DNA of 64,000 nt, from the NCBI RefSeq assembly GCF_964355755.1, contig NC_092678.1:6402422-6466421 (forward strand), written 5' to 3'. The notes under the pieces were generated by a model, which ran no database searches, had not been told where the DNA came from, and was given only the letters and a program-made list of their open reading frames with translations. Of the stretch, positions 1 to 64,000 are shown piece by piece. The position numbers and the translations under genes are program-made. This DNA comes from Antedon mediterranea. Lineage: Eukaryota; Animalia; Echinodermata. How positions within the stretch are numbered: the first letter of the stretch is position 1; every line of letters begins with the position of its first letter.

Positions 1-818
1 GTTCACTATTTCACGCTGTAGTGTTTTTCGTGCTATTTTAACCAATTACGCTCCTTAGCGCTGTCAAAATGGCTACCATCAGATCAATTATTTATACAGT
101 TATTTACAATTATATTTAATTTAATTATTTAGTTTAGTGACCTTTATGTTTTATTGATAAATAATTAATGAATAATAATAAATACACATATTTTAAAATG
201 GCATGTAGACTTTGACATTGTGCTACGATACATATTATATATTTACTTTTTCATATAACATGATAAAAGAGTAGATCTGGATGAAGTGTAATGTTAAAGT
301 ATACACAACATAGTGACTGCTATGTCGTATTATCAGTTTCATTTTTATTTAATTTGAATAGGCTAAAGGAAAATTTAACATAACATTTTAAAAAGTGCAT
401 TTTCTATGTTATGTACTCAACATGCATCAGTATCAATCATATAAAGATATAATATATGATTTATACATTTTTTCTAAATTTAAATATTTCTTACAGTATT
501 GATATTCAACCTTTAAAATGAAGAGACTACAATAACATTGAACAAGGCAAATATACATGATCTATTTGCATATGATCCTGATTGGATAATTGTCAAGTAT
601 GCTAGGCTAGTCGATAAATTAATGTGAAGGCTGTCTACATTGACATTATTCAGTAATATGATACCGTATAACGAGTAATGTCATAAGCTTTATGTAGCCT
701 GAGTTTGTGTACACTACAGAAGAGGTTGCCATTACTTCTATTGAGGCTCTACTATTCTGTCATTCTGTAGGTAATCCACAGGGGTCTGACAATTCATTCT
801 GTTCTCTGGCCAAGCTTA

Positions 819-1081
819 GGCCGTGTTTCCAAAGCAAAAAAAGTTCCTGTGGAAACGAGGTTTAACCAATTCCGGTCAAAAAAAATAACCGATAATTATC
901 ACAATCAAATCGGATAAATGCGATCATTTTTAAACTTTGACCTGAAGGACAAATTGTTGCGTTGTGATTGGGCAATTGGTTTTTCATCAGGAATTACTGA
1001 ATGCGCACTTTATTTTTTTATAATAATTATCTGATTGGTCAAAAAATTTACTGATTTTTGTTTTGCTGTGGAAACATGGCC
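819..1081. mobile_element. PIF/Harbinger-type MITE
   Basis: TIRs GGCCGTGTTTCCAAAGCAAAA and TTTTGCTGTGGAAACATGGCC, with TTA on both sides. Confidence 0.75.
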
Positions 1082-2319
1082 TTAGAAACATGTGCATGCT
1101 AAAAGGATATTGTCTGTTTTTCAAAAATGAAATGAATTACCGGTACACATAGCAAGTTGAGAATTCTGTTATATTGAAATATAGGACTTTCTCTATTCAT
1201 TGCATCTAAGAATGTACTGAGCAATTTATTTGAGTTGAGTCACCACTATGTGGTGTATGAACTAATAACCATAAACAAAGTAATTATTGTAGTAATTTTA
1301 CCACACAATTTTCACACACACTTAACATATTTATCTTGTGTAATGTGTTTATAAATTGCTGCTGCGGTAGTCTGTGAGTCACTAAGGTTTGAACAGTGAT
1401 AAGACCAAACTATACTCAAGAAAATACTGGTTAGTTGTACTGATTGTGTTTATTGTACATGTACACTAAATAAACAAGTCGTGCAGTATTCCTATTAATG
1501 TCCGATTGCAAAATTTCAATTCCTTAAAATTAAGGTTGTATATTATAAAAAAGTTCAGTATAAAATCATAATTCAATTTGGGAAAATTTCTTCATATGAT
1601 TAGTTCTTTTTTATCGTCCTAAAATATATATACCAACAAATCGTGCCTTAACTTTTAAGAAAATCATAAATATAATGATGACATCACAAAAGCTTTTTAA
1701 AATCTTATTAGTTATTATTTAATAGTTCTTTGTATTTTCTCTAAGCAGAAATATTAAATAGTATACCTTTTGCCACTCTCTACATTTCTCTAATTTGATC
1801 TAACTGTTTTTTTCTCTTGCTTCTTGTGATATTGTAGTCTTTCAAAACGTTTTCATAATTTTCCATTTTTATTGTTTATATTTGTAATTTGTAAGTGTTA
1901 ACTGGACTTCAAGGAAGAACAATGTACAAATATTGAATGAATATCCAGAATAAAGAAAGATTTCTATCTATCTATCTATCTATCTATTAACTTAATTTTT
2001 TTCTCCATTGATTTCTCAACTAATGAAATACAGTATTACTTGTTTTAAATATTGCTGTGAGTATTTTATAACTAGACCTATTAATTTTACCTTGCTTGGT
2101 GTTCTATAAAGGATTTTTACAACTTAAATCGCGATTCCCAGTGGAGATTTGTCTTAATGGTGGAGCCTAGCAGCTGTCTGTGAACTTCAAAGATCAATGG
2201 AAACTACTTTCAATATCAATGCTAGATAGTTAGAAATCATTGAATTAAGTAATGTACTAATAGTAGTAAAATTCCCTGTAATTATCTGGAAAAAAGGGAA
2301 CCAATAAAGATAGAACATC

Positions 2320-2783
2320 TATAGAGTATCACGGTGCTGACGTCACGACAGTAGGTGGCGCTTCGTGGTTGCTAGCGCACCCAAAAATTCGTTCAACCTG
2401 CCTGAGTGACTCAAAGGTCACCAATGGTTTGGAATAGGCTTATTGAAGTATAGTAGTCATTTTAAAACTTAATAATTTTCAATAAAAACAAACTAAAATT
2501 TCAAAAGATCACTAAATATTTGTTTTTATAATCTATTTATTCTTCAACTACAGTTTAAGTTAAAAAAAAATCAAGGTAAAGATACATAATAGATAGAAAT
2601 ACAGATCTTTACAGTTTATCAACATAGTAGCGCTGAACGCATTTTTTGGTTGGCTAGCAACCATGCAGCGCTCTCTATATATGACGTCACACTGTGATAC
2701 TCTATAAGATTGACAATTGTCACACAGTCAAGCAACCATGCAGCGCTCTCTATTGTTGTGACGTCACACCGTGATACTCTATA
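2320..2783. mobile_element. Foldback MITE with duplicated right terminus
   Basis: TATAGAGTATCACGGTG(C)TGACGTCAC at the left; its reverse complement ends at 2706 and again at 2783. Confidence 0.7.
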
Positions 2784-4251
2784 AGATTGACAATTGTCAC
2801 ACAGTCAAGCTGTTGTCTTCTTCTCATTCTATGTTTTTGTTGTCTATAGTAGAAATGTTGTGAATATGACAAATTACTGTATACATTTCCTGTGTACTGT
2901 CTGTAGGACACATCTTGTAGGTACCTCTGGTGTAGGCCTAATAGCACAGCTTAGAGTTTAAGTACCAACTTTAAAACTAAACCATGGCCACATTTTGTAT
3001 AATAAACTGTTTTGCTTACTTGATGTGATATGTATTTTTAGATTTAATAAATTGAAAATGTGTACTTTACTATCTTTTACGCCCCAGTGCCTTATAACAT
3101 GCAAGAATAGCAGCCAAGATGCAAGTCTATTCCCTTGTTGGTTAGCACTATAAATTGTGACTTGCTAGGTCAATTCATCTATTCCATAATATTGAGTTAA
3201 AAAACCTTATTAGCATTAATAATTCATAATTTATACATTAGAATATAAATATGTAATGGTTTACTTTAATTTAATCTTTAAATATACTAATGATATTGAT
3301 AATAATTAATATACTTATTTTTATAAATATTTAACTCATTTGTTAATAAAGTATGTGTTCAGTTAATATTCACCAACATAAAGTCGGTCAACTTGATAAT
3401 GCATTGCGGACATGAAACGTGCCACCCATTATTAAGTCCAGTTGCTTAGATTCAATTTATCTTAATACTTCAGTATACAGTATAGTTCTAACTAAGGTAT
3501 ACCTACAGTGTAATTATATATGTTTTGGTGTATTATGTTTCATATTGGGTATAATAATATTAATAATTGATATCAATTATAAAATATGAGTCTATTGTAT
3601 CAGAGTAACAAAATGCACTGATATGATTCTGGGAATGCAAAATTTGTTTCCCTTGGTTGGTTCTGTGGCAACCAGCAATGAACATAGAGCAACTCAAAAT
3701 TAAAGGGTTGTTCCTCATAAGCAACCAAATAAAATCCAGTTTTTAAATATAACCGCAACAGTACAGCCCAATTAACAGACGTTTGATCATTTTGATCGCC
3801 ATGTATTTTTCGGCCACCAAGAAATTTAGGGGGCAATCACTACCCTTTATTAGCGCAACAACAAAAATCTGTGAGGCCTGACATTGATATTACAACCATT
3901 AAAATAACAGTGTTTTATAAAAGAGTTATGTATACAGATATAGAAAAATACTTTTCTAAAATTACGTAGGCCTAATAATTTTTTAAAACATAAAAAATAA
4001 GTGATATGAATTGAATAGCATCAGCAATGTATTGTAAATGTTCAAACTGTAAGATCTGACCCACTTGTAAGCTATAGAATCCACATATAGAATAACTTTA
4101 TTTCTATTTCTTGTAAGTGAGTCTCAAAACGAATGCCTGTCCTTAATCATTTGTGAACAGTTCTGCTTTCTGCTCTCTTAATTCTTATTTTACGTATCTG
4201 ACAAGATAATGTGTATTTACATTTTCTTGTCATTCTGATAATTTTATTTAA

Positions 4252-4399
4252 AGCTGTATTGCTACACTATCAAAGTAGTTTGACAAAAAAGTGTGATGTG
4301 CCTAAATATGGTAGTGATATGCCCAAATATGGTAGTGATATGACATAATCATGTCCATATGGGCACATTACATTTTTTGTCACAAAGTTGTAGAGAGCT
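4252..4399. mobile_element. Harbinger/Tourist-like ~150-bp MITE, family A (AGCTCTGTCTACACTATCAAACT termini)
   Basis: Diverged copy with core gatgtgcc..atatggtagtgatatg. Confidence 0.7.
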
Positions 4400-5360
4400 T
4401 AAGATATCTTTATTAACTTAATGCATCATTGTCTAAACAACATGTTATCAATATCATTGCACCAGTATTTCCTTTGTGCAGTCCTCACCATTCTTGCTGT
4501 AAAATATAGAATATAAAATAAATAATATGAATGTAATATGTAATATGAAATTTGTCATGCTCCATCGATTTTATAAAGGTAATATTTACCGAAGCAGAAT
4601 TCATTTGAATTATGAATGTCACTGTTAAAATTACGCCAGCCATTTCTCATTAGTATGTTTCTACAATTGTAGTATTAAACTTTATCATAAAATATTGTCT
4701 TTTACAAAATGAAAGTTAACAGGCTTGTTTATCACATTCAAGTTGCTATTGTACACATTAATAAACAAAAAAAATTAACCAACTATGACGCAGTTAAATC
4801 ATCCAGCTCGTGATATATTGCTGTGACATTTTGTGACCTTTGACACAAAGCCGTGAGGGATAGTTGTTATGAAACATGTATATTAACTATAATGTGGATT
4901 AATCGATGAGTTTAGGAAATTAATGTTTATATTACTGTATGTCGTTTAATTGATGCGTTTAGGAAATTATTGTCCAAATTAACATGAAATGATCGTACAA
5001 TATGATAAGGTTACTTGGGGAAAAGTTTACCACAACATTGTTTTCTTTCTAAAAAAGTTTTTAAGTGTTATGTGGCAACAAGAGGCAGTCTGACTAGTCT
5101 GTATCTGAGAGGTGCAAGCAAGATGCTTTCTTTCCTTCTCTCGAACTTGTAGGATAAGTTGTTGATCCATACGTACCGTGAAAACCTTGGCATGCTAAAC
5201 TTCACTGGCTGCCATTCTTCTTGGAAAACATCTTCATCTTTCAGTTATTAAACTGAGGACATTATATTATATTTTTTTCATTTCATTGTACAGTATGGTA
5301 GCCTGGTATGTCTGCAGTCAAATTTAGCTTTTGGATAAGTTATTTGGTTGGTTCGCTTAA

Positions 5361-5685
5361 GTTCTGGTTCAATTAGAGAGTCGGTAAGATAAAAGAGACA
5401 TCAATAATTAAAATTATCTGTGTCCAGCAGAAGATTTGTCTTCAGTTCAAGTTTTGGTTGAGTTAGAAAGTCGGTAGAGTGAAAGCGACGGCAATAATCA
5501 AATAAAATTATAAGTGTCCAGCAAAAGATAAGTCTAAAAGTTCTGGTTCAATTAGAGAGTCCGTAAGATGAAAGAGGCGCCAATAATCAAAATTATATGT
5601 GTCCAGCAGAAGATTTGTCTGTAGTTCTGGTTCAGTTAGATAGTCGGTTGGATGAAAGAGACACCAATAATCAAAATGATCGTGT
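5361..5685. repeat. Diverged tandem repeat, ~85-90 bp x about 4
   Basis: GTTCTGGTTCAATTAGAGAGTCGGTAAGAT...TGTCCAGCAGAAGATTTGTC recurs near 5361, 5450, 5540, 5623. Confidence 0.8.
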
Positions 5686-6146
5686 GCCCACTGCTTCAAT
5701 CTCTTGTGTATCATGGTTCTCAGAATTAAAGGTGCAGTAACTTGCTACCATAAAATAATATGTTTTGTGCATAGTTTTTATCTGATGAGATGTGAAGATA
5801 AAATAAGTACAAATCCCTAGTCATCTTAAAAGTTAAGTTTGTTTGTCAGCAGTAATTTTTAAGAAAACACTGGGGTATAATCACAATTTAATAGGGCTAT
5901 ACCACCTTGTATGCCTCATAAATTTTGAAGCCTATAGCTTTTCTGAACTATTAAACGTTGAAAGACATAACCTTTGTTGTTGGTAAAATGAGAATTTCTA
6001 TGACTTTGTTTTGTTATGGTTTCATCTTCAGCATAGGTATCTGCATCTGTTGTGTATTAGAATGTGAAGATAGTTTTATGGATGGAATAATGAGAGAGAT
6101 ACAAATTTATGACAGTGGCTGACATAAGTTCATCACTGTTTACTAT

Positions 6147-6160
6147 GTTGCCATGGAAAC
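6147..6160. promoter_or_regulatory. RFX X-box (GTTGCCATGGAAAC)
   Basis: Near-perfect match to the palindromic GTTGCCATGGCAAC consensus. Confidence 0.4.
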
Positions 6161-7026
6161 GTGGGTGTTAGAAGTATTTGAACTTTATTTGTTTCCCAGT
6201 AAACAGTGCTTGAGGGAGATTGTCTGATACACTCTCAGGTTTTTCACAGTAAAGTCTGTTATATACAAATATTAAAATTGTGTACATTCAAATTTTATCT
6301 CTTTTAGTTTACAATAGAATACCTTCTTTGGACACACCTATTTAGTCGACACCCCTATTAAGGGGACACTTTAAAGGGTCAATATAAACACAATGACCAA
6401 CACACAGGGCAGGGGGAAAAAGGAGACACTATTTGGGTTCCACAATTGTCCCTTTACTGTAGAGTTATATGCGTTTTGTTGCTTGATATCTTTTTTATAT
6501 GCATTTTTAAGTACAGTGATTACTGTCAATTAAAGTCATCAGTGGAAGTCATCTTCTAAATGCCAACTACTTTGTTTAAATTGATTGTTTTGTTTTGTTA
6601 AAGAAGGAATAATTAACTATTCTAAATGAATATACCTGTATTAAAATTTACCTACAGTATAGATAGCAACCATATCAATGCTACAGTAGATGCAATTCTT
6701 TGTGACACTCCTATTCAGGGGTCACTTTCCTGTGAATAGATATTGTAGCGCTAATTAATTAATTAACTAACTAATTGATTGTACCTTTATTTAATTTAAA
6801 TGATTCAGATAAACAAGTACTATATCATTATCAATCATTTTATAAAAAATTTTTTAAATGATGAATAAATTAATAAATTTCCATTAAATTTGTATCTTTC
6901 AGTTAAACAGATAGAAAGAAGAATAGAATTTACAGGTATTGCAATTTTCTTTCATTTTTATCTTGATGGTGGCACTGATATTATTTCTATTTGTTAAGTA
7001 TTTAAAAAAAGAAAATATGAAATATA

Positions 7027-7946
7027 CCGTATATTTCGGTGTATAAGACGCACCCCTAACTGAGAGTAAAATATCGGTATTTTTTATATCGTCGATGTAT
7101 AAGACGCACCTTATTTTTCATCAAAACAATGTTTTTTTAAATTGTAATCAATATTATTGTAATAATATATTTCGTTATATCTACAACGGCATCCTTTATT
7201 TAGGTTTTTTCATACCTAGGCTCGGCCGCGCCCAGCCTCAACAAGTTCTTTCTAACTTGTTATTCATGAGTTTCGCCGCAACATCGAGTGCATGACCGTG
7301 TGTGTAACACGTACTACGTGTGTGGGCTAGCCTCGCTCGATCATTTCGAGAGGGCGCACGTTTTCACGGACAATCGTATTCGAATAGTATCTATGTATCC
7401 GAGAAGTGTATACGCTAAGGCCATGCTATAATCAACTGGAGAATATACTAGTCGAATACTGTACACCATGTAGCCGCCAAGAAGGGCTTGCGCTAGGCTA
7501 GGGGTACGGCGGTCGTGCGTATAACTATAAATACACCATGTGGCCGCCAAGAAAGGGCTTGCGCTGGGCTGGGGGTACGGCGATCGTGCGTATAAATACT
7601 GTATAAATAAATACTATTCCAATCGTACGTAAACGTTTACAAATGAAATTTTATCAGAGCGCCATAATGAACAAATCTTTTCATCATATTTAGTATAACA
7701 TCATGCTAAAATGCCTTGAAAAATAGGCCGAAGCAGGTTGCCGTTACGTTACTAGTTTACTGTAGCTAGGCCTAGCCTAGCAGTTAGCAAACGAGGTGAC
7801 GATAGCCTAGCCTGCCTAGCTAGTAGTAGGCCTATCTATGTACAATCTGTGTGGTGAGGCATTTATGTTCGGTGTATAAGACGCACCCTTAATTTAGAGG
7901 TCAAATTTGCGTGTCAAAAGTGCGACTTATACACCGAAATATACGG
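7027..7946. mobile_element. Non-autonomous Tc1/mariner (Tc2/pogo-like) DNA transposon
   Basis: TA-CCGTATATTTCGGTGTATAAG...CTTATACACCGAAATATACGG-TA; internal repeats of TATAAGACGCACC; no transposase ORF. Confidence 0.85.
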
Positions 7947-8693
7947 TAATAGGATGTTTAATAAATAGTTTCAAATATAAGATGGTCAGATCCCATTTAT
8001 TTAAAATGACAGTATTTTATTTACATACAAATTGCAATCTATCACAATTTTTACTTCTTTTTGAATGAAACTATAGTATAAAATACTTTTTAGTTTCCAC
8101 TGGGAATTTCCCTAAGGGACACACAAGCTCCTATTTGGGAGAATTTGAGAAGCAAAGTTGAGAATTCAATTTTAACTTTGACAACTTTCACACTTTAAAA
8201 TGTTATTAATAATAAATTATAAGATAAAAATAGATTCTGAAATAGAACATTTAACATCTGTTTCTGTTTAGAAGTTTCACAAAATAAAATGTCATAATGC
8301 GTCATCTGGATGTACTGTTCCATTAACTTTGTTTAAAGATAGTCTTATGATTTGGTTTTAGTTAATAGATATTATACGCAAACTTAGAATCTATGTAGTA
8401 TAAACATTGAGATCCAATCATTTAATGTATATATTTATTCTGATCGTCAAGCTTAACTGGAAGCTGAGGAAATTCGGATTAGGCCCTCCACGGACCCACA
8501 GCAGTGCAGCGCCTACCAGACCAGCACACCGGGAGAAGATCCCCTATTCTTTTTGAATAGTGTACTAAGTTCTTTAATAATAATATGCACTATACTGTAG
8601 TACTGAATATAACAACATTTGTGAAACTCCAAATTCCATATTTATTAAACATTATCATTATTAAACACCTTTGGAACCGAACTAAGTATCTCA

Positions 8694-8970
8694 ATAATAA
8701 TAATAATAATAATAATAAACAGTATTTATATAGCGCCTAATGGATCACTGACCCCTCTAGGTGCTTTACATAGGACCTTAACTAATGGTAATAAACTATC
8801 CCCCACCGGACACCATTCCGGTATTTCTTAGTCGAGGTTTTGGGGATGGAGACAATCAATAATGTGAAAAAAAAAAAAATGTAACAAAGCTTAACTATGC
8901 TTAACTAAGGTAAAACTATCCCCCGCCGGACACCATCCCGGTATTTCTGAGTCAAGGTTTCGGGGCCAGA
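8694..8970 (-). mobile_element. LINE (L2-like) 3' end with (TTA)n tail and a duplicated ~60-bp block
   Basis: (AAT)n followed by TATTTATATAGCGCC; AAACTATCCCCC.CCGGACACCAT occurs twice. Confidence 0.5.
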
Positions 8971-11539
8971 ATTAAGAATAGAGAGTAAATGAAGCATGCA
9001 CAACTTAAGCTAGGGTTAAACTATGTTAATAACAGTGTCCGCCTATAAATAATGCAGGTTTGTCATAATGTTGAACATTATTGCATGTGAGAGTCTCCCA
9101 TATATGAATGTCTACTGTATCTATAATGTGAGAATAATGTAGAATGCTAGTGTAAAGATTAAGTATACTGTAAATTGGAACCAAATGAAAGTACATACAC
9201 AATTTTTGGCTAAAATAAAATACTGAATTGCCATATACACCCAAATATTATCTTTCTTGTCAATAGAAAAGATCTAATCGTATGGTAAATATTATTGTTT
9301 GGGAGATTTATACAGATTACAATATATCATTGACAAATAAAAATCACAAACTACTGTAATCCACAAGATGCGATCAAAACCTAAGAATTACTGTTGCGTG
9401 AAAATCAAGCCACTCAACTGGAAATCAAAACCTCCATCTATTATGCACCACTTTTGATCGGAGGTAATTCCAGCAAATTCATCTATTATAGATTTCAAAT
9501 AACTTTGCGAAACCTGTTATTATAAACCACTCAGAAATTTGTTTTTAAACTGAGCATGAGTGGTCGTCAATGGCCATGCTTCTAGACTGTTGTTCGTTAG
9601 AAACTCGATAACACCTAATCTTAACACTTGACGGTAAATACCTGGCCCACTTTCAACCCACCTGTTTTTGCTAGGCCTCAGTTTTCTTCCCATACCCTTT
9701 TATCTGTTTGTCTGTCAGGGCATTGATTGAGTATCGTAGGGTTTTGTTTATCCAGTAAAGTTCAAGAAGCTTGGGTTTTGGAAATTTCTAATTTCTGGAT
9801 TATTTATAGCGGTATAAACAGTGTTTTTTCTGAGGGTTTTTCTCATACTTGATGGATTTATGGAGAGGTTAGTAGGCTAGTTAAAACAAGGCTCTAGTTA
9901 CAGAATCTTATAGGCAATTTATGTAATGGAATATAAACATATGACTCAATAATTGGTGGAGTCTTTGGTCCTATTTCTGCTTCCAAAAACAAAAATTACA
10001 GTGTTAATAAATTACCCAAATATGGTACTGGTAGCAGAACAGGAACATTTTTCAATTTAATGGCAGAAGTGAAAATAATGTTTAAAAACATCCAATCGAT
10101 TTTTGGGTGTTACTTCGCCATTTAACTGGTTATTGCTGTGCAACTTTTATCAGTACATGAATGATTTAAAAATGAAAAGAAATGAAGAATTAATTTCCTG
10201 CCTATTTCAATTGAATGTAAACAAAATGATAACCGTTGTTTGGTGGCTAATTCATAAAATGTTTCACAAACAGACCCCAGTTCAGATAGTTTTCACATGT
10301 TCATATTTACATATTATTTAATTTTGCTGGAAAGTTGAGTTTTTGTTCTATCTAATTCATTACATATTAAAGTTATTCCAGTTTTCGCCATTTTTGAGTG
10401 GCAAATAGAGAAGTTACTATCGTTGCTCACTGAAAATTGAAAGCGAACAGGTAGGACGAAAGAATGTACTTGTATATCCTACCATTTTTGTTTGTTTGAC
10501 TTAAAGACTGTATGACACTTATAAATCCATTAATACTGGTGATGTCAAAAAACCGTTTAATTGAAGCATGTCAAAGGTCTTAAAAATAAGATTCAAGATA
10601 CCATAGTAAGCGGTTTATTTGTTTGCCTACAAGAAAGATGCTAAAAATTCCTCACAATATTCATTAATAAAGTTAAAGTATGTCCTATTTATTTTTTGTA
10701 GACTTCAGTAAGGAATTGATCCATCAGCTCTTTAAACTTCAATTACAACTTTGAAATACTAAAGTTTGTTAAAAACCGGAAAAATAAACCTTAATACAGT
10801 GATTGAGGTTAGATAAGTATGGAACGGCAAAATGTTGATGACCCAAGAATACCACCCATTATGTTGGAACTTTTAACTTTAAAAAAACTACTCATAAACA
10901 CAATATGGGCCCATAAAGCTAAAAACAATGTCATGTTCACAGATACCCAATATTCATAGTAAATAGAGTAACAAACAGGTTGATAACTGCAAGTCGGTTA
11001 AACAGAACAACTGTGCATCAGAAATAGGGAGATTTTGATTTGCGATGAACTAGGAACTTTTTTGGCAAATTATTCATTTCGTCTATTTTGTCCATCCAAG
11101 TCCAAATTGAGGATATTTTTTTTAGCCAATGTACACTAAAATAATTCAAAGTCTTTGCATTGACCTAGAACCGAACAAATTGGGTCAGACGACTTGACGT
11201 ATGCGAATAGTACCTTAACATGACGTCATACCATCTTCCTCTTCATAAACTTACTAATGTTTAATCAACTTGGTACACTGTAAAGAATATTTTTTAAAGA
11301 CTTCTGAAGAAAAGGTCATCGTCAGTGCCATAACTTCTTTATGTCCTCACAATGATCACTTTAATTAGGGATTATTTATTAGCCAATAATACCTTTAGTA
11401 AACAGCTTAGAAGTAATTACACAACAGGGGGTAGTCTTGAGCAGGTTATAATGAACCTTCTGCCATCAGGTAAAGAAGTATGCCTTTTGTTGATTTATTA
11501 ACTTGTTCTCCTAGGATTTTTTCTGTAATCTTTTATTAA

Positions 11540-11698
11540 AGCTCTGTCTACACTATCAAACTTTATGGGACAAAAAAATGTGATGTGCCCATATATGGAC
11601 ATGATGATGTCATTTCACTACCATATTTAAGCATATACCTACCATGTTTGGGTACAGTACATCACACACAAAACTAGTTTGATAGTGTAGATAGAGCT
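11540..11698. mobile_element. MITE family A, full copy
   Basis: TIRs AGCTCTGTCTACACTATCAAACT...AGTTTGATAGTGTAGATAGAGCT with TAA on both sides; further copies near 21278-21395, 32522-32661, 41556-41665, 45111-45237, 47860-47930, 48610-48690. Confidence 0.8.
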
Positions 11699-13000
11699 TA
11701 AAGAAAGGATTTTATTTTCAAATACAACTACCTTCTTGGAATTAATGTCGGATTAAAGTTAGAAGCTTTATACTCCTCTCGTCTTGACAGGAATTTTTTT
11801 TAAATTTCAAATGAAAAGTCTGGTTAAGATACACCTTGAACTTTCAAATATAGGTGGCGCTATGATACTTTTTCTCAAACAAATGTGTCAATCCCTCATG
11901 TTGTTCCCTTATTAAATAGAGTGTCACTTTTGAGAAACCTCCATGTGAAACGATCATGGGAATACAGTAGAACCTCTATTAATTTATAGTGGTGTCCCTT
12001 GAATATACGTATCGTTTATGTGTTAAAACATATAATTTTCCCTTGTTTGTTTTACAAAAAAGTGTCCCAAAATAGGAATTCTACTGTATATCCCATAATT
12101 GTTGGTTTTATGGGAAAGTGTCCCCTTAGGGGTGACCAAAATAAGGTGCTCTAATGTCGGTTTTAACCCTACAGTCTCCCTCCTATTCAATGTAAAGAGT
12201 TCCTTTTGAAATGTTTACACACTTTGGACACAACATGAGGTTTTTGGATTTTTTTTATAGTGTTATAATATACACTGTATGTTGCAGTTTATAAAGGGTC
12301 AAAGTGCATATGTACACTTGTATGTATGTTGCAGTTTATAAAGGGTCAAAGTGCATGTGATATCTGCCTAGTGTACATCAGTAATGTTTACATTATATAC
12401 TTACAAAAGTATGGCAAAGTTGCTTTATTTAATTAATGTATCAGGCAGTATGTTGTGGAGAAACAAACTGTAATTAAAGTTAACACATATTTATTACTTG
12501 TATATATTGGATGGCCCACGCATTATTCAAAGCTAATCGTTTACCGTTCTTTCTCCGCCGATCGTAAATCGTCTGCCGATTGTCTTTTTCATTTATTACT
12601 GTTTAAAAATAATTGCATTCTCATTGTAAATTGATTAAATGCAATAGTAATTCATGTTCTATGAATAAATTATTGCTCATATTGAATATTATCATTGATT
12701 TTAGATTGTGAAATGATATGTTTTTATACCTGGAAATAAAATATTAGTACAGTACAGTAATTTCAATTCAATTCAATTCAACTTTTATTTCAGACAATTG
12801 TCCATATGGTATAATACATTACGCAAAAAAAAAGATCAAGGAGAGAGGACCAAAACTTTTATCTATTGGTATATAATGCCTCTCTCCATTTGTAGTACAT
12901 AAATATTTATATTTACAAATTAACATTCTGTTCGCTTTTCATTATAATGAAAATAATGTATATTATTTTCTGAATTTAATACGGTGCATGGTTATAGCGA

Positions 13001-13304
13001 GTGTCCATATATAGCCATAATGATATCATATTACTACCATATTTGGTAATACCACCACCATATTTGGTAATACCACCACCATATTTGGTAATACCACTAC
13101 CATATTTGGTAATACCACCACCATATTTGGTAATACCACCACCATATTTGGTAATACCACCACCATATTTGGTAATACCACCACCATATTTGGTAATACC
13201 ACCACCATATTTGGTAATACCACCACCATATTTGGTAATACCACCACCATATTTGAACACATCACAGTTTTTTGTCAAACTAGTTTAATAGTGTAGACAG
13301 ATCT
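13001..13304. repeat. MITE family A copy with an internal 21-bp minisatellite (about 11 copies of CCATATTTGGTAATACCACCA)
   Basis: Array at 13032-13254 inside the MITE core and followed by the family TIR; explains the repetitive ORFs at 12976-13288. Confidence 0.9.
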
Positions 13305-14311
13305 TTAATCTACATTCATCACAGCCAAGCACCTGAAGATTGAGGTACTTCCCATGAAACAGCCTGCAATGCATTATCTTTGAATATGACTATGTAGCGT
13401 AGATTTTTTTTTAATATATAATCTACATGTATATATAGTATATATGTATTTGTTATATTTGCAATAATGTACACTAATTTGTTACTGAACTATGGAGAAT
13501 TTTTTTTTTCCGAAATAAAAGATGAATGAATGAATGAATATTTCTACTTTTTTCTTAACCAGACGTATTTTATATTAAAGTTGTTTTCTTTGACTTGAAA
13601 GTTTCTTGTTGAAATGCTTCTTTTATTTTTTGTATTACTTTCTGAAAACATGCCCTGTTGATTATAACTTTGCTAAGAAATGCACTCAAAACACATTTGG
13701 CATTATGCCTAACTATAATACAAAGATACATCCGGTTTATAATAAGACGTTTAGTATATTTTTTTCAGAAATATGTACAGTAATCACCTTTTGATAATTA
13801 GCAATTCTCTTGTGGTATTTGGACTATACTTTCGGTGTCGCCATTCATACTGTACAGAGATGGATTAAAGATACTCCAGGGATTCTGACCAATAAGATTG
13901 CAATTTGTCTGATGGCTAATTTCAGATGCAATATCAGTTTTTTTGTATTGTTTCAGTAATTCCAGTCTTCTAATTAAAGTTAATTCATAAATTCATCTTT
14001 TTAGAATATGTTTTATTATTTATTGTTAAAAAATTAATTAATATCAGTAGTAATTAATACCAGGTGGTTTATAATTTCTTCTGTATGGAAATGTTATGTA
14101 TTAATTTATATGAAAAACTATATTTAAGTTTTTGTATCAATATGCAGTCACATTTTCATCTGCCTGGGTTACCCGGATAAACCTATAATAGCCTGTTTTT
14201 TTTTTATTGAGGAGTGAGAATATTCATTGAACACCCCTCTACATAATAGTTTAATCACAAATCTAATAACTTTTTGTTTACAGATTTGATGCTGACAAAG
14301 TTGGTAATTTT

Positions 14312-14381
14312 ATGATGAGTTTTCAGCAAGCAATTGTCGCTTTGATCCTGTCCACCACACTTGCGGGAATAACACATGGTC
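14312..14381 (+). CDS. Nrg: L1/neuroglian exon: start codon and signal peptide MMSFQQAIVALILSTTLAGITHG
   Basis: Acceptor ttacag before 14284, hydrophobic leader, donor C|gtaagt (phase 1). Confidence 0.85.
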
Positions 14382-17300
14382 GTAAGTACACCTCAATTAT
14401 TCATTTCATCTGTATTTAAAACAAAAATTCTTAAATATCAATAGCTATGATATAACTGAGCAAGGGCAACTAACTCCATCTAAAGCCTTGTTCGCACTGG
14501 GCTTGAACAATTGTAAATTTAACCAAGGTAACTTTATGGCCAAAGGTCATTGGCGAATTTTACCAGTGTGATCGTTGCTTTAGTAGTTAGTGATATAAAG
14601 TAGGCTTAATTATACATTTTGCCACAAACAACAATATTTTACAGAGGTAACCAATCGCTTTAAAAAAGTCCATCATCTATTTTGTCTTGCAAACATTTAA
14701 ATTTAAAATAATCACATGTAGACTACAGTGTTTTATCATAAATTGAAAGTACACTATAATGCGTTGTTTAACATTTGTTAAATTTATTGAAAATGTTGTA
14801 CCATCACGTACTGAATAATGGAATGCATTTTACATTCGACAAAATGCTTTTAATATTTATGGAACGTTTCCTGTAATCTCAACGTTTTTTTTCAAACTTT
14901 TATTTTTTTTGTGCAGAAAGTAGTATTAACTACAATAACAAGTCGGCCAATGTTAAATCCATTTAGTTATTTTAAAAGCCTCCTTTTTCAGACAGTACCT
15001 TAACTCTGGATCATTACATCGTTAAATACAACATTAGTTACATTACTTAGTGGGTGCCATTTGTCTAAAAGCCCTATGGGAGGAAGTGCTATGTCATGCG
15101 TTACGTTAATTATCCATCGATCGTTTCATATCATAATATTTTCATATTGCATATTTATTGCGAGAAAGTATAAACTAGTGATCTGTATTCCTTTCTGCAT
15201 TTCTACTATAGAAAAATATATTTCCTTCAAGTTTCTTCAACATACCAAAATTGTATAAAAAAATTACATACAAAAAATTAAGTCTTTATTATTTGCACAT
15301 TGTCCCCTTCAAATGCATGCGATAGTTACGCACAGGCGCCCTTGCAAACCTTATTAAATGAACGTTTAACCATGACCAGACGACATCAAATTTGGAAAAT
15401 AATAATAGGGATTGCACTATTCGGCCTCTAGACTTTGAAATCAATAGAGCGTAAAAGTCAACTGGGCATGCTCAAAAACCTCATTAAGTAAATTAGTATT
15501 TTTTCTTTTTTCTCTATTTGTAAGATCTCACTATACTACCATAATAATATGCAAATTAAAAATACAGCTCATTTGCATGTTCCATTTGACTTACCTGTAA
15601 AATCACCAATAAACATAGATTTATTCTCACTTTGGCATGCTTATTAATAATGTTATATGGTTTAATTCAATGAGAAATATTTGATAATATTATTAATTAT
15701 ATTCATTTTGTTTCTTTAAAATTGTGTTACTTTAATTGATTTTTTATTTTGCTCTTTTAAATCTCGAGATTTATTTTCTTTTAAAATTAATTTCATTTCT
15801 TTAATTAATTTTCTTTTCCACTTTTCTTTGAACATTCTTTTCTATAGTCACATTGGAAAGACCAGGTAAAATGCTACCGTAGATTTCCTAGACTAATATT
15901 TAAATTTTAATCATTTAAATTAGCAGGCGGTTACGCTACAGAATTGTGTTATTTGTTGACCTAAGCTTCATGTGGTTTTTAATTTTAAAAAGCATGTTAG
16001 ATTTTAGAAAAGGAATAGAAATGTTGTTAAGTATAAAACTGCTTTATCAACGGTTTCCTATAATAATGTTATGAAGAGAAAGAGAACTATAAAATGTTTG
16101 TGTGGAAACAAGGGGCGTTGAAATGAGGGCGTGGAACACCTATTTAGTGTATGATTTTCAATCATAAATTCTAAAGACAAAAGACATTTTTATTTGATAT
16201 TATTAGATGATATTATGAATCTGAAATTGTTTAGTCATTTATGTATGTTTACATTTTACTTTTGTTATTATTTCTGTTATGAAAAAAAAACTTGACGATG
16301 TCCTTTTTTTGGTAAGTAAAAATATTAAGGTTTATTATTTATAAGATTATGATAATGATATTATAATAATGTTGAAAGTTTAACTATATTAGAGGAATGA
16401 GGATACTGATAATAACATACTTACTTGTGATGGGATGCTCTCTAGCTAGCTACATTGTTGTTGCATTATGTACTTTTAGGATATATGTTTTGTGTTTAAA
16501 TCCTTGATTCTCCCACTTTAGCTATAGACTTAACTTTAATTTGAAATTTGCATTTAAAGAATTCATTATAGTTTTTTTTCGCGCTGCTCCTTTCGGCAGT
16601 TATATTCAAGAGTACGGAAGCATTAGGAAACAGTTACCATGCGGTAGCTATAATTTCCTACGGCTGAAAAAAATGGGTATTTGGAAAGTGGGACACCCCA
16701 AAGAGAGTCTATGAAAACATTAGCTGATAAATATTGAGATGCATGTAGATGAGCAGCGTTTTTTGTAAGAAATATTTCTTGTTGATATATATTTTTTCAA
16801 ACCTGCTTCGGGAGAACAATGCATTCATTTTATGATAATAATAAGATAGAGTTCGTGTCTTGCTTTGTGTTTAGTTTTCTAGATAGTTTTCCCCTGTCCC
16901 TAGTAGATTTCAAATTGTAAAATAAAATGTTTTAAAATATTTGTTTAGAGATTGAATGTGGTAGTATACTGCTTCATGTTTGAGTTTGTTTATGTTTGTT
17001 TAAGTTAAAGTTTAATGTCTTCTAATTTTTAATCTGCTTGGTAATTTTGGAACGATGCTATTGGTTAGATTAGATAATGATAATGTCCGGTTTGCTTTTA
17101 AAATATCTGTAAACGACCAGTTAATTAAATGTCACAATAAAGGCCATTCTAACTGCTATTTAAACTACTTATTTTAAGTTTTAAAACTTTACTGGGATAT
17201 TGTTATTGTCCCCTGAATAGAGGTATGAGGAAATTATGTTTTATATTCATATGTTTAAAAAATAAGAGATTTTGCCTTCAAAGAGTGTCCCCAAATAGAG

Positions 17301-20300
17301 GTGTATGTCCCAAAGTAGAGATACAGTAACTACTGTACTATTATTATTAATTAATATCTTGTAAAATCAGTTTGTCTCTGGAACATGAGTCATAAAATGT
17401 GATACATTAATTGTAGCCTCTAAAATGTTATCTAATAATATATAGAAATATTTCAAAAATATAATATGTATTGTTTATGCAACAGGCACACATCTAAAAT
17501 TTAAATGCAGTTAAAAAAGAAAAACAATATTTGTGGAAAGATGTAATATAAATTCAATTTATTTTAGATTTTACATGAATAAAAAAAAAATGGTTATCAT
17601 CAACACTTGACGTCTCTAGAGAGATAATACATGAACTCAATCATCAATGACATACATAGATATATTAAATTGAAGAAAACAAAATGTTGATATAATCAAC
17701 TGGCTGTTTTTATGTATTGTTGGTCTTTAAATGTCAGAGCTATGTCGGCCCAAAGGATTTCATCTAAATTGGTTTTGATGGTAGATTATTTATTTATTTT
17801 ATGTTATTTTACAGTCGCCCCAATCAGTCAAGCACGACTGGAAATTTTACATTTTTAAAGTTCAATTGTAAGAAATCTATTTGCCTTCTTTTTCCCGGAC
17901 GTTGAGAAATATTACTGAACAGGGTTATGCGGGATTTTGTCTGTCCATATTATTGTCTGTTGTGTAATGTTTCTGTTATTTTCTTTAATTCAATTTACTT
18001 AAATGATATTTCCTCTGGTATGCTTGTGGTACACTACAAAATAGGTGATAAGTTCTAATTAAAAATTGTATGCCCTTATGCTACAGACTCTTAAATGATG
18101 ATAATTTGTCGTGTCCCTAATTAAATGTTAACTTTTGTTACAGAAGTCGAGAACCTAAGGTGCTGTGACCTACTGTCTTTAACCCAGCTTATAGGTTTTG
18201 ATGTTTCTGAACCCCAAATTGTCACTTGCCAAGGTTCATGCTTAGGCCCCCTTTGAACTACTGTATACTTGGTCAAACAATAATTTTATTCTTGAGCCGA
18301 TTAAATGGCAGTCAATGATATACAGTAGTACAATACAACACATTAAAGATTTAAAAGCATAGAAAAAAATAGACTCAATTTGAAGGGGAATTTAGTAGTT
18401 ATAAAGTAACCATAGTTGTAGATTATGTAACTTTAATGTCTCGTTCCTACAGTATTGTCCCAATAATGCGTGTTTAATGTGTTTTTTTTAGTCCTAATCT
18501 GATACTAAAATCTAGAATTTGATTGATGTCTGAAACGATTTTGGATGCGAATGGTTTTAATTGCATTTTGAATGCACTAGTATAGTTAGTACAATATAGC
18601 CTGAATTTCAACTTGTATGCTATACTTAATAGTTATTAACAATATTTTTATAACAATTATTGAATGCATTTGATTTTAATGAAGGAATGAATAAATTCAC
18701 AAAATCATTATTTTTATTTATCTTTACTAAAAATATATTAAGTTTGATGATTGATTGGACTTATTGATTACTTTATTATTAGCATTTAATGTTTATTATT
18801 GTATTTAAAATAAAAAACTACTACAGTGGTTTTATAATATAGTTGAGTTGAGTGGGCAGGGGCACTACAAGGCATGGTAACCCCAAAGCTTTTAGATGCC
18901 TTCTCAATATTTCTGGTAGAATGTGAAAATGGGGTAAGATGCGTTGATGCGATTCTACTCTGAAAACATAGCCACGTGTTCAAGGCTCTTCTCTGCCATA
19001 AGATCGGCAAGAGTTTGAGGCTCACTCGCTCCATGGTCTTCTCGGACAAGGACTAACAACTGGAGGTTTAGTGTACACATGTGGCTTGTGTGCACCTTAA
19101 ACAATCATCTTTTGCAAAATTAGAGGTTACCACGGTGTACTGATCAGTGCTGTTTAATAGCATGTATGACATGTTGAATATTGTGTAAATTGTCCACAAT
19201 GTGTGCAATTCAGTCCAAAGACACTGGTTATTCCCACACATTTATTTTTTAAAATATGGATTAATTATGCATTCTGTAGATTAAAAACTACCATACTTTA
19301 GCAAATGTACTATAAACTATGCGACATAATTTAAATACAGTATTGGTTGATACAATAGTGACATACTCCGGTTCCAGGCAGCTATCCCATTGATTCTCTC
19401 AAAAAACTGCCAAGAAAAGTAATAGCTTGCTGCACAATCATAAATGTGTGTTCTTCCAAATTTTTTTTATCTATAAAGCATTAGCATATCATTGATGCCT
19501 TTTCAAGCTAATTTGCATATTTACAGGTGTAGTACAATTTACATTCTAATTGTTACCTTTCTTGTTAACATCCAGGTGATCCACCAGACATCACAGGCTT
19601 AAAAATAGCAAAGGAAGGCTTTGATTTTGACCTTGACGATTCAAGGTCATACGTGTTAGATAGCCGCAACCAACAAGGTGTAATATCAAAGATCTGGTGT
19701 GTGGTAAAAGGACAAGTAAGGTAGGAAACGTGACGGAATATCAAATTTCAAAGAAGGACGGAGCGGGGAGCTATGTGACTATCTGACACAAAAGCACAGC
19801 TCTGATAATACTCCTATTCCATTTCCGAAAAACTTGTGCAGGCAAAATGACTGCAACAGTCAGAATACTGTATTCCCCGCAACACGATACCTACAAAACA
19901 ACACGATAAATTTGGGAACAAAACTTTGATAATTCATTGCTAATGCAATCCTGGTATAATTCCACCCCTATATTTGGCCACATTTTACCCCATCTCCTGA
20001 AACTCATAATGCACAGAAAAAGGCATCTTTATTATTGATTCTCTGTTTACTTGAAACCACCGCCCCCCCCCCCCATTTTTTTTTTTGCACACCCCTATTC
20101 AGGGGACACCCATAATAAGACGACACTTTCCAATAAAATGGATAATGGGTAATATATGTTAAATATGTATAAAACACTATGGCCAACTACTATTCAAGGT
20201 ACACCCTATGGAAACGCAGTCCTGAAGGTGTCTCCTTAATAGGAGTTCTATTGTTTTTAATGGAACAATAACTGAACTATTTTTGTCTACACAGTGAAGT

Positions 20301-23300
20301 AAGTTGGTACTTCAATGAGGATACTGAGTATATACGAGATGGTCGAAAGTACAAAACTGGGAAAGATGATGGTATTGGTTACTATTTACAAATATTGGTT
20401 GTAGATGAGAGTGTGACAGGAAACTATCATTGTGAGGCAGAGAACAGACTGGGCAGAGCAATGTCTCAGTATGTCAACGTAACACAAGCATGTAAGATTA
20501 TAATAATATCAAAGAGTTTATAAACTTGATTGGCTAGAGGGTGGACTCCAATGTCATCACAATTAAAAAACAAAGAGTTTTAACACGGGCAACCCCTATT
20601 CAAAAAGACACCTTTATTATTAAGGGGACACTTCCTTTGAAACAAACATATGAGGAAGTATGTTTAACACTATGGCTAAACTCCTATTCAAGACACACAT
20701 ATTAAGGGGACACTTCCCTATAAAATGACCATGAGAAAGTATATGTTTTAACACTATGGCCAACTCTTTGCAGGGGACACACAGTTATAATGGGGACGTC
20801 TCCTTAATAGATGTTTTACAGTACCTAACTAAATACCTGAGTGAAACTATTATCTTACAGATATTGGCACATACGGTAAGGTTGCTAATCGAAAGGAAGA
20901 TAAACAGTTAAATGAATATTTAATGTTGAACTGCCAACCTCTTCAGTCCAACCCAGATTTAATCATATCATGGAAAGTTGGTGAAGAAACTGTACAGTAC
21001 AATGACCGGCGTCAGATGGATCAGACCGGCAATCTGTATATCTCTAACCTTGTGAACGAAGATGCTGGAACGTATAAGTGCTTTGTAAAGAATCCGGTTC
21101 TTGGACAGACGTTCTATAGCGAGGAAATTTCTATTGGATTTGCCGGTAAGAGCATTATAGCATCTATTCTGCTGAATGTTGATGCCAGAGAGTATATAAA
21201 ATAACACCCTCTATCTAAATATATGGTTTGAGCACGCTAATATAAAGTCTTCCAATATCTAATTTTTGTTGTATAATGTTCCCTGTTTACACTATCAAAC
21301 TAGTTTGACCAAAAAAGTGTGATGTGCCTATTAAATATGGTAGTGATATGCCCAAATATGGTAGTGATATGACATCATCATGTCCATATATGGATTTAAG
21401 ATAATGTAACCTATTTATAACTTCTAACATTGGTTTCTACATCAATATTTACAGAAAATCCAACAGGAGTAGCCGAGCGTAGACCAGTTATTGTCTACCA
21501 ACCACAGGCAACAACAATTGGAATGAGGAAAACAAAGCTTAAAATTCAGTGCATTGCGCAAGGATAGTAAGTTTATATTTATAGGCCATTGTCAATATGT
21601 TTTGGGTTGCGTTCATTTTTTTGGGGGTGGGGAATAGGGGAGGAAATACATCTTTAAAAGTAACCAATCTTTCATCATAATAATTTTATTTGTATTTCGT
21701 CTTATAGTCCAACACCCACAATTAAATGGGAAAAGCTCGGAGGCACCATAAAGCCAAGTGAAACCAATAAACCTATTCTAGAGATATCTGATGTGGATTT
21801 TAGTGACGCTGGGACGTATCGATGCACTGCAGAAAACAGTCAGGGCAGTGCACGTGCCCAGACAGAAGTCGTTGTGCAAGGTAGGTATGCTTTTATAGGC
21901 TTAAACAAAGCCTTCTACCACCGTACGTCCATAGCGGGTCTACACTGAATTTCCTCAACTGGGGAGAAATAATAATAAATTACATTCTAACACACCAGCT
22001 TTTATTCTTGCAATTTAATTTGTTAATTATGCATTACATGTAATTTAGAATTAGCCCTACCTAATGCTGATAATTAAAATGCTCTTATGCACGTTCAGCT
22101 TTTTATAAACATTTTTGCCAGGCGACGTTGTTTGCCGATAGCGTTTGAAAATCAGCATATTGTCTACTTTTTTTTTCCACGTCCAGCCAAGTTGAATGGC
22201 CTAGGTTTCTGGCCTAGTTAGTCAATGATGAATAAATTGAATAAAAGTAAGTGTGTTATAAAACAAATAATATATGTTTTGTATTTGTTGAATGGAGAGA
22301 ATATTTCATTCAATGAAAAATCGACTGCTCTATTTTCAACTCAGCTCCACTTCTTCCTCTCTTTTTTAACTCATGAAATACTCTAGTGGCTATGCTTGTT
22401 ATAAAATTATTTTTTTTTTATAGCGGCACCATATGTAGGTGTTCCAATGGCTGACACTGAATCATACCCACGTGAGACCGCAGTGTTTACTTGTGACCCG
22501 CAGGGCGTACCAGAACCGACCTTTCAATGGATGGTTGATGGAGTCAAACGTAAGTACAGATTTTTTATTTTTAGGCTCATGGATGAACGCATACTAAAAC
22601 ATGTTTTAATTTGAAGTTTGCGGCAGACTAAGAACTGTTGAGTTTATGACGTTTTCATTATGTGCTTTGGTCATCCTCTAGTTTAACAAAAACATTTTTC
22701 TAAACTTTCTATTATTTAAAAGTCGAAGATAGCCAGGTCTCGGGTCCATTCTATTGTCGCCACAGATTGATATCTTCATCAGTACTTCTATGAATGGATG
22801 ATTCGGTGGGAACACGAACGCTAGTTGATCATACCCAGTACCGTTTTGATCGTACGATTAATCGGGAAACCACATCACGACTGATAATACAGGAAGTCCA
22901 GGAAACTAAGGAATTAAAGTTGAGATTGTATGGGACAAAGTGTGAAAGTGAAAATAATATCAATTTTTTGCCATGCAAACCTTCAAACAATATATAATTT
23001 AATTCAGAATGTATCTCTTCAGTTAAAGACTGGTCTCCCAGAGGGCCCAGTTATGATCAGTGGCTGTGTGTGTACAAGTACACCGGGGGTAACCTCCTAC
23101 TCACCTCGAAAGATGTACTAGGTTCTTTAAAGTGCACATGAGCTATGTGTACACTAGACCTATGGTATATAGTCCTTATCCGAGAAGACTCATTCTACCA
23201 CCAGAACCATGGAGCGAGTGAGCCTCAAACTCTTGCCGATGTTATGGCTACGTATTACGGTCCCACTGTCTTAAACGGTTCAGCCACTCACGCAATAGTT

Positions 23301-26300
23301 AATAATTACTTTCTACTTTTGATTAAAACATTATTTTATTATTTATTTCATATGGATGTTGCAGCAAGAGACTTTCATTCTGTCAATGGGAAAACATTAT
23401 CAGTGATAAACATTACTAAAGATGATTCAGCCGTATTTCAGTGCATGATAATGAATGATTACGGAATATACATCGACCAAGCTACGTTCAAGGTTGTCTG
23501 TGAGTATCCATAATCCAGTTTTTTACTAGCGAATTTATTTGTGAAAAAGCGCTATTGTAGTGCATGCATATTGCGACAAATTCTAGTTTGTATTTATTCA
23601 ATCAATATCAACAGGAATGCAGAACAGTTTTGATTTTACGAGCATCCTGTAAATTATCCGCTATTATAAATGCCAATCCTTTTTATAAGCACCCTCTATG
23701 GTTTGGTATATTTTTCAAAATAGTATAGCACCCTTTATTGTTTGGACATGCTTTCATAAAACTGCTCAATATTTTTCCAAGTTGGGAAGTCTGTGTTACT
23801 GTACAACAATTCAAAGTGTATATACATGTTCTCTATACACAAAAGTTAAATATAAACAAAAATAGCTTTTGCTAATGGATGGTTGTCTTTTTGTTTCAAA
23901 GTTGTTCGAGCTGAAATTGTAGAAGGTCCAGCAAGTGTGCGTATGGTAGAGGGAAAGGATGCCAACTTCACCTGCCAGTTCATTGGTAAACCACCTCCAA
24001 CGGTGACATGGAAGTACAAAAACACTAAAGTAAGCTAATTGCACAAATTCTTTACAGTACAACTTACCCCCCCCCCTCCCCTACCCCCATTGGGACATCA
24101 CTATTTAAAACATATTTGATACAAGGTTTGTGTTATATTGATAGCCAGTAAAATTGAATTTGGGCCAATAGAGCAGTTAAAAACAACCTTAAGGATGACC
24201 CCTATATGTCAAGGCTTAAGTGAGATATTCTAATATTTCAGGGAGTATCAATATTCAATCTAACAGCAGACCAGGTAAGGTTCATTCATGTGACATTAAT
24301 GTGTGACATGTGCTGCACTTGCCATGTGTTACATACACGCAGACATACCCAAACACATCATGTGCATGAACTATGACATTGATAATCATGTCTACTATAT
24401 GCTAGACAATTGTCTATCAAATCTGTTTATGCATGGAGAAAATAAATGCAGTATAAATTACTACAGGGAGAAAGGGTAACTAGCTTGGAAAGTACAATTA
24501 AAACATGATTGTTATTTTGCAACAAGACGCATGCATGCTATGCTATACAGTAGAGCCTCTTTTGGGACACTGCTATTCAGGGGATGTTATCATGTGAAAT
24601 GAACAAGAGACAATATATGCTTTGACACTACAGCCAACCCCTATTGAGGGGACACCCTTATTAAGGAAACACTTTGGTGGGTCCTGAAGGTGTCCCTTAA
24701 TAGGGGTTCTATTGTGTTAGTAAGTCATCTACTTGTAAGGTATAAAGGGTGAGCTTACACAAAAGCACATTATAAAAATCGATAAGTTATGTTACTTGTT
24801 AGTCTCCCGATTGCATGAAAATGTTGAGGTGATGCAAGGATGAGAAGAACGGTACATGGGCGCCATTTGTGTAGGTCATGAATATTCTTATACTACTACT
24901 TAAAATTAGTGTGTCCCAATTGGGACACCTCTATTCATAAGACACCTCTATTATGGAGATACTTTCTTGTGAAATAAGGGAAAAATATGTTTTGATACTA
25001 GCATAGTAGTATTTTCATGAATATTCTTGGGCTAAATAACCTTGGAAGGGAGGAGTTGGCATGTTTAAAAAATGTGTCTTATATTTTGCGTAACTGGTAT
25101 AGGTTGTATTAAAAATAAAAAATAAAAAATTGCTTAAATCACATATTTTATAGTACAATTGAAACCCATGTTAAGGAGACACCTTTGGAACCCAACAAAG
25201 TGTTGTAGGATTGTTGGCCATAGTGTGAAAGCATACATTTTTGCCTTTTAGATAATAGGGATGTCCCCTGAATAGGCGTGTCTTAAGGGAGGGCTAAGCA
25301 GTAACTGTAGTAGGATGTTTCTTTACCCATGTTGGTCACGATAGCTCCCTATGATCGCTTCTACCCCTAATGATCGCCTCTACCCCTCTATGATCGCCTC
25401 AACCCCCTATGATCGCCTCAACCCCTCTATGATCGCCTCAACCCCCCTTTGATTGCCTCAACCCCCCTTTGATCGCCTCTACTCCCCTATGATCGCCTCT
25501 ACTCCCCTATGATCGCCTCTACACCTCTATCATCCCCTCTACTCCTCTATCATCCCCTCTACTCCCCTATGATCGCCCCTACACCTCTAGCATCCCCTCT
25601 ACTCCTCTATCATCCCCTATGATTGCCTCAACCCCCTATGATCACCTCAACCCCTCTATGATCGCCTCAACCCCCCTATGATCGCCTCAACCCCCCTTTG
25701 ATCGCCTCTACTCCCCTATGATCGCCTCTACTCCCCTATGATCGCCTCTACACCTCTATCATCCCCTCTACTCCTCTATCATCCCCTCTACTCCCCTATG
25801 ATTGCCTATGATCGCCTCTACACCTCTATCATCCCCTCTACTCCTCTATCATCCCCTCTACTCCCCTATGATCGCCCCTACACCTCTATCATCCCCTCTA
25901 CTCCTCTATCATCCCCTATGATCGCCTCAACCCCCCTATGATTGCCTTAACCCCCCTATTCCCCTATGATCACCGATTACCCTTGGCTAAATTTGCCATC
26001 ATGGAGATATTTAACACAGTAGCATATGAATATCTGTGTTATCCCATAGAGGTTTGTCAACCTAATAAGCAATTAACCAAGTCTACATCATACTAGGTAT
26101 TCGTCCATATGGCTTCTGCTTACAGTATTTTCCATTGGGACATTGTTTCATGATTGGCTAATAACAGTGTTTTATTTATATATAATACCCCAACATGATA
26201 TATACACTGTCATATACTGAAGGAATGTATTCATTTCAGTCTAACAATATACATAAACTAAAATGTATTTATTAATAATTTCCTGCCCTTTCATGATATT

Positions 26301-29300
26301 GAGAGTAATTAAAATATTTAAAAATAATGTTCATGTTTGAATGGAACTTATTTAATAATACAGTAGTAAATAATCGTATTGTAAATATAAAGGAATCCCT
26401 TTAGTTTAAAAACTGTTTATTAAAATGGTTTCAAAGTGGTTACATTTTCTCAAAGTAAATCCCTGGATTTTGGTCCAAAAGTACGCCTATAGACTTAACT
26501 GAATGTAAGGGAATATGTTACACTATACTAGCAAAGGTACCCTCTCCAGACTGGTTAACTCACTCTGGGACGGTTTTAAAATCTAGTTTTAAAAACAGTA
26601 CAATTCTCTTCATTTTTATACCTACCCACTCCCTTGGGTGGTTCAATTGTATTTTTTAAAACTTTCCCAATTCAATTTTGATAATTTTGACACCCCATAC
26701 CACCAACCTCACCCCGTGGGTGGACATGGTTCAATTGTAATTTTCAAAACTTTCCCAATTCAATTTTGATAATTTTGACACCCCATACCACAAACCTCAC
26801 CCCGTGGGTGGACATGGTTCAATTGTAATTTTTAAAACTTTCCCAATTCAATTTTGATAATTTTGACACCCCATACCACCAACCTCACCCCATGGGTGGA
26901 CATGGTTCAATTGTAATTTTTAAAACTTTCCCAATTCAATTTTGATAATTTTGAGACCCCATACCACCAACCTCACCCCGTGGGTGGACATGGTTCAATT
27001 ATAATTTTTAAAACTTTCCCAATTCAATTTTGATAATTTTGACACCCCATACCACCAACCTCACCCAGTGGGTGGACATGGTTCAATTGTATTTTTTAAA
27101 ACTTTCCCAATTCAATTTTGATAATTTTGAGACCCCATACCACCAACCTCACCCCGTGGGTGGACATGGTTCAATTGTATTTTTTAAAACTTTCCCAATT
27201 CAATTTTGATAATTTTGACACCCCATACCACCAACCTCACCCCGTGGGTGGACATGGTTCAATTGTATTTTTTAAAACTTTCCCAATTCAATTTTGATAA
27301 TTTTGACACCCCATACCACCAACCTCACCCAGTGGGTGGACATGGTTCAATTGTAATTTTAACTACAATAAGTACAATTCCAGTCATTTTGTACCCTTTT
27401 ATTTCTTTGTAAATTCAGATTGTACCTGATACTAAATATTCTATTATAACTGGTGATGAAAACAGTATGCTGACTGTTCGTACGGTGTCAATAAAGGACG
27501 ACGCCGGAGAATACTCATGTTACGTTGAAAACGATTTCGGAAACGATGATGTAATGGGTTCCCTGACTGTTCTCCGTAAGTTTCTTTCACTTTGTTAATC
27601 AATGTAAAGCTCTGTCTACACTATCCAACTAATTTGATATAGTGATATGCCCATATATAGTGGTGATATGACATCATCATGTCCATATATGGGCATATAA
27701 AATTTTTTGATATAAAGTTTGATAGTGTAGACAGAGCTTTAGACAATAAATGTAATGCACTTGGCTTTAAATCATTTTTTTTTCAACAGAGAACACCGTT
27801 ATTATACAACCCCCATCACCTAGTAATGTAGAAGAAGGTAATTCTGTAACGTTGAACTGTCGAGCTAACGCATACAGTGATGCACCATTAGTGTACACGT
27901 GGGAAGACGACGAAGGTGTAGAGGTAGCTCAGGGTAATAGTTTCATCCTGACAAATGCGGCAATAGCCAACACCGGAGCGTATACTTGCATTGCATCTAC
28001 TGATCTGGATGAGGATAAAGCAACAGCACGCATCACCGTTCTAGGTTTGTGTTTAAATTAAGATAAATTAGGACCTCTATTAAGGGGACACATTTGGGAC
28101 TTAGGTAAAGTATACCCTTAATATGGATGTCCCCTGATTAGGAGTTGGTCATAGTGATAAACATCTACTCCTTGTTTGTTTCATGGAAAAGTCTCACTTA
28201 ATGGGAGTTTCCCCTTAATAAGAGTGTCCCTTTAATAGAGGTGCCTCCTAATATAGGTGTCGCTTTAAAAGAGTTGTCTTTTTAATAGAGGTTCGAGTAT
28301 TTGAGGTTCAAGTATTCATTTCAATAATAGTAGGAAGTCCTCTAAATAGGGGTGTTCCAAAGTTAATTCATATTTATTTGTAATTGTCAACAGCAAGACC
28401 TGGTCCCTTGACAAGCGTAGATGCCGTTTTGGACACAAGAAACGAAAATAAGGCGAACCTTGAATGGGAGGCCGGTCCTTACCACAACTCACCAATCACT
28501 GGATTCATCATTCAAGCTAGGACAGCATTCGATAGCGAGTGGACGGAGGTCAAGAGACCAGAGAGTAACTACCTAACTGCAAAGGTGGATGTCAATCCTG
28601 GAAATACATACAGCTTTCGCATGGCTGCTGTAAACGACATTGGCACGTCAGATTTTGTCGATGCTAGCAGTACGGTTGATACTCCGTCTGGTCCACCACG
28701 AACAAACCCTCAGAACGTTGCTGGGAGTGGACAGTCAACAGATACCATGACAATAACATGGGATGTAAGTGTACACCAACCTACTAGTATACTCATTTAC
28801 AACAAGGGGTCACGTTTTGAACCCAACAAGTGTCCATTTAATAAGATATATATTAAAATTCCTCTTGTTCTTTTAACGGAAATTTCCTTTTACTGGCCGT
28901 GTACCCTAAATAGTGGTGTCCCAAGGGAGAGATTCTGAAACTCGTATGATAAATTATAAAATAAGTTATCCATCCTGTAATTTGCTGTTGGATGCGTTTG
29001 AAATATAAAAATATAAATTTCTAAAAAATAATAATCTAATAGCATAATTTTCATGTAAATTTATTAATAGTACTTTGTAGTATAATATTATGTTCCATTC
29101 TTCATTAGCAAATGGACCAATCGCAGCATGGTGCTAGTGGATTCAAGTACATTGTGATGTGGCGTCGAACAGGACAAGATGATTGGATGAATGTCACCAT
29201 CGACGACTATACAACAACAGAATACAGTGTAGATGGCGCTACAACTTACGAGTCATTTGACATCAAGGTCATAGCAGTGAATGATCAAGGGAAAGGACCG

Positions 29301-32300
29301 GAAGATGAGCAACCAGTGATTGGGCATTCAGGAGAAGCTAGTAAGTGTTGTCGTGCCTAGAAGGAGGAGGGAAGAGATCCTCTTTTTAGCATCTACTCTA
29401 TGGATAACATACATGCCAGCACTCGTGGGAGACTCCCGTATTTTAAACTTGTCTGCCGGCCTAACATCGTGCTCCCGGTTTTTCACATTTCCTCCCGGAC
29501 TACAAAGATAACTGAATTTTTATATATATGTTATATATTATACAGATATTGACTGCTTAGAGGTTAAATATAAGATTTGACATCCCCGAGGGAATGATAT
29601 TAATTTTTATATATATGTTATATATATATTTTTATTTATATTTATTATTATATATTACTTTTATACTTATTTAGCACATCCCAAATTTGACAAAGAAGCA
29701 GTTGGTGTGCTCTCAAAAGCATTGTTTATCAAACCACATAATTGATTATAATGACACTTAACACACGTAATTACACAGATCCTTTCAGGCAGAATTTTAT
29801 TTGAATAAATACAATGCGGTTTACATGTTTATATTTATAGACCTTATTTTCAAATTATAATTTAGTTGCTGAGGTTTAGTGTGATGGTTGTTTTAACGTT
29901 CTTTTTTTTCCAGAACCCGGAGCAGCCCCCACTGATGTAACTGTTGACCCCAACCCAACCAGTATTCGTGTTAATTGGACTGCTATTCCAAAGGATCAAG
30001 AAAATGGAAAACTTTTGAGAACTAAGGTAAACATAAATTTGGATTTACAGATGTGATTTACTTATATACCACCATCAATGTGGTAATAGATTACTAATCA
30101 CATGCGTGGGTATACAACAGATTCATTTCAATTGAAAAAACACCACAGAACACAATTTTGTTTATAAAACACAGCAAACTTCATGAATGGAATTCACCCC
30201 TTTTTTTTCTTCTCTAGATCTTTGTGAAACAAGGCTTAATACAAGTAGCATCAACTACCTGTCCCAATGAGCCAACATCATGTGTGGTTGGAGACCTAAA
30301 GCCAAATACAGATTATGAAGTGACTGTCGGAGTGGAGAATAGCAAGGGCCTAAGTCCTTCTAGTACATCTGTTTCCACAACTACAACTGAAGGAGGTAGA
30401 CAACATGGATTTATTTGAGTAGAGCCACAACTGAGGAGACATCTTGGGACCCAAAAAGCGTCTCCTCAGTAGAAGTTGGCTGTAGTGTAACACATATTTC
30501 CCCTCTTTTATATCACAGGATAGTGTTCCCTTAATAGGAGTGTCTCCTGATTTAGGGGCATCCCAAAGTAGACCCACTAAACCACAGAAGCTCTTTATAA
30601 ACCCTTACAATATGTATTGTGTATATTTAATATGTGTTATAATGCATACATTTGTGATTTGTTAATTAATACATAATAATATTTCTCATTTGCATATATT
30701 AGCACCTGGTCAAGTTCAAAATTTTATGGCGACTGTGTTATCGGATAGAATGAAACTTACCTGGGGAGATCCACTAAAACCAAATGGTGTGATTCAAGGT
30801 TTCAACATCGTATATAACAAAAGTAAGAATGTTTTATTTTTTATTTGGTAACATTTGTCAATTTTATTGCCATAATATATAGTTATAAAATTATTTTATA
30901 ATTATATATCTTATATAGAATACAATGATAACAACCACCAAACATTGTTTATTCATTTGTCCATAAAGATGAAAACTGAGATGTTACCCCAAGCCCTATT
31001 TTGAGAAGACTTGTTCTACAATGGTTTGATGGCTATGGTTTGCACTGCCCCTGCCTTAACAGCTTGACAACATTACTTGTGTAGCAAATAAAAAAACACA
31101 GTCTGATACCACGTCTATTATTTTATACTCGCATTTAAGCACATCCGTTTTTGTTGTTTGTCTATTCTATATGTTATCCTACAACGTTCTAATTGTTATG
31201 ATTAAAATCAACAACCTGTAAATTTTATTCAAATTATCTTAATTATCTTAATTATCTTAATTATCCGCTCCAAGTTACCTGAGAGATATTCTTACTGTGT
31301 GGAATGTTTCTCGCAGTACTCGTTCAAGCACCAGCAATTATAACCTGACAATCCCACGAACTAAATGAAAGACATTTGCTGACCGTTCGCTCGCCGTAGC
31401 AGGACCCAAAATTTGGAACAGATTACCAATTCACATTGAACACTTAGACGACTATAATCAGTTTAAAAAACATTTAAAAGCACTATATTTCAAACAATGT
31501 TACGATACTAATTGATGTGAAGCGCCGCTGATTATAATTAAATGTTGTATAAATGTGCGCTATACAAGTAATAATAATAATAATAATAATAACACACCAT
31601 TCAAATGCAAGTATTTTCAACCAGTAACTTTCGTAAACACTACATCATCCAGTCAACTTTCTTTCTCTCTATCTTTTTATGGTTTTTTTTTTTTTTTTTT
31701 CGGTTATATTATAGTCAATGCACAGGTGGCTGGAGAAGATATTAAAGTTGTTGTATCACCTGATACCTACAAATTCGTCGCAAAGGACCTAGAACCAGGT
31801 GAAACATATGCAATCTCTATAAAGGCCTTTACAAACGCAGCTCCGGGTGAGGTGACGAAACGCGAGCTTACGATGAGGCCAAAGGGAAGTAAGTATGATT
31901 GTAATTATCGTTTATTATTATTGCATCTTACTTGAGGTTCAAAATGGGGAAATGAGTTAAAATTGTCACTGCCATTTGTCACTTGTTTACTACCAAAGTC
32001 TGTTTCAATGTTATTTTCAAATCGTTTATTAGATCATACCTATAACATAAGAAATCCACATAAATTGTATGTTCCATTTGTTAAACTTAGAAAAAGCCAG
32101 TTTTTTATTACTTATTTAGGACCAACGTATTGGAATAATCTAGATTCAACTGCCATCAATCATTTATATACTGTAAATTCATTTAGAAAGCATATAAAAA
32201 TCCTTTATTTATCTTGTTACCAAACCTACTAAATATGTTGCGCACTGTATAATTTATTTAATTGTATGCGTTGTATTTGTATATTTATACGGTACCGTTC

Positions 32301-35300
32301 TTATTTTTGTTTGAATTATTATTATTATTTTAGGGGTCAATGTGAGACAAGTTCTACTTCTAATTTTGATCCCTAAGATGGTCTTATATTAATTGTTTAT
32401 GATTGTTTATTGTAATATTGTTTGTTATATATTGTGACCATCTTAAATAAATGTATTATTGAATTGAATTGAATTGAATTGAAATCACAAATTTGATTGT
32501 GTTGTCTTGTTTGAATCTTAAAGCTTTGTCTATGCTTTCAAACTCTATGTGATAAAAAAATTTGATGTGCCCATATATGGACATGATGATGTGATATCAC
32601 TACGACATTTGGGCACATCACACTTTTTTTGACAAACTAAATTGATAGTGTAGACAAAACTCAAGTAAGATACTGTACAGGCATTACATCGTCCTTCAGA
32701 TGGAGTGTTTAGTTGGTCATATTCAGAAATATGTGCCTATGCTCAACTTGTTAGACTACACAGTTTTGTTAAGCAATAGTTCTGCAAACATCATAGGTTT
32801 GATTTCACACAGGCGGGGCCAAACGCAATGATTGGAAGGGCATTTTCTTACGTTGAGTAGATTGCGTTACGTTGCATTGCTAGTGGGAACCAAGTATTAA
32901 TAATTATGGTTATATTACATTGTACATTATAGGATAACTTTAAATTCAATACAACATTATCCTACGGTCAATTGGAGTACCTTTACACGTTATGATACAG
33001 TCGAATCCGCCTAAGTCGAAAAAAAAAAAATCGTGAAAGTCAAATTTTTATGAATTAAAGTCCAAATTGAGTCTCATTAGATTCGACTTAGGTGGAGTCA
33101 ACTGTACCTTATTTACATGTAGATAATAGTGAGCTTTCATTTTGTGACAGTAGACGAACAAAGAGATGTCCATGTACTTCTCCCTGAACTGCCCTTCATA
33201 TACACTTTACAAGTTCTCTCTATTTTTTTTGGTTTTGCTCAATTGCTTATATTTTTCCTAAATCTGTTGCCGTTTTTAGGGTTTTTTGATGAATTTCCTT
33301 ATATCCAAAGATTGATAGCATTATTTAAAAATCGAGTGTTTTGTTTCTTTTTGCTTCTTAGGACCAACTGTTATCACTGGCACAATAGATATCACTACAA
33401 CTGACAATGAGGCTACTGTAGTTTGGGAAGCCAATACAGAGGGTCCAGCAGCATCAACATTTCTAATAAGCTACAAAAGGGCAGATGGTGAGTGTAGTAC
33501 TGTAATAGGTTTTAATGTCAGAGTTCAATTTTTGTAAACTTGCTTGATACTATCAAGTGCGAAAAGTGGTTAAATTTACCTGGTTTATAGTCTAGTGCGA
33601 ACAGGGATTTAAACTATTTATTATTATCCCTCAGGGTGTAAATCACCTTTGAGGATTTAGAGGGCTAACCCCGGTACCATAAAAAATTATTGCGTTTTTT
33701 ATTTGTTTTTATCTGTTTTTTATTGTTCTTTTCATGTATGGTATCGAAATAAATAAAATCTGAATACATTTTCAAGAGAAGCTTCTCTAGATACATTAAA
33801 GATGTAGTGTCTCCTGAAAACCATTTTGCAGTTTTAATAAAGTTATTCACCTATGTAAAAAAAAACACCAAAAATCATTATTTCACTTATAAAAAGACAA
33901 AAGAAATGTTTAATTTTAAATGAAAACCGTTGTCTAACAGACAATTTATGTATTTTTTGCTATACTTTTTTTCGGGTAAATAATTTTTATTTTTCGATCA
34001 AGTTTTTTTAGGGGAAACGTAAATATCTTTTTTTTTTTTATTTCAAGATGATGATGGTGATTATTCTATACCAATTGAAGTATCAGCCTTTCAAAATCCA
34101 TTAAGTGTTGAATTGGTTGGCTTGGATCCTGGCACCAAATATAAAGGAATAATAAAATCTGTCAATGATGAGGGTTACATAATTAAAGAAATAGAAATGG
34201 TCACTGGTGGAGTTGGTAAGTATGGAGAGCCAATTGTGCATTATGGAAAGGCAATTCGAAAGTGATTAGCACTCATGGCAATCCCCAGGGTATTGCACCG
34301 TTGTCATAAATGAATGTTTTTAACTGTTTGATGTTCAGAGATTTAATGTTTTTAACTCTTTGATGTTCAGAGATTTAATGTTTTTAACTGTTTGATGTTC
34401 AGAGATTTTAATGTTTTTAACTGTTTTTTTTTTTATTATTGTACAATTTGTATATGTAATTTACTCTCAATTCAATGTTATATATTACAACGAGTAGAAT
34501 GAATACAACCAGAAATAAAATATGTAAAATATTTTTGATAAATAATTTGTGTCGGAAGAATTCAGTTGGATTAAAAAAGTTCACTCTGACATAAAAATAA
34601 ATGCATATATTTTGCACTTTCCACCATCTAATACTATACTGTAAAAATTATTAACCAATAGATGCACTGATTATGTTTATTTTTTATTAATTTTTTTTTT
34701 ATTCCGGTAGTATATAAAAACATTACAAAAAGCAGAACAAGTCTGAAATTATTGTAGTACATATAATAAAAAGTTACATTACAGAAAAAAAATACAAAAA
34801 AATTTACAATATGCATGAAAAAATAAATATACTGTACATTAATCATTAAAATTTATCCAATAGAGCAAAAATGCAATGTCATAAAAAAAATAGATCATTT
34901 CTTCATTCATTTTATCAGTACAAAGTATCATTACTTAGATTCACTAGTATTTTAAATATATTTATCAACAATATTGCAATGTCATAAAAAAAATAGATCA
35001 TTTTTCATTCATTTTATCAGTACAAAGTATAATTTAGGTTCACTAGTATTTGAAATATATTTATATATTTATCAAGGTTTTAATTTATTTTAAGCAATAA
35101 CACAGTACTGTATAAAACTGACTCCAAATTAACATTTTAACATTATTTTATCTATATACAATATAATAATCATCAACAAAATGATAATAAACATGTAGAT
35201 GTTTTCTTTTTTTAGCCAAGAGTACGGACACTGGGTCTACAATTCAACCGTGGTTAATAGCTATGATTTGTATTGTGTTGCTCCTTGTGTTAGTATTACT

Positions 35301-38300
35301 ACTACTATGCTTCATTAGGAGTCAAAAGGGAGGCAAATACAATGGTAAGTAGAAGTATGTCGGCTTATGAAGTGCCTATTATATGGGAAAATAACTATTA
35401 TTGGAGACTTGACCATATACATTAAACAGATCTAAACTTGCAATGTATTATTATAATTAACTGTTTTATTTTTGGGCACCTTACATTTCCAATTGAAATG
35501 GTATGTACACACTAATAATGCACTCTATTTTACACCTCTCTTTTTTATGCACCCTGAAAAAGAACTCATCCCTGGGATCATCCCTAAGGAATAGGGAATA
35601 GGTATCGACTCCATAGGAATAGGTATCGACTCCATAGGAATAGTTATCGACTCCATAGGAATAGTTATCGACTCCATCAGAATAGGTATCGACTCAATCA
35701 GAATAGGTATCGACTCAATCAGAATAGGTATCGACTCCATCAGAATAGGTATCGACTCCATCAGAATAGGTATCGACTCCATGAGAATAGGTATCGACTC
35801 CATGAGAATAGGTATCGACTCCATGAGAATAGGTATCAACTCCATGAGAATAGGTATCGACTCCATGAGAATAGGTATCGACTCAATGGAAATAGGTATC
35901 GACTCAATGGAAATAGGTATCGACTCAATGGGAATAGGTATCGACTCCATGGAATAGGTATCGACTCAATGGAAATAGGTATCGACTCCATGGGAATAGG
36001 TATCGACTCAATGGGAATAGGTATCGACTCAATGGGAATAGGTATCGACTCAATGGAAATAGGTATCGACTCAATGGGAATAGGTATCGACTCAATGGGA
36101 ATAGGTATCGACTCAATGGGAATAGGTATCGACTCCATGGAATAGGTATCGACTCAATGGAAATAGGTATCGACTCAATGGGAATAGGTATCGACTCAAT
36201 GGGAATAGGTATCGACTCCATGAAATAGGTATCGACTCCATGGAATAGGTATCGACTCCATGGGAATAGGTATCGACTCAATTGGAATAGGTATCGACTC
36301 AATAGGAATAGGTATCGACTCAATAAGAATAGGTGTTAACTCCATGGGAATAGGTGTTGACTCCATGGGAATAGGTATTGACTCCATGGGAATAGGTATT
36401 GACTCCATGGGAATAGGTATTGACTCCATGGGAATAGGTATTGACTCCATGGGAATAGGTATTGACTCCATGGGAATAGGTATTGACTCAATGGGAATAG
36501 GTATCAACTCAATGGGAATAGGTGTTGACTCCATGAGAATAGGTGTTGACTCCATAGGAATAGGTATTGATTCCATGAGAATAGGTGTTGACTCAATGGG
36601 AATAGGTATCGACTCAATGGGAATAGGTATCGACTCCATGGGAATAGGTATCGACTACATGGGAATAGGTATCGACTCAATGGGAATAGGTATCGACTCA
36701 ATGGGAATAGGTATCGACTCAATGGGAATAGGTATCGACTTCATGGGAATAGGTATCGACTCCTAGGGAATAGGTATCGACTCCTAGGGAATAGGTATCG
36801 ACTTCTAGGGAATAGGTATCCACTCCATGGGAAGGTATCCACTCCAAGGAAGGGAATAGGTATTGACTCCAAGGGGAAATTAGAAATAGGTGTGTCGACT
36901 TGTGGATAGATACCTTGAGTTAAGTTACTTACTTTAATATGGTAATGGTTAGCCTTGATCAATGTTGTCAAAGCATGGACTATAAAATGCATACTCATTA
37001 TCAAAATTAAATATTAACATGCTATCATATTCTGTTAAAAATATATTTATCCATTGCTTCGCACCTTAGTTTACAATATGCTTGCAAATTAAATTTTTCT
37101 TTTTGCTCGTTTTATTTTTTCCCCAATTTTGGTGATTAATTTCAGTATCTGATAAGGAAGATGCATTAAGACAATTGGACTTAGAAGCAACGCCTTTAAA
37201 AGACCAGAATGGATTCACTGAGTATTCTCCAACAGAGTAAGTTCAAGGAAGCACCATAACGAATAATTAAGCATAACAAATGTTGGGTTTTTTTTCATTT
37301 CATTTATTTGGCATCATCGTAGGATAAAATAATATATCAATATAAAATAAATTTTACAAAAGGTAAAGATACACACTGTTCAGTTGTAATTTAAGTTAAG
37401 AAAGAAAAACATAATACAGTATATACACGTAACTCCTTTGTGCTCAATTTTAAAACCTTTTGGGCATAAATGTTGGGCACAGTGCATTATAAGCATAATA
37501 CTGGGAATAGTACTGCGAAGGATTGTGTTTGTCTTCATTAAACAATATAAAAACAGTTTCCAAATTGTTAGAAAAAAAATAATACAAAATAAAATATATA
37601 TTAATAAATAAAATATATACAAAAAATATAAAAAGTATTTAAAAAATAAATAAAAAAGATGTAAATACTAAATAATTAATTCCTGAGCTGGTGCAATTTT
37701 GATCCTACCCTGAAGTAGATATAGACATTTAAATTTAGGTTTTTTTTAATCCAATTTGAAAAAAATACAATAAGTACAGGTATAGTTACATTTATGTAAT
37801 AATGAATTGATAGGTAATAATAGTCTTTTAATTCTCTTAACTTAGATCAGAATTTTATGTGTAAGGTATGAATTTTAAAATATCAAAACATTTTTTTTAT
37901 TAACATTTTTATTTTGGTTCTATGTTGTGTATTTGCTGTTTTTGTTTTTAATGTTTTTTTTTTTGTTTATGCCTGACATCACAATATTTTCTGCATCCAA
38001 AAAAAAAAAAATTGTTAAGCTCTGTCTACAATATCAAACTTTATGTGAGAAAAAAATGTTGTGTGCCCATATATGGACATGATGATGTCATAAAAAATGA
38101 AATGAAAAAATGAAAAATATCACTACCATATTTGGCCACATCACATTTTTTTTTAGTGAAACTAGTTTGATAGTGTAGACAGAGCTTAAGGGTTACATTT
38201 TCTGCAGTACAGTCAACTATCCCAAAATCTGTCCACCATTGCACTTGCCCCAAAATTCAGGTTTCACAATGCATTTAACATGAAAAGAATTTCAAAGTTT

Positions 38301-39112
38301 CAAGACATCGTGACACATTTGAGGTCGGGGAGTTCGGTTTTAGGAAGTTCGACTGTATTGTGTAATTAGAATCACTTATGACTGCTATGTTTTATGTTCA
38401 TCTGGGTCACAAAACGAGGTGTTTGAGGGAGGTCTGCATGAAAAAAGCTGTCATTACCAAACTGATTTTTAATAATGTATTGACATAAACTGTATGAGAA
38501 TTACAGTTGTGTTTTGATGTGATGCAACAAGAAACTATCTAAATATTATTATAAAGATTATATGAAAGAATAATTATTATTAAAGTTTTGGGAGTGATTT
38601 CTTATTACTATTAAAAAATTCATATAGCAAATAATGAAAAAATATGCAAATAATTTGTTGGCCATGTCCAGTAAATAAACCTCGTAACAACTTGTCTGGA
38701 TTTTATGCATACTTGTTTTCTTAAACTTTGGAAAATTGTACCATTTTTTTTTTTTGTGGCATAATTTTGATGCTGATTTGGATATGTTTAACAGCCTTAA
38801 ATTATAACCATTTAAATATTCGGTGATAGTTTATTTTTAACAGGTTGAAGTGGAGAAACATATTGTCAAACTCTATCTAAATCATCAATAATAACGTTTT
38901 TTTTTTTCAGTGATTCATGCGAAGAAAAGGATCCTTTAAAAAACCTAGAGAGTGCGGGAAATGACGAGAGTGAAGACGATAGCCTTGCAGACTACGCTGA
39001 AGGTGGCGGAGATCAATTCAACGAAGATGGATCCTTTATTAACGAATATGGTGACAATCGGCGATCTAACGATAAGGAATCGTCCAACGCAGCATACAAC
39101 ACATTTGTGTAG
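14312..39112 (+). CDS. Nrg: L1CAM/neuroglian (NrCAM/neurofascin-like) cell adhesion molecule, multi-exon, about 1245 aa: signal peptide, 6 Ig, 5 FN3, TM, cytoplasmic tail
   Basis: Manually spliced with GT-AG introns in consistent phase: 14312-14381, [15848-15865], 19576-19720, 20295-20491, 20861-21145, 21455-21566, 21708-21880, 22424-22549, 23365-23499, 23902-24029, [24242-24274], 27419-27575, 27790-28044, 28394-28764, 29109-29340, 29914-30026, 30218-30395, 30703-30822, 31715-31888, 33362-33487, 34048-34215, 35216-35344, 37146-37236, 38911-39112 (3738 nt). L1-family tail: KGGKYNV...FTEY...DDSLADY...QFNEDGSFINEY. Confidence 0.95.
15848..15865 (+). CDS. Nrg: L1/neuroglian 18-nt N-terminal microexon (LTLERP)
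   Basis: Long polypyrimidine tract ending tctatag, donor CAG|gtaaaa, symmetric phase 1-1, no stop. Confidence 0.7.
18965..19150 (+). mobile_element. tRNA-derived SINE with Deu-like core (partial)
   Basis: Shares ATCGGCAAGAGTTTGAGGCTCACTCGCTCCATGG...TTCTCGGA.AAGGAC with the copy at 23020-23293. Confidence 0.7.
19576..19720 (+). CDS. Nrg: L1/neuroglian exon, Ig1 first half (DPPDIT...IWCVVKGQV)
   Basis: tccag acceptor, PP motif and first Ig Cys; phase-2 donor AG|gtagga required by the next exon. Confidence 0.85.
20295..20491 (+). CDS. Nrg: L1/neuroglian exon, Ig1 second half (VSWYFN...GNYHCEAENRLGRAMS)
   Basis: Ig core Trp and GxYxC motif, AG/GT sites. Confidence 0.93.
20861..21145 (+). CDS. 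Nrg: L1/neuroglian exon, Ig2
   Basis: LNCQP...ISW...DQTGNLYISN...DAGTYKC; overlaps ORF 20923-21204. Confidence 0.95.
21455..21566 (+). CDS. Nrg: L1/neuroglian exon, Ig3 first half
   Basis: RRPVIVY...LKIQCIAQG, phase-2 donor. Confidence 0.92.
21708..21880 (+). CDS. Nrg: L1/neuroglian exon, Ig3 second half
   Basis: YPTPTIKW...DAGTYRCTAENSQG. Confidence 0.95.
22424..22549 (+). CDS. Nrg: L1/neuroglian exon, Ig4 first half
   Basis: AAPY...FTCDPQGVPEPTFQWMVDG. Confidence 0.93.
23020..23293 (-). mobile_element. tRNA-derived SINE with Deu-like core (DeuSINE)
   Basis: Minus strand: A-box-like TGGCTGAACCGTT, B-box-like GTTTGAGGC, then GTCTTCTCGGATAAGGAC...TTAAAGAACC...AGTAGG...CCCCGGTGT resembling the Deu domain. 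Confidence 0.7.
23365..23499 (+). CDS. Nrg: L1/neuroglian exon, Ig4 second half
   Basis: TLSVINITKDDSAVFQCMIMNDYG. Confidence 0.93.
23902..24029 (+). CDS. Nrg: L1/neuroglian exon, Ig5 first half
   Basis: EGKDANFTCQFIGKPPPTVTW; the acceptor could instead be at 23911 (same frame). Confidence 0.88.
24242..24274 (+). CDS. Nrg: Candidate 33-nt in-frame cassette exon inside Ig5 (GVSIFNLTADQ)
   Basis: ctaat branch-like site, tttcag acceptor, CAG|gtaagg donor, phase 0-0, downstream TGCATG cluster. Confidence 0.6.
24548..24714. mobile_element. pogo/Tigger-like MITE, family B (CAGTAGAACC termini, GGGGACAC repeats)
   Basis: TACAGTAGAGCCTC...GGGGTTCTATTG; degenerate copies near 6312-6460, 11964-12088, 20085-20250, 20590-20823, 25150-25308, 28070-28360, 30420-30570, 51055-51200, 51664-51870, 54640-54850. 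Confidence 0.65.
25345..25975. repeat. C-rich ~20-bp minisatellite (ATGATCGCCTCTACTCCCCT variants)
   Basis: About 30 units, with a higher-order block repeated at ~229-bp offset. Confidence 0.9.
26634..27361. repeat. 88-bp tandem repeat x about 8, near-identical
   Basis: TTTCCCAATT recurs at 26663, 26751, 26839, 26927, 27015, 27103, 27191, 27279. Confidence 0.95.
27419..27575 (+). CDS. Nrg: L1/neuroglian exon, Ig5 second half
   Basis: SMLTVRTVSIKDDAGEYSCYVENDFG. Confidence 0.93.
27608..27738. mobile_element. MITE family A copy
   Basis: Same TIRs, TWA flanks. Confidence 0.8.
27790..28044 (+). CDS. Nrg: L1/neuroglian exon, Ig6
   Basis: VTLNCRA...YTW...TGAYTCIASTDLD. Confidence 0.94.
28394..28764 (+). 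CDS. Nrg: L1/neuroglian exon, FN3-1 and start of FN3-2
   Basis: LEWEAG...NSPITGF...YSFRMAAVNDIG...TMTITWD. Confidence 0.95.
29109..29340 (+). CDS. Nrg: L1/neuroglian exon, FN3-2
   Basis: GFKYIVMWRR...IKVIAVNDQGKGP...GHSGE. Confidence 0.95.
29914..30026 (+). CDS. Nrg: L1/neuroglian exon, FN3-3 first half
   Basis: PGAAPTDV...SIRVNW...NGKL. Confidence 0.92.
30218..30395 (+). CDS. Nrg: L1/neuroglian exon, FN3-3 second half
   Basis: LKPNTDYEVTVGVENSKG...TEG. Confidence 0.93.
30703..30822 (+). CDS. Nrg: L1/neuroglian exon, FN3-4 first half
   Basis: APGQV...LTWGDPLKPNGVIQGF. Confidence 0.92.
31315..31592 (+). mobile_element. L2/CR1-group LINE 3' fragment
   Basis: Degenerate ORF2 end (TRSS...LTIPRTK*KTFADRSLAVAGPKIWNRLP...FKKHLK) plus GCGCTATACAAG(TAA)n tail. 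Confidence 0.8.
31715..31888 (+). CDS. Nrg: L1/neuroglian exon, FN3-4 second half
   Basis: DLEPGETYAISIKAFTNAAPG. Confidence 0.92.
31963..32482 (+). mobile_element. CR1/Crack-group LINE 3' fragment
   Basis: HTYNIRN...LYVP...YLGPTYWNNL...SFRKHIK, then 3' UTR, AATAAA and (TTGAA)n tail. Confidence 0.8.
32998..33104. mobile_element. Small pogo/Tigger-like MITE
   Basis: TA-CAGTCGAATCCGCCTAAGTCGAA...TTCGACTTAGGTGGAGTCAACTG-TA; a related element at 38210-38355. Confidence 0.7.
33362..33487 (+). CDS. Nrg: L1/neuroglian exon, FN3-5 first half
   Basis: ATVVWE...FLISYKR; AG/GT sites, phase 1-1. Confidence 0.88.
34048..34215 (+). CDS. Nrg: L1/neuroglian exon, FN3-5 second half
   Basis: LVGLDPGTKYKGII. 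Confidence 0.88.
34313..34423. repeat. ~32-bp tandem repeat x about 3.5
   Basis: ATGTTTTTAACTGTTTGATGTTCAGAGATTTA repeated. Confidence 0.85.
34870..35075. repeat. ~100-bp tandem duplication
   Basis: TGCAATGTCATAAAAAAAATAGATCATTT...CACTAGTATTT occurs twice. Confidence 0.8.
35216..35344 (+). CDS. Nrg: L1/neuroglian exon, transmembrane helix and KGGKY motif
   Basis: WLIAMICIVLLLVLVLLLLCFIRSQKGGKYN. Confidence 0.95.
35595..36870. repeat. 21-bp minisatellite x about 60 (GGAATAGGTATCGACTC(C/A)ATG)
   Basis: Direct inspection; source of the MESIPIP / MGIGIDS / SRYLFP ORFs. Confidence 0.97.
37146..37236 (+). CDS. Nrg: L1/neuroglian exon, membrane-proximal cytoplasmic segment
   Basis: VSDKED...PLKDQNGFTEYSPT, phase-2 donor. 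Confidence 0.93.
37846..37865 (+). CDS. Nrg: Candidate alternative microexon giving a short C-terminus ...PTESEFYV-stop
   Basis: ttctcttaacttag acceptor, AAG|gtatga donor; reads GA|A TCA GAA TTT TAT GTG TAA from the upstream phase-2 donor. Confidence 0.55.
38018..38186. mobile_element. MITE family A copy
   Basis: Same TIRs, TWA flanks. Confidence 0.8.
38911..39112 (+). CDS. Nrg: L1/neuroglian terminal exon: ankyrin-binding region and PDZ ligand
   Basis: DDSLADYAEGGGDQFNEDGSFINEYG...YNTFV-TAG. Confidence 0.95.
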
Positions 39113-40497
39113 TTAATTGTGAAACAAATTTTAAAACGATAAAGATATTTTGCACATTTGCGTTGTAAATGCGTTGACATTCCCGTCTTTCACCGAAGAA
39201 AACTAGGAAAAAATTATAATAATGTTTTTATCTTTATTTTCTCTGTGTGTTTAAAAAACATTGAGTGTTTTGTCAAAAGTTTTTATTTCCAAAGATAAGT
39301 TAAGTGATGGTTATTTTGGCTTAGATATCATTGGCGTTTCTTATACATAGTTAATGATACTTGAGGCGGAGAATATGAGTTTGTGATACCGTCTAGGTAA
39401 GATTAAATTGGAACGGAATGCGAAAGAAAAAAGTATGGTACGGAGTTCCACGTCGTGCTTAGATATAGTGCAATTGAAACATATGTACCTTGATTTCAGC
39501 ATAATATAATGACCGTAGGCCAAGATTGTTAGAAGATAAACAGCTTTGGATAGGCTAAGCAAGGAGACGTGATAGCGCAAAACTAACGGCTGAAGAAAAA
39601 TAACGGCCTAAGAATTTGCAGCTCATGAAGACACTAGAAGGCGATTTATGTGAAATTTCTTATGGAGTAAAAAAAATATTTTAACTTTTATAAGGCAATT
39701 TTACAGGTTTTCCCCATTTAATGGATTTAGAATAGAACGTAGTTTGTATTTTTTAACTATGTGTAATACCACACATTTGATTGTTGTCATTATCAACAAC
39801 AGAGTATGTATTCAAAATGTATTATACAGTAGGTAATGTAGTGTATAGTTAACATTAAATGTTTTATCCATTTTAACCGTATCAACGATCATTTTAAAGT
39901 ATTTTATAATGTTAATAGAAATCGAGAAGTTTTAGTGAGATCATAAGTGACAAAATCATTTACATTGTAATAAAGATTTTAGAAAATGTGAGGTTTTAAA
40001 TTGTAAATTCTAGTGAAAGGGTTGTTGTACCTATGAGGGGAATATTATAACAATAGCTTAATTAAAATGTATTATTTGTCATAAAATTTTGTGGATGTAA
40101 AAGTTTCCAAAATATTCACATTTAATTTATTTACAATTAAATTAAATATAATTATGTATTCCCCAATGCACCCAGCAAGGCAAACTTTTTTATACTAAAT
40201 TTCTAGGGATTGTGATAATGATATTACCTCAATTATTTAAATTTAAATTTAATTTCTCGTAATCTAATTTCATTGAGGTGAGAGAGAGAGTTTTTGACCA
40301 ATAGTGATATATTAAAAACTTAAATATGTTTTAAGTGTATTTTAAATAGAATTAAATTTAACTATGATCTAAATTTCAACAAATTGAATTCACTTGGCCA
40401 TAACTGAAATTAGTGTAGATATGTTTTAAGTGTGTTTTTGCGTGTTTAAATAATTAAACAGTTTTGTAAGATTGTTGTACAAAAGTAAACTTGTAAA

Positions 40498-40503
40498 AAT
40501 AAA
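40498..40503 (+). terminator. Candidate polyadenylation signal of the L1/neuroglian 3' UTR
   Basis: AATAAA about 1.4 kb after the stop codon, followed by T-rich sequence; other AATAAA sites exist, so the choice is tentative. Confidence 0.35.
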
Positions 40504-41805
40504 CATTTATTTTTCATTACATCTGAAAACTGTTTATCATAAAAAATATCCAAAAATTTATGTTTTTCTTTCAGTTTTTTTAATTCAATTTTTGTTGATT
40601 GGAACAAATTTAAATGAGTATTCAGAACAATTTTAATGTTTGATTTGAATGATCATTTTTAATGAACCACTTTTTCAATTTTATATTTTACATTTGTTTG
40701 TTTTTTAAAAACAACAACAGTACATCTTAAAAGACTTAGTTTATTGTGCCGTGTATAAATTATATTTTTGCCACATGTAGTAGTGTGTAGTTTAACCATA
40801 GAAGGGTGACTCGCTCACTCATTCACTCACTCATACTGGTTCAACCAGGGAAGAGCGACTTGCTCTTCCCTGGAGCACAAAGCAAAGAAAAGCTCCTCCA
40901 ACTATTACAATTTGGGGTTGTTGCAGAAGCTATCACAACAATTGCTTCTTAGTCTTTGTTGTAGGGGCAGATCCAGCGGAGCATTAACATGATATTGATG
41001 GTCTGTCAAAGATGGATACAAAAGGTAGTTCATGTCAAAATGTGGGAGAGTACAACCCTAGCCCTACCTCTGGATCCCTCCCTTTGTTATGTAATGTAAG
41101 CAACATGTTCTTTGGACCAATGAGTATCAATGGGTAAATTGATGTGTTCATCTACTATATGTCAATGCTTTGTGTAAGATATGTTGTATTTAGTAGGCCT
41201 ATGTTAGCTTATCAGCAATTGTTTCCAATATTGAGCGCTTTAGATGCAAGCATGATCCAAGATTTTAGTTTTTAGCTGCAGAAAACGTTATTTGTTCTTG
41301 TCTTTTACTTGGTACTCATTGGTCCACAGATTAAAGAATAGAAGCTTTGTTATACTTCGTTAATCACAAACATATAGTAGAGGGCAGTATAATTCTGAAG
41401 TCAAGAATAAAGTTTTATAGTTGTGGTTTGAGATACGACATGTAGTTGAACCTTCTGGATGAAGTAATAGTGGTGTCCTATTAATGAAGAGGATCTAATG
41501 CTAGTACACAGACATTAAATACAAGATTGTGTTATTCTCGCATTTCACTTTTTTAAGCTACCAAACTTTATATGACAAAATAAATGTGATGTGCCCATAT
41601 ATTGACCCGATGACATCACTACCATATTTGGGCACATCACATTTTTTGATTGTGTAAACAGAGCTTTAGTCTGTGTAGAGTATCTTAGAACTGAACCGGT
41701 GGTGTTTTGGTCTGCCATCTGACTCAAACAGCTGTATTAAAATCAAATGGGTTAAAACTAGTGGCTGTTAAGTGATTGACTGTATATGTGTATATATATG
41801 CCATA

Positions 41806-42224
41806 CTGTAAAACCTCGAAAAGAAGCCCATGGGCTTAAACCTCGAAAAGAAGCCCATCTCGAAAAGAAGCCCCCCTCTACAGTTTGCAAAAGTACTCTC
41901 GAAAAGAAGCCCATCTCGAAATGAAGCCCCCTGGGCTTCTTTTCAAGATATTATGGGCTTCATTTCGAGACAGACTACTCATACTGTATTGAGATGATGA
42001 CGAAATTATTGTATTTGACGGTGAATCATAGGACTGTTTTTTTGCTTTTTATATTGTTTTTTAATTGGTATATTAAACATAATGGTTGAAAAAATGTCTC
42101 AAAAGTCACATTATTTACAGTTTGCAAAAGTACTCTCGAAAAGAAGCCCATCTCGAAAAGAAGCCCATCCAAGAGCACTAAAAAAAAAGAAGCAGCCCAT
42201 GGGCTTCTTTTCGAGGTTTTACGG
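41806..42224. mobile_element. Non-autonomous Tc1/mariner-like MITE with reiterated CTCGAAAAGAAGCCC motifs
   Basis: TA-CTGTAAAACCTCGAAAAGAAGCCCATGGGCT...AGCCCATGGGCTTCTTTTCGAGGTTTTACGG-TA. Confidence 0.85.
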
Positions 42225-42819
42225 TATGTCATATAAAAAAGTTGATTAGCTTTTAAGTTGATTGTGCTTATATGTTTCTCTATTATATCCATGTCTATTA
42301 AATCTTATGTTAAATCATTTCGGTTTATTTTATGTAAATTATTAGTCACAAGTAAACAATTAAGTATTTTTATATCTATTGAATTATAATCTTTTTTTAA
42401 ATTCATTTTATATTGAATTGTTTTATGTAATTTGCTTTAGATATTTTTTTTGTAGTATTATTTTGCGTGTGTGGATTTTATACGTTATTTGCATATTAAT
42501 TTACATAATTAATTAAACGTTTTGAAGATTACCAAGATAGAAACAGCTAAGTTTTCTGCAGCTATTTACATTTAAAAACTTCTTTATTTTGGATCAAAGA
42601 ATGCATAATACGATTAAATATTGGATTTTTAAGAACTGGTAAGCTATTTTATCAAATAAACCATTGTGGTAATCTTCAAAACGTTTTAATTTATTATATT
42701 CTGTTAAATTAATATTGTAAATCTATTATTATATTATAAAGAATGATTGTACTGTTTTGCTAAGAGTAACAAACACCAAGTCAATTTTGTTTGACTGTGT
42801 GATTTCAACTAATAATCAG

Positions 42820-43195
42820 TGACCACCTGTTAATTCACCCACTTGCCAGGTGTCACCTACTACAGTAATTTGCATATATTTATCTCCAGGTGGCATTTCT
42901 GTTTTTATGACTATAATTTTGACACATGTTTCTATGAGGAAAAATAAATCATTTAATTTATTCAAATAATAATACTAAATGTAGTAATGATTTCCATGTA
43001 CAGTATATATTAACAGGTGGTTATTCCACATTTACATATTTATGATATTCAAATTAGATATATTGTAATGAGTTGTCAAGTAATTATACTTTGTACAGAA
43101 ATGTTAAAAATGTTCTTAGAATTTGTTTGTTTAACAGATTTTTTACCTGATTTGTTGTTAGACAGGAGGTCATTACTATGGCAACAGACACCTGT
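42820..43195. promoter_or_regulatory. Candidate enhancer: five CAGGTG/CACCTG E-boxes, POU octamer, RFX X-box-like site
   Basis: E-boxes at 42824, 42847, 42887, 43014, 43189; ATTTGCAT at 42868; ATTACTATGGCAAC at 43172-43185. Confidence 0.4.
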
Positions 43196-43819
43196 AAATG
43201 TATGTAGATAATTCTCTAATTGATGAAAAAGAAACTTGTGTATTTAAAATAGTATTCCCTTTTAAGTGTGATATTATATAATTATCGTTCTATGTACATG
43301 TTTTTTCCATGGATTATTATTGGTTTATCTATCAAAGCAAGATCTGTAAGGATTATTAATATCAAAAGATTATTTATATCTAAGGATTATTTATATCTAG
43401 GGATTAAAATGCAAGAATAATTCTAATCCCCTGTTGTAGGATGCCAAAGATGAGTTTAATTTAAGCCATAATATATGATCACCATCATTTTCACTGAACT
43501 GCTTTCTTTTATGTGATCATGTCGGACCGTTAATTTTTCAAGTTTTACATGTAAACAGCACTTAGTAACTTATTTTTATTCTGTTAATGTTGTTTAAAGC
43601 TATGACGCTGCTTGATCTTATGAAATTAAATCTGGTAGATAATATAATAAAGCTGTTGTTATGTTTCAAAATGTAATGTCATACTGCTGTAGTATGCTTT
43701 AGATTGAATGGCAATGTTATATTCGGATGGCCTTCCCTGAAGAAATTATGTGTGCGTTACTTCTGATGTAAAGGAAGTGTCAACCAAATCCCTAATACAG
43801 ATGCATTACACCATTTTAG

Positions 43820-44125
43820 CAACCCCCGGAGTTGCCATTTAAAAAATGTTGCTGTTTTGACGTCATTTTAAAATGAATGAGCAACCCCTGGATTCACGCT
43901 TTAAAACATGTTACTGTGTTGATGTCATTGTAACGTGAATGTGCAAACCCGGAGTCACCCTTTATTTTTTTTTTACTTTGTTGACGTCATTGTAATGAAC
44001 GCGCATGCGTCATACGTCACACGTGTGGAGGAAAGAAAAATCAAATTGAACTACTGACCAATGAGATACCGCCGTACGCCACAGAAAATCAGACGACACG
44101 GCGAAAGAAAATAAAATGGTAAGCA
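43820..44125 (+). promoter_or_regulatory. Promoter-like region and probable first exon ending ATG|GTAAGC (gene unknown)
   Basis: Three diverged ~62-bp repeats, each with a CRE or near-CRE, then GCGCATGCG (NRF1-like), CACGTG, CCAAT, local CpG enrichment, AAAATG at 44116 and a donor at 44119. Confidence 0.55.
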
Positions 44126-44867
44126 TGAACTAAGTTTTTAATTTAAATTTATTTTGATTTTAATGATACAAACTACCTAAAAACTAATGTATTTATGATC
44201 TACCCATTATCTAGACTCTGTGCCTAGGCTGAATAGCTTTAGTTTGTAGGCCTAAGCTAGCACTAGGCACCTTTTTAGCCAAGGCCCAACAAGGTAAGCT
44301 AGCTTAGCCTAGCTGGCCTGTAGTAATTGGGTCAAGGCTTGTAGGCTATAGTCGGTGTGTATTTTATGTGCGTGGGAAAGCGGCGAGGCCTACCAAGATC
44401 TAATCTAGATTTATATGGGAGATGACTGATCCTGCTTAAATAAGCTAGCAATAATTATAAGAACATTGTCATTGCAGTTATTTCTTTATTTTAATATGAC
44501 GTAGCCTATATGCTTAGGCTGGGTAGTATTAGGCTTAGGCCTACCAACTTCGCTAGGCCATGGTATACTACAAACTCATTAGGTAATGTAGGCTTATGGA
44601 TTTTATGTAGTAGGAGATATTATCTTGAGGGTAGGCTAGTAATATTAAAATGTGATGGTGGTTTATGAGTTGATTGATGATCCATAAACAGGGGTGCGAC
44701 ACATAGGCCCATGGTTTAAGCTCTAGGCTTTACCCTTTTTTGACATATTTTAATGTCTGTTTTTTTTTCTCCCAAAGTTGCTCATAGTCATTACACCACT
44801 GTCTGTGAATGTTCAACCAATTTAAAAAAATGAAAATATATATCGGTAGATAAAATATTCAAATAGT

Positions 44868-44876
44868 TTTATTAAA
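44868..44876 (-). terminator. Candidate polyadenylation signal of contactin (minus AATAAA overlapping a plus ATTAAA)
   Basis: TTTATTAAA at the end of a 1.75-kb AT-rich tract below the contactin stop codon. Confidence 0.35.
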
Positions 44877-46630
44877 ACAAGGCTTTCAATGATATTTTAC
44901 AAGGAAAAAACATTCAACTATTTTTACAGTCCATGTTTTTAAAAAACGTTTATATTTCAATGTACTATTCATTTTACAACAATATCTAACAACCCATATG
45001 TACACATTACTAATTCTGAAAATGTATAAAAAATGATTTTTGATCTTTGTTAAAGCTTCTTTTTGTAAAAAATAGTACGTCAAATTGTCTATACTTTACA
45101 CTAGGATTAAGCTGTCTACTTCATGTGACGACAACATGTGATGTGCCTATATATGGACATGATGATGTCATATCACTGCCATATTTGGACACATCATGCT
45201 TTTTTTGTCAAACTAGTTTAATAGTGTAGACAAAGCTTTACAATCTATAATCAATATATAAATATAATTACTACAAAAAAATATTCCTTTGCCACTAAAC
45301 CCACATACAAATTTATCTTATCTCAAAATAAATTGTAATAAATAACTAAATCTACAAAATACTGTATAAAGATTGATATGAAAAGCGAAATTAAATAATT
45401 TACCAAATTATTTTCAGCATATATTTTTCAATACAAAACAAGGCATTTAACAAACTCCTGATGACAAATAAATACCTACACACTAACTTCAATTTAAAAT
45501 AGATCCTCTTTAGATAAACTCTCCTTTTAATACAAAAAATCTTCACACTTTCTTATTATTATTATCATCAAAAATTAAAATAACAAGGTTCAACACTTTT
45601 TCAGTTACTAAATTATAATTCTATATAAATACAATATTGTTTTTAAAAAACAGCTGCAGTAACTTAAAATTTGCCTTTCATTATTTTTATAAATTTCATA
45701 TTTCAATAATTCTTAATTTGTTGAGTGTACCCTGCTATATAGGTCATCCTTTAAAAATGCAAAAGCCTCATATGTATTGCATAAGAATATTAAAATATTG
45801 CAAATATCTTATTTAAAATAGTTATTAAATTGTTTTTATAATTTATAAACGATAATCATATTTGATATGGAATTTATTCTGAAATAAATATTGTTCAATA
45901 ACTGATATGGCTTTTTACAATCATGAAATATTTAATTTTATAATATAATAATCCATATTATAAAGGAACACTATACAGTATTGAAATCTTCAATATAAAA
46001 TTACCTGTACAATAAAGTGTCCATATCTAGAGGATCTTTAAATTGTAGTGATTTTAATGGAATTATAATCATAATATTAAATAATGCAAAATAAATTGTA
46101 ATGTTATTAAATATTATATGTTCTGTTCTAGAGAAAAGATTTTTGGAACAAAATATATTTAATTTCGATATTTAATGTAATTAGGATTGTTTTGTTTTAT
46201 TACAGCCAAATGATATGCAAAAATATTAAAAACTAAAAACAGTTTTGTTCTCTCTGATGATGTATGAGATTCTATATTGTGATTGGCTGTTACTACTAGC
46301 TTCCCATGTGTAGATATGCAAATTAGTTTAGACATCTTAGTTTCATGGTGGTCTGAAGAATTTGGCCTTGCTGTGTTGAATGGATTGTATTATGTAAGCA
46401 GAATAAACCACTGGTCTCCATCTTATGGATTATATACAGGCTACTTAGCCCTACTTAAGCCAGAATAACAAGGTATGTGATTTTAAAAATATTTTTATTA
46501 GGCTAGAATTTAATAGTAAATGCCAGGCCTTGTGGTTCTCTTTTACCAGTGTCTAGAGAAGGTAAATGCCCACTGAGGCATGGTGTTTCTTAGGCCTAGG
46601 CTCTAAGAGCTTAGCCCAAACAAACCATCA

Positions 46631-46734
46631 TTATAATAAGAGCAGGTAGGCAAGCTGTAACACACATGCTACCAGGAATGATGAATAGAACATGGTGGTT
46701 GCTGAATTCGTTGATTGTCTAGCAGCCTGCGAAT
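46631..46734 (-). CDS. CNTN: Contactin terminal exon: GPI-anchor signal
   Basis: NSQAARQSTNSATTMFYSSFLVACVLQLAYLLLL-TAA-TGA: small-residue omega region followed by a hydrophobic tail. Confidence 0.9.
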
Positions 46735-49700
46735 CTATAAAAATATACAATCACATAACATTAAAATTATTATTCATTTTAATACTAATTTTATACAAAT
46801 GAAACATACATTGTCTTGAAACATCAGTCAATTCATTTATAATTTTAAATTTACTGGCAAAACATTCCACATTCCTTACATATTCTTCGAAGAACAATTA
46901 AAACAATTTTCCACCAAATATTGTATCATTAAATTTAACTTACTGTTTTCAACTCTGATTGGCTCATCCTGTCCAACACCAATCCCACCTTTGCTGTAAC
47001 CCTTGACCTTTATAAGGTACACATGGTCTGGATAAAGTCGGTCAAGCATGACCTCTGTGGTTGGTACTTCTACATCTTCATAATAGGCATCATCCTCAAA
47101 CGTACCTAATGGCCAGTAGCAAACCTGAAGGATTAATAACAATATATTATAAGTTGGCATTAATTCTATTTTACATTTACAACCAGGCGTTTGATTTACA
47201 TCATGATCCAGTTGTCATTTTTGTCCTAAGTTTTGGAGTTTGAACCCAAGCATGGTGTTTATTCATTGATAACTGATATGATAATGTCCATTTGTATAGC
47301 GCCATTGCTCATGGCGCTGTGGATGCTACATCTTTTACCTTCTTCTTCTTCTCTCCTCAATGCTAACAATTCAGGCACTCTCAAATCTGTCTATGACATT
47401 GCCTGTGTATGAATATTTTGTGTACATCAGATCTACAATACATTTGTCATAATCAAAAAGATTCATTTTAACACCAGAACCATGTAGCGAGTGAGCCTCG
47501 AACCTTTAAAACTCAGCCTTGTGCTATTGAAGAACATCATTATAAAAGCCTCCTTATCTAGAGTATTTTCAGTTTAAACATATTTACCCTATATCCTTGA
47601 AGTTGTTCCTCATTTGATGATGTTGTTATCTTGTCCCAATTGATGTTCAGTTGGTTGTACTGTTTTCCAAACGTTACTCTTACATTATCAGGCGCTGTTT
47701 GTGGAGCTATACATTTATAGGAAATAGAATAATAGTTTTATAAGACAAAATTAGATATATAAAAAAAACTTTTCTTTGCCCAATACATCTATTTTCTTTT
47801 TTATTAAGAAAACACCCATAAATCTGGATTTTATAATAGAAATATCTATGTAAAGAATGTCACTTCTACTGATATTGTCATATCGCTATCATATATGGGC
47901 ACATACACTTTTATAGTTTAGACAGAGTTTTAGTATCCTTTTAGCTTTTCATTATTCTGTTAAAAATAGCCGACCAATTTTCATTTCTACCAGTATGGTA
48001 GGGAAATTTCATGAGTACCATAATAAACTTCTTCCCAGCTACTAATCTATGCTACTTACCAGACCTATATGTCCTAGCTGTTGCAATTGTGCTGCCAGGC
48101 CCTTTACCACCAGCGGTGTATGCATACACTCTAAATTGGTACTGTGTATAAGCCTCCAATTTATCAATAATGCTAACGGTTCCTGATCCAGATGTAGTGT
48201 ATATACTAGCGCTTGATTCTGGTATGTCATCTGTCCAGTATGCTATCTAATAATACAAAACAAAGTTCAGACATTTAATTCAATTCAAATTCTTAAACTG
48301 GGAAATTTGTTTGGTCGAGACAAGTATCAATCAGCTACTCTTTGTTTAATAACATTGAGTTGGTTATGATAGTTACAATTCATACTCATAGTAGCAATAG
48401 CATTAAATAACATACTTTGTAACCTTTGAACTGTCCCTGGACTGCCTGTGTGTTAATAGCATTCCATGACACCCTGATAGTCATTGCTGATTGGACGCTC
48501 AGTCGCACTCTACCAGGAGCAGTAGACGGTGCTGGAATATAAATGTTAGAATCAAAAGAAGATAATTATTGTGTCTTTCGGCTTAAAGTTTAATTATACA
48601 CAATATCATTATATTATCATCACTACCATATTTAAGGACATAGCACTTTTTTTATCAAACTAGTTTGATAGTATGGACATACAGTAGCTTTAATCAGTAT
48701 TCATTTACTGCGAATATACCACCCTATATTGTAAATATACCACCCTCTCTATTAAATATACCACACTCCCTTGTAAATATACCACCCTCTCTTGTAAATA
48801 TACCGTCCTATATTGTAAATATACCGCCCTATATTGTATATAGCATCCCCTCTTGTTATCCCTACAAACCATCTTACCTTCTTCATATGAGAATATATTA
48901 ACCGGAGTGCTCATTGGTCCTGGGCCAGGATCATTAACAGCCTGTATCTGTACAGTGTATTCTATGAACGTTTCAACACCCTCTACTTCAAATACGCCCA
49001 CTGTACCATTGTTGACATCAGCAGTTTGCTGTAGGCCTTCAGATCCAACCCGAGCCCAGTACACTTTATAATAGATACTTGGGGCATTCCAGTCTTCCAT
49101 ACCGAGGGGCTGATGACATAAGAATAATAATTTATATTTTTCATGAAGTAATGGAAGTAAAATTTTATTACTGAAAACTGATTTTTGCGGGAGGAATACC
49201 ATAAGAAAAACTTGGGTTTGAACAATTTTAGTAGTCAGTCTTTCATACTTTAGGCGTCTTTCACACCTGCTCTGGGCGACGCCAGGGTTCACGCAAGATT
49301 GCATGTACAGCATTAGCGACTTCTCATTTTCACGATGCGCTACATGGCTATGCACATATCAAGTAAATTGCATGGCGCATAGCCGTGGTGGGCGTCGTGA
49401 AAACAAAACATTGAAATGTTATTTTATTTGCCGGAAACCGGTGAAGCAGAAATGAAAGACGTTTTAGACCAGCATGTAGTGATTGCTTTTCTGGTTACTG
49501 GTCAATATGTTGGATGACACAGTTAGTTTTTAGTCATACTAACTATGTATACTTAACATTTTCAAGTGTTGAAATGTTATTGTATAGAATAAATACTACT
49601 GCTTTACCTGCCATGTAATACGAAGCTGACCTTCTCTCCCGCCTCCGCCACCAAGGTTACTAGGAGCTTTTGTGGGCACTGTAACAAAATTAGTTTAATG

Positions 49701-52700
49701 TTTAATGAATATTCTACAAAATCTACAAATTTTTCAAATTGGACTACTGTGTAATTATCAAATCCACATTTTATTAATATATTTGTAATCTTTTTTCAAA
49801 TAATTTCCAACAATTCAATTTTTGCTCATTTTGTATGTGTTCAGATGGAATATTATACCACTAACATTTCTGAGTTTATGATGAGAGGATGTTGCATATT
49901 TATTAGGTTAATTTAGAGAACTCTGATTTTAGAGTGATTACTATGGTGTCATAATCTGTGCAACGCTTGGCAATTATTTCTGTTCCCAAATGTAATATGT
50001 TGTGTTTGATTGTACTTTAGGATGCACATGTTCATCATTTAATAGATACAGCATAGTACAACTACCATATTAAAAACACTTATTTAATGTTAAAGCCCCA
50101 TTCCCTACGTTTTTTAGATCTAATTTAAGATCACAAACTATATTTAATGTAAAAATAATACTATATGGTCCTATTCCGATAACTTTTTTCGTCTTTAAAC
50201 GGTTAAAAATGTGAAAAATAAGTCGATTTTAATAATTATAGCGGCCCGCTATAAATCCCAAAATGCATTGCGCGCGGATTGATATTTTTGTTTTTCACCT
50301 GTAATTGGCCCACTTTTCGATCGATCGTGAGGCCAAAACAAATGGAAGACTCCTAACTTTTCAGCGAAAATACCGGGTTTTCCCCAATTTGTATCAACGG
50401 AGTCTGGCAAAAATAGAAAGACAATTAATGCAGCAACTATACAACGTCAGGCTAGGTATATAGCTAGCGTACGATGTTCGCACGTTACCGATGTTTACCA
50501 GCTAGGCCTACAAAACTAAGCCTAGCCAGGCTAGGCCTAAGACCGTCCACGAGAGGTCGATCGCCGCGAGCTACTTAGGTAGTGCATTGTTTCTCACTTT
50601 TTATCATAATTTACCATAAAACGTACATTTAAGACAAGGAATGACATGGTTTAATGTTTTTAAAGTGATATATATGTATTATTTTCCAAAAAACGTCCAA
50701 AATTGCAGGGAAGGGGTCTTTAACACCAATTCAAAGATAACATATCGGTTGTGAAACACGGTTTTTAGAGAATTCTCACCTGCCGGCTGAGTTGTAAATT
50801 CTGGTGACGAGTCACTCGGCTCACCAGCACCAAACCTATTGACAGCTAGTACACGGAACATGTAAACACTCCAAGGTGAAAGGTTAATCAAGGTCACGGA
50901 GTCTTTATTGACATCAGCAGTAGGTGCTATATCTATAAATAGATATGATTTAATCATGATTTATGTAAACAATCTTTCATGGACCGACATTCCATCATTA
51001 TTTCTTAAGGAAACGCAATAAAAGGAGTATGGGGTAGATACACTTTCTTGTTATACAGTGGAACCCCCACAAAGTGTCCCTTAATAGAGGTATCACTAAA
51101 TATGGGATGTAGTGATAAACATATATTTTCCCTTGTTTGACAGGAAGCTGTCCCCATAATAAGGATGTCCCTATAGTAGTTATATATTGCCCTTTGTTTG
51201 TTTTTAAAGGGAAAGTTTGCTTTTATAAAAAAATTAAAAAAAGTTTTGTAAAATAATAAAATAGAAAAAAAAAGAAAACAAACCCTAGTTTACCTCTTTG
51301 AATCTCCATCCATTCTTGTATGTGATTGGTCATAGCTTCGACTCTGTATGATGTAATGGGACTACCACCCTCTCTACCGCTAGACCAAATTAGTGCGACA
51401 CTTGTTGCTGTAGCACTGCCATCTTGAATACGCACACCATATGGTGCCCCCGGGGGTCCTATAATGAAAGTTAGATAGACAATATTCAGGGTGCAAATTG
51501 AATTACTAGTATCATAGAGATATTATAGTAATAATATCTCTATGCTAGTATTTAAAACATTCATATTTTATAGGACTAGATTATTACACATTATAAAAGC
51601 CCACCTGAAACTTGGAGTAATTATACTGCAGGGTAAGCCCACCCAACCACCATCAATAATAAATACAGTAAAACCTTCCATTGGGACATTTCTATTAAGG
51701 GTACACAGAGGAGTAATACATTTTTTACATTTTGACCAACCTCTATTTATGGGAAAACCCCTGTTGAGAGGACAGTTTCCCATGAAACAAATGTGGGGAA
51801 GTATATTTCAAACACAATGTCAAATCCTATTTAGGGTAAAACCCAATTAAGTGGAAATCTATCTACTGTAAACAGGATACAAAAACTACAGCTATTCATC
51901 AAAGATATTGGCACTGATTGTTACTCACCTTGGACTGTGATGATGGCAGAGGCAGACACCTGGTTGATGGGTGATGTCACCACACAGGTATATTCACCTT
52001 GCTGGTACATTGTGGTATCCTTAATTACCAGGTTACCGTGCACATCAATCATCTATAAAACAAAGACATCACATCAACTATTTGTCCTGGTTTGCCAATA
52101 TAGAAATGAGGCTCAAGGAATGACAACCAAGAACTGGTAAAAGGACCGGAAGACAAAAAGATGGAGAGATTGAATCTGGAAGAGAATGGCATATGACAGA
52201 AGAAAATCAAAATTACTGGAGGAGGGATTTACCCAACTATGGATGAAAACAGCCAGATGATGATAATAGGTTGATGGAGAGATAAAATTAACAAATACAT
52301 GGCAACCTGGATCAGAATGGCATGACAGAAGAAAATGGAAATTGCTGGAGATTACTAACAGCACTATCAATTTGTCTGTTACCTCTACATCCATGTCATA
52401 ATGTTTCAGATCCAGTTCATCATGGTCCTCTTCCCCATCCAGATGCAATTGATTACCATTAAACAGCCAAGTATATGCCAGTTCTAACAGGTCATCAACT
52501 CTAGCTTCACACTTGATGGTGTTGTCTCTGCCAGCACGTATCGTCTGGTCTGTCGGTTTCATGAAAAACTTGACCCCCTCTAGAAAAGCAGGTTTATAAT
52601 TCCATCAACAAACATTAACTAATGTACATTAATTTAAGAGATTGTTTATTAAAGAGATATTAGTTTATTGAATATAAAACACAATAGAACCCCTATTAAG

Positions 52701-55700
52701 AGGACACCGTCAGCAGAAACAAACAAGTGTTTCCTTAATATGGTTAGTCGTAGTTTTCAGTAGAACCTGATTTTACATTCCCTCGATTTTACGTACGCTA
52801 AAAATAACCGATGACGTCATCATTTTCTTACATTGAGGGCGCAATTTAACAACAACAAAGCACACAAAGCCACAAGCATGGCTGTGTGAGGAATTCTGCT
52901 GTGTGTGGGACAAGCTACGCACGTGCATTCCCCATAAAGCAGCGACTGTTTTTTTTTTATAGAAAACAATTATATTTTACACTTTATTTAAACATCGCAC
53001 AGCCTGTATATACTGTACTTTTCTAGTTAGGCCTCACATCTTGCTAGGCCAGCTACGATCTCTACGTATTTGGGGTCAATTTAAGGTCAACCTTGATTTT
53101 ACGAATCCTTTGTTTTACGTACGCCTTTCGGTCCCGTACCGTACGTAAAATGGAGGTTCTACTGTAGTCTGTTTGTTTCACAGGAAAGTGTCCTCTTAAT
53201 AGGATTGGTGTCCTATAAAGGAGAGAGTTGCGCTACCGTATCCGCATTAACAGTTTGATGCAATAAATAGAAATCTTTTCTCTGATAAATAGAGATATTT
53301 ATTACCATGATTGTAAAAGTTTGTTGGCTTATTTACTTCCTAAATTACATACTGTATATTTATTTTGCAAAAGTTACTTTATAGAAGTTGAGAACCAAGC
53401 ATGGTGATGTTACCTTTGACCTCAATGGAGCCGGTACTGGTGTTGGTTCCAAGGTCATTGGAAGCTACACAACGATACCTGCCACCATCACCAGAATGCA
53501 CATCCATAATCATCAGGTCACCAGAGTTATCATCCACAAAGAATTTGTTATTTGTCCTAATATCGTCCCACTGATTTGTGGCGCCCTCTCGTTGCCAAAC
53601 AATCCTTGCCTTTGGTGCAGCCTCGGGCCGGCAGCTCAAAGTGGCGTTCTGTCCGAGAGCAGCTGGTTGTGCAACATTTACAGAAATGTAGAAAATCGGC
53701 GCAAAAGCTGTAATTAAATGAATAAAAAAGAATTTTCAATTCTCACTCTACTGGCCCACTGCGCTATTATATCTGTATATTTTTCTAGCCCACATGCGTG
53801 TGTTATAATACCATCATCTATGCAATGAAGAATGTGATTTTAAATAACTATAGAAAGAACAAATATATAAAATAAGTACTCACCCCTAACATTTAGTTGG
53901 GCAGTTGAAATAATCATTCCAAACTCATTGCTAGCCTCGCATTGAAACATGGCATCATCGTCTTCCTGAAGGTCACTGATGGTCAATGTCCTCTGACCAT
54001 TACTGACCAGGTACTTTGCACTACTTTGAACTTCCACACCATTCCGATACCAACTGTATACGATGGGTTCTGTCGATTCTGCTACACACGTCCAAATCAC
54101 CTCTCCACCAATATCGCCATTCTTGTCTTCAATTTCGTCAACCCACTGTGGCTTAGCTATATGGCAAAATAATATTTAGCATTAGATTTTATGATGAGGA
54201 ATAGAATTTGTTGGTGACACAAATAATCCTTTAAGAGAAGATGTAGATGGGAAAACAAGTCATTAATGTCAGGTCTTTTAAGGCGTTGGAAGCGTGATCA
54301 CTCATATAACACTCCTAAAATGGCCTTGAGGTGTGCGATTTAAATCACACTTAAATTTGGTGGGTAACTTCTTTTAGACGGTCTTTCTGATAAAGCCAGC
54401 TTTAGCTTCAGAACACCAGTAAAGAAACTTACATCTGACAATAACTGTGCCTTCATTACTGATGCCACTCTGCACTGAGTTAGAGGCACTACATCGATAT
54501 GTTCCTGCATCTTCTATAGCAATATTTGGGATAACAAGCTCCTGGCTGTAATCTGTCTGGAAGGATCCACTAGGCAGACTCTCTCCATCAGTCCTTGTCC
54601 ATGACAGTGATGGAGTGGGCCTAAAAACAAACATGTTTGAGGGGGTTAGTGCTAAAATATATATTTTCCCTCTGTCTTATGGGAAAATGTCCCCTGAATG
54701 GGGGTTGGTTTTAGTGTTAAAACATATATTTCCCTCTGTTTCACAGTCAAATATCCCCTTCTAGGGGTTGGTTGTGGTATTAAAACAACAAATGTCCCCT
54801 TTTTTAAGAATGTCACCTAAATAAGGTTAGGGGAGGGGATCTACTGTGTACAGTATATGCAGTTCTTTTTGTTTTTGAAGTTGTACTAACCTGCCACTGA
54901 AGAAACACTGTAAGGTCACAGTATCCCCTTCCAATACATTCTGGGTACCAATAATTTGTTCCACTTGTGGGGCGTAATTTTGGTCCCTAGATGCTGATGG
55001 TAAAAAAAAGAAAAAAATAATTAGTTTGTAATTATTTACTACAATAGGAAAAATACAAGGGCTCTCTACTGGCCATTATGGTGTATCAGCATATTGATGC
55101 TACTCCCATCCCACTCTCTCTCAACATTGTCAAAGTACAGTATTATATCATTACTGCTAATTTGCTGTAGAATTAATACTTTATTGTGTATTTATTCTAG
55201 GCCCTTACCTGAAACTTGAAGTGGCCTTTTAGGCCCACCATACTTGTTTGATGCCCCACTAGGATTATTGTATGAATTGCGAATCTCGCAAACGTAATCT
55301 CCTGTATCACCATTAGCCCCTGTGAATGTGTTGGCAAAGTAAAGATATCCATCTTTACCCACACGGATGCGACGATCTCCTGATATATACTGGCCATTTT
55401 TCATCCAGCTATATTCAAGACCTGTACACAAAATTTCATTCACAATTATAGATAGAGTTGTGAAGTTGGACTTATGGACAGACTATTATCACTGAGGAGG
55501 AATGCTCTTCCTTGGATGCCAGTCTAATAAAACTTTTGTCTAAAAAAGGCAATTTAAATATCAGTGGTTAGAATATTTATTTTACACTAAGGATAACCCA
55601 GGAAGTCCTTAGATTTGTTCTTTAAAATGAACATAAGCCACGTTGTACACAGGACCAACAGCTTAACGTCTCATCCGAATGATGGTGCGCTATCTACATT

Positions 55701-58700
55701 TATTCTAACCTGCTAGTTAGAACACACAGAAATCTATGGTCTTTCATGGTTCAACGCACACTAGTTTAGCCACTGCATTTAAATGCCACGCTTCTTCTTC
55801 ATTTAACATTACAAAAACATCATAAATGATTATCTTTACCAGGATAATTATCGGGAGCATCACAATTTAATGATGTGCTTAAAAATTCATTTACTGTTAC
55901 TGTTGGTTGGTCATTCAGACTTGGAAAAAGGTCCACAACTATTTGATAGAAAAGAACAGAAAGCATTTATATTTAATCATCGTTATTACTGTAGTATATT
56001 TATATACTGATATGATATACGTTTCAGAACACTGTATACAGATTACAGCTAATGCTGCACGTAATTGCGTCCAGTCTAGTGTGAAAAGCTCATCGACAAG
56101 TAATTGATATCGCAATTTTCACTTATTACGATTGTGTAATAGAATTAAATGTCTCTATATCACTCCTACTATGGAGGAAATATATAGGTGATGCTATATA
56201 ATTCTCCATGCTCCTACCACGGACCTATAGGTCCATGCTCCTACGGAATTATATCGCAACATTTCACAGTCACTGATTGGTTTATTTAGTTTAAATGAAC
56301 CAATTAGTATACTTGTTTATAAGGTCGTCATTTTGTCAACAAACAGAAAACATTTTGGTCATATACTTTACAGTAGGAAGACAGAACATTTTATTTAGTA
56401 GGCTAGTCTATTTTTTGCTGAATAGTCTAATTCTATAAAAAAAATGCCCCTTTGAAGGCCTATAAGTTCATAAACATATGCAATGATTTGTAAGCCTACT
56501 TACATGTAAACGTTAGTTCCGCAGGCCTACTGAACACTGTGCCAACCTCATTAGACACCCAACACTGGTACATCCCTGCATCTCTCGTTCTCTCCGCATT
56601 GGTAATGCGCAGTTGGCCACCACTTATGGAGATATCTGAGTTACTGTCTGTAATAACGTCACCGTTGAAACGCCACTCGTATACTAATTCTCCATCCCCT
56701 TCAGCGGTACATCCAAAGTTGGCCGTGTTCATACCAATGTCCGCATCAACAATTTGATCTCTGGGCTCAATTATAATCTTTGGTCCTTTCATCTCATCCA
56801 TTTCTTAAAAAGACAACAAATTATTTATCAATTTTATTTTTGGTTGCAAGGATATAGAATTTGTTAATTTAATCCACTGAATTTAAAATAACTTACATTC
56901 ATACAGTATACAACTGTAGTTTTTACTTACTAGTTTTTAGGGATAGATATGTGGTTACGGAAGATGCCATTCCATTTTGGAGGCAATCTGGACCACTTTT
57001 TATTTTAATAATTTTAGGCCATATGTCAAAACTTGCTCTTGTTATTACCATTATTTTCATTTTATTTTTGGTTAGGACAACATACTGTACAGATTATTAT
57101 CCCTTATGACAATAAAATACACTGTAATATCATTCTTGTTTAGTGCTTAAATTCCATTAAAATATTGCTGCTAAATTACACCTGTTAAGTGTTATAATAG
57201 CTGTATAGTATTAACATTGCCGTTTGAATATTTAAAAGTGAATTTCATTTGATAAAACTGCTAGAACTTTTCACAATAGCTTGTCCGTTAGGTCATCAGC
57301 TAGTGTTCTATTGTATTCAGAGCTGAGACACTATAAATGTGCAATTTTCATTGTTCAGTTTTTATGCATCAATAATTCCCTATACCTAGTCACCTTTGTG
57401 AGCAGTACAATGGAAAGCCTACTGTAGGCTTGTTGTACACTATTGACAAGATCACACCATACAGTTTTGTCTGCCCTAGTTGATTTATTTAAACATGTAT
57501 AAACTGATGAAATGTGGCCTACTAATTTTTTTTAGAATCAAAACAACATTTAAATGATATTTTCCAAAATGTATGATTGTATATGATGGTAAAACAATGT
57601 TGTTATTATACCGCCATGGTATCAGCAGATTATACAACCAGTACCAGCGTAAAATAATATATATATAATTTATTTATATTATTAAGATGAAAATTTATGG
57701 GGAAAATAATTGAAACAACAGCTAAATAAATGTTAGAGTAGGCTGAAGTGAATGGCTGACCAATGTTTGGCCAACTAAAATGGTCAATGGAAAACAGGGA
57801 CATCATCACCTTTCCTATAGTATAAGCCCACCTGGGGGTTAAAACTGCCGTCAAATTTGTAGGTAATAGTCGTTTTCATGCAGCAGTTTCATCTTCCAAA
57901 GTAAGCTCATTTTTAAGTTATTCAGTAACAAATAAAAAAAATATATTAATTTGGTAACTTTACTGTAACTGTAGTTATTAAAAATCTAGTAAAAATACAT
58001 CCAATTAAAAAGATTAAAACCTTCTAAACAAAATCACTGTACTACAGACATTCAAAATTACATTCTGTACTTATGAATAATCGATAGACGCCGTGAAATC
58101 AATGATATAGCACACTATCACAACATCAAGCAGCGTATCACGCTTGGGAAATGAAATCACACACGATGGAATCGACAACACATATTGCATTATCATGCAA
58201 AAACCAATTTCCAATGTAACATCTTAATCTCAATAATTCGGATTACGGTATGTTGTGCCTAGCATACCCGGATAAACCGGCAATAGCCTGAGCTCTGCCA
58301 AGGGAGAGCCACGAACAAAAACATACGTTACTTGAACATCCCTCTGGAATCAATCAATGTGCTTATAATATTTCCATTTTTCAAAAAAAAAAAATATTAA
58401 TACCTTTTACTTTCAAAACATGATTAGATATCAAATAATTATGATAAAAGTTAATATTCACATAATAAATTACATTTCTCAAATAAATAATATACAGTAG
58501 TGGTATACAAATGAATTATTTCAATGTGGGACAGTGGGAAAAGGCACTCATCATAGACTACCATTTTTAAAGAACAATTTGCGATATAATTTTATTAAAT
58601 TATCTACCAGCCAGTACCATAAAACATTTTACTGTTGTTTCTGTTGTATAGTTTTAAGAGATAATCAATAAAATGAATTGCAAAAATGTAATCTTAATTT

Positions 58701-60512
58701 TAAAATGTAATAAATCTTCATCAAACCAATAATAAATAAATAAATAAATAATAATAAATTTATTGTTTGTATCTTCTTCTGCTCAAAATTTATTATCAAA
58801 CCGTTTTTTTATCTAAAACTGTATATTATGCGACTACTGTATACTTAACATTTTAAAAGTCATTCAAATCCTAAATGTTATTAAATCATATCATATTTTT
58901 ATATATCGCAGAAATATAAATAAATTCATATTCTTTTAAATTCTAAAATAATATTTCCTAAGTAAAAATTTGATGAGGATTTGCATATTTTTATCAACCA
59001 TTATCAATACATTAATATTTAAATTTTATAGTAACAGATACAATATTTGTGTGTGAGCTGTATGAATTAAAATCAAATTATTATTTAAATATTTGTTTAA
59101 TTTATTACTTTCTTTATCTTTATTCACAAATTTTTTGAATTAAATAACTCATTCTATTTTCCATTTTTAATTTCAATACAGTATTTGGAAAAAAATTAAT
59201 TGAATCTTTCTAAAATTTGATTACAGCATGGAGTAATTAATAATAAATACTCCACTATTGACTATAGTATTACTCCATAATACAGGTGTTTTTTTATGCA
59301 AATTAGCTAGGAAAGTATGTTTAATTAATATGTAGCCTGGATAGCAAAGTCAAAGTACTCCAAGGAATGCTATGGGAAAGGCTATTATTCAGGCTATGAT
59401 GTAATCCACTTGTATTATTATGCTAATGAGTTAAGCTACAACTACATGTTAGTTCACCTACACAGAGCACAAGGGAGGTTGGAGGCATGCATGAGGCCAT
59501 TGACTGTGACAAGCTAATTAGGCCCATGTGTAATATACTACAAACACTGTGGAACTATACAACAGCTAATAATAACCATATTTATTCAAGGAAACCAATC
59601 TAATGTAAAGTAAAGCTTAATACTATAGTAGATTCATATTAACAAAATCAGGCAAACTGCTGAAAGGTAATAGTTTATTGAATGAATTCACATTTTGTTG
59701 TACTGCAGGCTGTCTTAGGCAATACATTGTATAGGAAAAGTGGCTTGTTTTCTGTACTGCACACTAATTTGGACTATGGTATAACTAAATTATAGTCCCA
59801 ATTAATACAAACAAGTTTATTCTCCAATTAAAGACATTTTTTGCCCAGTGTTTTTCTACCTAAACTTCTAGTTTGAGACTATAAATTATAGGCCTAATAC
59901 CTCCAATTAAAGACCATTTTGGCCCAGTGTTTTTCTACCTCTTGGACTATACATTGTTTAGGGGAAAATAGATTTTTGTACTAAACTTCTAACTTGAGAC
60001 TATAAATTATAGGCCTAATACCTCCAATTAAAGACCATTGTTACTAAGCTGATTTATTATAGACTTCTTCTACAGTACCTATCCATTTTAGACAGGCATG
60101 TTTTGATTTACCATTACCTTTAATTAAAGACCAACTAGTGTTATTCAGCACTGACCACAGTCAGTAATTAAGAAATTTAATTAGATACCCTTGTCTCACA
60201 GAACATGAGGACCTAACATTTTTGCAAAAAATGTTTTTATAGTTAGGAAAAAAGTTTAATCATTTTGCTGTGGGGCTTAATATTTAGTTTCCTATGACCA
60301 ATCCTGGCTACAGCCCTGGATATTGTATCCACAAAATGTGAATGTTATATATTAGTGTATATGCTTGGAGAATACATTTATTTGATTGTAAATTGTTTGT
60401 AACAGTGTAAAACCAATATATTATTAATTATTCAAATGTTGCAACAATAAATACAGTACTTACGAGCTGAAGCCACAGCAAACAAAAACAAAGAGATTAT
60501 TGTTGTCTTCAT
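46631..60512 (-). CDS. CNTN: Contactin (GPI-anchored, 6 Ig + 4 FN3), 19 coding exons, about 1055 aa
   Basis: Exons on the minus strand: 60464-60512, 56504-56803, 55840-55938, 55209-55421, 54891-54993, 54433-54620, 53884-54156, 53414-53707, 52383-52579, 51929-52052, 51294-51458, 50780-50932, 49608-49678, 48878-49109, 48416-48531, 48060-48246, 47588-47706, 46944-47124, 46631-46734 (3168 nt). Contactin hallmarks: CRPEAAPK, GPPGAP, LSPWSVYMFRVLAVN, NLGGGGG..LRITW, hydrophobic C-terminus with no cytoplasmic tail. Confidence 0.95.
46944..47124 (-). CDS. CNTN: Contactin exon, FN3-4 second half
   Basis: VCYW...YLIKVKGYSKGGIG. Confidence 0.93.
47588..47706 (-). CDS. CNTN: Contactin exon, FN3-4 first half
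   Basis: APQTAPDNV...INW...NEEQLQGYR. Confidence 0.92.
48060..48246 (-). CDS. CNTN: Contactin exon, FN3-3 second half
   Basis: IAYW...LEAYTQYQFRVYAYTAGGKGP. Confidence 0.93.
48416..48531 (-). CDS. CNTN: Contactin exon, FN3-3 first half
   Basis: APSTAP...SAMTIRVSW...GQFKGYK. Confidence 0.92.
48712..48838. repeat. 21-bp minisatellite x about 6 (TATTGTAAATATACCACCCTC)
   Basis: Direct inspection; lies about 40 bp from a contactin donor site. Confidence 0.85.
48878..49109 (-). CDS. CNTN: Contactin exon, FN3-2
   Basis: WNAPSIYYKVYW...VQIQAVNDPGPGP...FSYEE. Confidence 0.94.
49608..49678 (-). CDS. CNTN: Contactin exon, FN3-2 start
   Basis: VPTKAPSNLGGGGGREGQLRITWQ. Confidence 0.94.
50094..50719. 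mobile_element. Non-autonomous Kolobok-like DNA transposon
   Basis: TTAA-AGCCCCATTCCCT...AGGGAAGGGGTCT-TTAA: TTAA duplication, AG...CT termini, short imperfect TIRs. Confidence 0.65.
50780..50932 (-). CDS. CNTN: Contactin exon, FN3-1 second half
   Basis: NLSPWSVYMFRVLAVNRFGAGEPS. Confidence 0.94.
51294..51458 (-). CDS. CNTN: Contactin exon, FN3-1 first half
   Basis: GPPGAP...LIWSSG..GGSPITSY. Confidence 0.94.
51929..52052 (-). CDS. CNTN: Contactin exon, Ig6 second half
   Basis: GNLVIKD...GEYTCVV...SASAIITVQG. Confidence 0.92.
52383..52579 (-). CDS. CNTN: Contactin exon, Ig6 first half
   Basis: IKCEARVDDLLELAYTWLFNG. Confidence 0.92.
52758..53164. mobile_element. pogo/Tigger-like MITE nested in a family B MITE
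   Basis: CAGTAGAACCTGATTTTAC...GTAAAATGGAGGTTCTACTG-TA; family B sequence on both sides (52682-52750 and 53167-53220). Confidence 0.7.
53414..53707 (-). CDS. CNTN: Contactin exon, Ig5
   Basis: AFAPIF...SCRPEAAPK...DGGRYRCVASNDLG. Confidence 0.95.
53884..54156 (-). CDS. CNTN: Contactin exon, Ig4
   Basis: KPQWV...WTC...YSWYRNG...MFQCEASNEFG. Confidence 0.95.
54433..54620 (-). CDS. CNTN: Contactin exon, Ig3 second half
   Basis: RPTPSLSW...EDAGTYRCSASN. Confidence 0.94.
54891..54993 (-). CDS. CNTN: Contactin exon, Ig3 first half
   Basis: YAPQVE...GDTVTLQCFFSG, phase-2 donor. Confidence 0.92.
55209..55421 (-). CDS. CNTN: Contactin exon, Ig2 second half
   Basis: LEYSW...DGYLYFAN...DTGDYVC. Confidence 0.93.
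55595..55690 (-). mobile_element. DeuSINE core fragment
   Basis: Minus strand TTCGGATGAGACGTTAA...GGTCCTG...TTAAAGAAC. Confidence 0.65.
55840..55938 (-). CDS. CNTN: Contactin exon, Ig2 first half
   Basis: FVDLFP...SLNCDAPDNYP. Confidence 0.9.
56504..56803 (-). CDS. CNTN: Contactin exon, Ig1
   Basis: GPKIIIEP...GGQLRI...DAGMYQCWVSNEVGTVFSRPA. Confidence 0.95.
59820..60040. repeat. Local tandem duplications in a contactin intron
   Basis: CTCCAATTAAAGAC x3 and TGAGACTATAAATTATAGGCCTAATACCTCC x2. Confidence 0.75.
60464..60512 (-). CDS. CNTN: Contactin exon: start and signal peptide MKTTIISLFLFAVASA
   Basis: Acceptor tttccag above 60523, donor C|gtaagt phase 1. Confidence 0.85.
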
Positions 60513-61008
60513 TCTGACAGTATCTGGAAAAAATTAATTTATTAATTGTATAAATTACAGACCATGGCCCATGCAAAATAAGATGGCATTTATTTAAGTT
60601 TAGGCCACTAAATCTAGGCCTAGCTAGGCTAACTAAGAAGTAGGTCTAGCCTAGTAGAGCTATGATATCTAGCCTAGGCCCTGCCTTTAGGCTATGCTAT
60701 GTAGTAGGCTAAGACTATACTTAACTAGGCCTAGCTCGGCAGGCCTATGCCTGGCCCTAGCCCCTAGGCAGGCATAATTAATAATAATATCTAAAAACAC
60801 AATGGGCCAGCCAGGGCCTTAGCTAGGCCTAGCCTAAGGCTAGTAGTTTTTAAGTAAGTACCTACATAATCCTACAGTACTCGTTGTAGGATAGATTATA
60901 GGGAGATAGGGAAACCATTTCTCTAGCCTAGCTAACTCGTCTAATAATTACACACACAAGGCGAAAAAAACCCCATAATAGCGACTATTAATAACAAAGC
61001 TTACATAC

Positions 61009-61200
61009 CTAAATACACACTAATACACCTATGAATGTTTAAAAAACCGACAGGAAAATATATAAATATAAATTTTATTCGGAAAAAGTGCAACAAAACA
61101 GACGCATCTTGTTACTTCCTCTTTTGTCTCGCATGATTGCGTTCTCTGTTTGGTACCAAAATTTAAATGAATATAGAGGGCGAACTACAATTTATTCCTA
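61009..61200 (-). promoter_or_regulatory. Candidate non-coding first exon and promoter of contactin
   Basis: Minus-strand donor TAG|gtatgt below 61009, ETS-like ACTTCC near 61114, ACTACAA near 61184, CTAG/AGGCCT-rich tract just downstream (60600-60935). Confidence 0.45.
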
Positions 61201-64000
61201 TGTCATATCATAATTATTATTTTCATTAATAAAATATTTACGAGTCTAGGCTATTATTTATTAATACAGACAGTATTTGAATCAAACAGAGAATAATTTC
61301 CCCTTGAAAAATATCACCCAAATGTTGATAATTGTATAAAAATCATATTATTAAGGATATAAAAAACAAACTCCTAAAAATGCTAGCAAAGTCGTATCTT
61401 TATATTTCAAAACTTTATTTGTTTGTTCAAATATGCATATCAAACTTATTAAATATTAGTGGACTCTCTGATCTCTCAATAAGGTTAATGATATTTCTTG
61501 GTACGTTCTAACAGGATCTTCTAAGAGCAATGAATTAGTCGACTGTTGCAACTTGTAGTTAAAAACATATTAAAAAATGTGTATTTTTACAAGCGTCTTG
61601 TGTCATGTAAGAGGTAACACTAAATTATTTTCAACATCTTCATAAAGTATCATGACTATTTACTTGTAGAGTAAAATTAATTTATTAATTTATTTACTTT
61701 CATAATTATTGGAAAAAGATAATCCCACACCCATCAAGAATGATTACCTAGAGAGGATTTTCGGATAATTTTTCGACATTCTAATTTTCGTTTTCTGGTA
61801 TTGAGTTTTCAATTTCTAGTTTGTTCATCGATATTATTTTTATTTTACCTCCACTTTTGACGGCCACCACGATGTTTCTCGTGTATTTTGTGATCACTTT
61901 TACTGCAGTGTACAGTAATATAATAAATGTCAACAAAAGTATAGAGACACTTAACAGTAGTATATTCCTACCAGTCATACGACTTTATTTATGCATTTCA
62001 ATTACTAAAATATTAAAATTATCTTACCAAAAAGTTTTATCCTGGTTTCTAATTATAGATTAAAACCCCGCCCACTCGAAATGCTATTAATAATAAATTT
62101 ATATAAAAGATCTTATTTCTACTGTACATATTATGATCATAGAGATATTATTATTATGATATGATTTATAATTTTAAGTGCGCCGCGGCGCCGATACGAT
62201 GGATATAAAACAAATCTGCTGCCGCCCCCTATGTCATACCAATACCATTTGTGTTTGTCAGCAGTGTAGAATTCTATTCATTATTATATTAGACGAGAAC
62301 TATTATTATTTATTAGTTGAACACTTTCATACTTTCATTTTAAATATTTGCTGTATTTTAAAATTTAAATTTTTTAAAAATGTTTGTGACGTAAATAATT
62401 TCACTTCAAAAATGGAATAATCCCAAGCGTAAAATCGCAAGAGGGCGTACAATAAAAGTATTTCTTCTCTATGGCATATTGGTATAAACTTCCACAAAAT
62501 GTCACCACAACACATTCACATTATACATAAGATATAAATGTAAAACCATTGTAACATAAGTAGAAAACATAATCACATACGGTAATGTATATAGACGAGG
62601 AAAGCATGCGGTACTGTATGATTTTTCTAGTAAACCCAACATAGGTAAATTTAAAAATACAGTAAAATAGCACATGACACATACGCCTAATCTAGCCCTA
62701 TGGTTAATAGAATACGTTTTATTTATGACAATTCGGAGACAAGTCTCCCGGAGAAGCCACATAGCCACATAGCCGTTAAGGCTAGTGGCTAATTAAGCGG
62801 CCTCCCTCTTAAACTACGGTATCTTTAAAATTATAGAGAAAAACAGTTAAATAAATAAAGATTCACTAAGTGTGCTTAAACAATTCGAAAATTGATTTTA
62901 AAAGATAAAAATTGGTTTACGTATAATGCGCTAGATGTGATATATGTGTAGGCCTACTCTATTCCTAATTTGCTATGATGAAAAAATGATCATAATTATG
63001 TTGAGATATATGAGTAAGCTATATTGGGTTCTATGGTAGCCAAATTAATACAAATATCTACGTTTAAACGCTTGGACACAAATTATTAGTAGTTAGTGTT
63101 TCTTTGTGATGTCACACTAATATTCAAACAACTTCAAATGGTGTAATTTGGTACATTATAATCCCATATGACAAGATAATCGCATTTTGTTTATTTTACC
63201 GTCTTCTTATTAAATCCCGAATTCATCCTTCTCCCGAGATAACATGCGAATGTTTATTCGTGTCAATTCAGTTTATTTTGCTTTCACGGCTAGCTGTGTT
63301 ATTAATACTGCGGGGTGATCCACGGTGTCTTTGACAAAGCATGCCGAACAATGTGCAATCCAATAGGCATTTAATTTGCGTGCGCTATGCGTATAGGAGT
63401 TATATAATAAGAATAGGGAAAGTAAAACACTATTTGGCAAATTCTAATCCACCGTACTATAAATTTGGCAGAAACCAACCAATAATTAAAAAAAACGGAT
63501 GATCTTTGGTCTATTAAAGGCTTTAAACTTTTTCTAATTCTTTTTAGTAAATATTTCCAAATTTCAATGCAGGAAAAATGAAACAAGTTCTTAAGCTCTT
63601 AGTTAGCCAGTTACATTCGCACGCTAAATTACAAGTGGTATGGAATGGTGTCCTAAAAATTTCCTCGAAAATAACTAAATACTCATGTAAGTAAATAATA
63701 AGGGAGGACGGTGGCCTACATGAAATTCCATTCCCCCTGGAATCGCGGTTAAATCTCCAAATGAAGTCTATCATCCATTGCCGCGCCTTGGTAAATTCCT
63801 GGCGCCAATTCTAATTTTTATTTAATAATTACATAATCAAATATTTACCATACAACCCCGTTTATTCAAAGTTACCGACCGATGATATTTGACGACACCA
63901 TCTTTGTCGGTGAAAAGAAATGTCAAAACGTCATGATGTAGCTGGCGAGAATTATCAAAGGTATTGCAGTTAATGAAGCGGCATAACCCTTTGATGTGCG

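Follow-up and report, generated by a model that had tools for sequence, protein, structure and literature searches.

Results

The crinoid L1 gene and its cytoplasmic tail

The window analyzed here, 64,000 nt of contig NC_092678.1 from the crinoid Antedon mediterranea, carries an L1/NrCAM-like gene (Table 1), identified by protein mapping and Pfam. All of its introns are GT-AG when XP_071960044.1 is mapped to it, and the last exon is 100% identical to this Antedon mediterranea protein, named ‘neuronal cell adhesion molecule-like’ by NCBI, and 90% identical to a protein of Anneissia japonica. Pfam found six Ig_3 stretches, five fn3 stretches and a Bravo_FIGEY tail (PF13882, E=3e-17), which together with the transmembrane segment make up the L1-family set of six Ig, five FN3, TM and Bravo_FIGEY tail; both these domains and the NCBI match agree with the initial annotation, which had called the gene L1. 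That annotation had also placed an ankyrin site, FINEY, in the tail, and the residues of such a site are present in the last exon: FNEDGSFINEY can be aligned with neurofascin as it stands in the ankyrin-G complex (PDB 7xce, E=1.2e-6) and keeps the residues F, E, D, S, F, I and Y that are given as the ankyrin contacts of FNEDGSFIGQY in PMC9396398, with the G and Q of FIGQY changed to N and E. Judging from these residues, the crinoid variant is predicted to bind ankyrin.

Table 1. Features of the L1/NrCAM-like locus (positions are those of the window)
Feature	Position	Strand	Details
L1/NrCAM-like gene, 22 coding exons	14312..39112	+	Protein XP_071960044.1 (P0001) mapped to exons
Transmembrane exon, end GGKYN	35216..35344	+	3' end joined to the 37145 side in an X1 contig
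Penultimate constitutive exon, juxtamembrane tail, end FTEYSPT, phase 2	37146..37236	+	Junction GA/GTAAGT
Last intron, phase 2	37237..38910	+	Taken out whole in the single RNA-like contig
A-richest 100 nt of the window	37573..37672	+	69% A; five AATAAA/ATTAAA (37588-37654); composition scan
Acceptor region, pyrimidine-leaning	37823..37845	+	TAG ends at 37845; AG-free zone 22 nt; without TGC
Candidate 20-nt stop microexon, ESEFYV-stop	37846..37865	+	Second acceptor CAG, TAA and second donor GTAAG all inside
Donor AAG/GTATGA	37866..37871	+	Agrees with the consensus of the gene's donors at 7/9 positions
U/GU-rich tract, T-richest 100 nt of the window's + strand	37891..37990	+	64% T; begins 25 nt past the donor
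High-copy MITE-like element	38015..38189		26-nt terminal inverted repeats; TTAA at both ends; outside the proposed switch
Last coding exon	38911..39112	+	FNEDGSFINEY at 39017-39049; class I PDZ-type end NTFV at 39098-39109; stop

A candidate 20-nt exon in the last intron

Within the last intron, an AG ending at 37845 and a GT beginning at 37866 border a 20-nt segment that has the dimensions of a microexon (3-30 nt between an AG and a GT, with usable splice sites). Joined in silico to the upstream exon, it reads E-S-E-F-Y-V-TAA. This stop occupies 37862-37864 and so falls 1 nt ahead of the junction with the last exon. The initial annotation had proposed this segment as a tail switch, and its coordinates, its ESEFYV-stop reading and its position for the stop proved exact when the letters were re-checked. 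Also present are the second acceptor (a CAG ending at 37850) and second donor (a GT at 37861) from which it had drawn two in-frame 15-nt versions: 37846-37860 inserts ESEFYV and 37851-37865 inserts EILCVS. A fourth combination, of 10 nt, also exists and reads EILC-stop, and read-through of the penultimate-exon donor would add one residue before a stop (FTEYSPTE-stop). The readings of all splice combinations hold. Too little weight had been given to the TAA lying within GTAAG, the commonest donor of the gene (14/21): for an in-frame 15-nt exon with a GTAAG donor, a stop 1 nt before the junction arises by itself. Few alleles were seen near 37846-37865 in run X4.

Splice-site strength was scored with matrices built from the gene's own 21 introns. 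The segment acceptor scored 4.4, above eight of the 21 real acceptors, and its donor 7.3, above six of the 21 real donors; the second acceptor scored 4.1. As a pair the outer sites rank first of 118 in their own intron and fourth of 1,423 across all introns, where they are the sole pair to reach both scores, and under 16 scoring settings that left the host intron out they still ranked first of their intron in 15. Control DNA of 120,640 nt contained 11 pairs that equaled both scores (0.14 per intron) and 67 that equaled the sum (0.87 per intron), block shuffles reached both scores in 48/300 cases and the sum in 167/300, and the 16 settings gave 0.09-0.14 (both sites) and 0.61-0.80 (sum) per intron. 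Together these analyses predict, per intron-length, 0.09-0.16 pairs that are equal or better at both sites and 0.6-0.9 with an equal sum; taken alone, then, the splice signals are no more than chance would give, and the sites are ordinary ones. The AG-free zone is shorter than that of 19 of the 21 real acceptors (range 17-112 nt). Between the tandem sites, the donor at 37861 scored 1.0-3.8 over five settings of the whole site, against 6.2-7.3 for that at 37866, and has 5/9 consensus matches against the 7/9 of the latter. GTATG is found in none of the gene's 21 real donors, and CAG is its main acceptor (11/21).

The peptide end, unlike the splice sites, is out of the ordinary, although the criteria by which it was judged were picked after the sequence had been seen. 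When 9,252 control pairs were spliced into the frame of the segment, a stop fell inside the exon in 2,470, an end of any PDZ class arose in 452, a class II end with a stop in 146, such an end with E or D at -3 in 63, and the strict form (E-aromatic-aromatic-aliphatic-stop) in two. F-Y-V-stop fits the class II definition, hydrophobic-X-hydrophobic at the C-terminus (PMC6747541), an assignment that depends on production of the 20-nt form. The initial annotation had likened EFYV to the ends of syndecans (EFYA) and neurexins (EYYV), which are described as CASK ligands, with E common at -3, in PMC2133028. That pattern is reproduced (E at -3, aromatics at -2 and -1, a small hydrophobic residue at 0), the match being limited to the four terminal residues of what is a predicted ligand.

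Sequences flanking the segment

Downstream of the donor lies the U/GU-rich tract, which we take as a candidate TIA-1/ELAV-type element. Among 42 good-scoring pairs on both strands, flanks with 60% T or more are confined to two loci, the next reaching 50% T, with cut-offs that were set post hoc. One is the present segment; the other, at 15848-15865, is an 18-nt candidate that keeps the frame and lies in the intron following the signal peptide. Relatives have small alternative exons at that place too. The A-richest tract lies about 180-270 nt upstream of the segment acceptor. A hairpin between the A-rich and U-rich tracts was considered and rejected (fold z=0.12; the arm alignment was matched by 9% of 1,000 shuffles), and the segment does not belong to the MITE-like element. 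Neural microexons of the SRRM4/eMIC type have a UGC just upstream of the acceptor and a long AG-free pyrimidine tract. The segment has neither, with no TGC between 37695 and 37933 and an AG-free zone of 22 nt.

RNA contigs and annotated isoforms

None of the runs listed as containing the locus is recorded as RNA; run X1, the sole RNA-like run, is presumed to be RNA and behaves as spliced. One of its contigs (3,084 nt, depth 74.7) joins 37236 straight to 38911, and skipping is dominant in X1, as read from contigs, which drop minor forms. When a narrow stretch was searched, no X1 contig lay on 37846-37865; because contigs drop minor forms, we do not count this absence of cover as evidence. An apparent depth of 12 in the bin 37804-37925 vanished on a narrower stretch and was discarded as low-complexity noise.

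NCBI lists one isoform of the L1 gene in Antedon and one in Anneissia. Among 19 named ambulacrarian proteins from seven species (Antedon 1, Anneissia 1, Diadema 4 from two species, Apostichopus 6, Ptychodera 2, Acanthaster 4 and one fragment from Amphiura), none has a short tail and none a tail insertion of more than one residue, the sole difference being one serine at the last-intron junction in Apostichopus. The annotations of Acanthaster, Apostichopus and Ptychodera do contain alternative pieces after the signal peptide, so small exons are seen by such annotation, and the ambulacrarian annotation speaks against a switch common to all echinoderms. Shorter proteins were searched as well, with 31 candidates, none of which scored.

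The same intron in other invertebrates

When metagenome contigs were scanned with a profile, the hits were animal DNA, from which we kept 80 of 279 relatives; a first scan had given 264 stretches, none of them confirmed, and no crinoid locus was recognized among these stretches or the 80 loci. One group comprises 34 loci that have both FIGQY and STFV; its members are close kin and are treated as a single lineage. Here a phase-2 intron comes after the exon whose end is FGEYTRT, and this intron holds a near-invariant, in-frame 24-nt microexon. It was found in 22 of the 34 loci and in all 11 complete introns, the remaining 12 loci covering only 174-1,891 nt of the intron. This microexon (L002, L020 and L032 are examples) encodes P-R/H/C-M-E-L-K-Y, is preceded by several TGC, ends at an AG/GTA donor and is followed by a U-rich flank (T 0.42-0.53 against an intron mean of 0.32-0.40). 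Two other groups of loci have no conserved island in the same intron; the apparent EYMA/EYTA ends of one group, which resemble read-through of a donor, were not considered further.

Seven of the eight records of spliced type stay in frame across the junction. The exception, L070, carries an 83-nt insert at the junction (647-729), a length that leaves a remainder of 2 modulo 3, as 20 does; a stop at 705-707 gives the tail a PDZ-type end, YSEL, and puts the FIGQY exon out of frame. The last 21 nt of the insert resemble the 24-nt microexon, with no AG before them, which suggests a separate 62-nt exon with its stop 1 nt before a junction, as proposed for the crinoid. L070 is a single contig in which a one-base loss near the stop would put the insert in frame, and its stop-bearing part of about 62 nt has no credible match in the other 79 loci. 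A tree of the tail, built on 69 columns, groups L070 with the microexon-bearing loci and leaves the named echinoderms outside, with moderate support (85/84).

When the 30 nt before the two crinoid acceptors were compared with the acceptor region of these relatives, they ranked 6 and 16 of 2,682, the best real acceptor to pass the filter ranking 23, on a score set of 15 training rows that includes one false match (L029). CAG fits slightly better than TAG, and the likeness is weaker at 45-60 nt (ranks 94 and 255 of 2,385 at 45 nt).

Discussion

Relation to known L1 tail variants

The initial annotation had pointed to the last intron as a place where vertebrate L1 genes harbor a microexon, and our survey bears this out: fish proteins exist in forms with and without RSLE, the 24-nt invertebrate microexon occupies the same intron, and L070 offers a truncating insert with a PDZ-type end. 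Microexons of 12 nt have been described across the vertebrate L1 family (PMC7821500). Like the vertebrate RSLE microexon, the crinoid segment would be a tiny exon, used or skipped, that sits between the exon with FxEY and the exon with the ankyrin site. RSLE, however, keeps the frame, adds a YRSL sorting signal and retains FIGQY, whereas the crinoid 20 nt shift the frame and bring in a stop; none of the crinoid forms makes a YxxL at the FTEY tyrosine, there is no sequence likeness, and the crinoid junction lies three codons further from the Tyr. The 24-nt invertebrate microexon shares the phase-2 junction, the AG/GTA donor and the U-rich downstream flank with the crinoid segment but is in frame and TGC-rich upstream. 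The L070 tail likewise lacks FIGQY and STFV and has a PDZ-type motif at its end, but that end is class I (S-E-L, also YxxL) and the stop-bearing part is about 62 nt long. We found no sequence homology between the crinoid segment and either the 24-nt microexon or the L070 insert, and no description of these two in the literature.

A second point of comparison is Drosophila neuroglian, in which Nrg167 and Nrg180 each have their own FIGQY and the PDZ end lies on Nrg180 (PMC3627646). There too a tail switch in the intron before FIGQY alters the PDZ end, with ELAV acting on U-rich sequence, but it operates between two full last exons, each with FIGQY, through the choice of poly(A) site. Only one FIGQY-type exon is present in the crinoid window, as tblastn with six tails confirmed, and no canonical poly(A) signal follows the stop of the candidate. 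By analogy, the candidate would work like the Nrg tail switch, but with the ankyrin site lost.

Short L1-type tails are met elsewhere. Isoform X3 of Megalops L1.2 (P0027) has an L1 ectodomain and a short tail without FIGQY, diverging right after RSLE, but it is a gene model, and its end, IDDR, is not a PDZ pattern. Dry and colleagues are said to have reported, in 2001, a truncating 3' exon in human and chick NrCAM. C. elegans LAD-2 combines an L1 ectodomain with a short tail without FIGQY and is encoded by a separate gene. Worm LAD-1 carries a PDZ end (PMC2196473), and the portions available of PMC2121080 and PMC13664354 contain nothing on tail isoforms. Searches of the open-access literature yielded no stop microexon with a swap of PDZ class in an L1 gene, echinoderms included. 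The initial annotation had given too little weight to tail switching as such, which is known at this intron from neuroglian; if spliced, the segment would be a new version of known L1 tail splicing.

A proposal for the crinoid tail switch, and its rivals

The best explanation we can offer is a minor, regulated, truncating cassette microexon, to which we assign a tentative probability of roughly 45%; the odds of this and all other explanations are matters of judgement and were not computed. With the 20 nt included, the crinoid L1 tail would stop at ESEFYV. The predicted ankyrin site and the NTFV end would be lost, and a predicted class II PDZ ligand of the CASK/syntenin type would take their place. 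U-rich enhancers of the TIA-1 type act downstream of exons. The moderate acceptor and the AAG/GTATGA donor would be used only when a U-rich-binding factor, of the TIA-1 or ELAV/Hu type, occupied the tract 25-125 nt downstream, and the need for such a factor would limit inclusion to a minority of cells. Since a stop this close to the last junction escapes junction-dependent decay, the mRNA would be expected to persist. The short receptor would keep its ectodomain, transmembrane and juxtamembrane parts and could not be fixed to ankyrin-spectrin; class II PDZ proteins would cluster or traffic it instead. The tandem acceptors and donors may also give in-frame 15-nt by-products. Such a factor may help or block the exon. 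In flies, ELAV excludes U-flanked cassette exons in neurons and prevents use of the proximal end of nrg (PMC8055025 and PMC8904962); such exclusion would make the short form non-neural, while the skipping seen in bulk suggests a rare cell type.

It is quite possible, if on balance improbable, that there is no exon at all, but an AT-rich stretch with an AG and a GT that happen to lie 20 nt apart and a reading that happens to resemble a PDZ end, beside tracts that are low-complexity drift next to a MITE. The finding was selected out of very many windows, X1 skips the segment, and each of two crinoids has one annotated isoform. An equal summed score is to be expected nearly once per intron (0.6-0.9), some end of a PDZ class turned up in 452/9,252 control pairs, the AG-free zone is short and without TGC, and an equally extreme A-rich tract lies nearby. 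What speaks against chance is that the good splice sites, the class II end of strict form and the flank richest in T all meet in the very intron that hosts the fish and invertebrate microexons. We consider it unlikely, though less so than the readings that follow, that the segment is a real but in-frame 15-nt microexon akin to RSLE, either 37846-37860 (inserting ESEFYV, with the ankyrin site and NTFV kept) or 37851-37865 (inserting EILCVS), the stop being in these cases a mere part of the donor consensus or out of frame. Fish RSLE, the 12-nt L1-family microexons (PMC7821500) and the 24-nt invertebrate microexon all keep the frame, GTAAG and CAG are the main donor (14/21) and acceptor (11/21) of the gene, and the two acceptors score alike (4.4 and 4.1), with CAG nearer to the acceptor region of relatives. 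Against this, the donor at 37861 falls below that at 37866 in all five settings, TAG is the upstream AG of the two, and the class II end would be left as a coincidence (146 of the 2,470 stop-bearing controls are class II, two of them strict).

Two further explanations seem to us much less probable. In one, the segment would belong to an internal last exon like that of Nrg167, formed by splicing to 37846 or by read-through at 37237 and ended by intronic polyadenylation; the U-rich tract would then be a downstream element blocked by ELAV in neurons, and the protein would keep the ESEFYV end or else finish at FTEYSPTE-stop. ELAV switches nrg in this manner through U-rich intron sequence (PMC8055025 and PMC8904962), a U/GU-rich tract does lie past the stop, and five AATAAA/ATTAAA are present at 37588-37654. 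Between 37860 and 38020, however, there is no canonical poly(A) signal (only TTTAAA at 37874), a good donor follows the stop, and the X1 contig is unbranched over the 37236-38911 junction, which leads us to regard an internal last exon as very unlikely. We give still less credence to an unproductive (poison or noisy) exon, whose transcripts would be degraded via a long 3' UTR such that the L1 level is tuned and no second tail is made. The length does shift the frame, and there is X1 contig cover over 38911-39524 and from 39573 as far as 40600 or beyond, from which the UTR past the early stop would likely amount to more than a genomic span of 2.7 kb minus the intron, or about 1.7 kb; but a single nucleotide separates the stop from the last junction, most of this UTR is already present in the long form, and the PDZ-like end would go unexplained.

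A broader proposal, which we regard as doubtful, is that the last intron is a bilaterian-wide switch point, at which the crinoid (EFYV) and the L070 animal (YSEL) would independently use a stop-bearing tiny exon to obtain an ankyrin-free receptor with another PDZ address, tandem sites 5 nt apart choosing between skipping, an in-frame insertion and truncation.

Ankyrin binding sets whether L1 is anchored or mobile, and the switch between these states is usually ascribed to phosphorylation of the FIGQY tyrosine. If the truncating microexon is real, it would constitute an ankyrin switch at the level of splicing, one that installs a syndecan/neurexin-type PDZ end, in the earliest-branching class of echinoderms. 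It would also provide a route to tail diversity for invertebrates, which have few L1 genes, where vertebrates spread this diversity over four paralogues. Even if the crinoid exon fails, the 24-nt microexon and L070 extend L1 tail microexons past the vertebrates.

A conserved 24-nt microexon in the L1 tail intron of some invertebrates

The L1 tail intron, the phase-2 intron that precedes the ankyrin-site exon, carries in invertebrate loci a near-invariant, in-frame 24-nt microexon (L002, L005, L008, L009, L013, L020, L024-L027, L032 and 11 more of the L1-type loci from our profile scan), flanked by TGC-rich sequence upstream and U-rich sequence downstream. It looks like an invertebrate counterpart of the vertebrate RSLE microexon. 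Near the microexon-bearing group on the tree lies a second L1-type group (L034, L042, L057 and related loci), characterized by a FIGLY motif and a YNTFV end, in whose tail intron no conserved island was found. The ankyrin motif itself varies with taxon, being FINEY in both crinoids, FIEEY in the sea cucumber and a coral, and FIGQY in other echinoderms. In the spliced-type record L070, the tail terminates ahead of FIGQY at YSEL-stop, an end that fits the class I PDZ pattern and also YxxL.

Features of the window and of related L1-type loci
Feature	Position	Strand	Remarks
Second microexon candidate	15848-15865	+	18 nt, in frame, intron 14382-19575
Long tandem array	35588-36906		Intron separating TM exon from juxtamembrane exon
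MITE-like element	38015-38189		Very high copy; 26-nt terminal inverted repeats
Ankyrin motif of crinoid L1 gene	39017-39049		FINEY
Ig/FN3 gene	about 46900-56800	-	Tail to tail with L1 gene
24-nt microexon, example	L020 about 4696-4719
Frame-shifting insert in spliced-type L1 record	L070:647-729

Other features of the crinoid L1 gene and its neighbour

The second microexon candidate, absent from the NCBI gene model, lies in the intron past the signal peptide, a position at which small alternative exons are seen in the proteins of starfish, sea cucumber, acorn worm and fish. Its AG-free zone is 79 nt long, and the tract upstream is 60% T (the third T-richest window). Among the intronic repeats, the MITE-like element has TTAA at both ends, and the tandem array has a unit of about 21 nt, as estimated from translation.

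For one exon of the neighbouring Ig/FN3 gene, the top single-domain matches are contactins. Because L1 and contactin genes are neighbours in vertebrates (NFASC-CNTN2, CHL1-CNTN6), the gene pairing seen here may reflect an old linkage.
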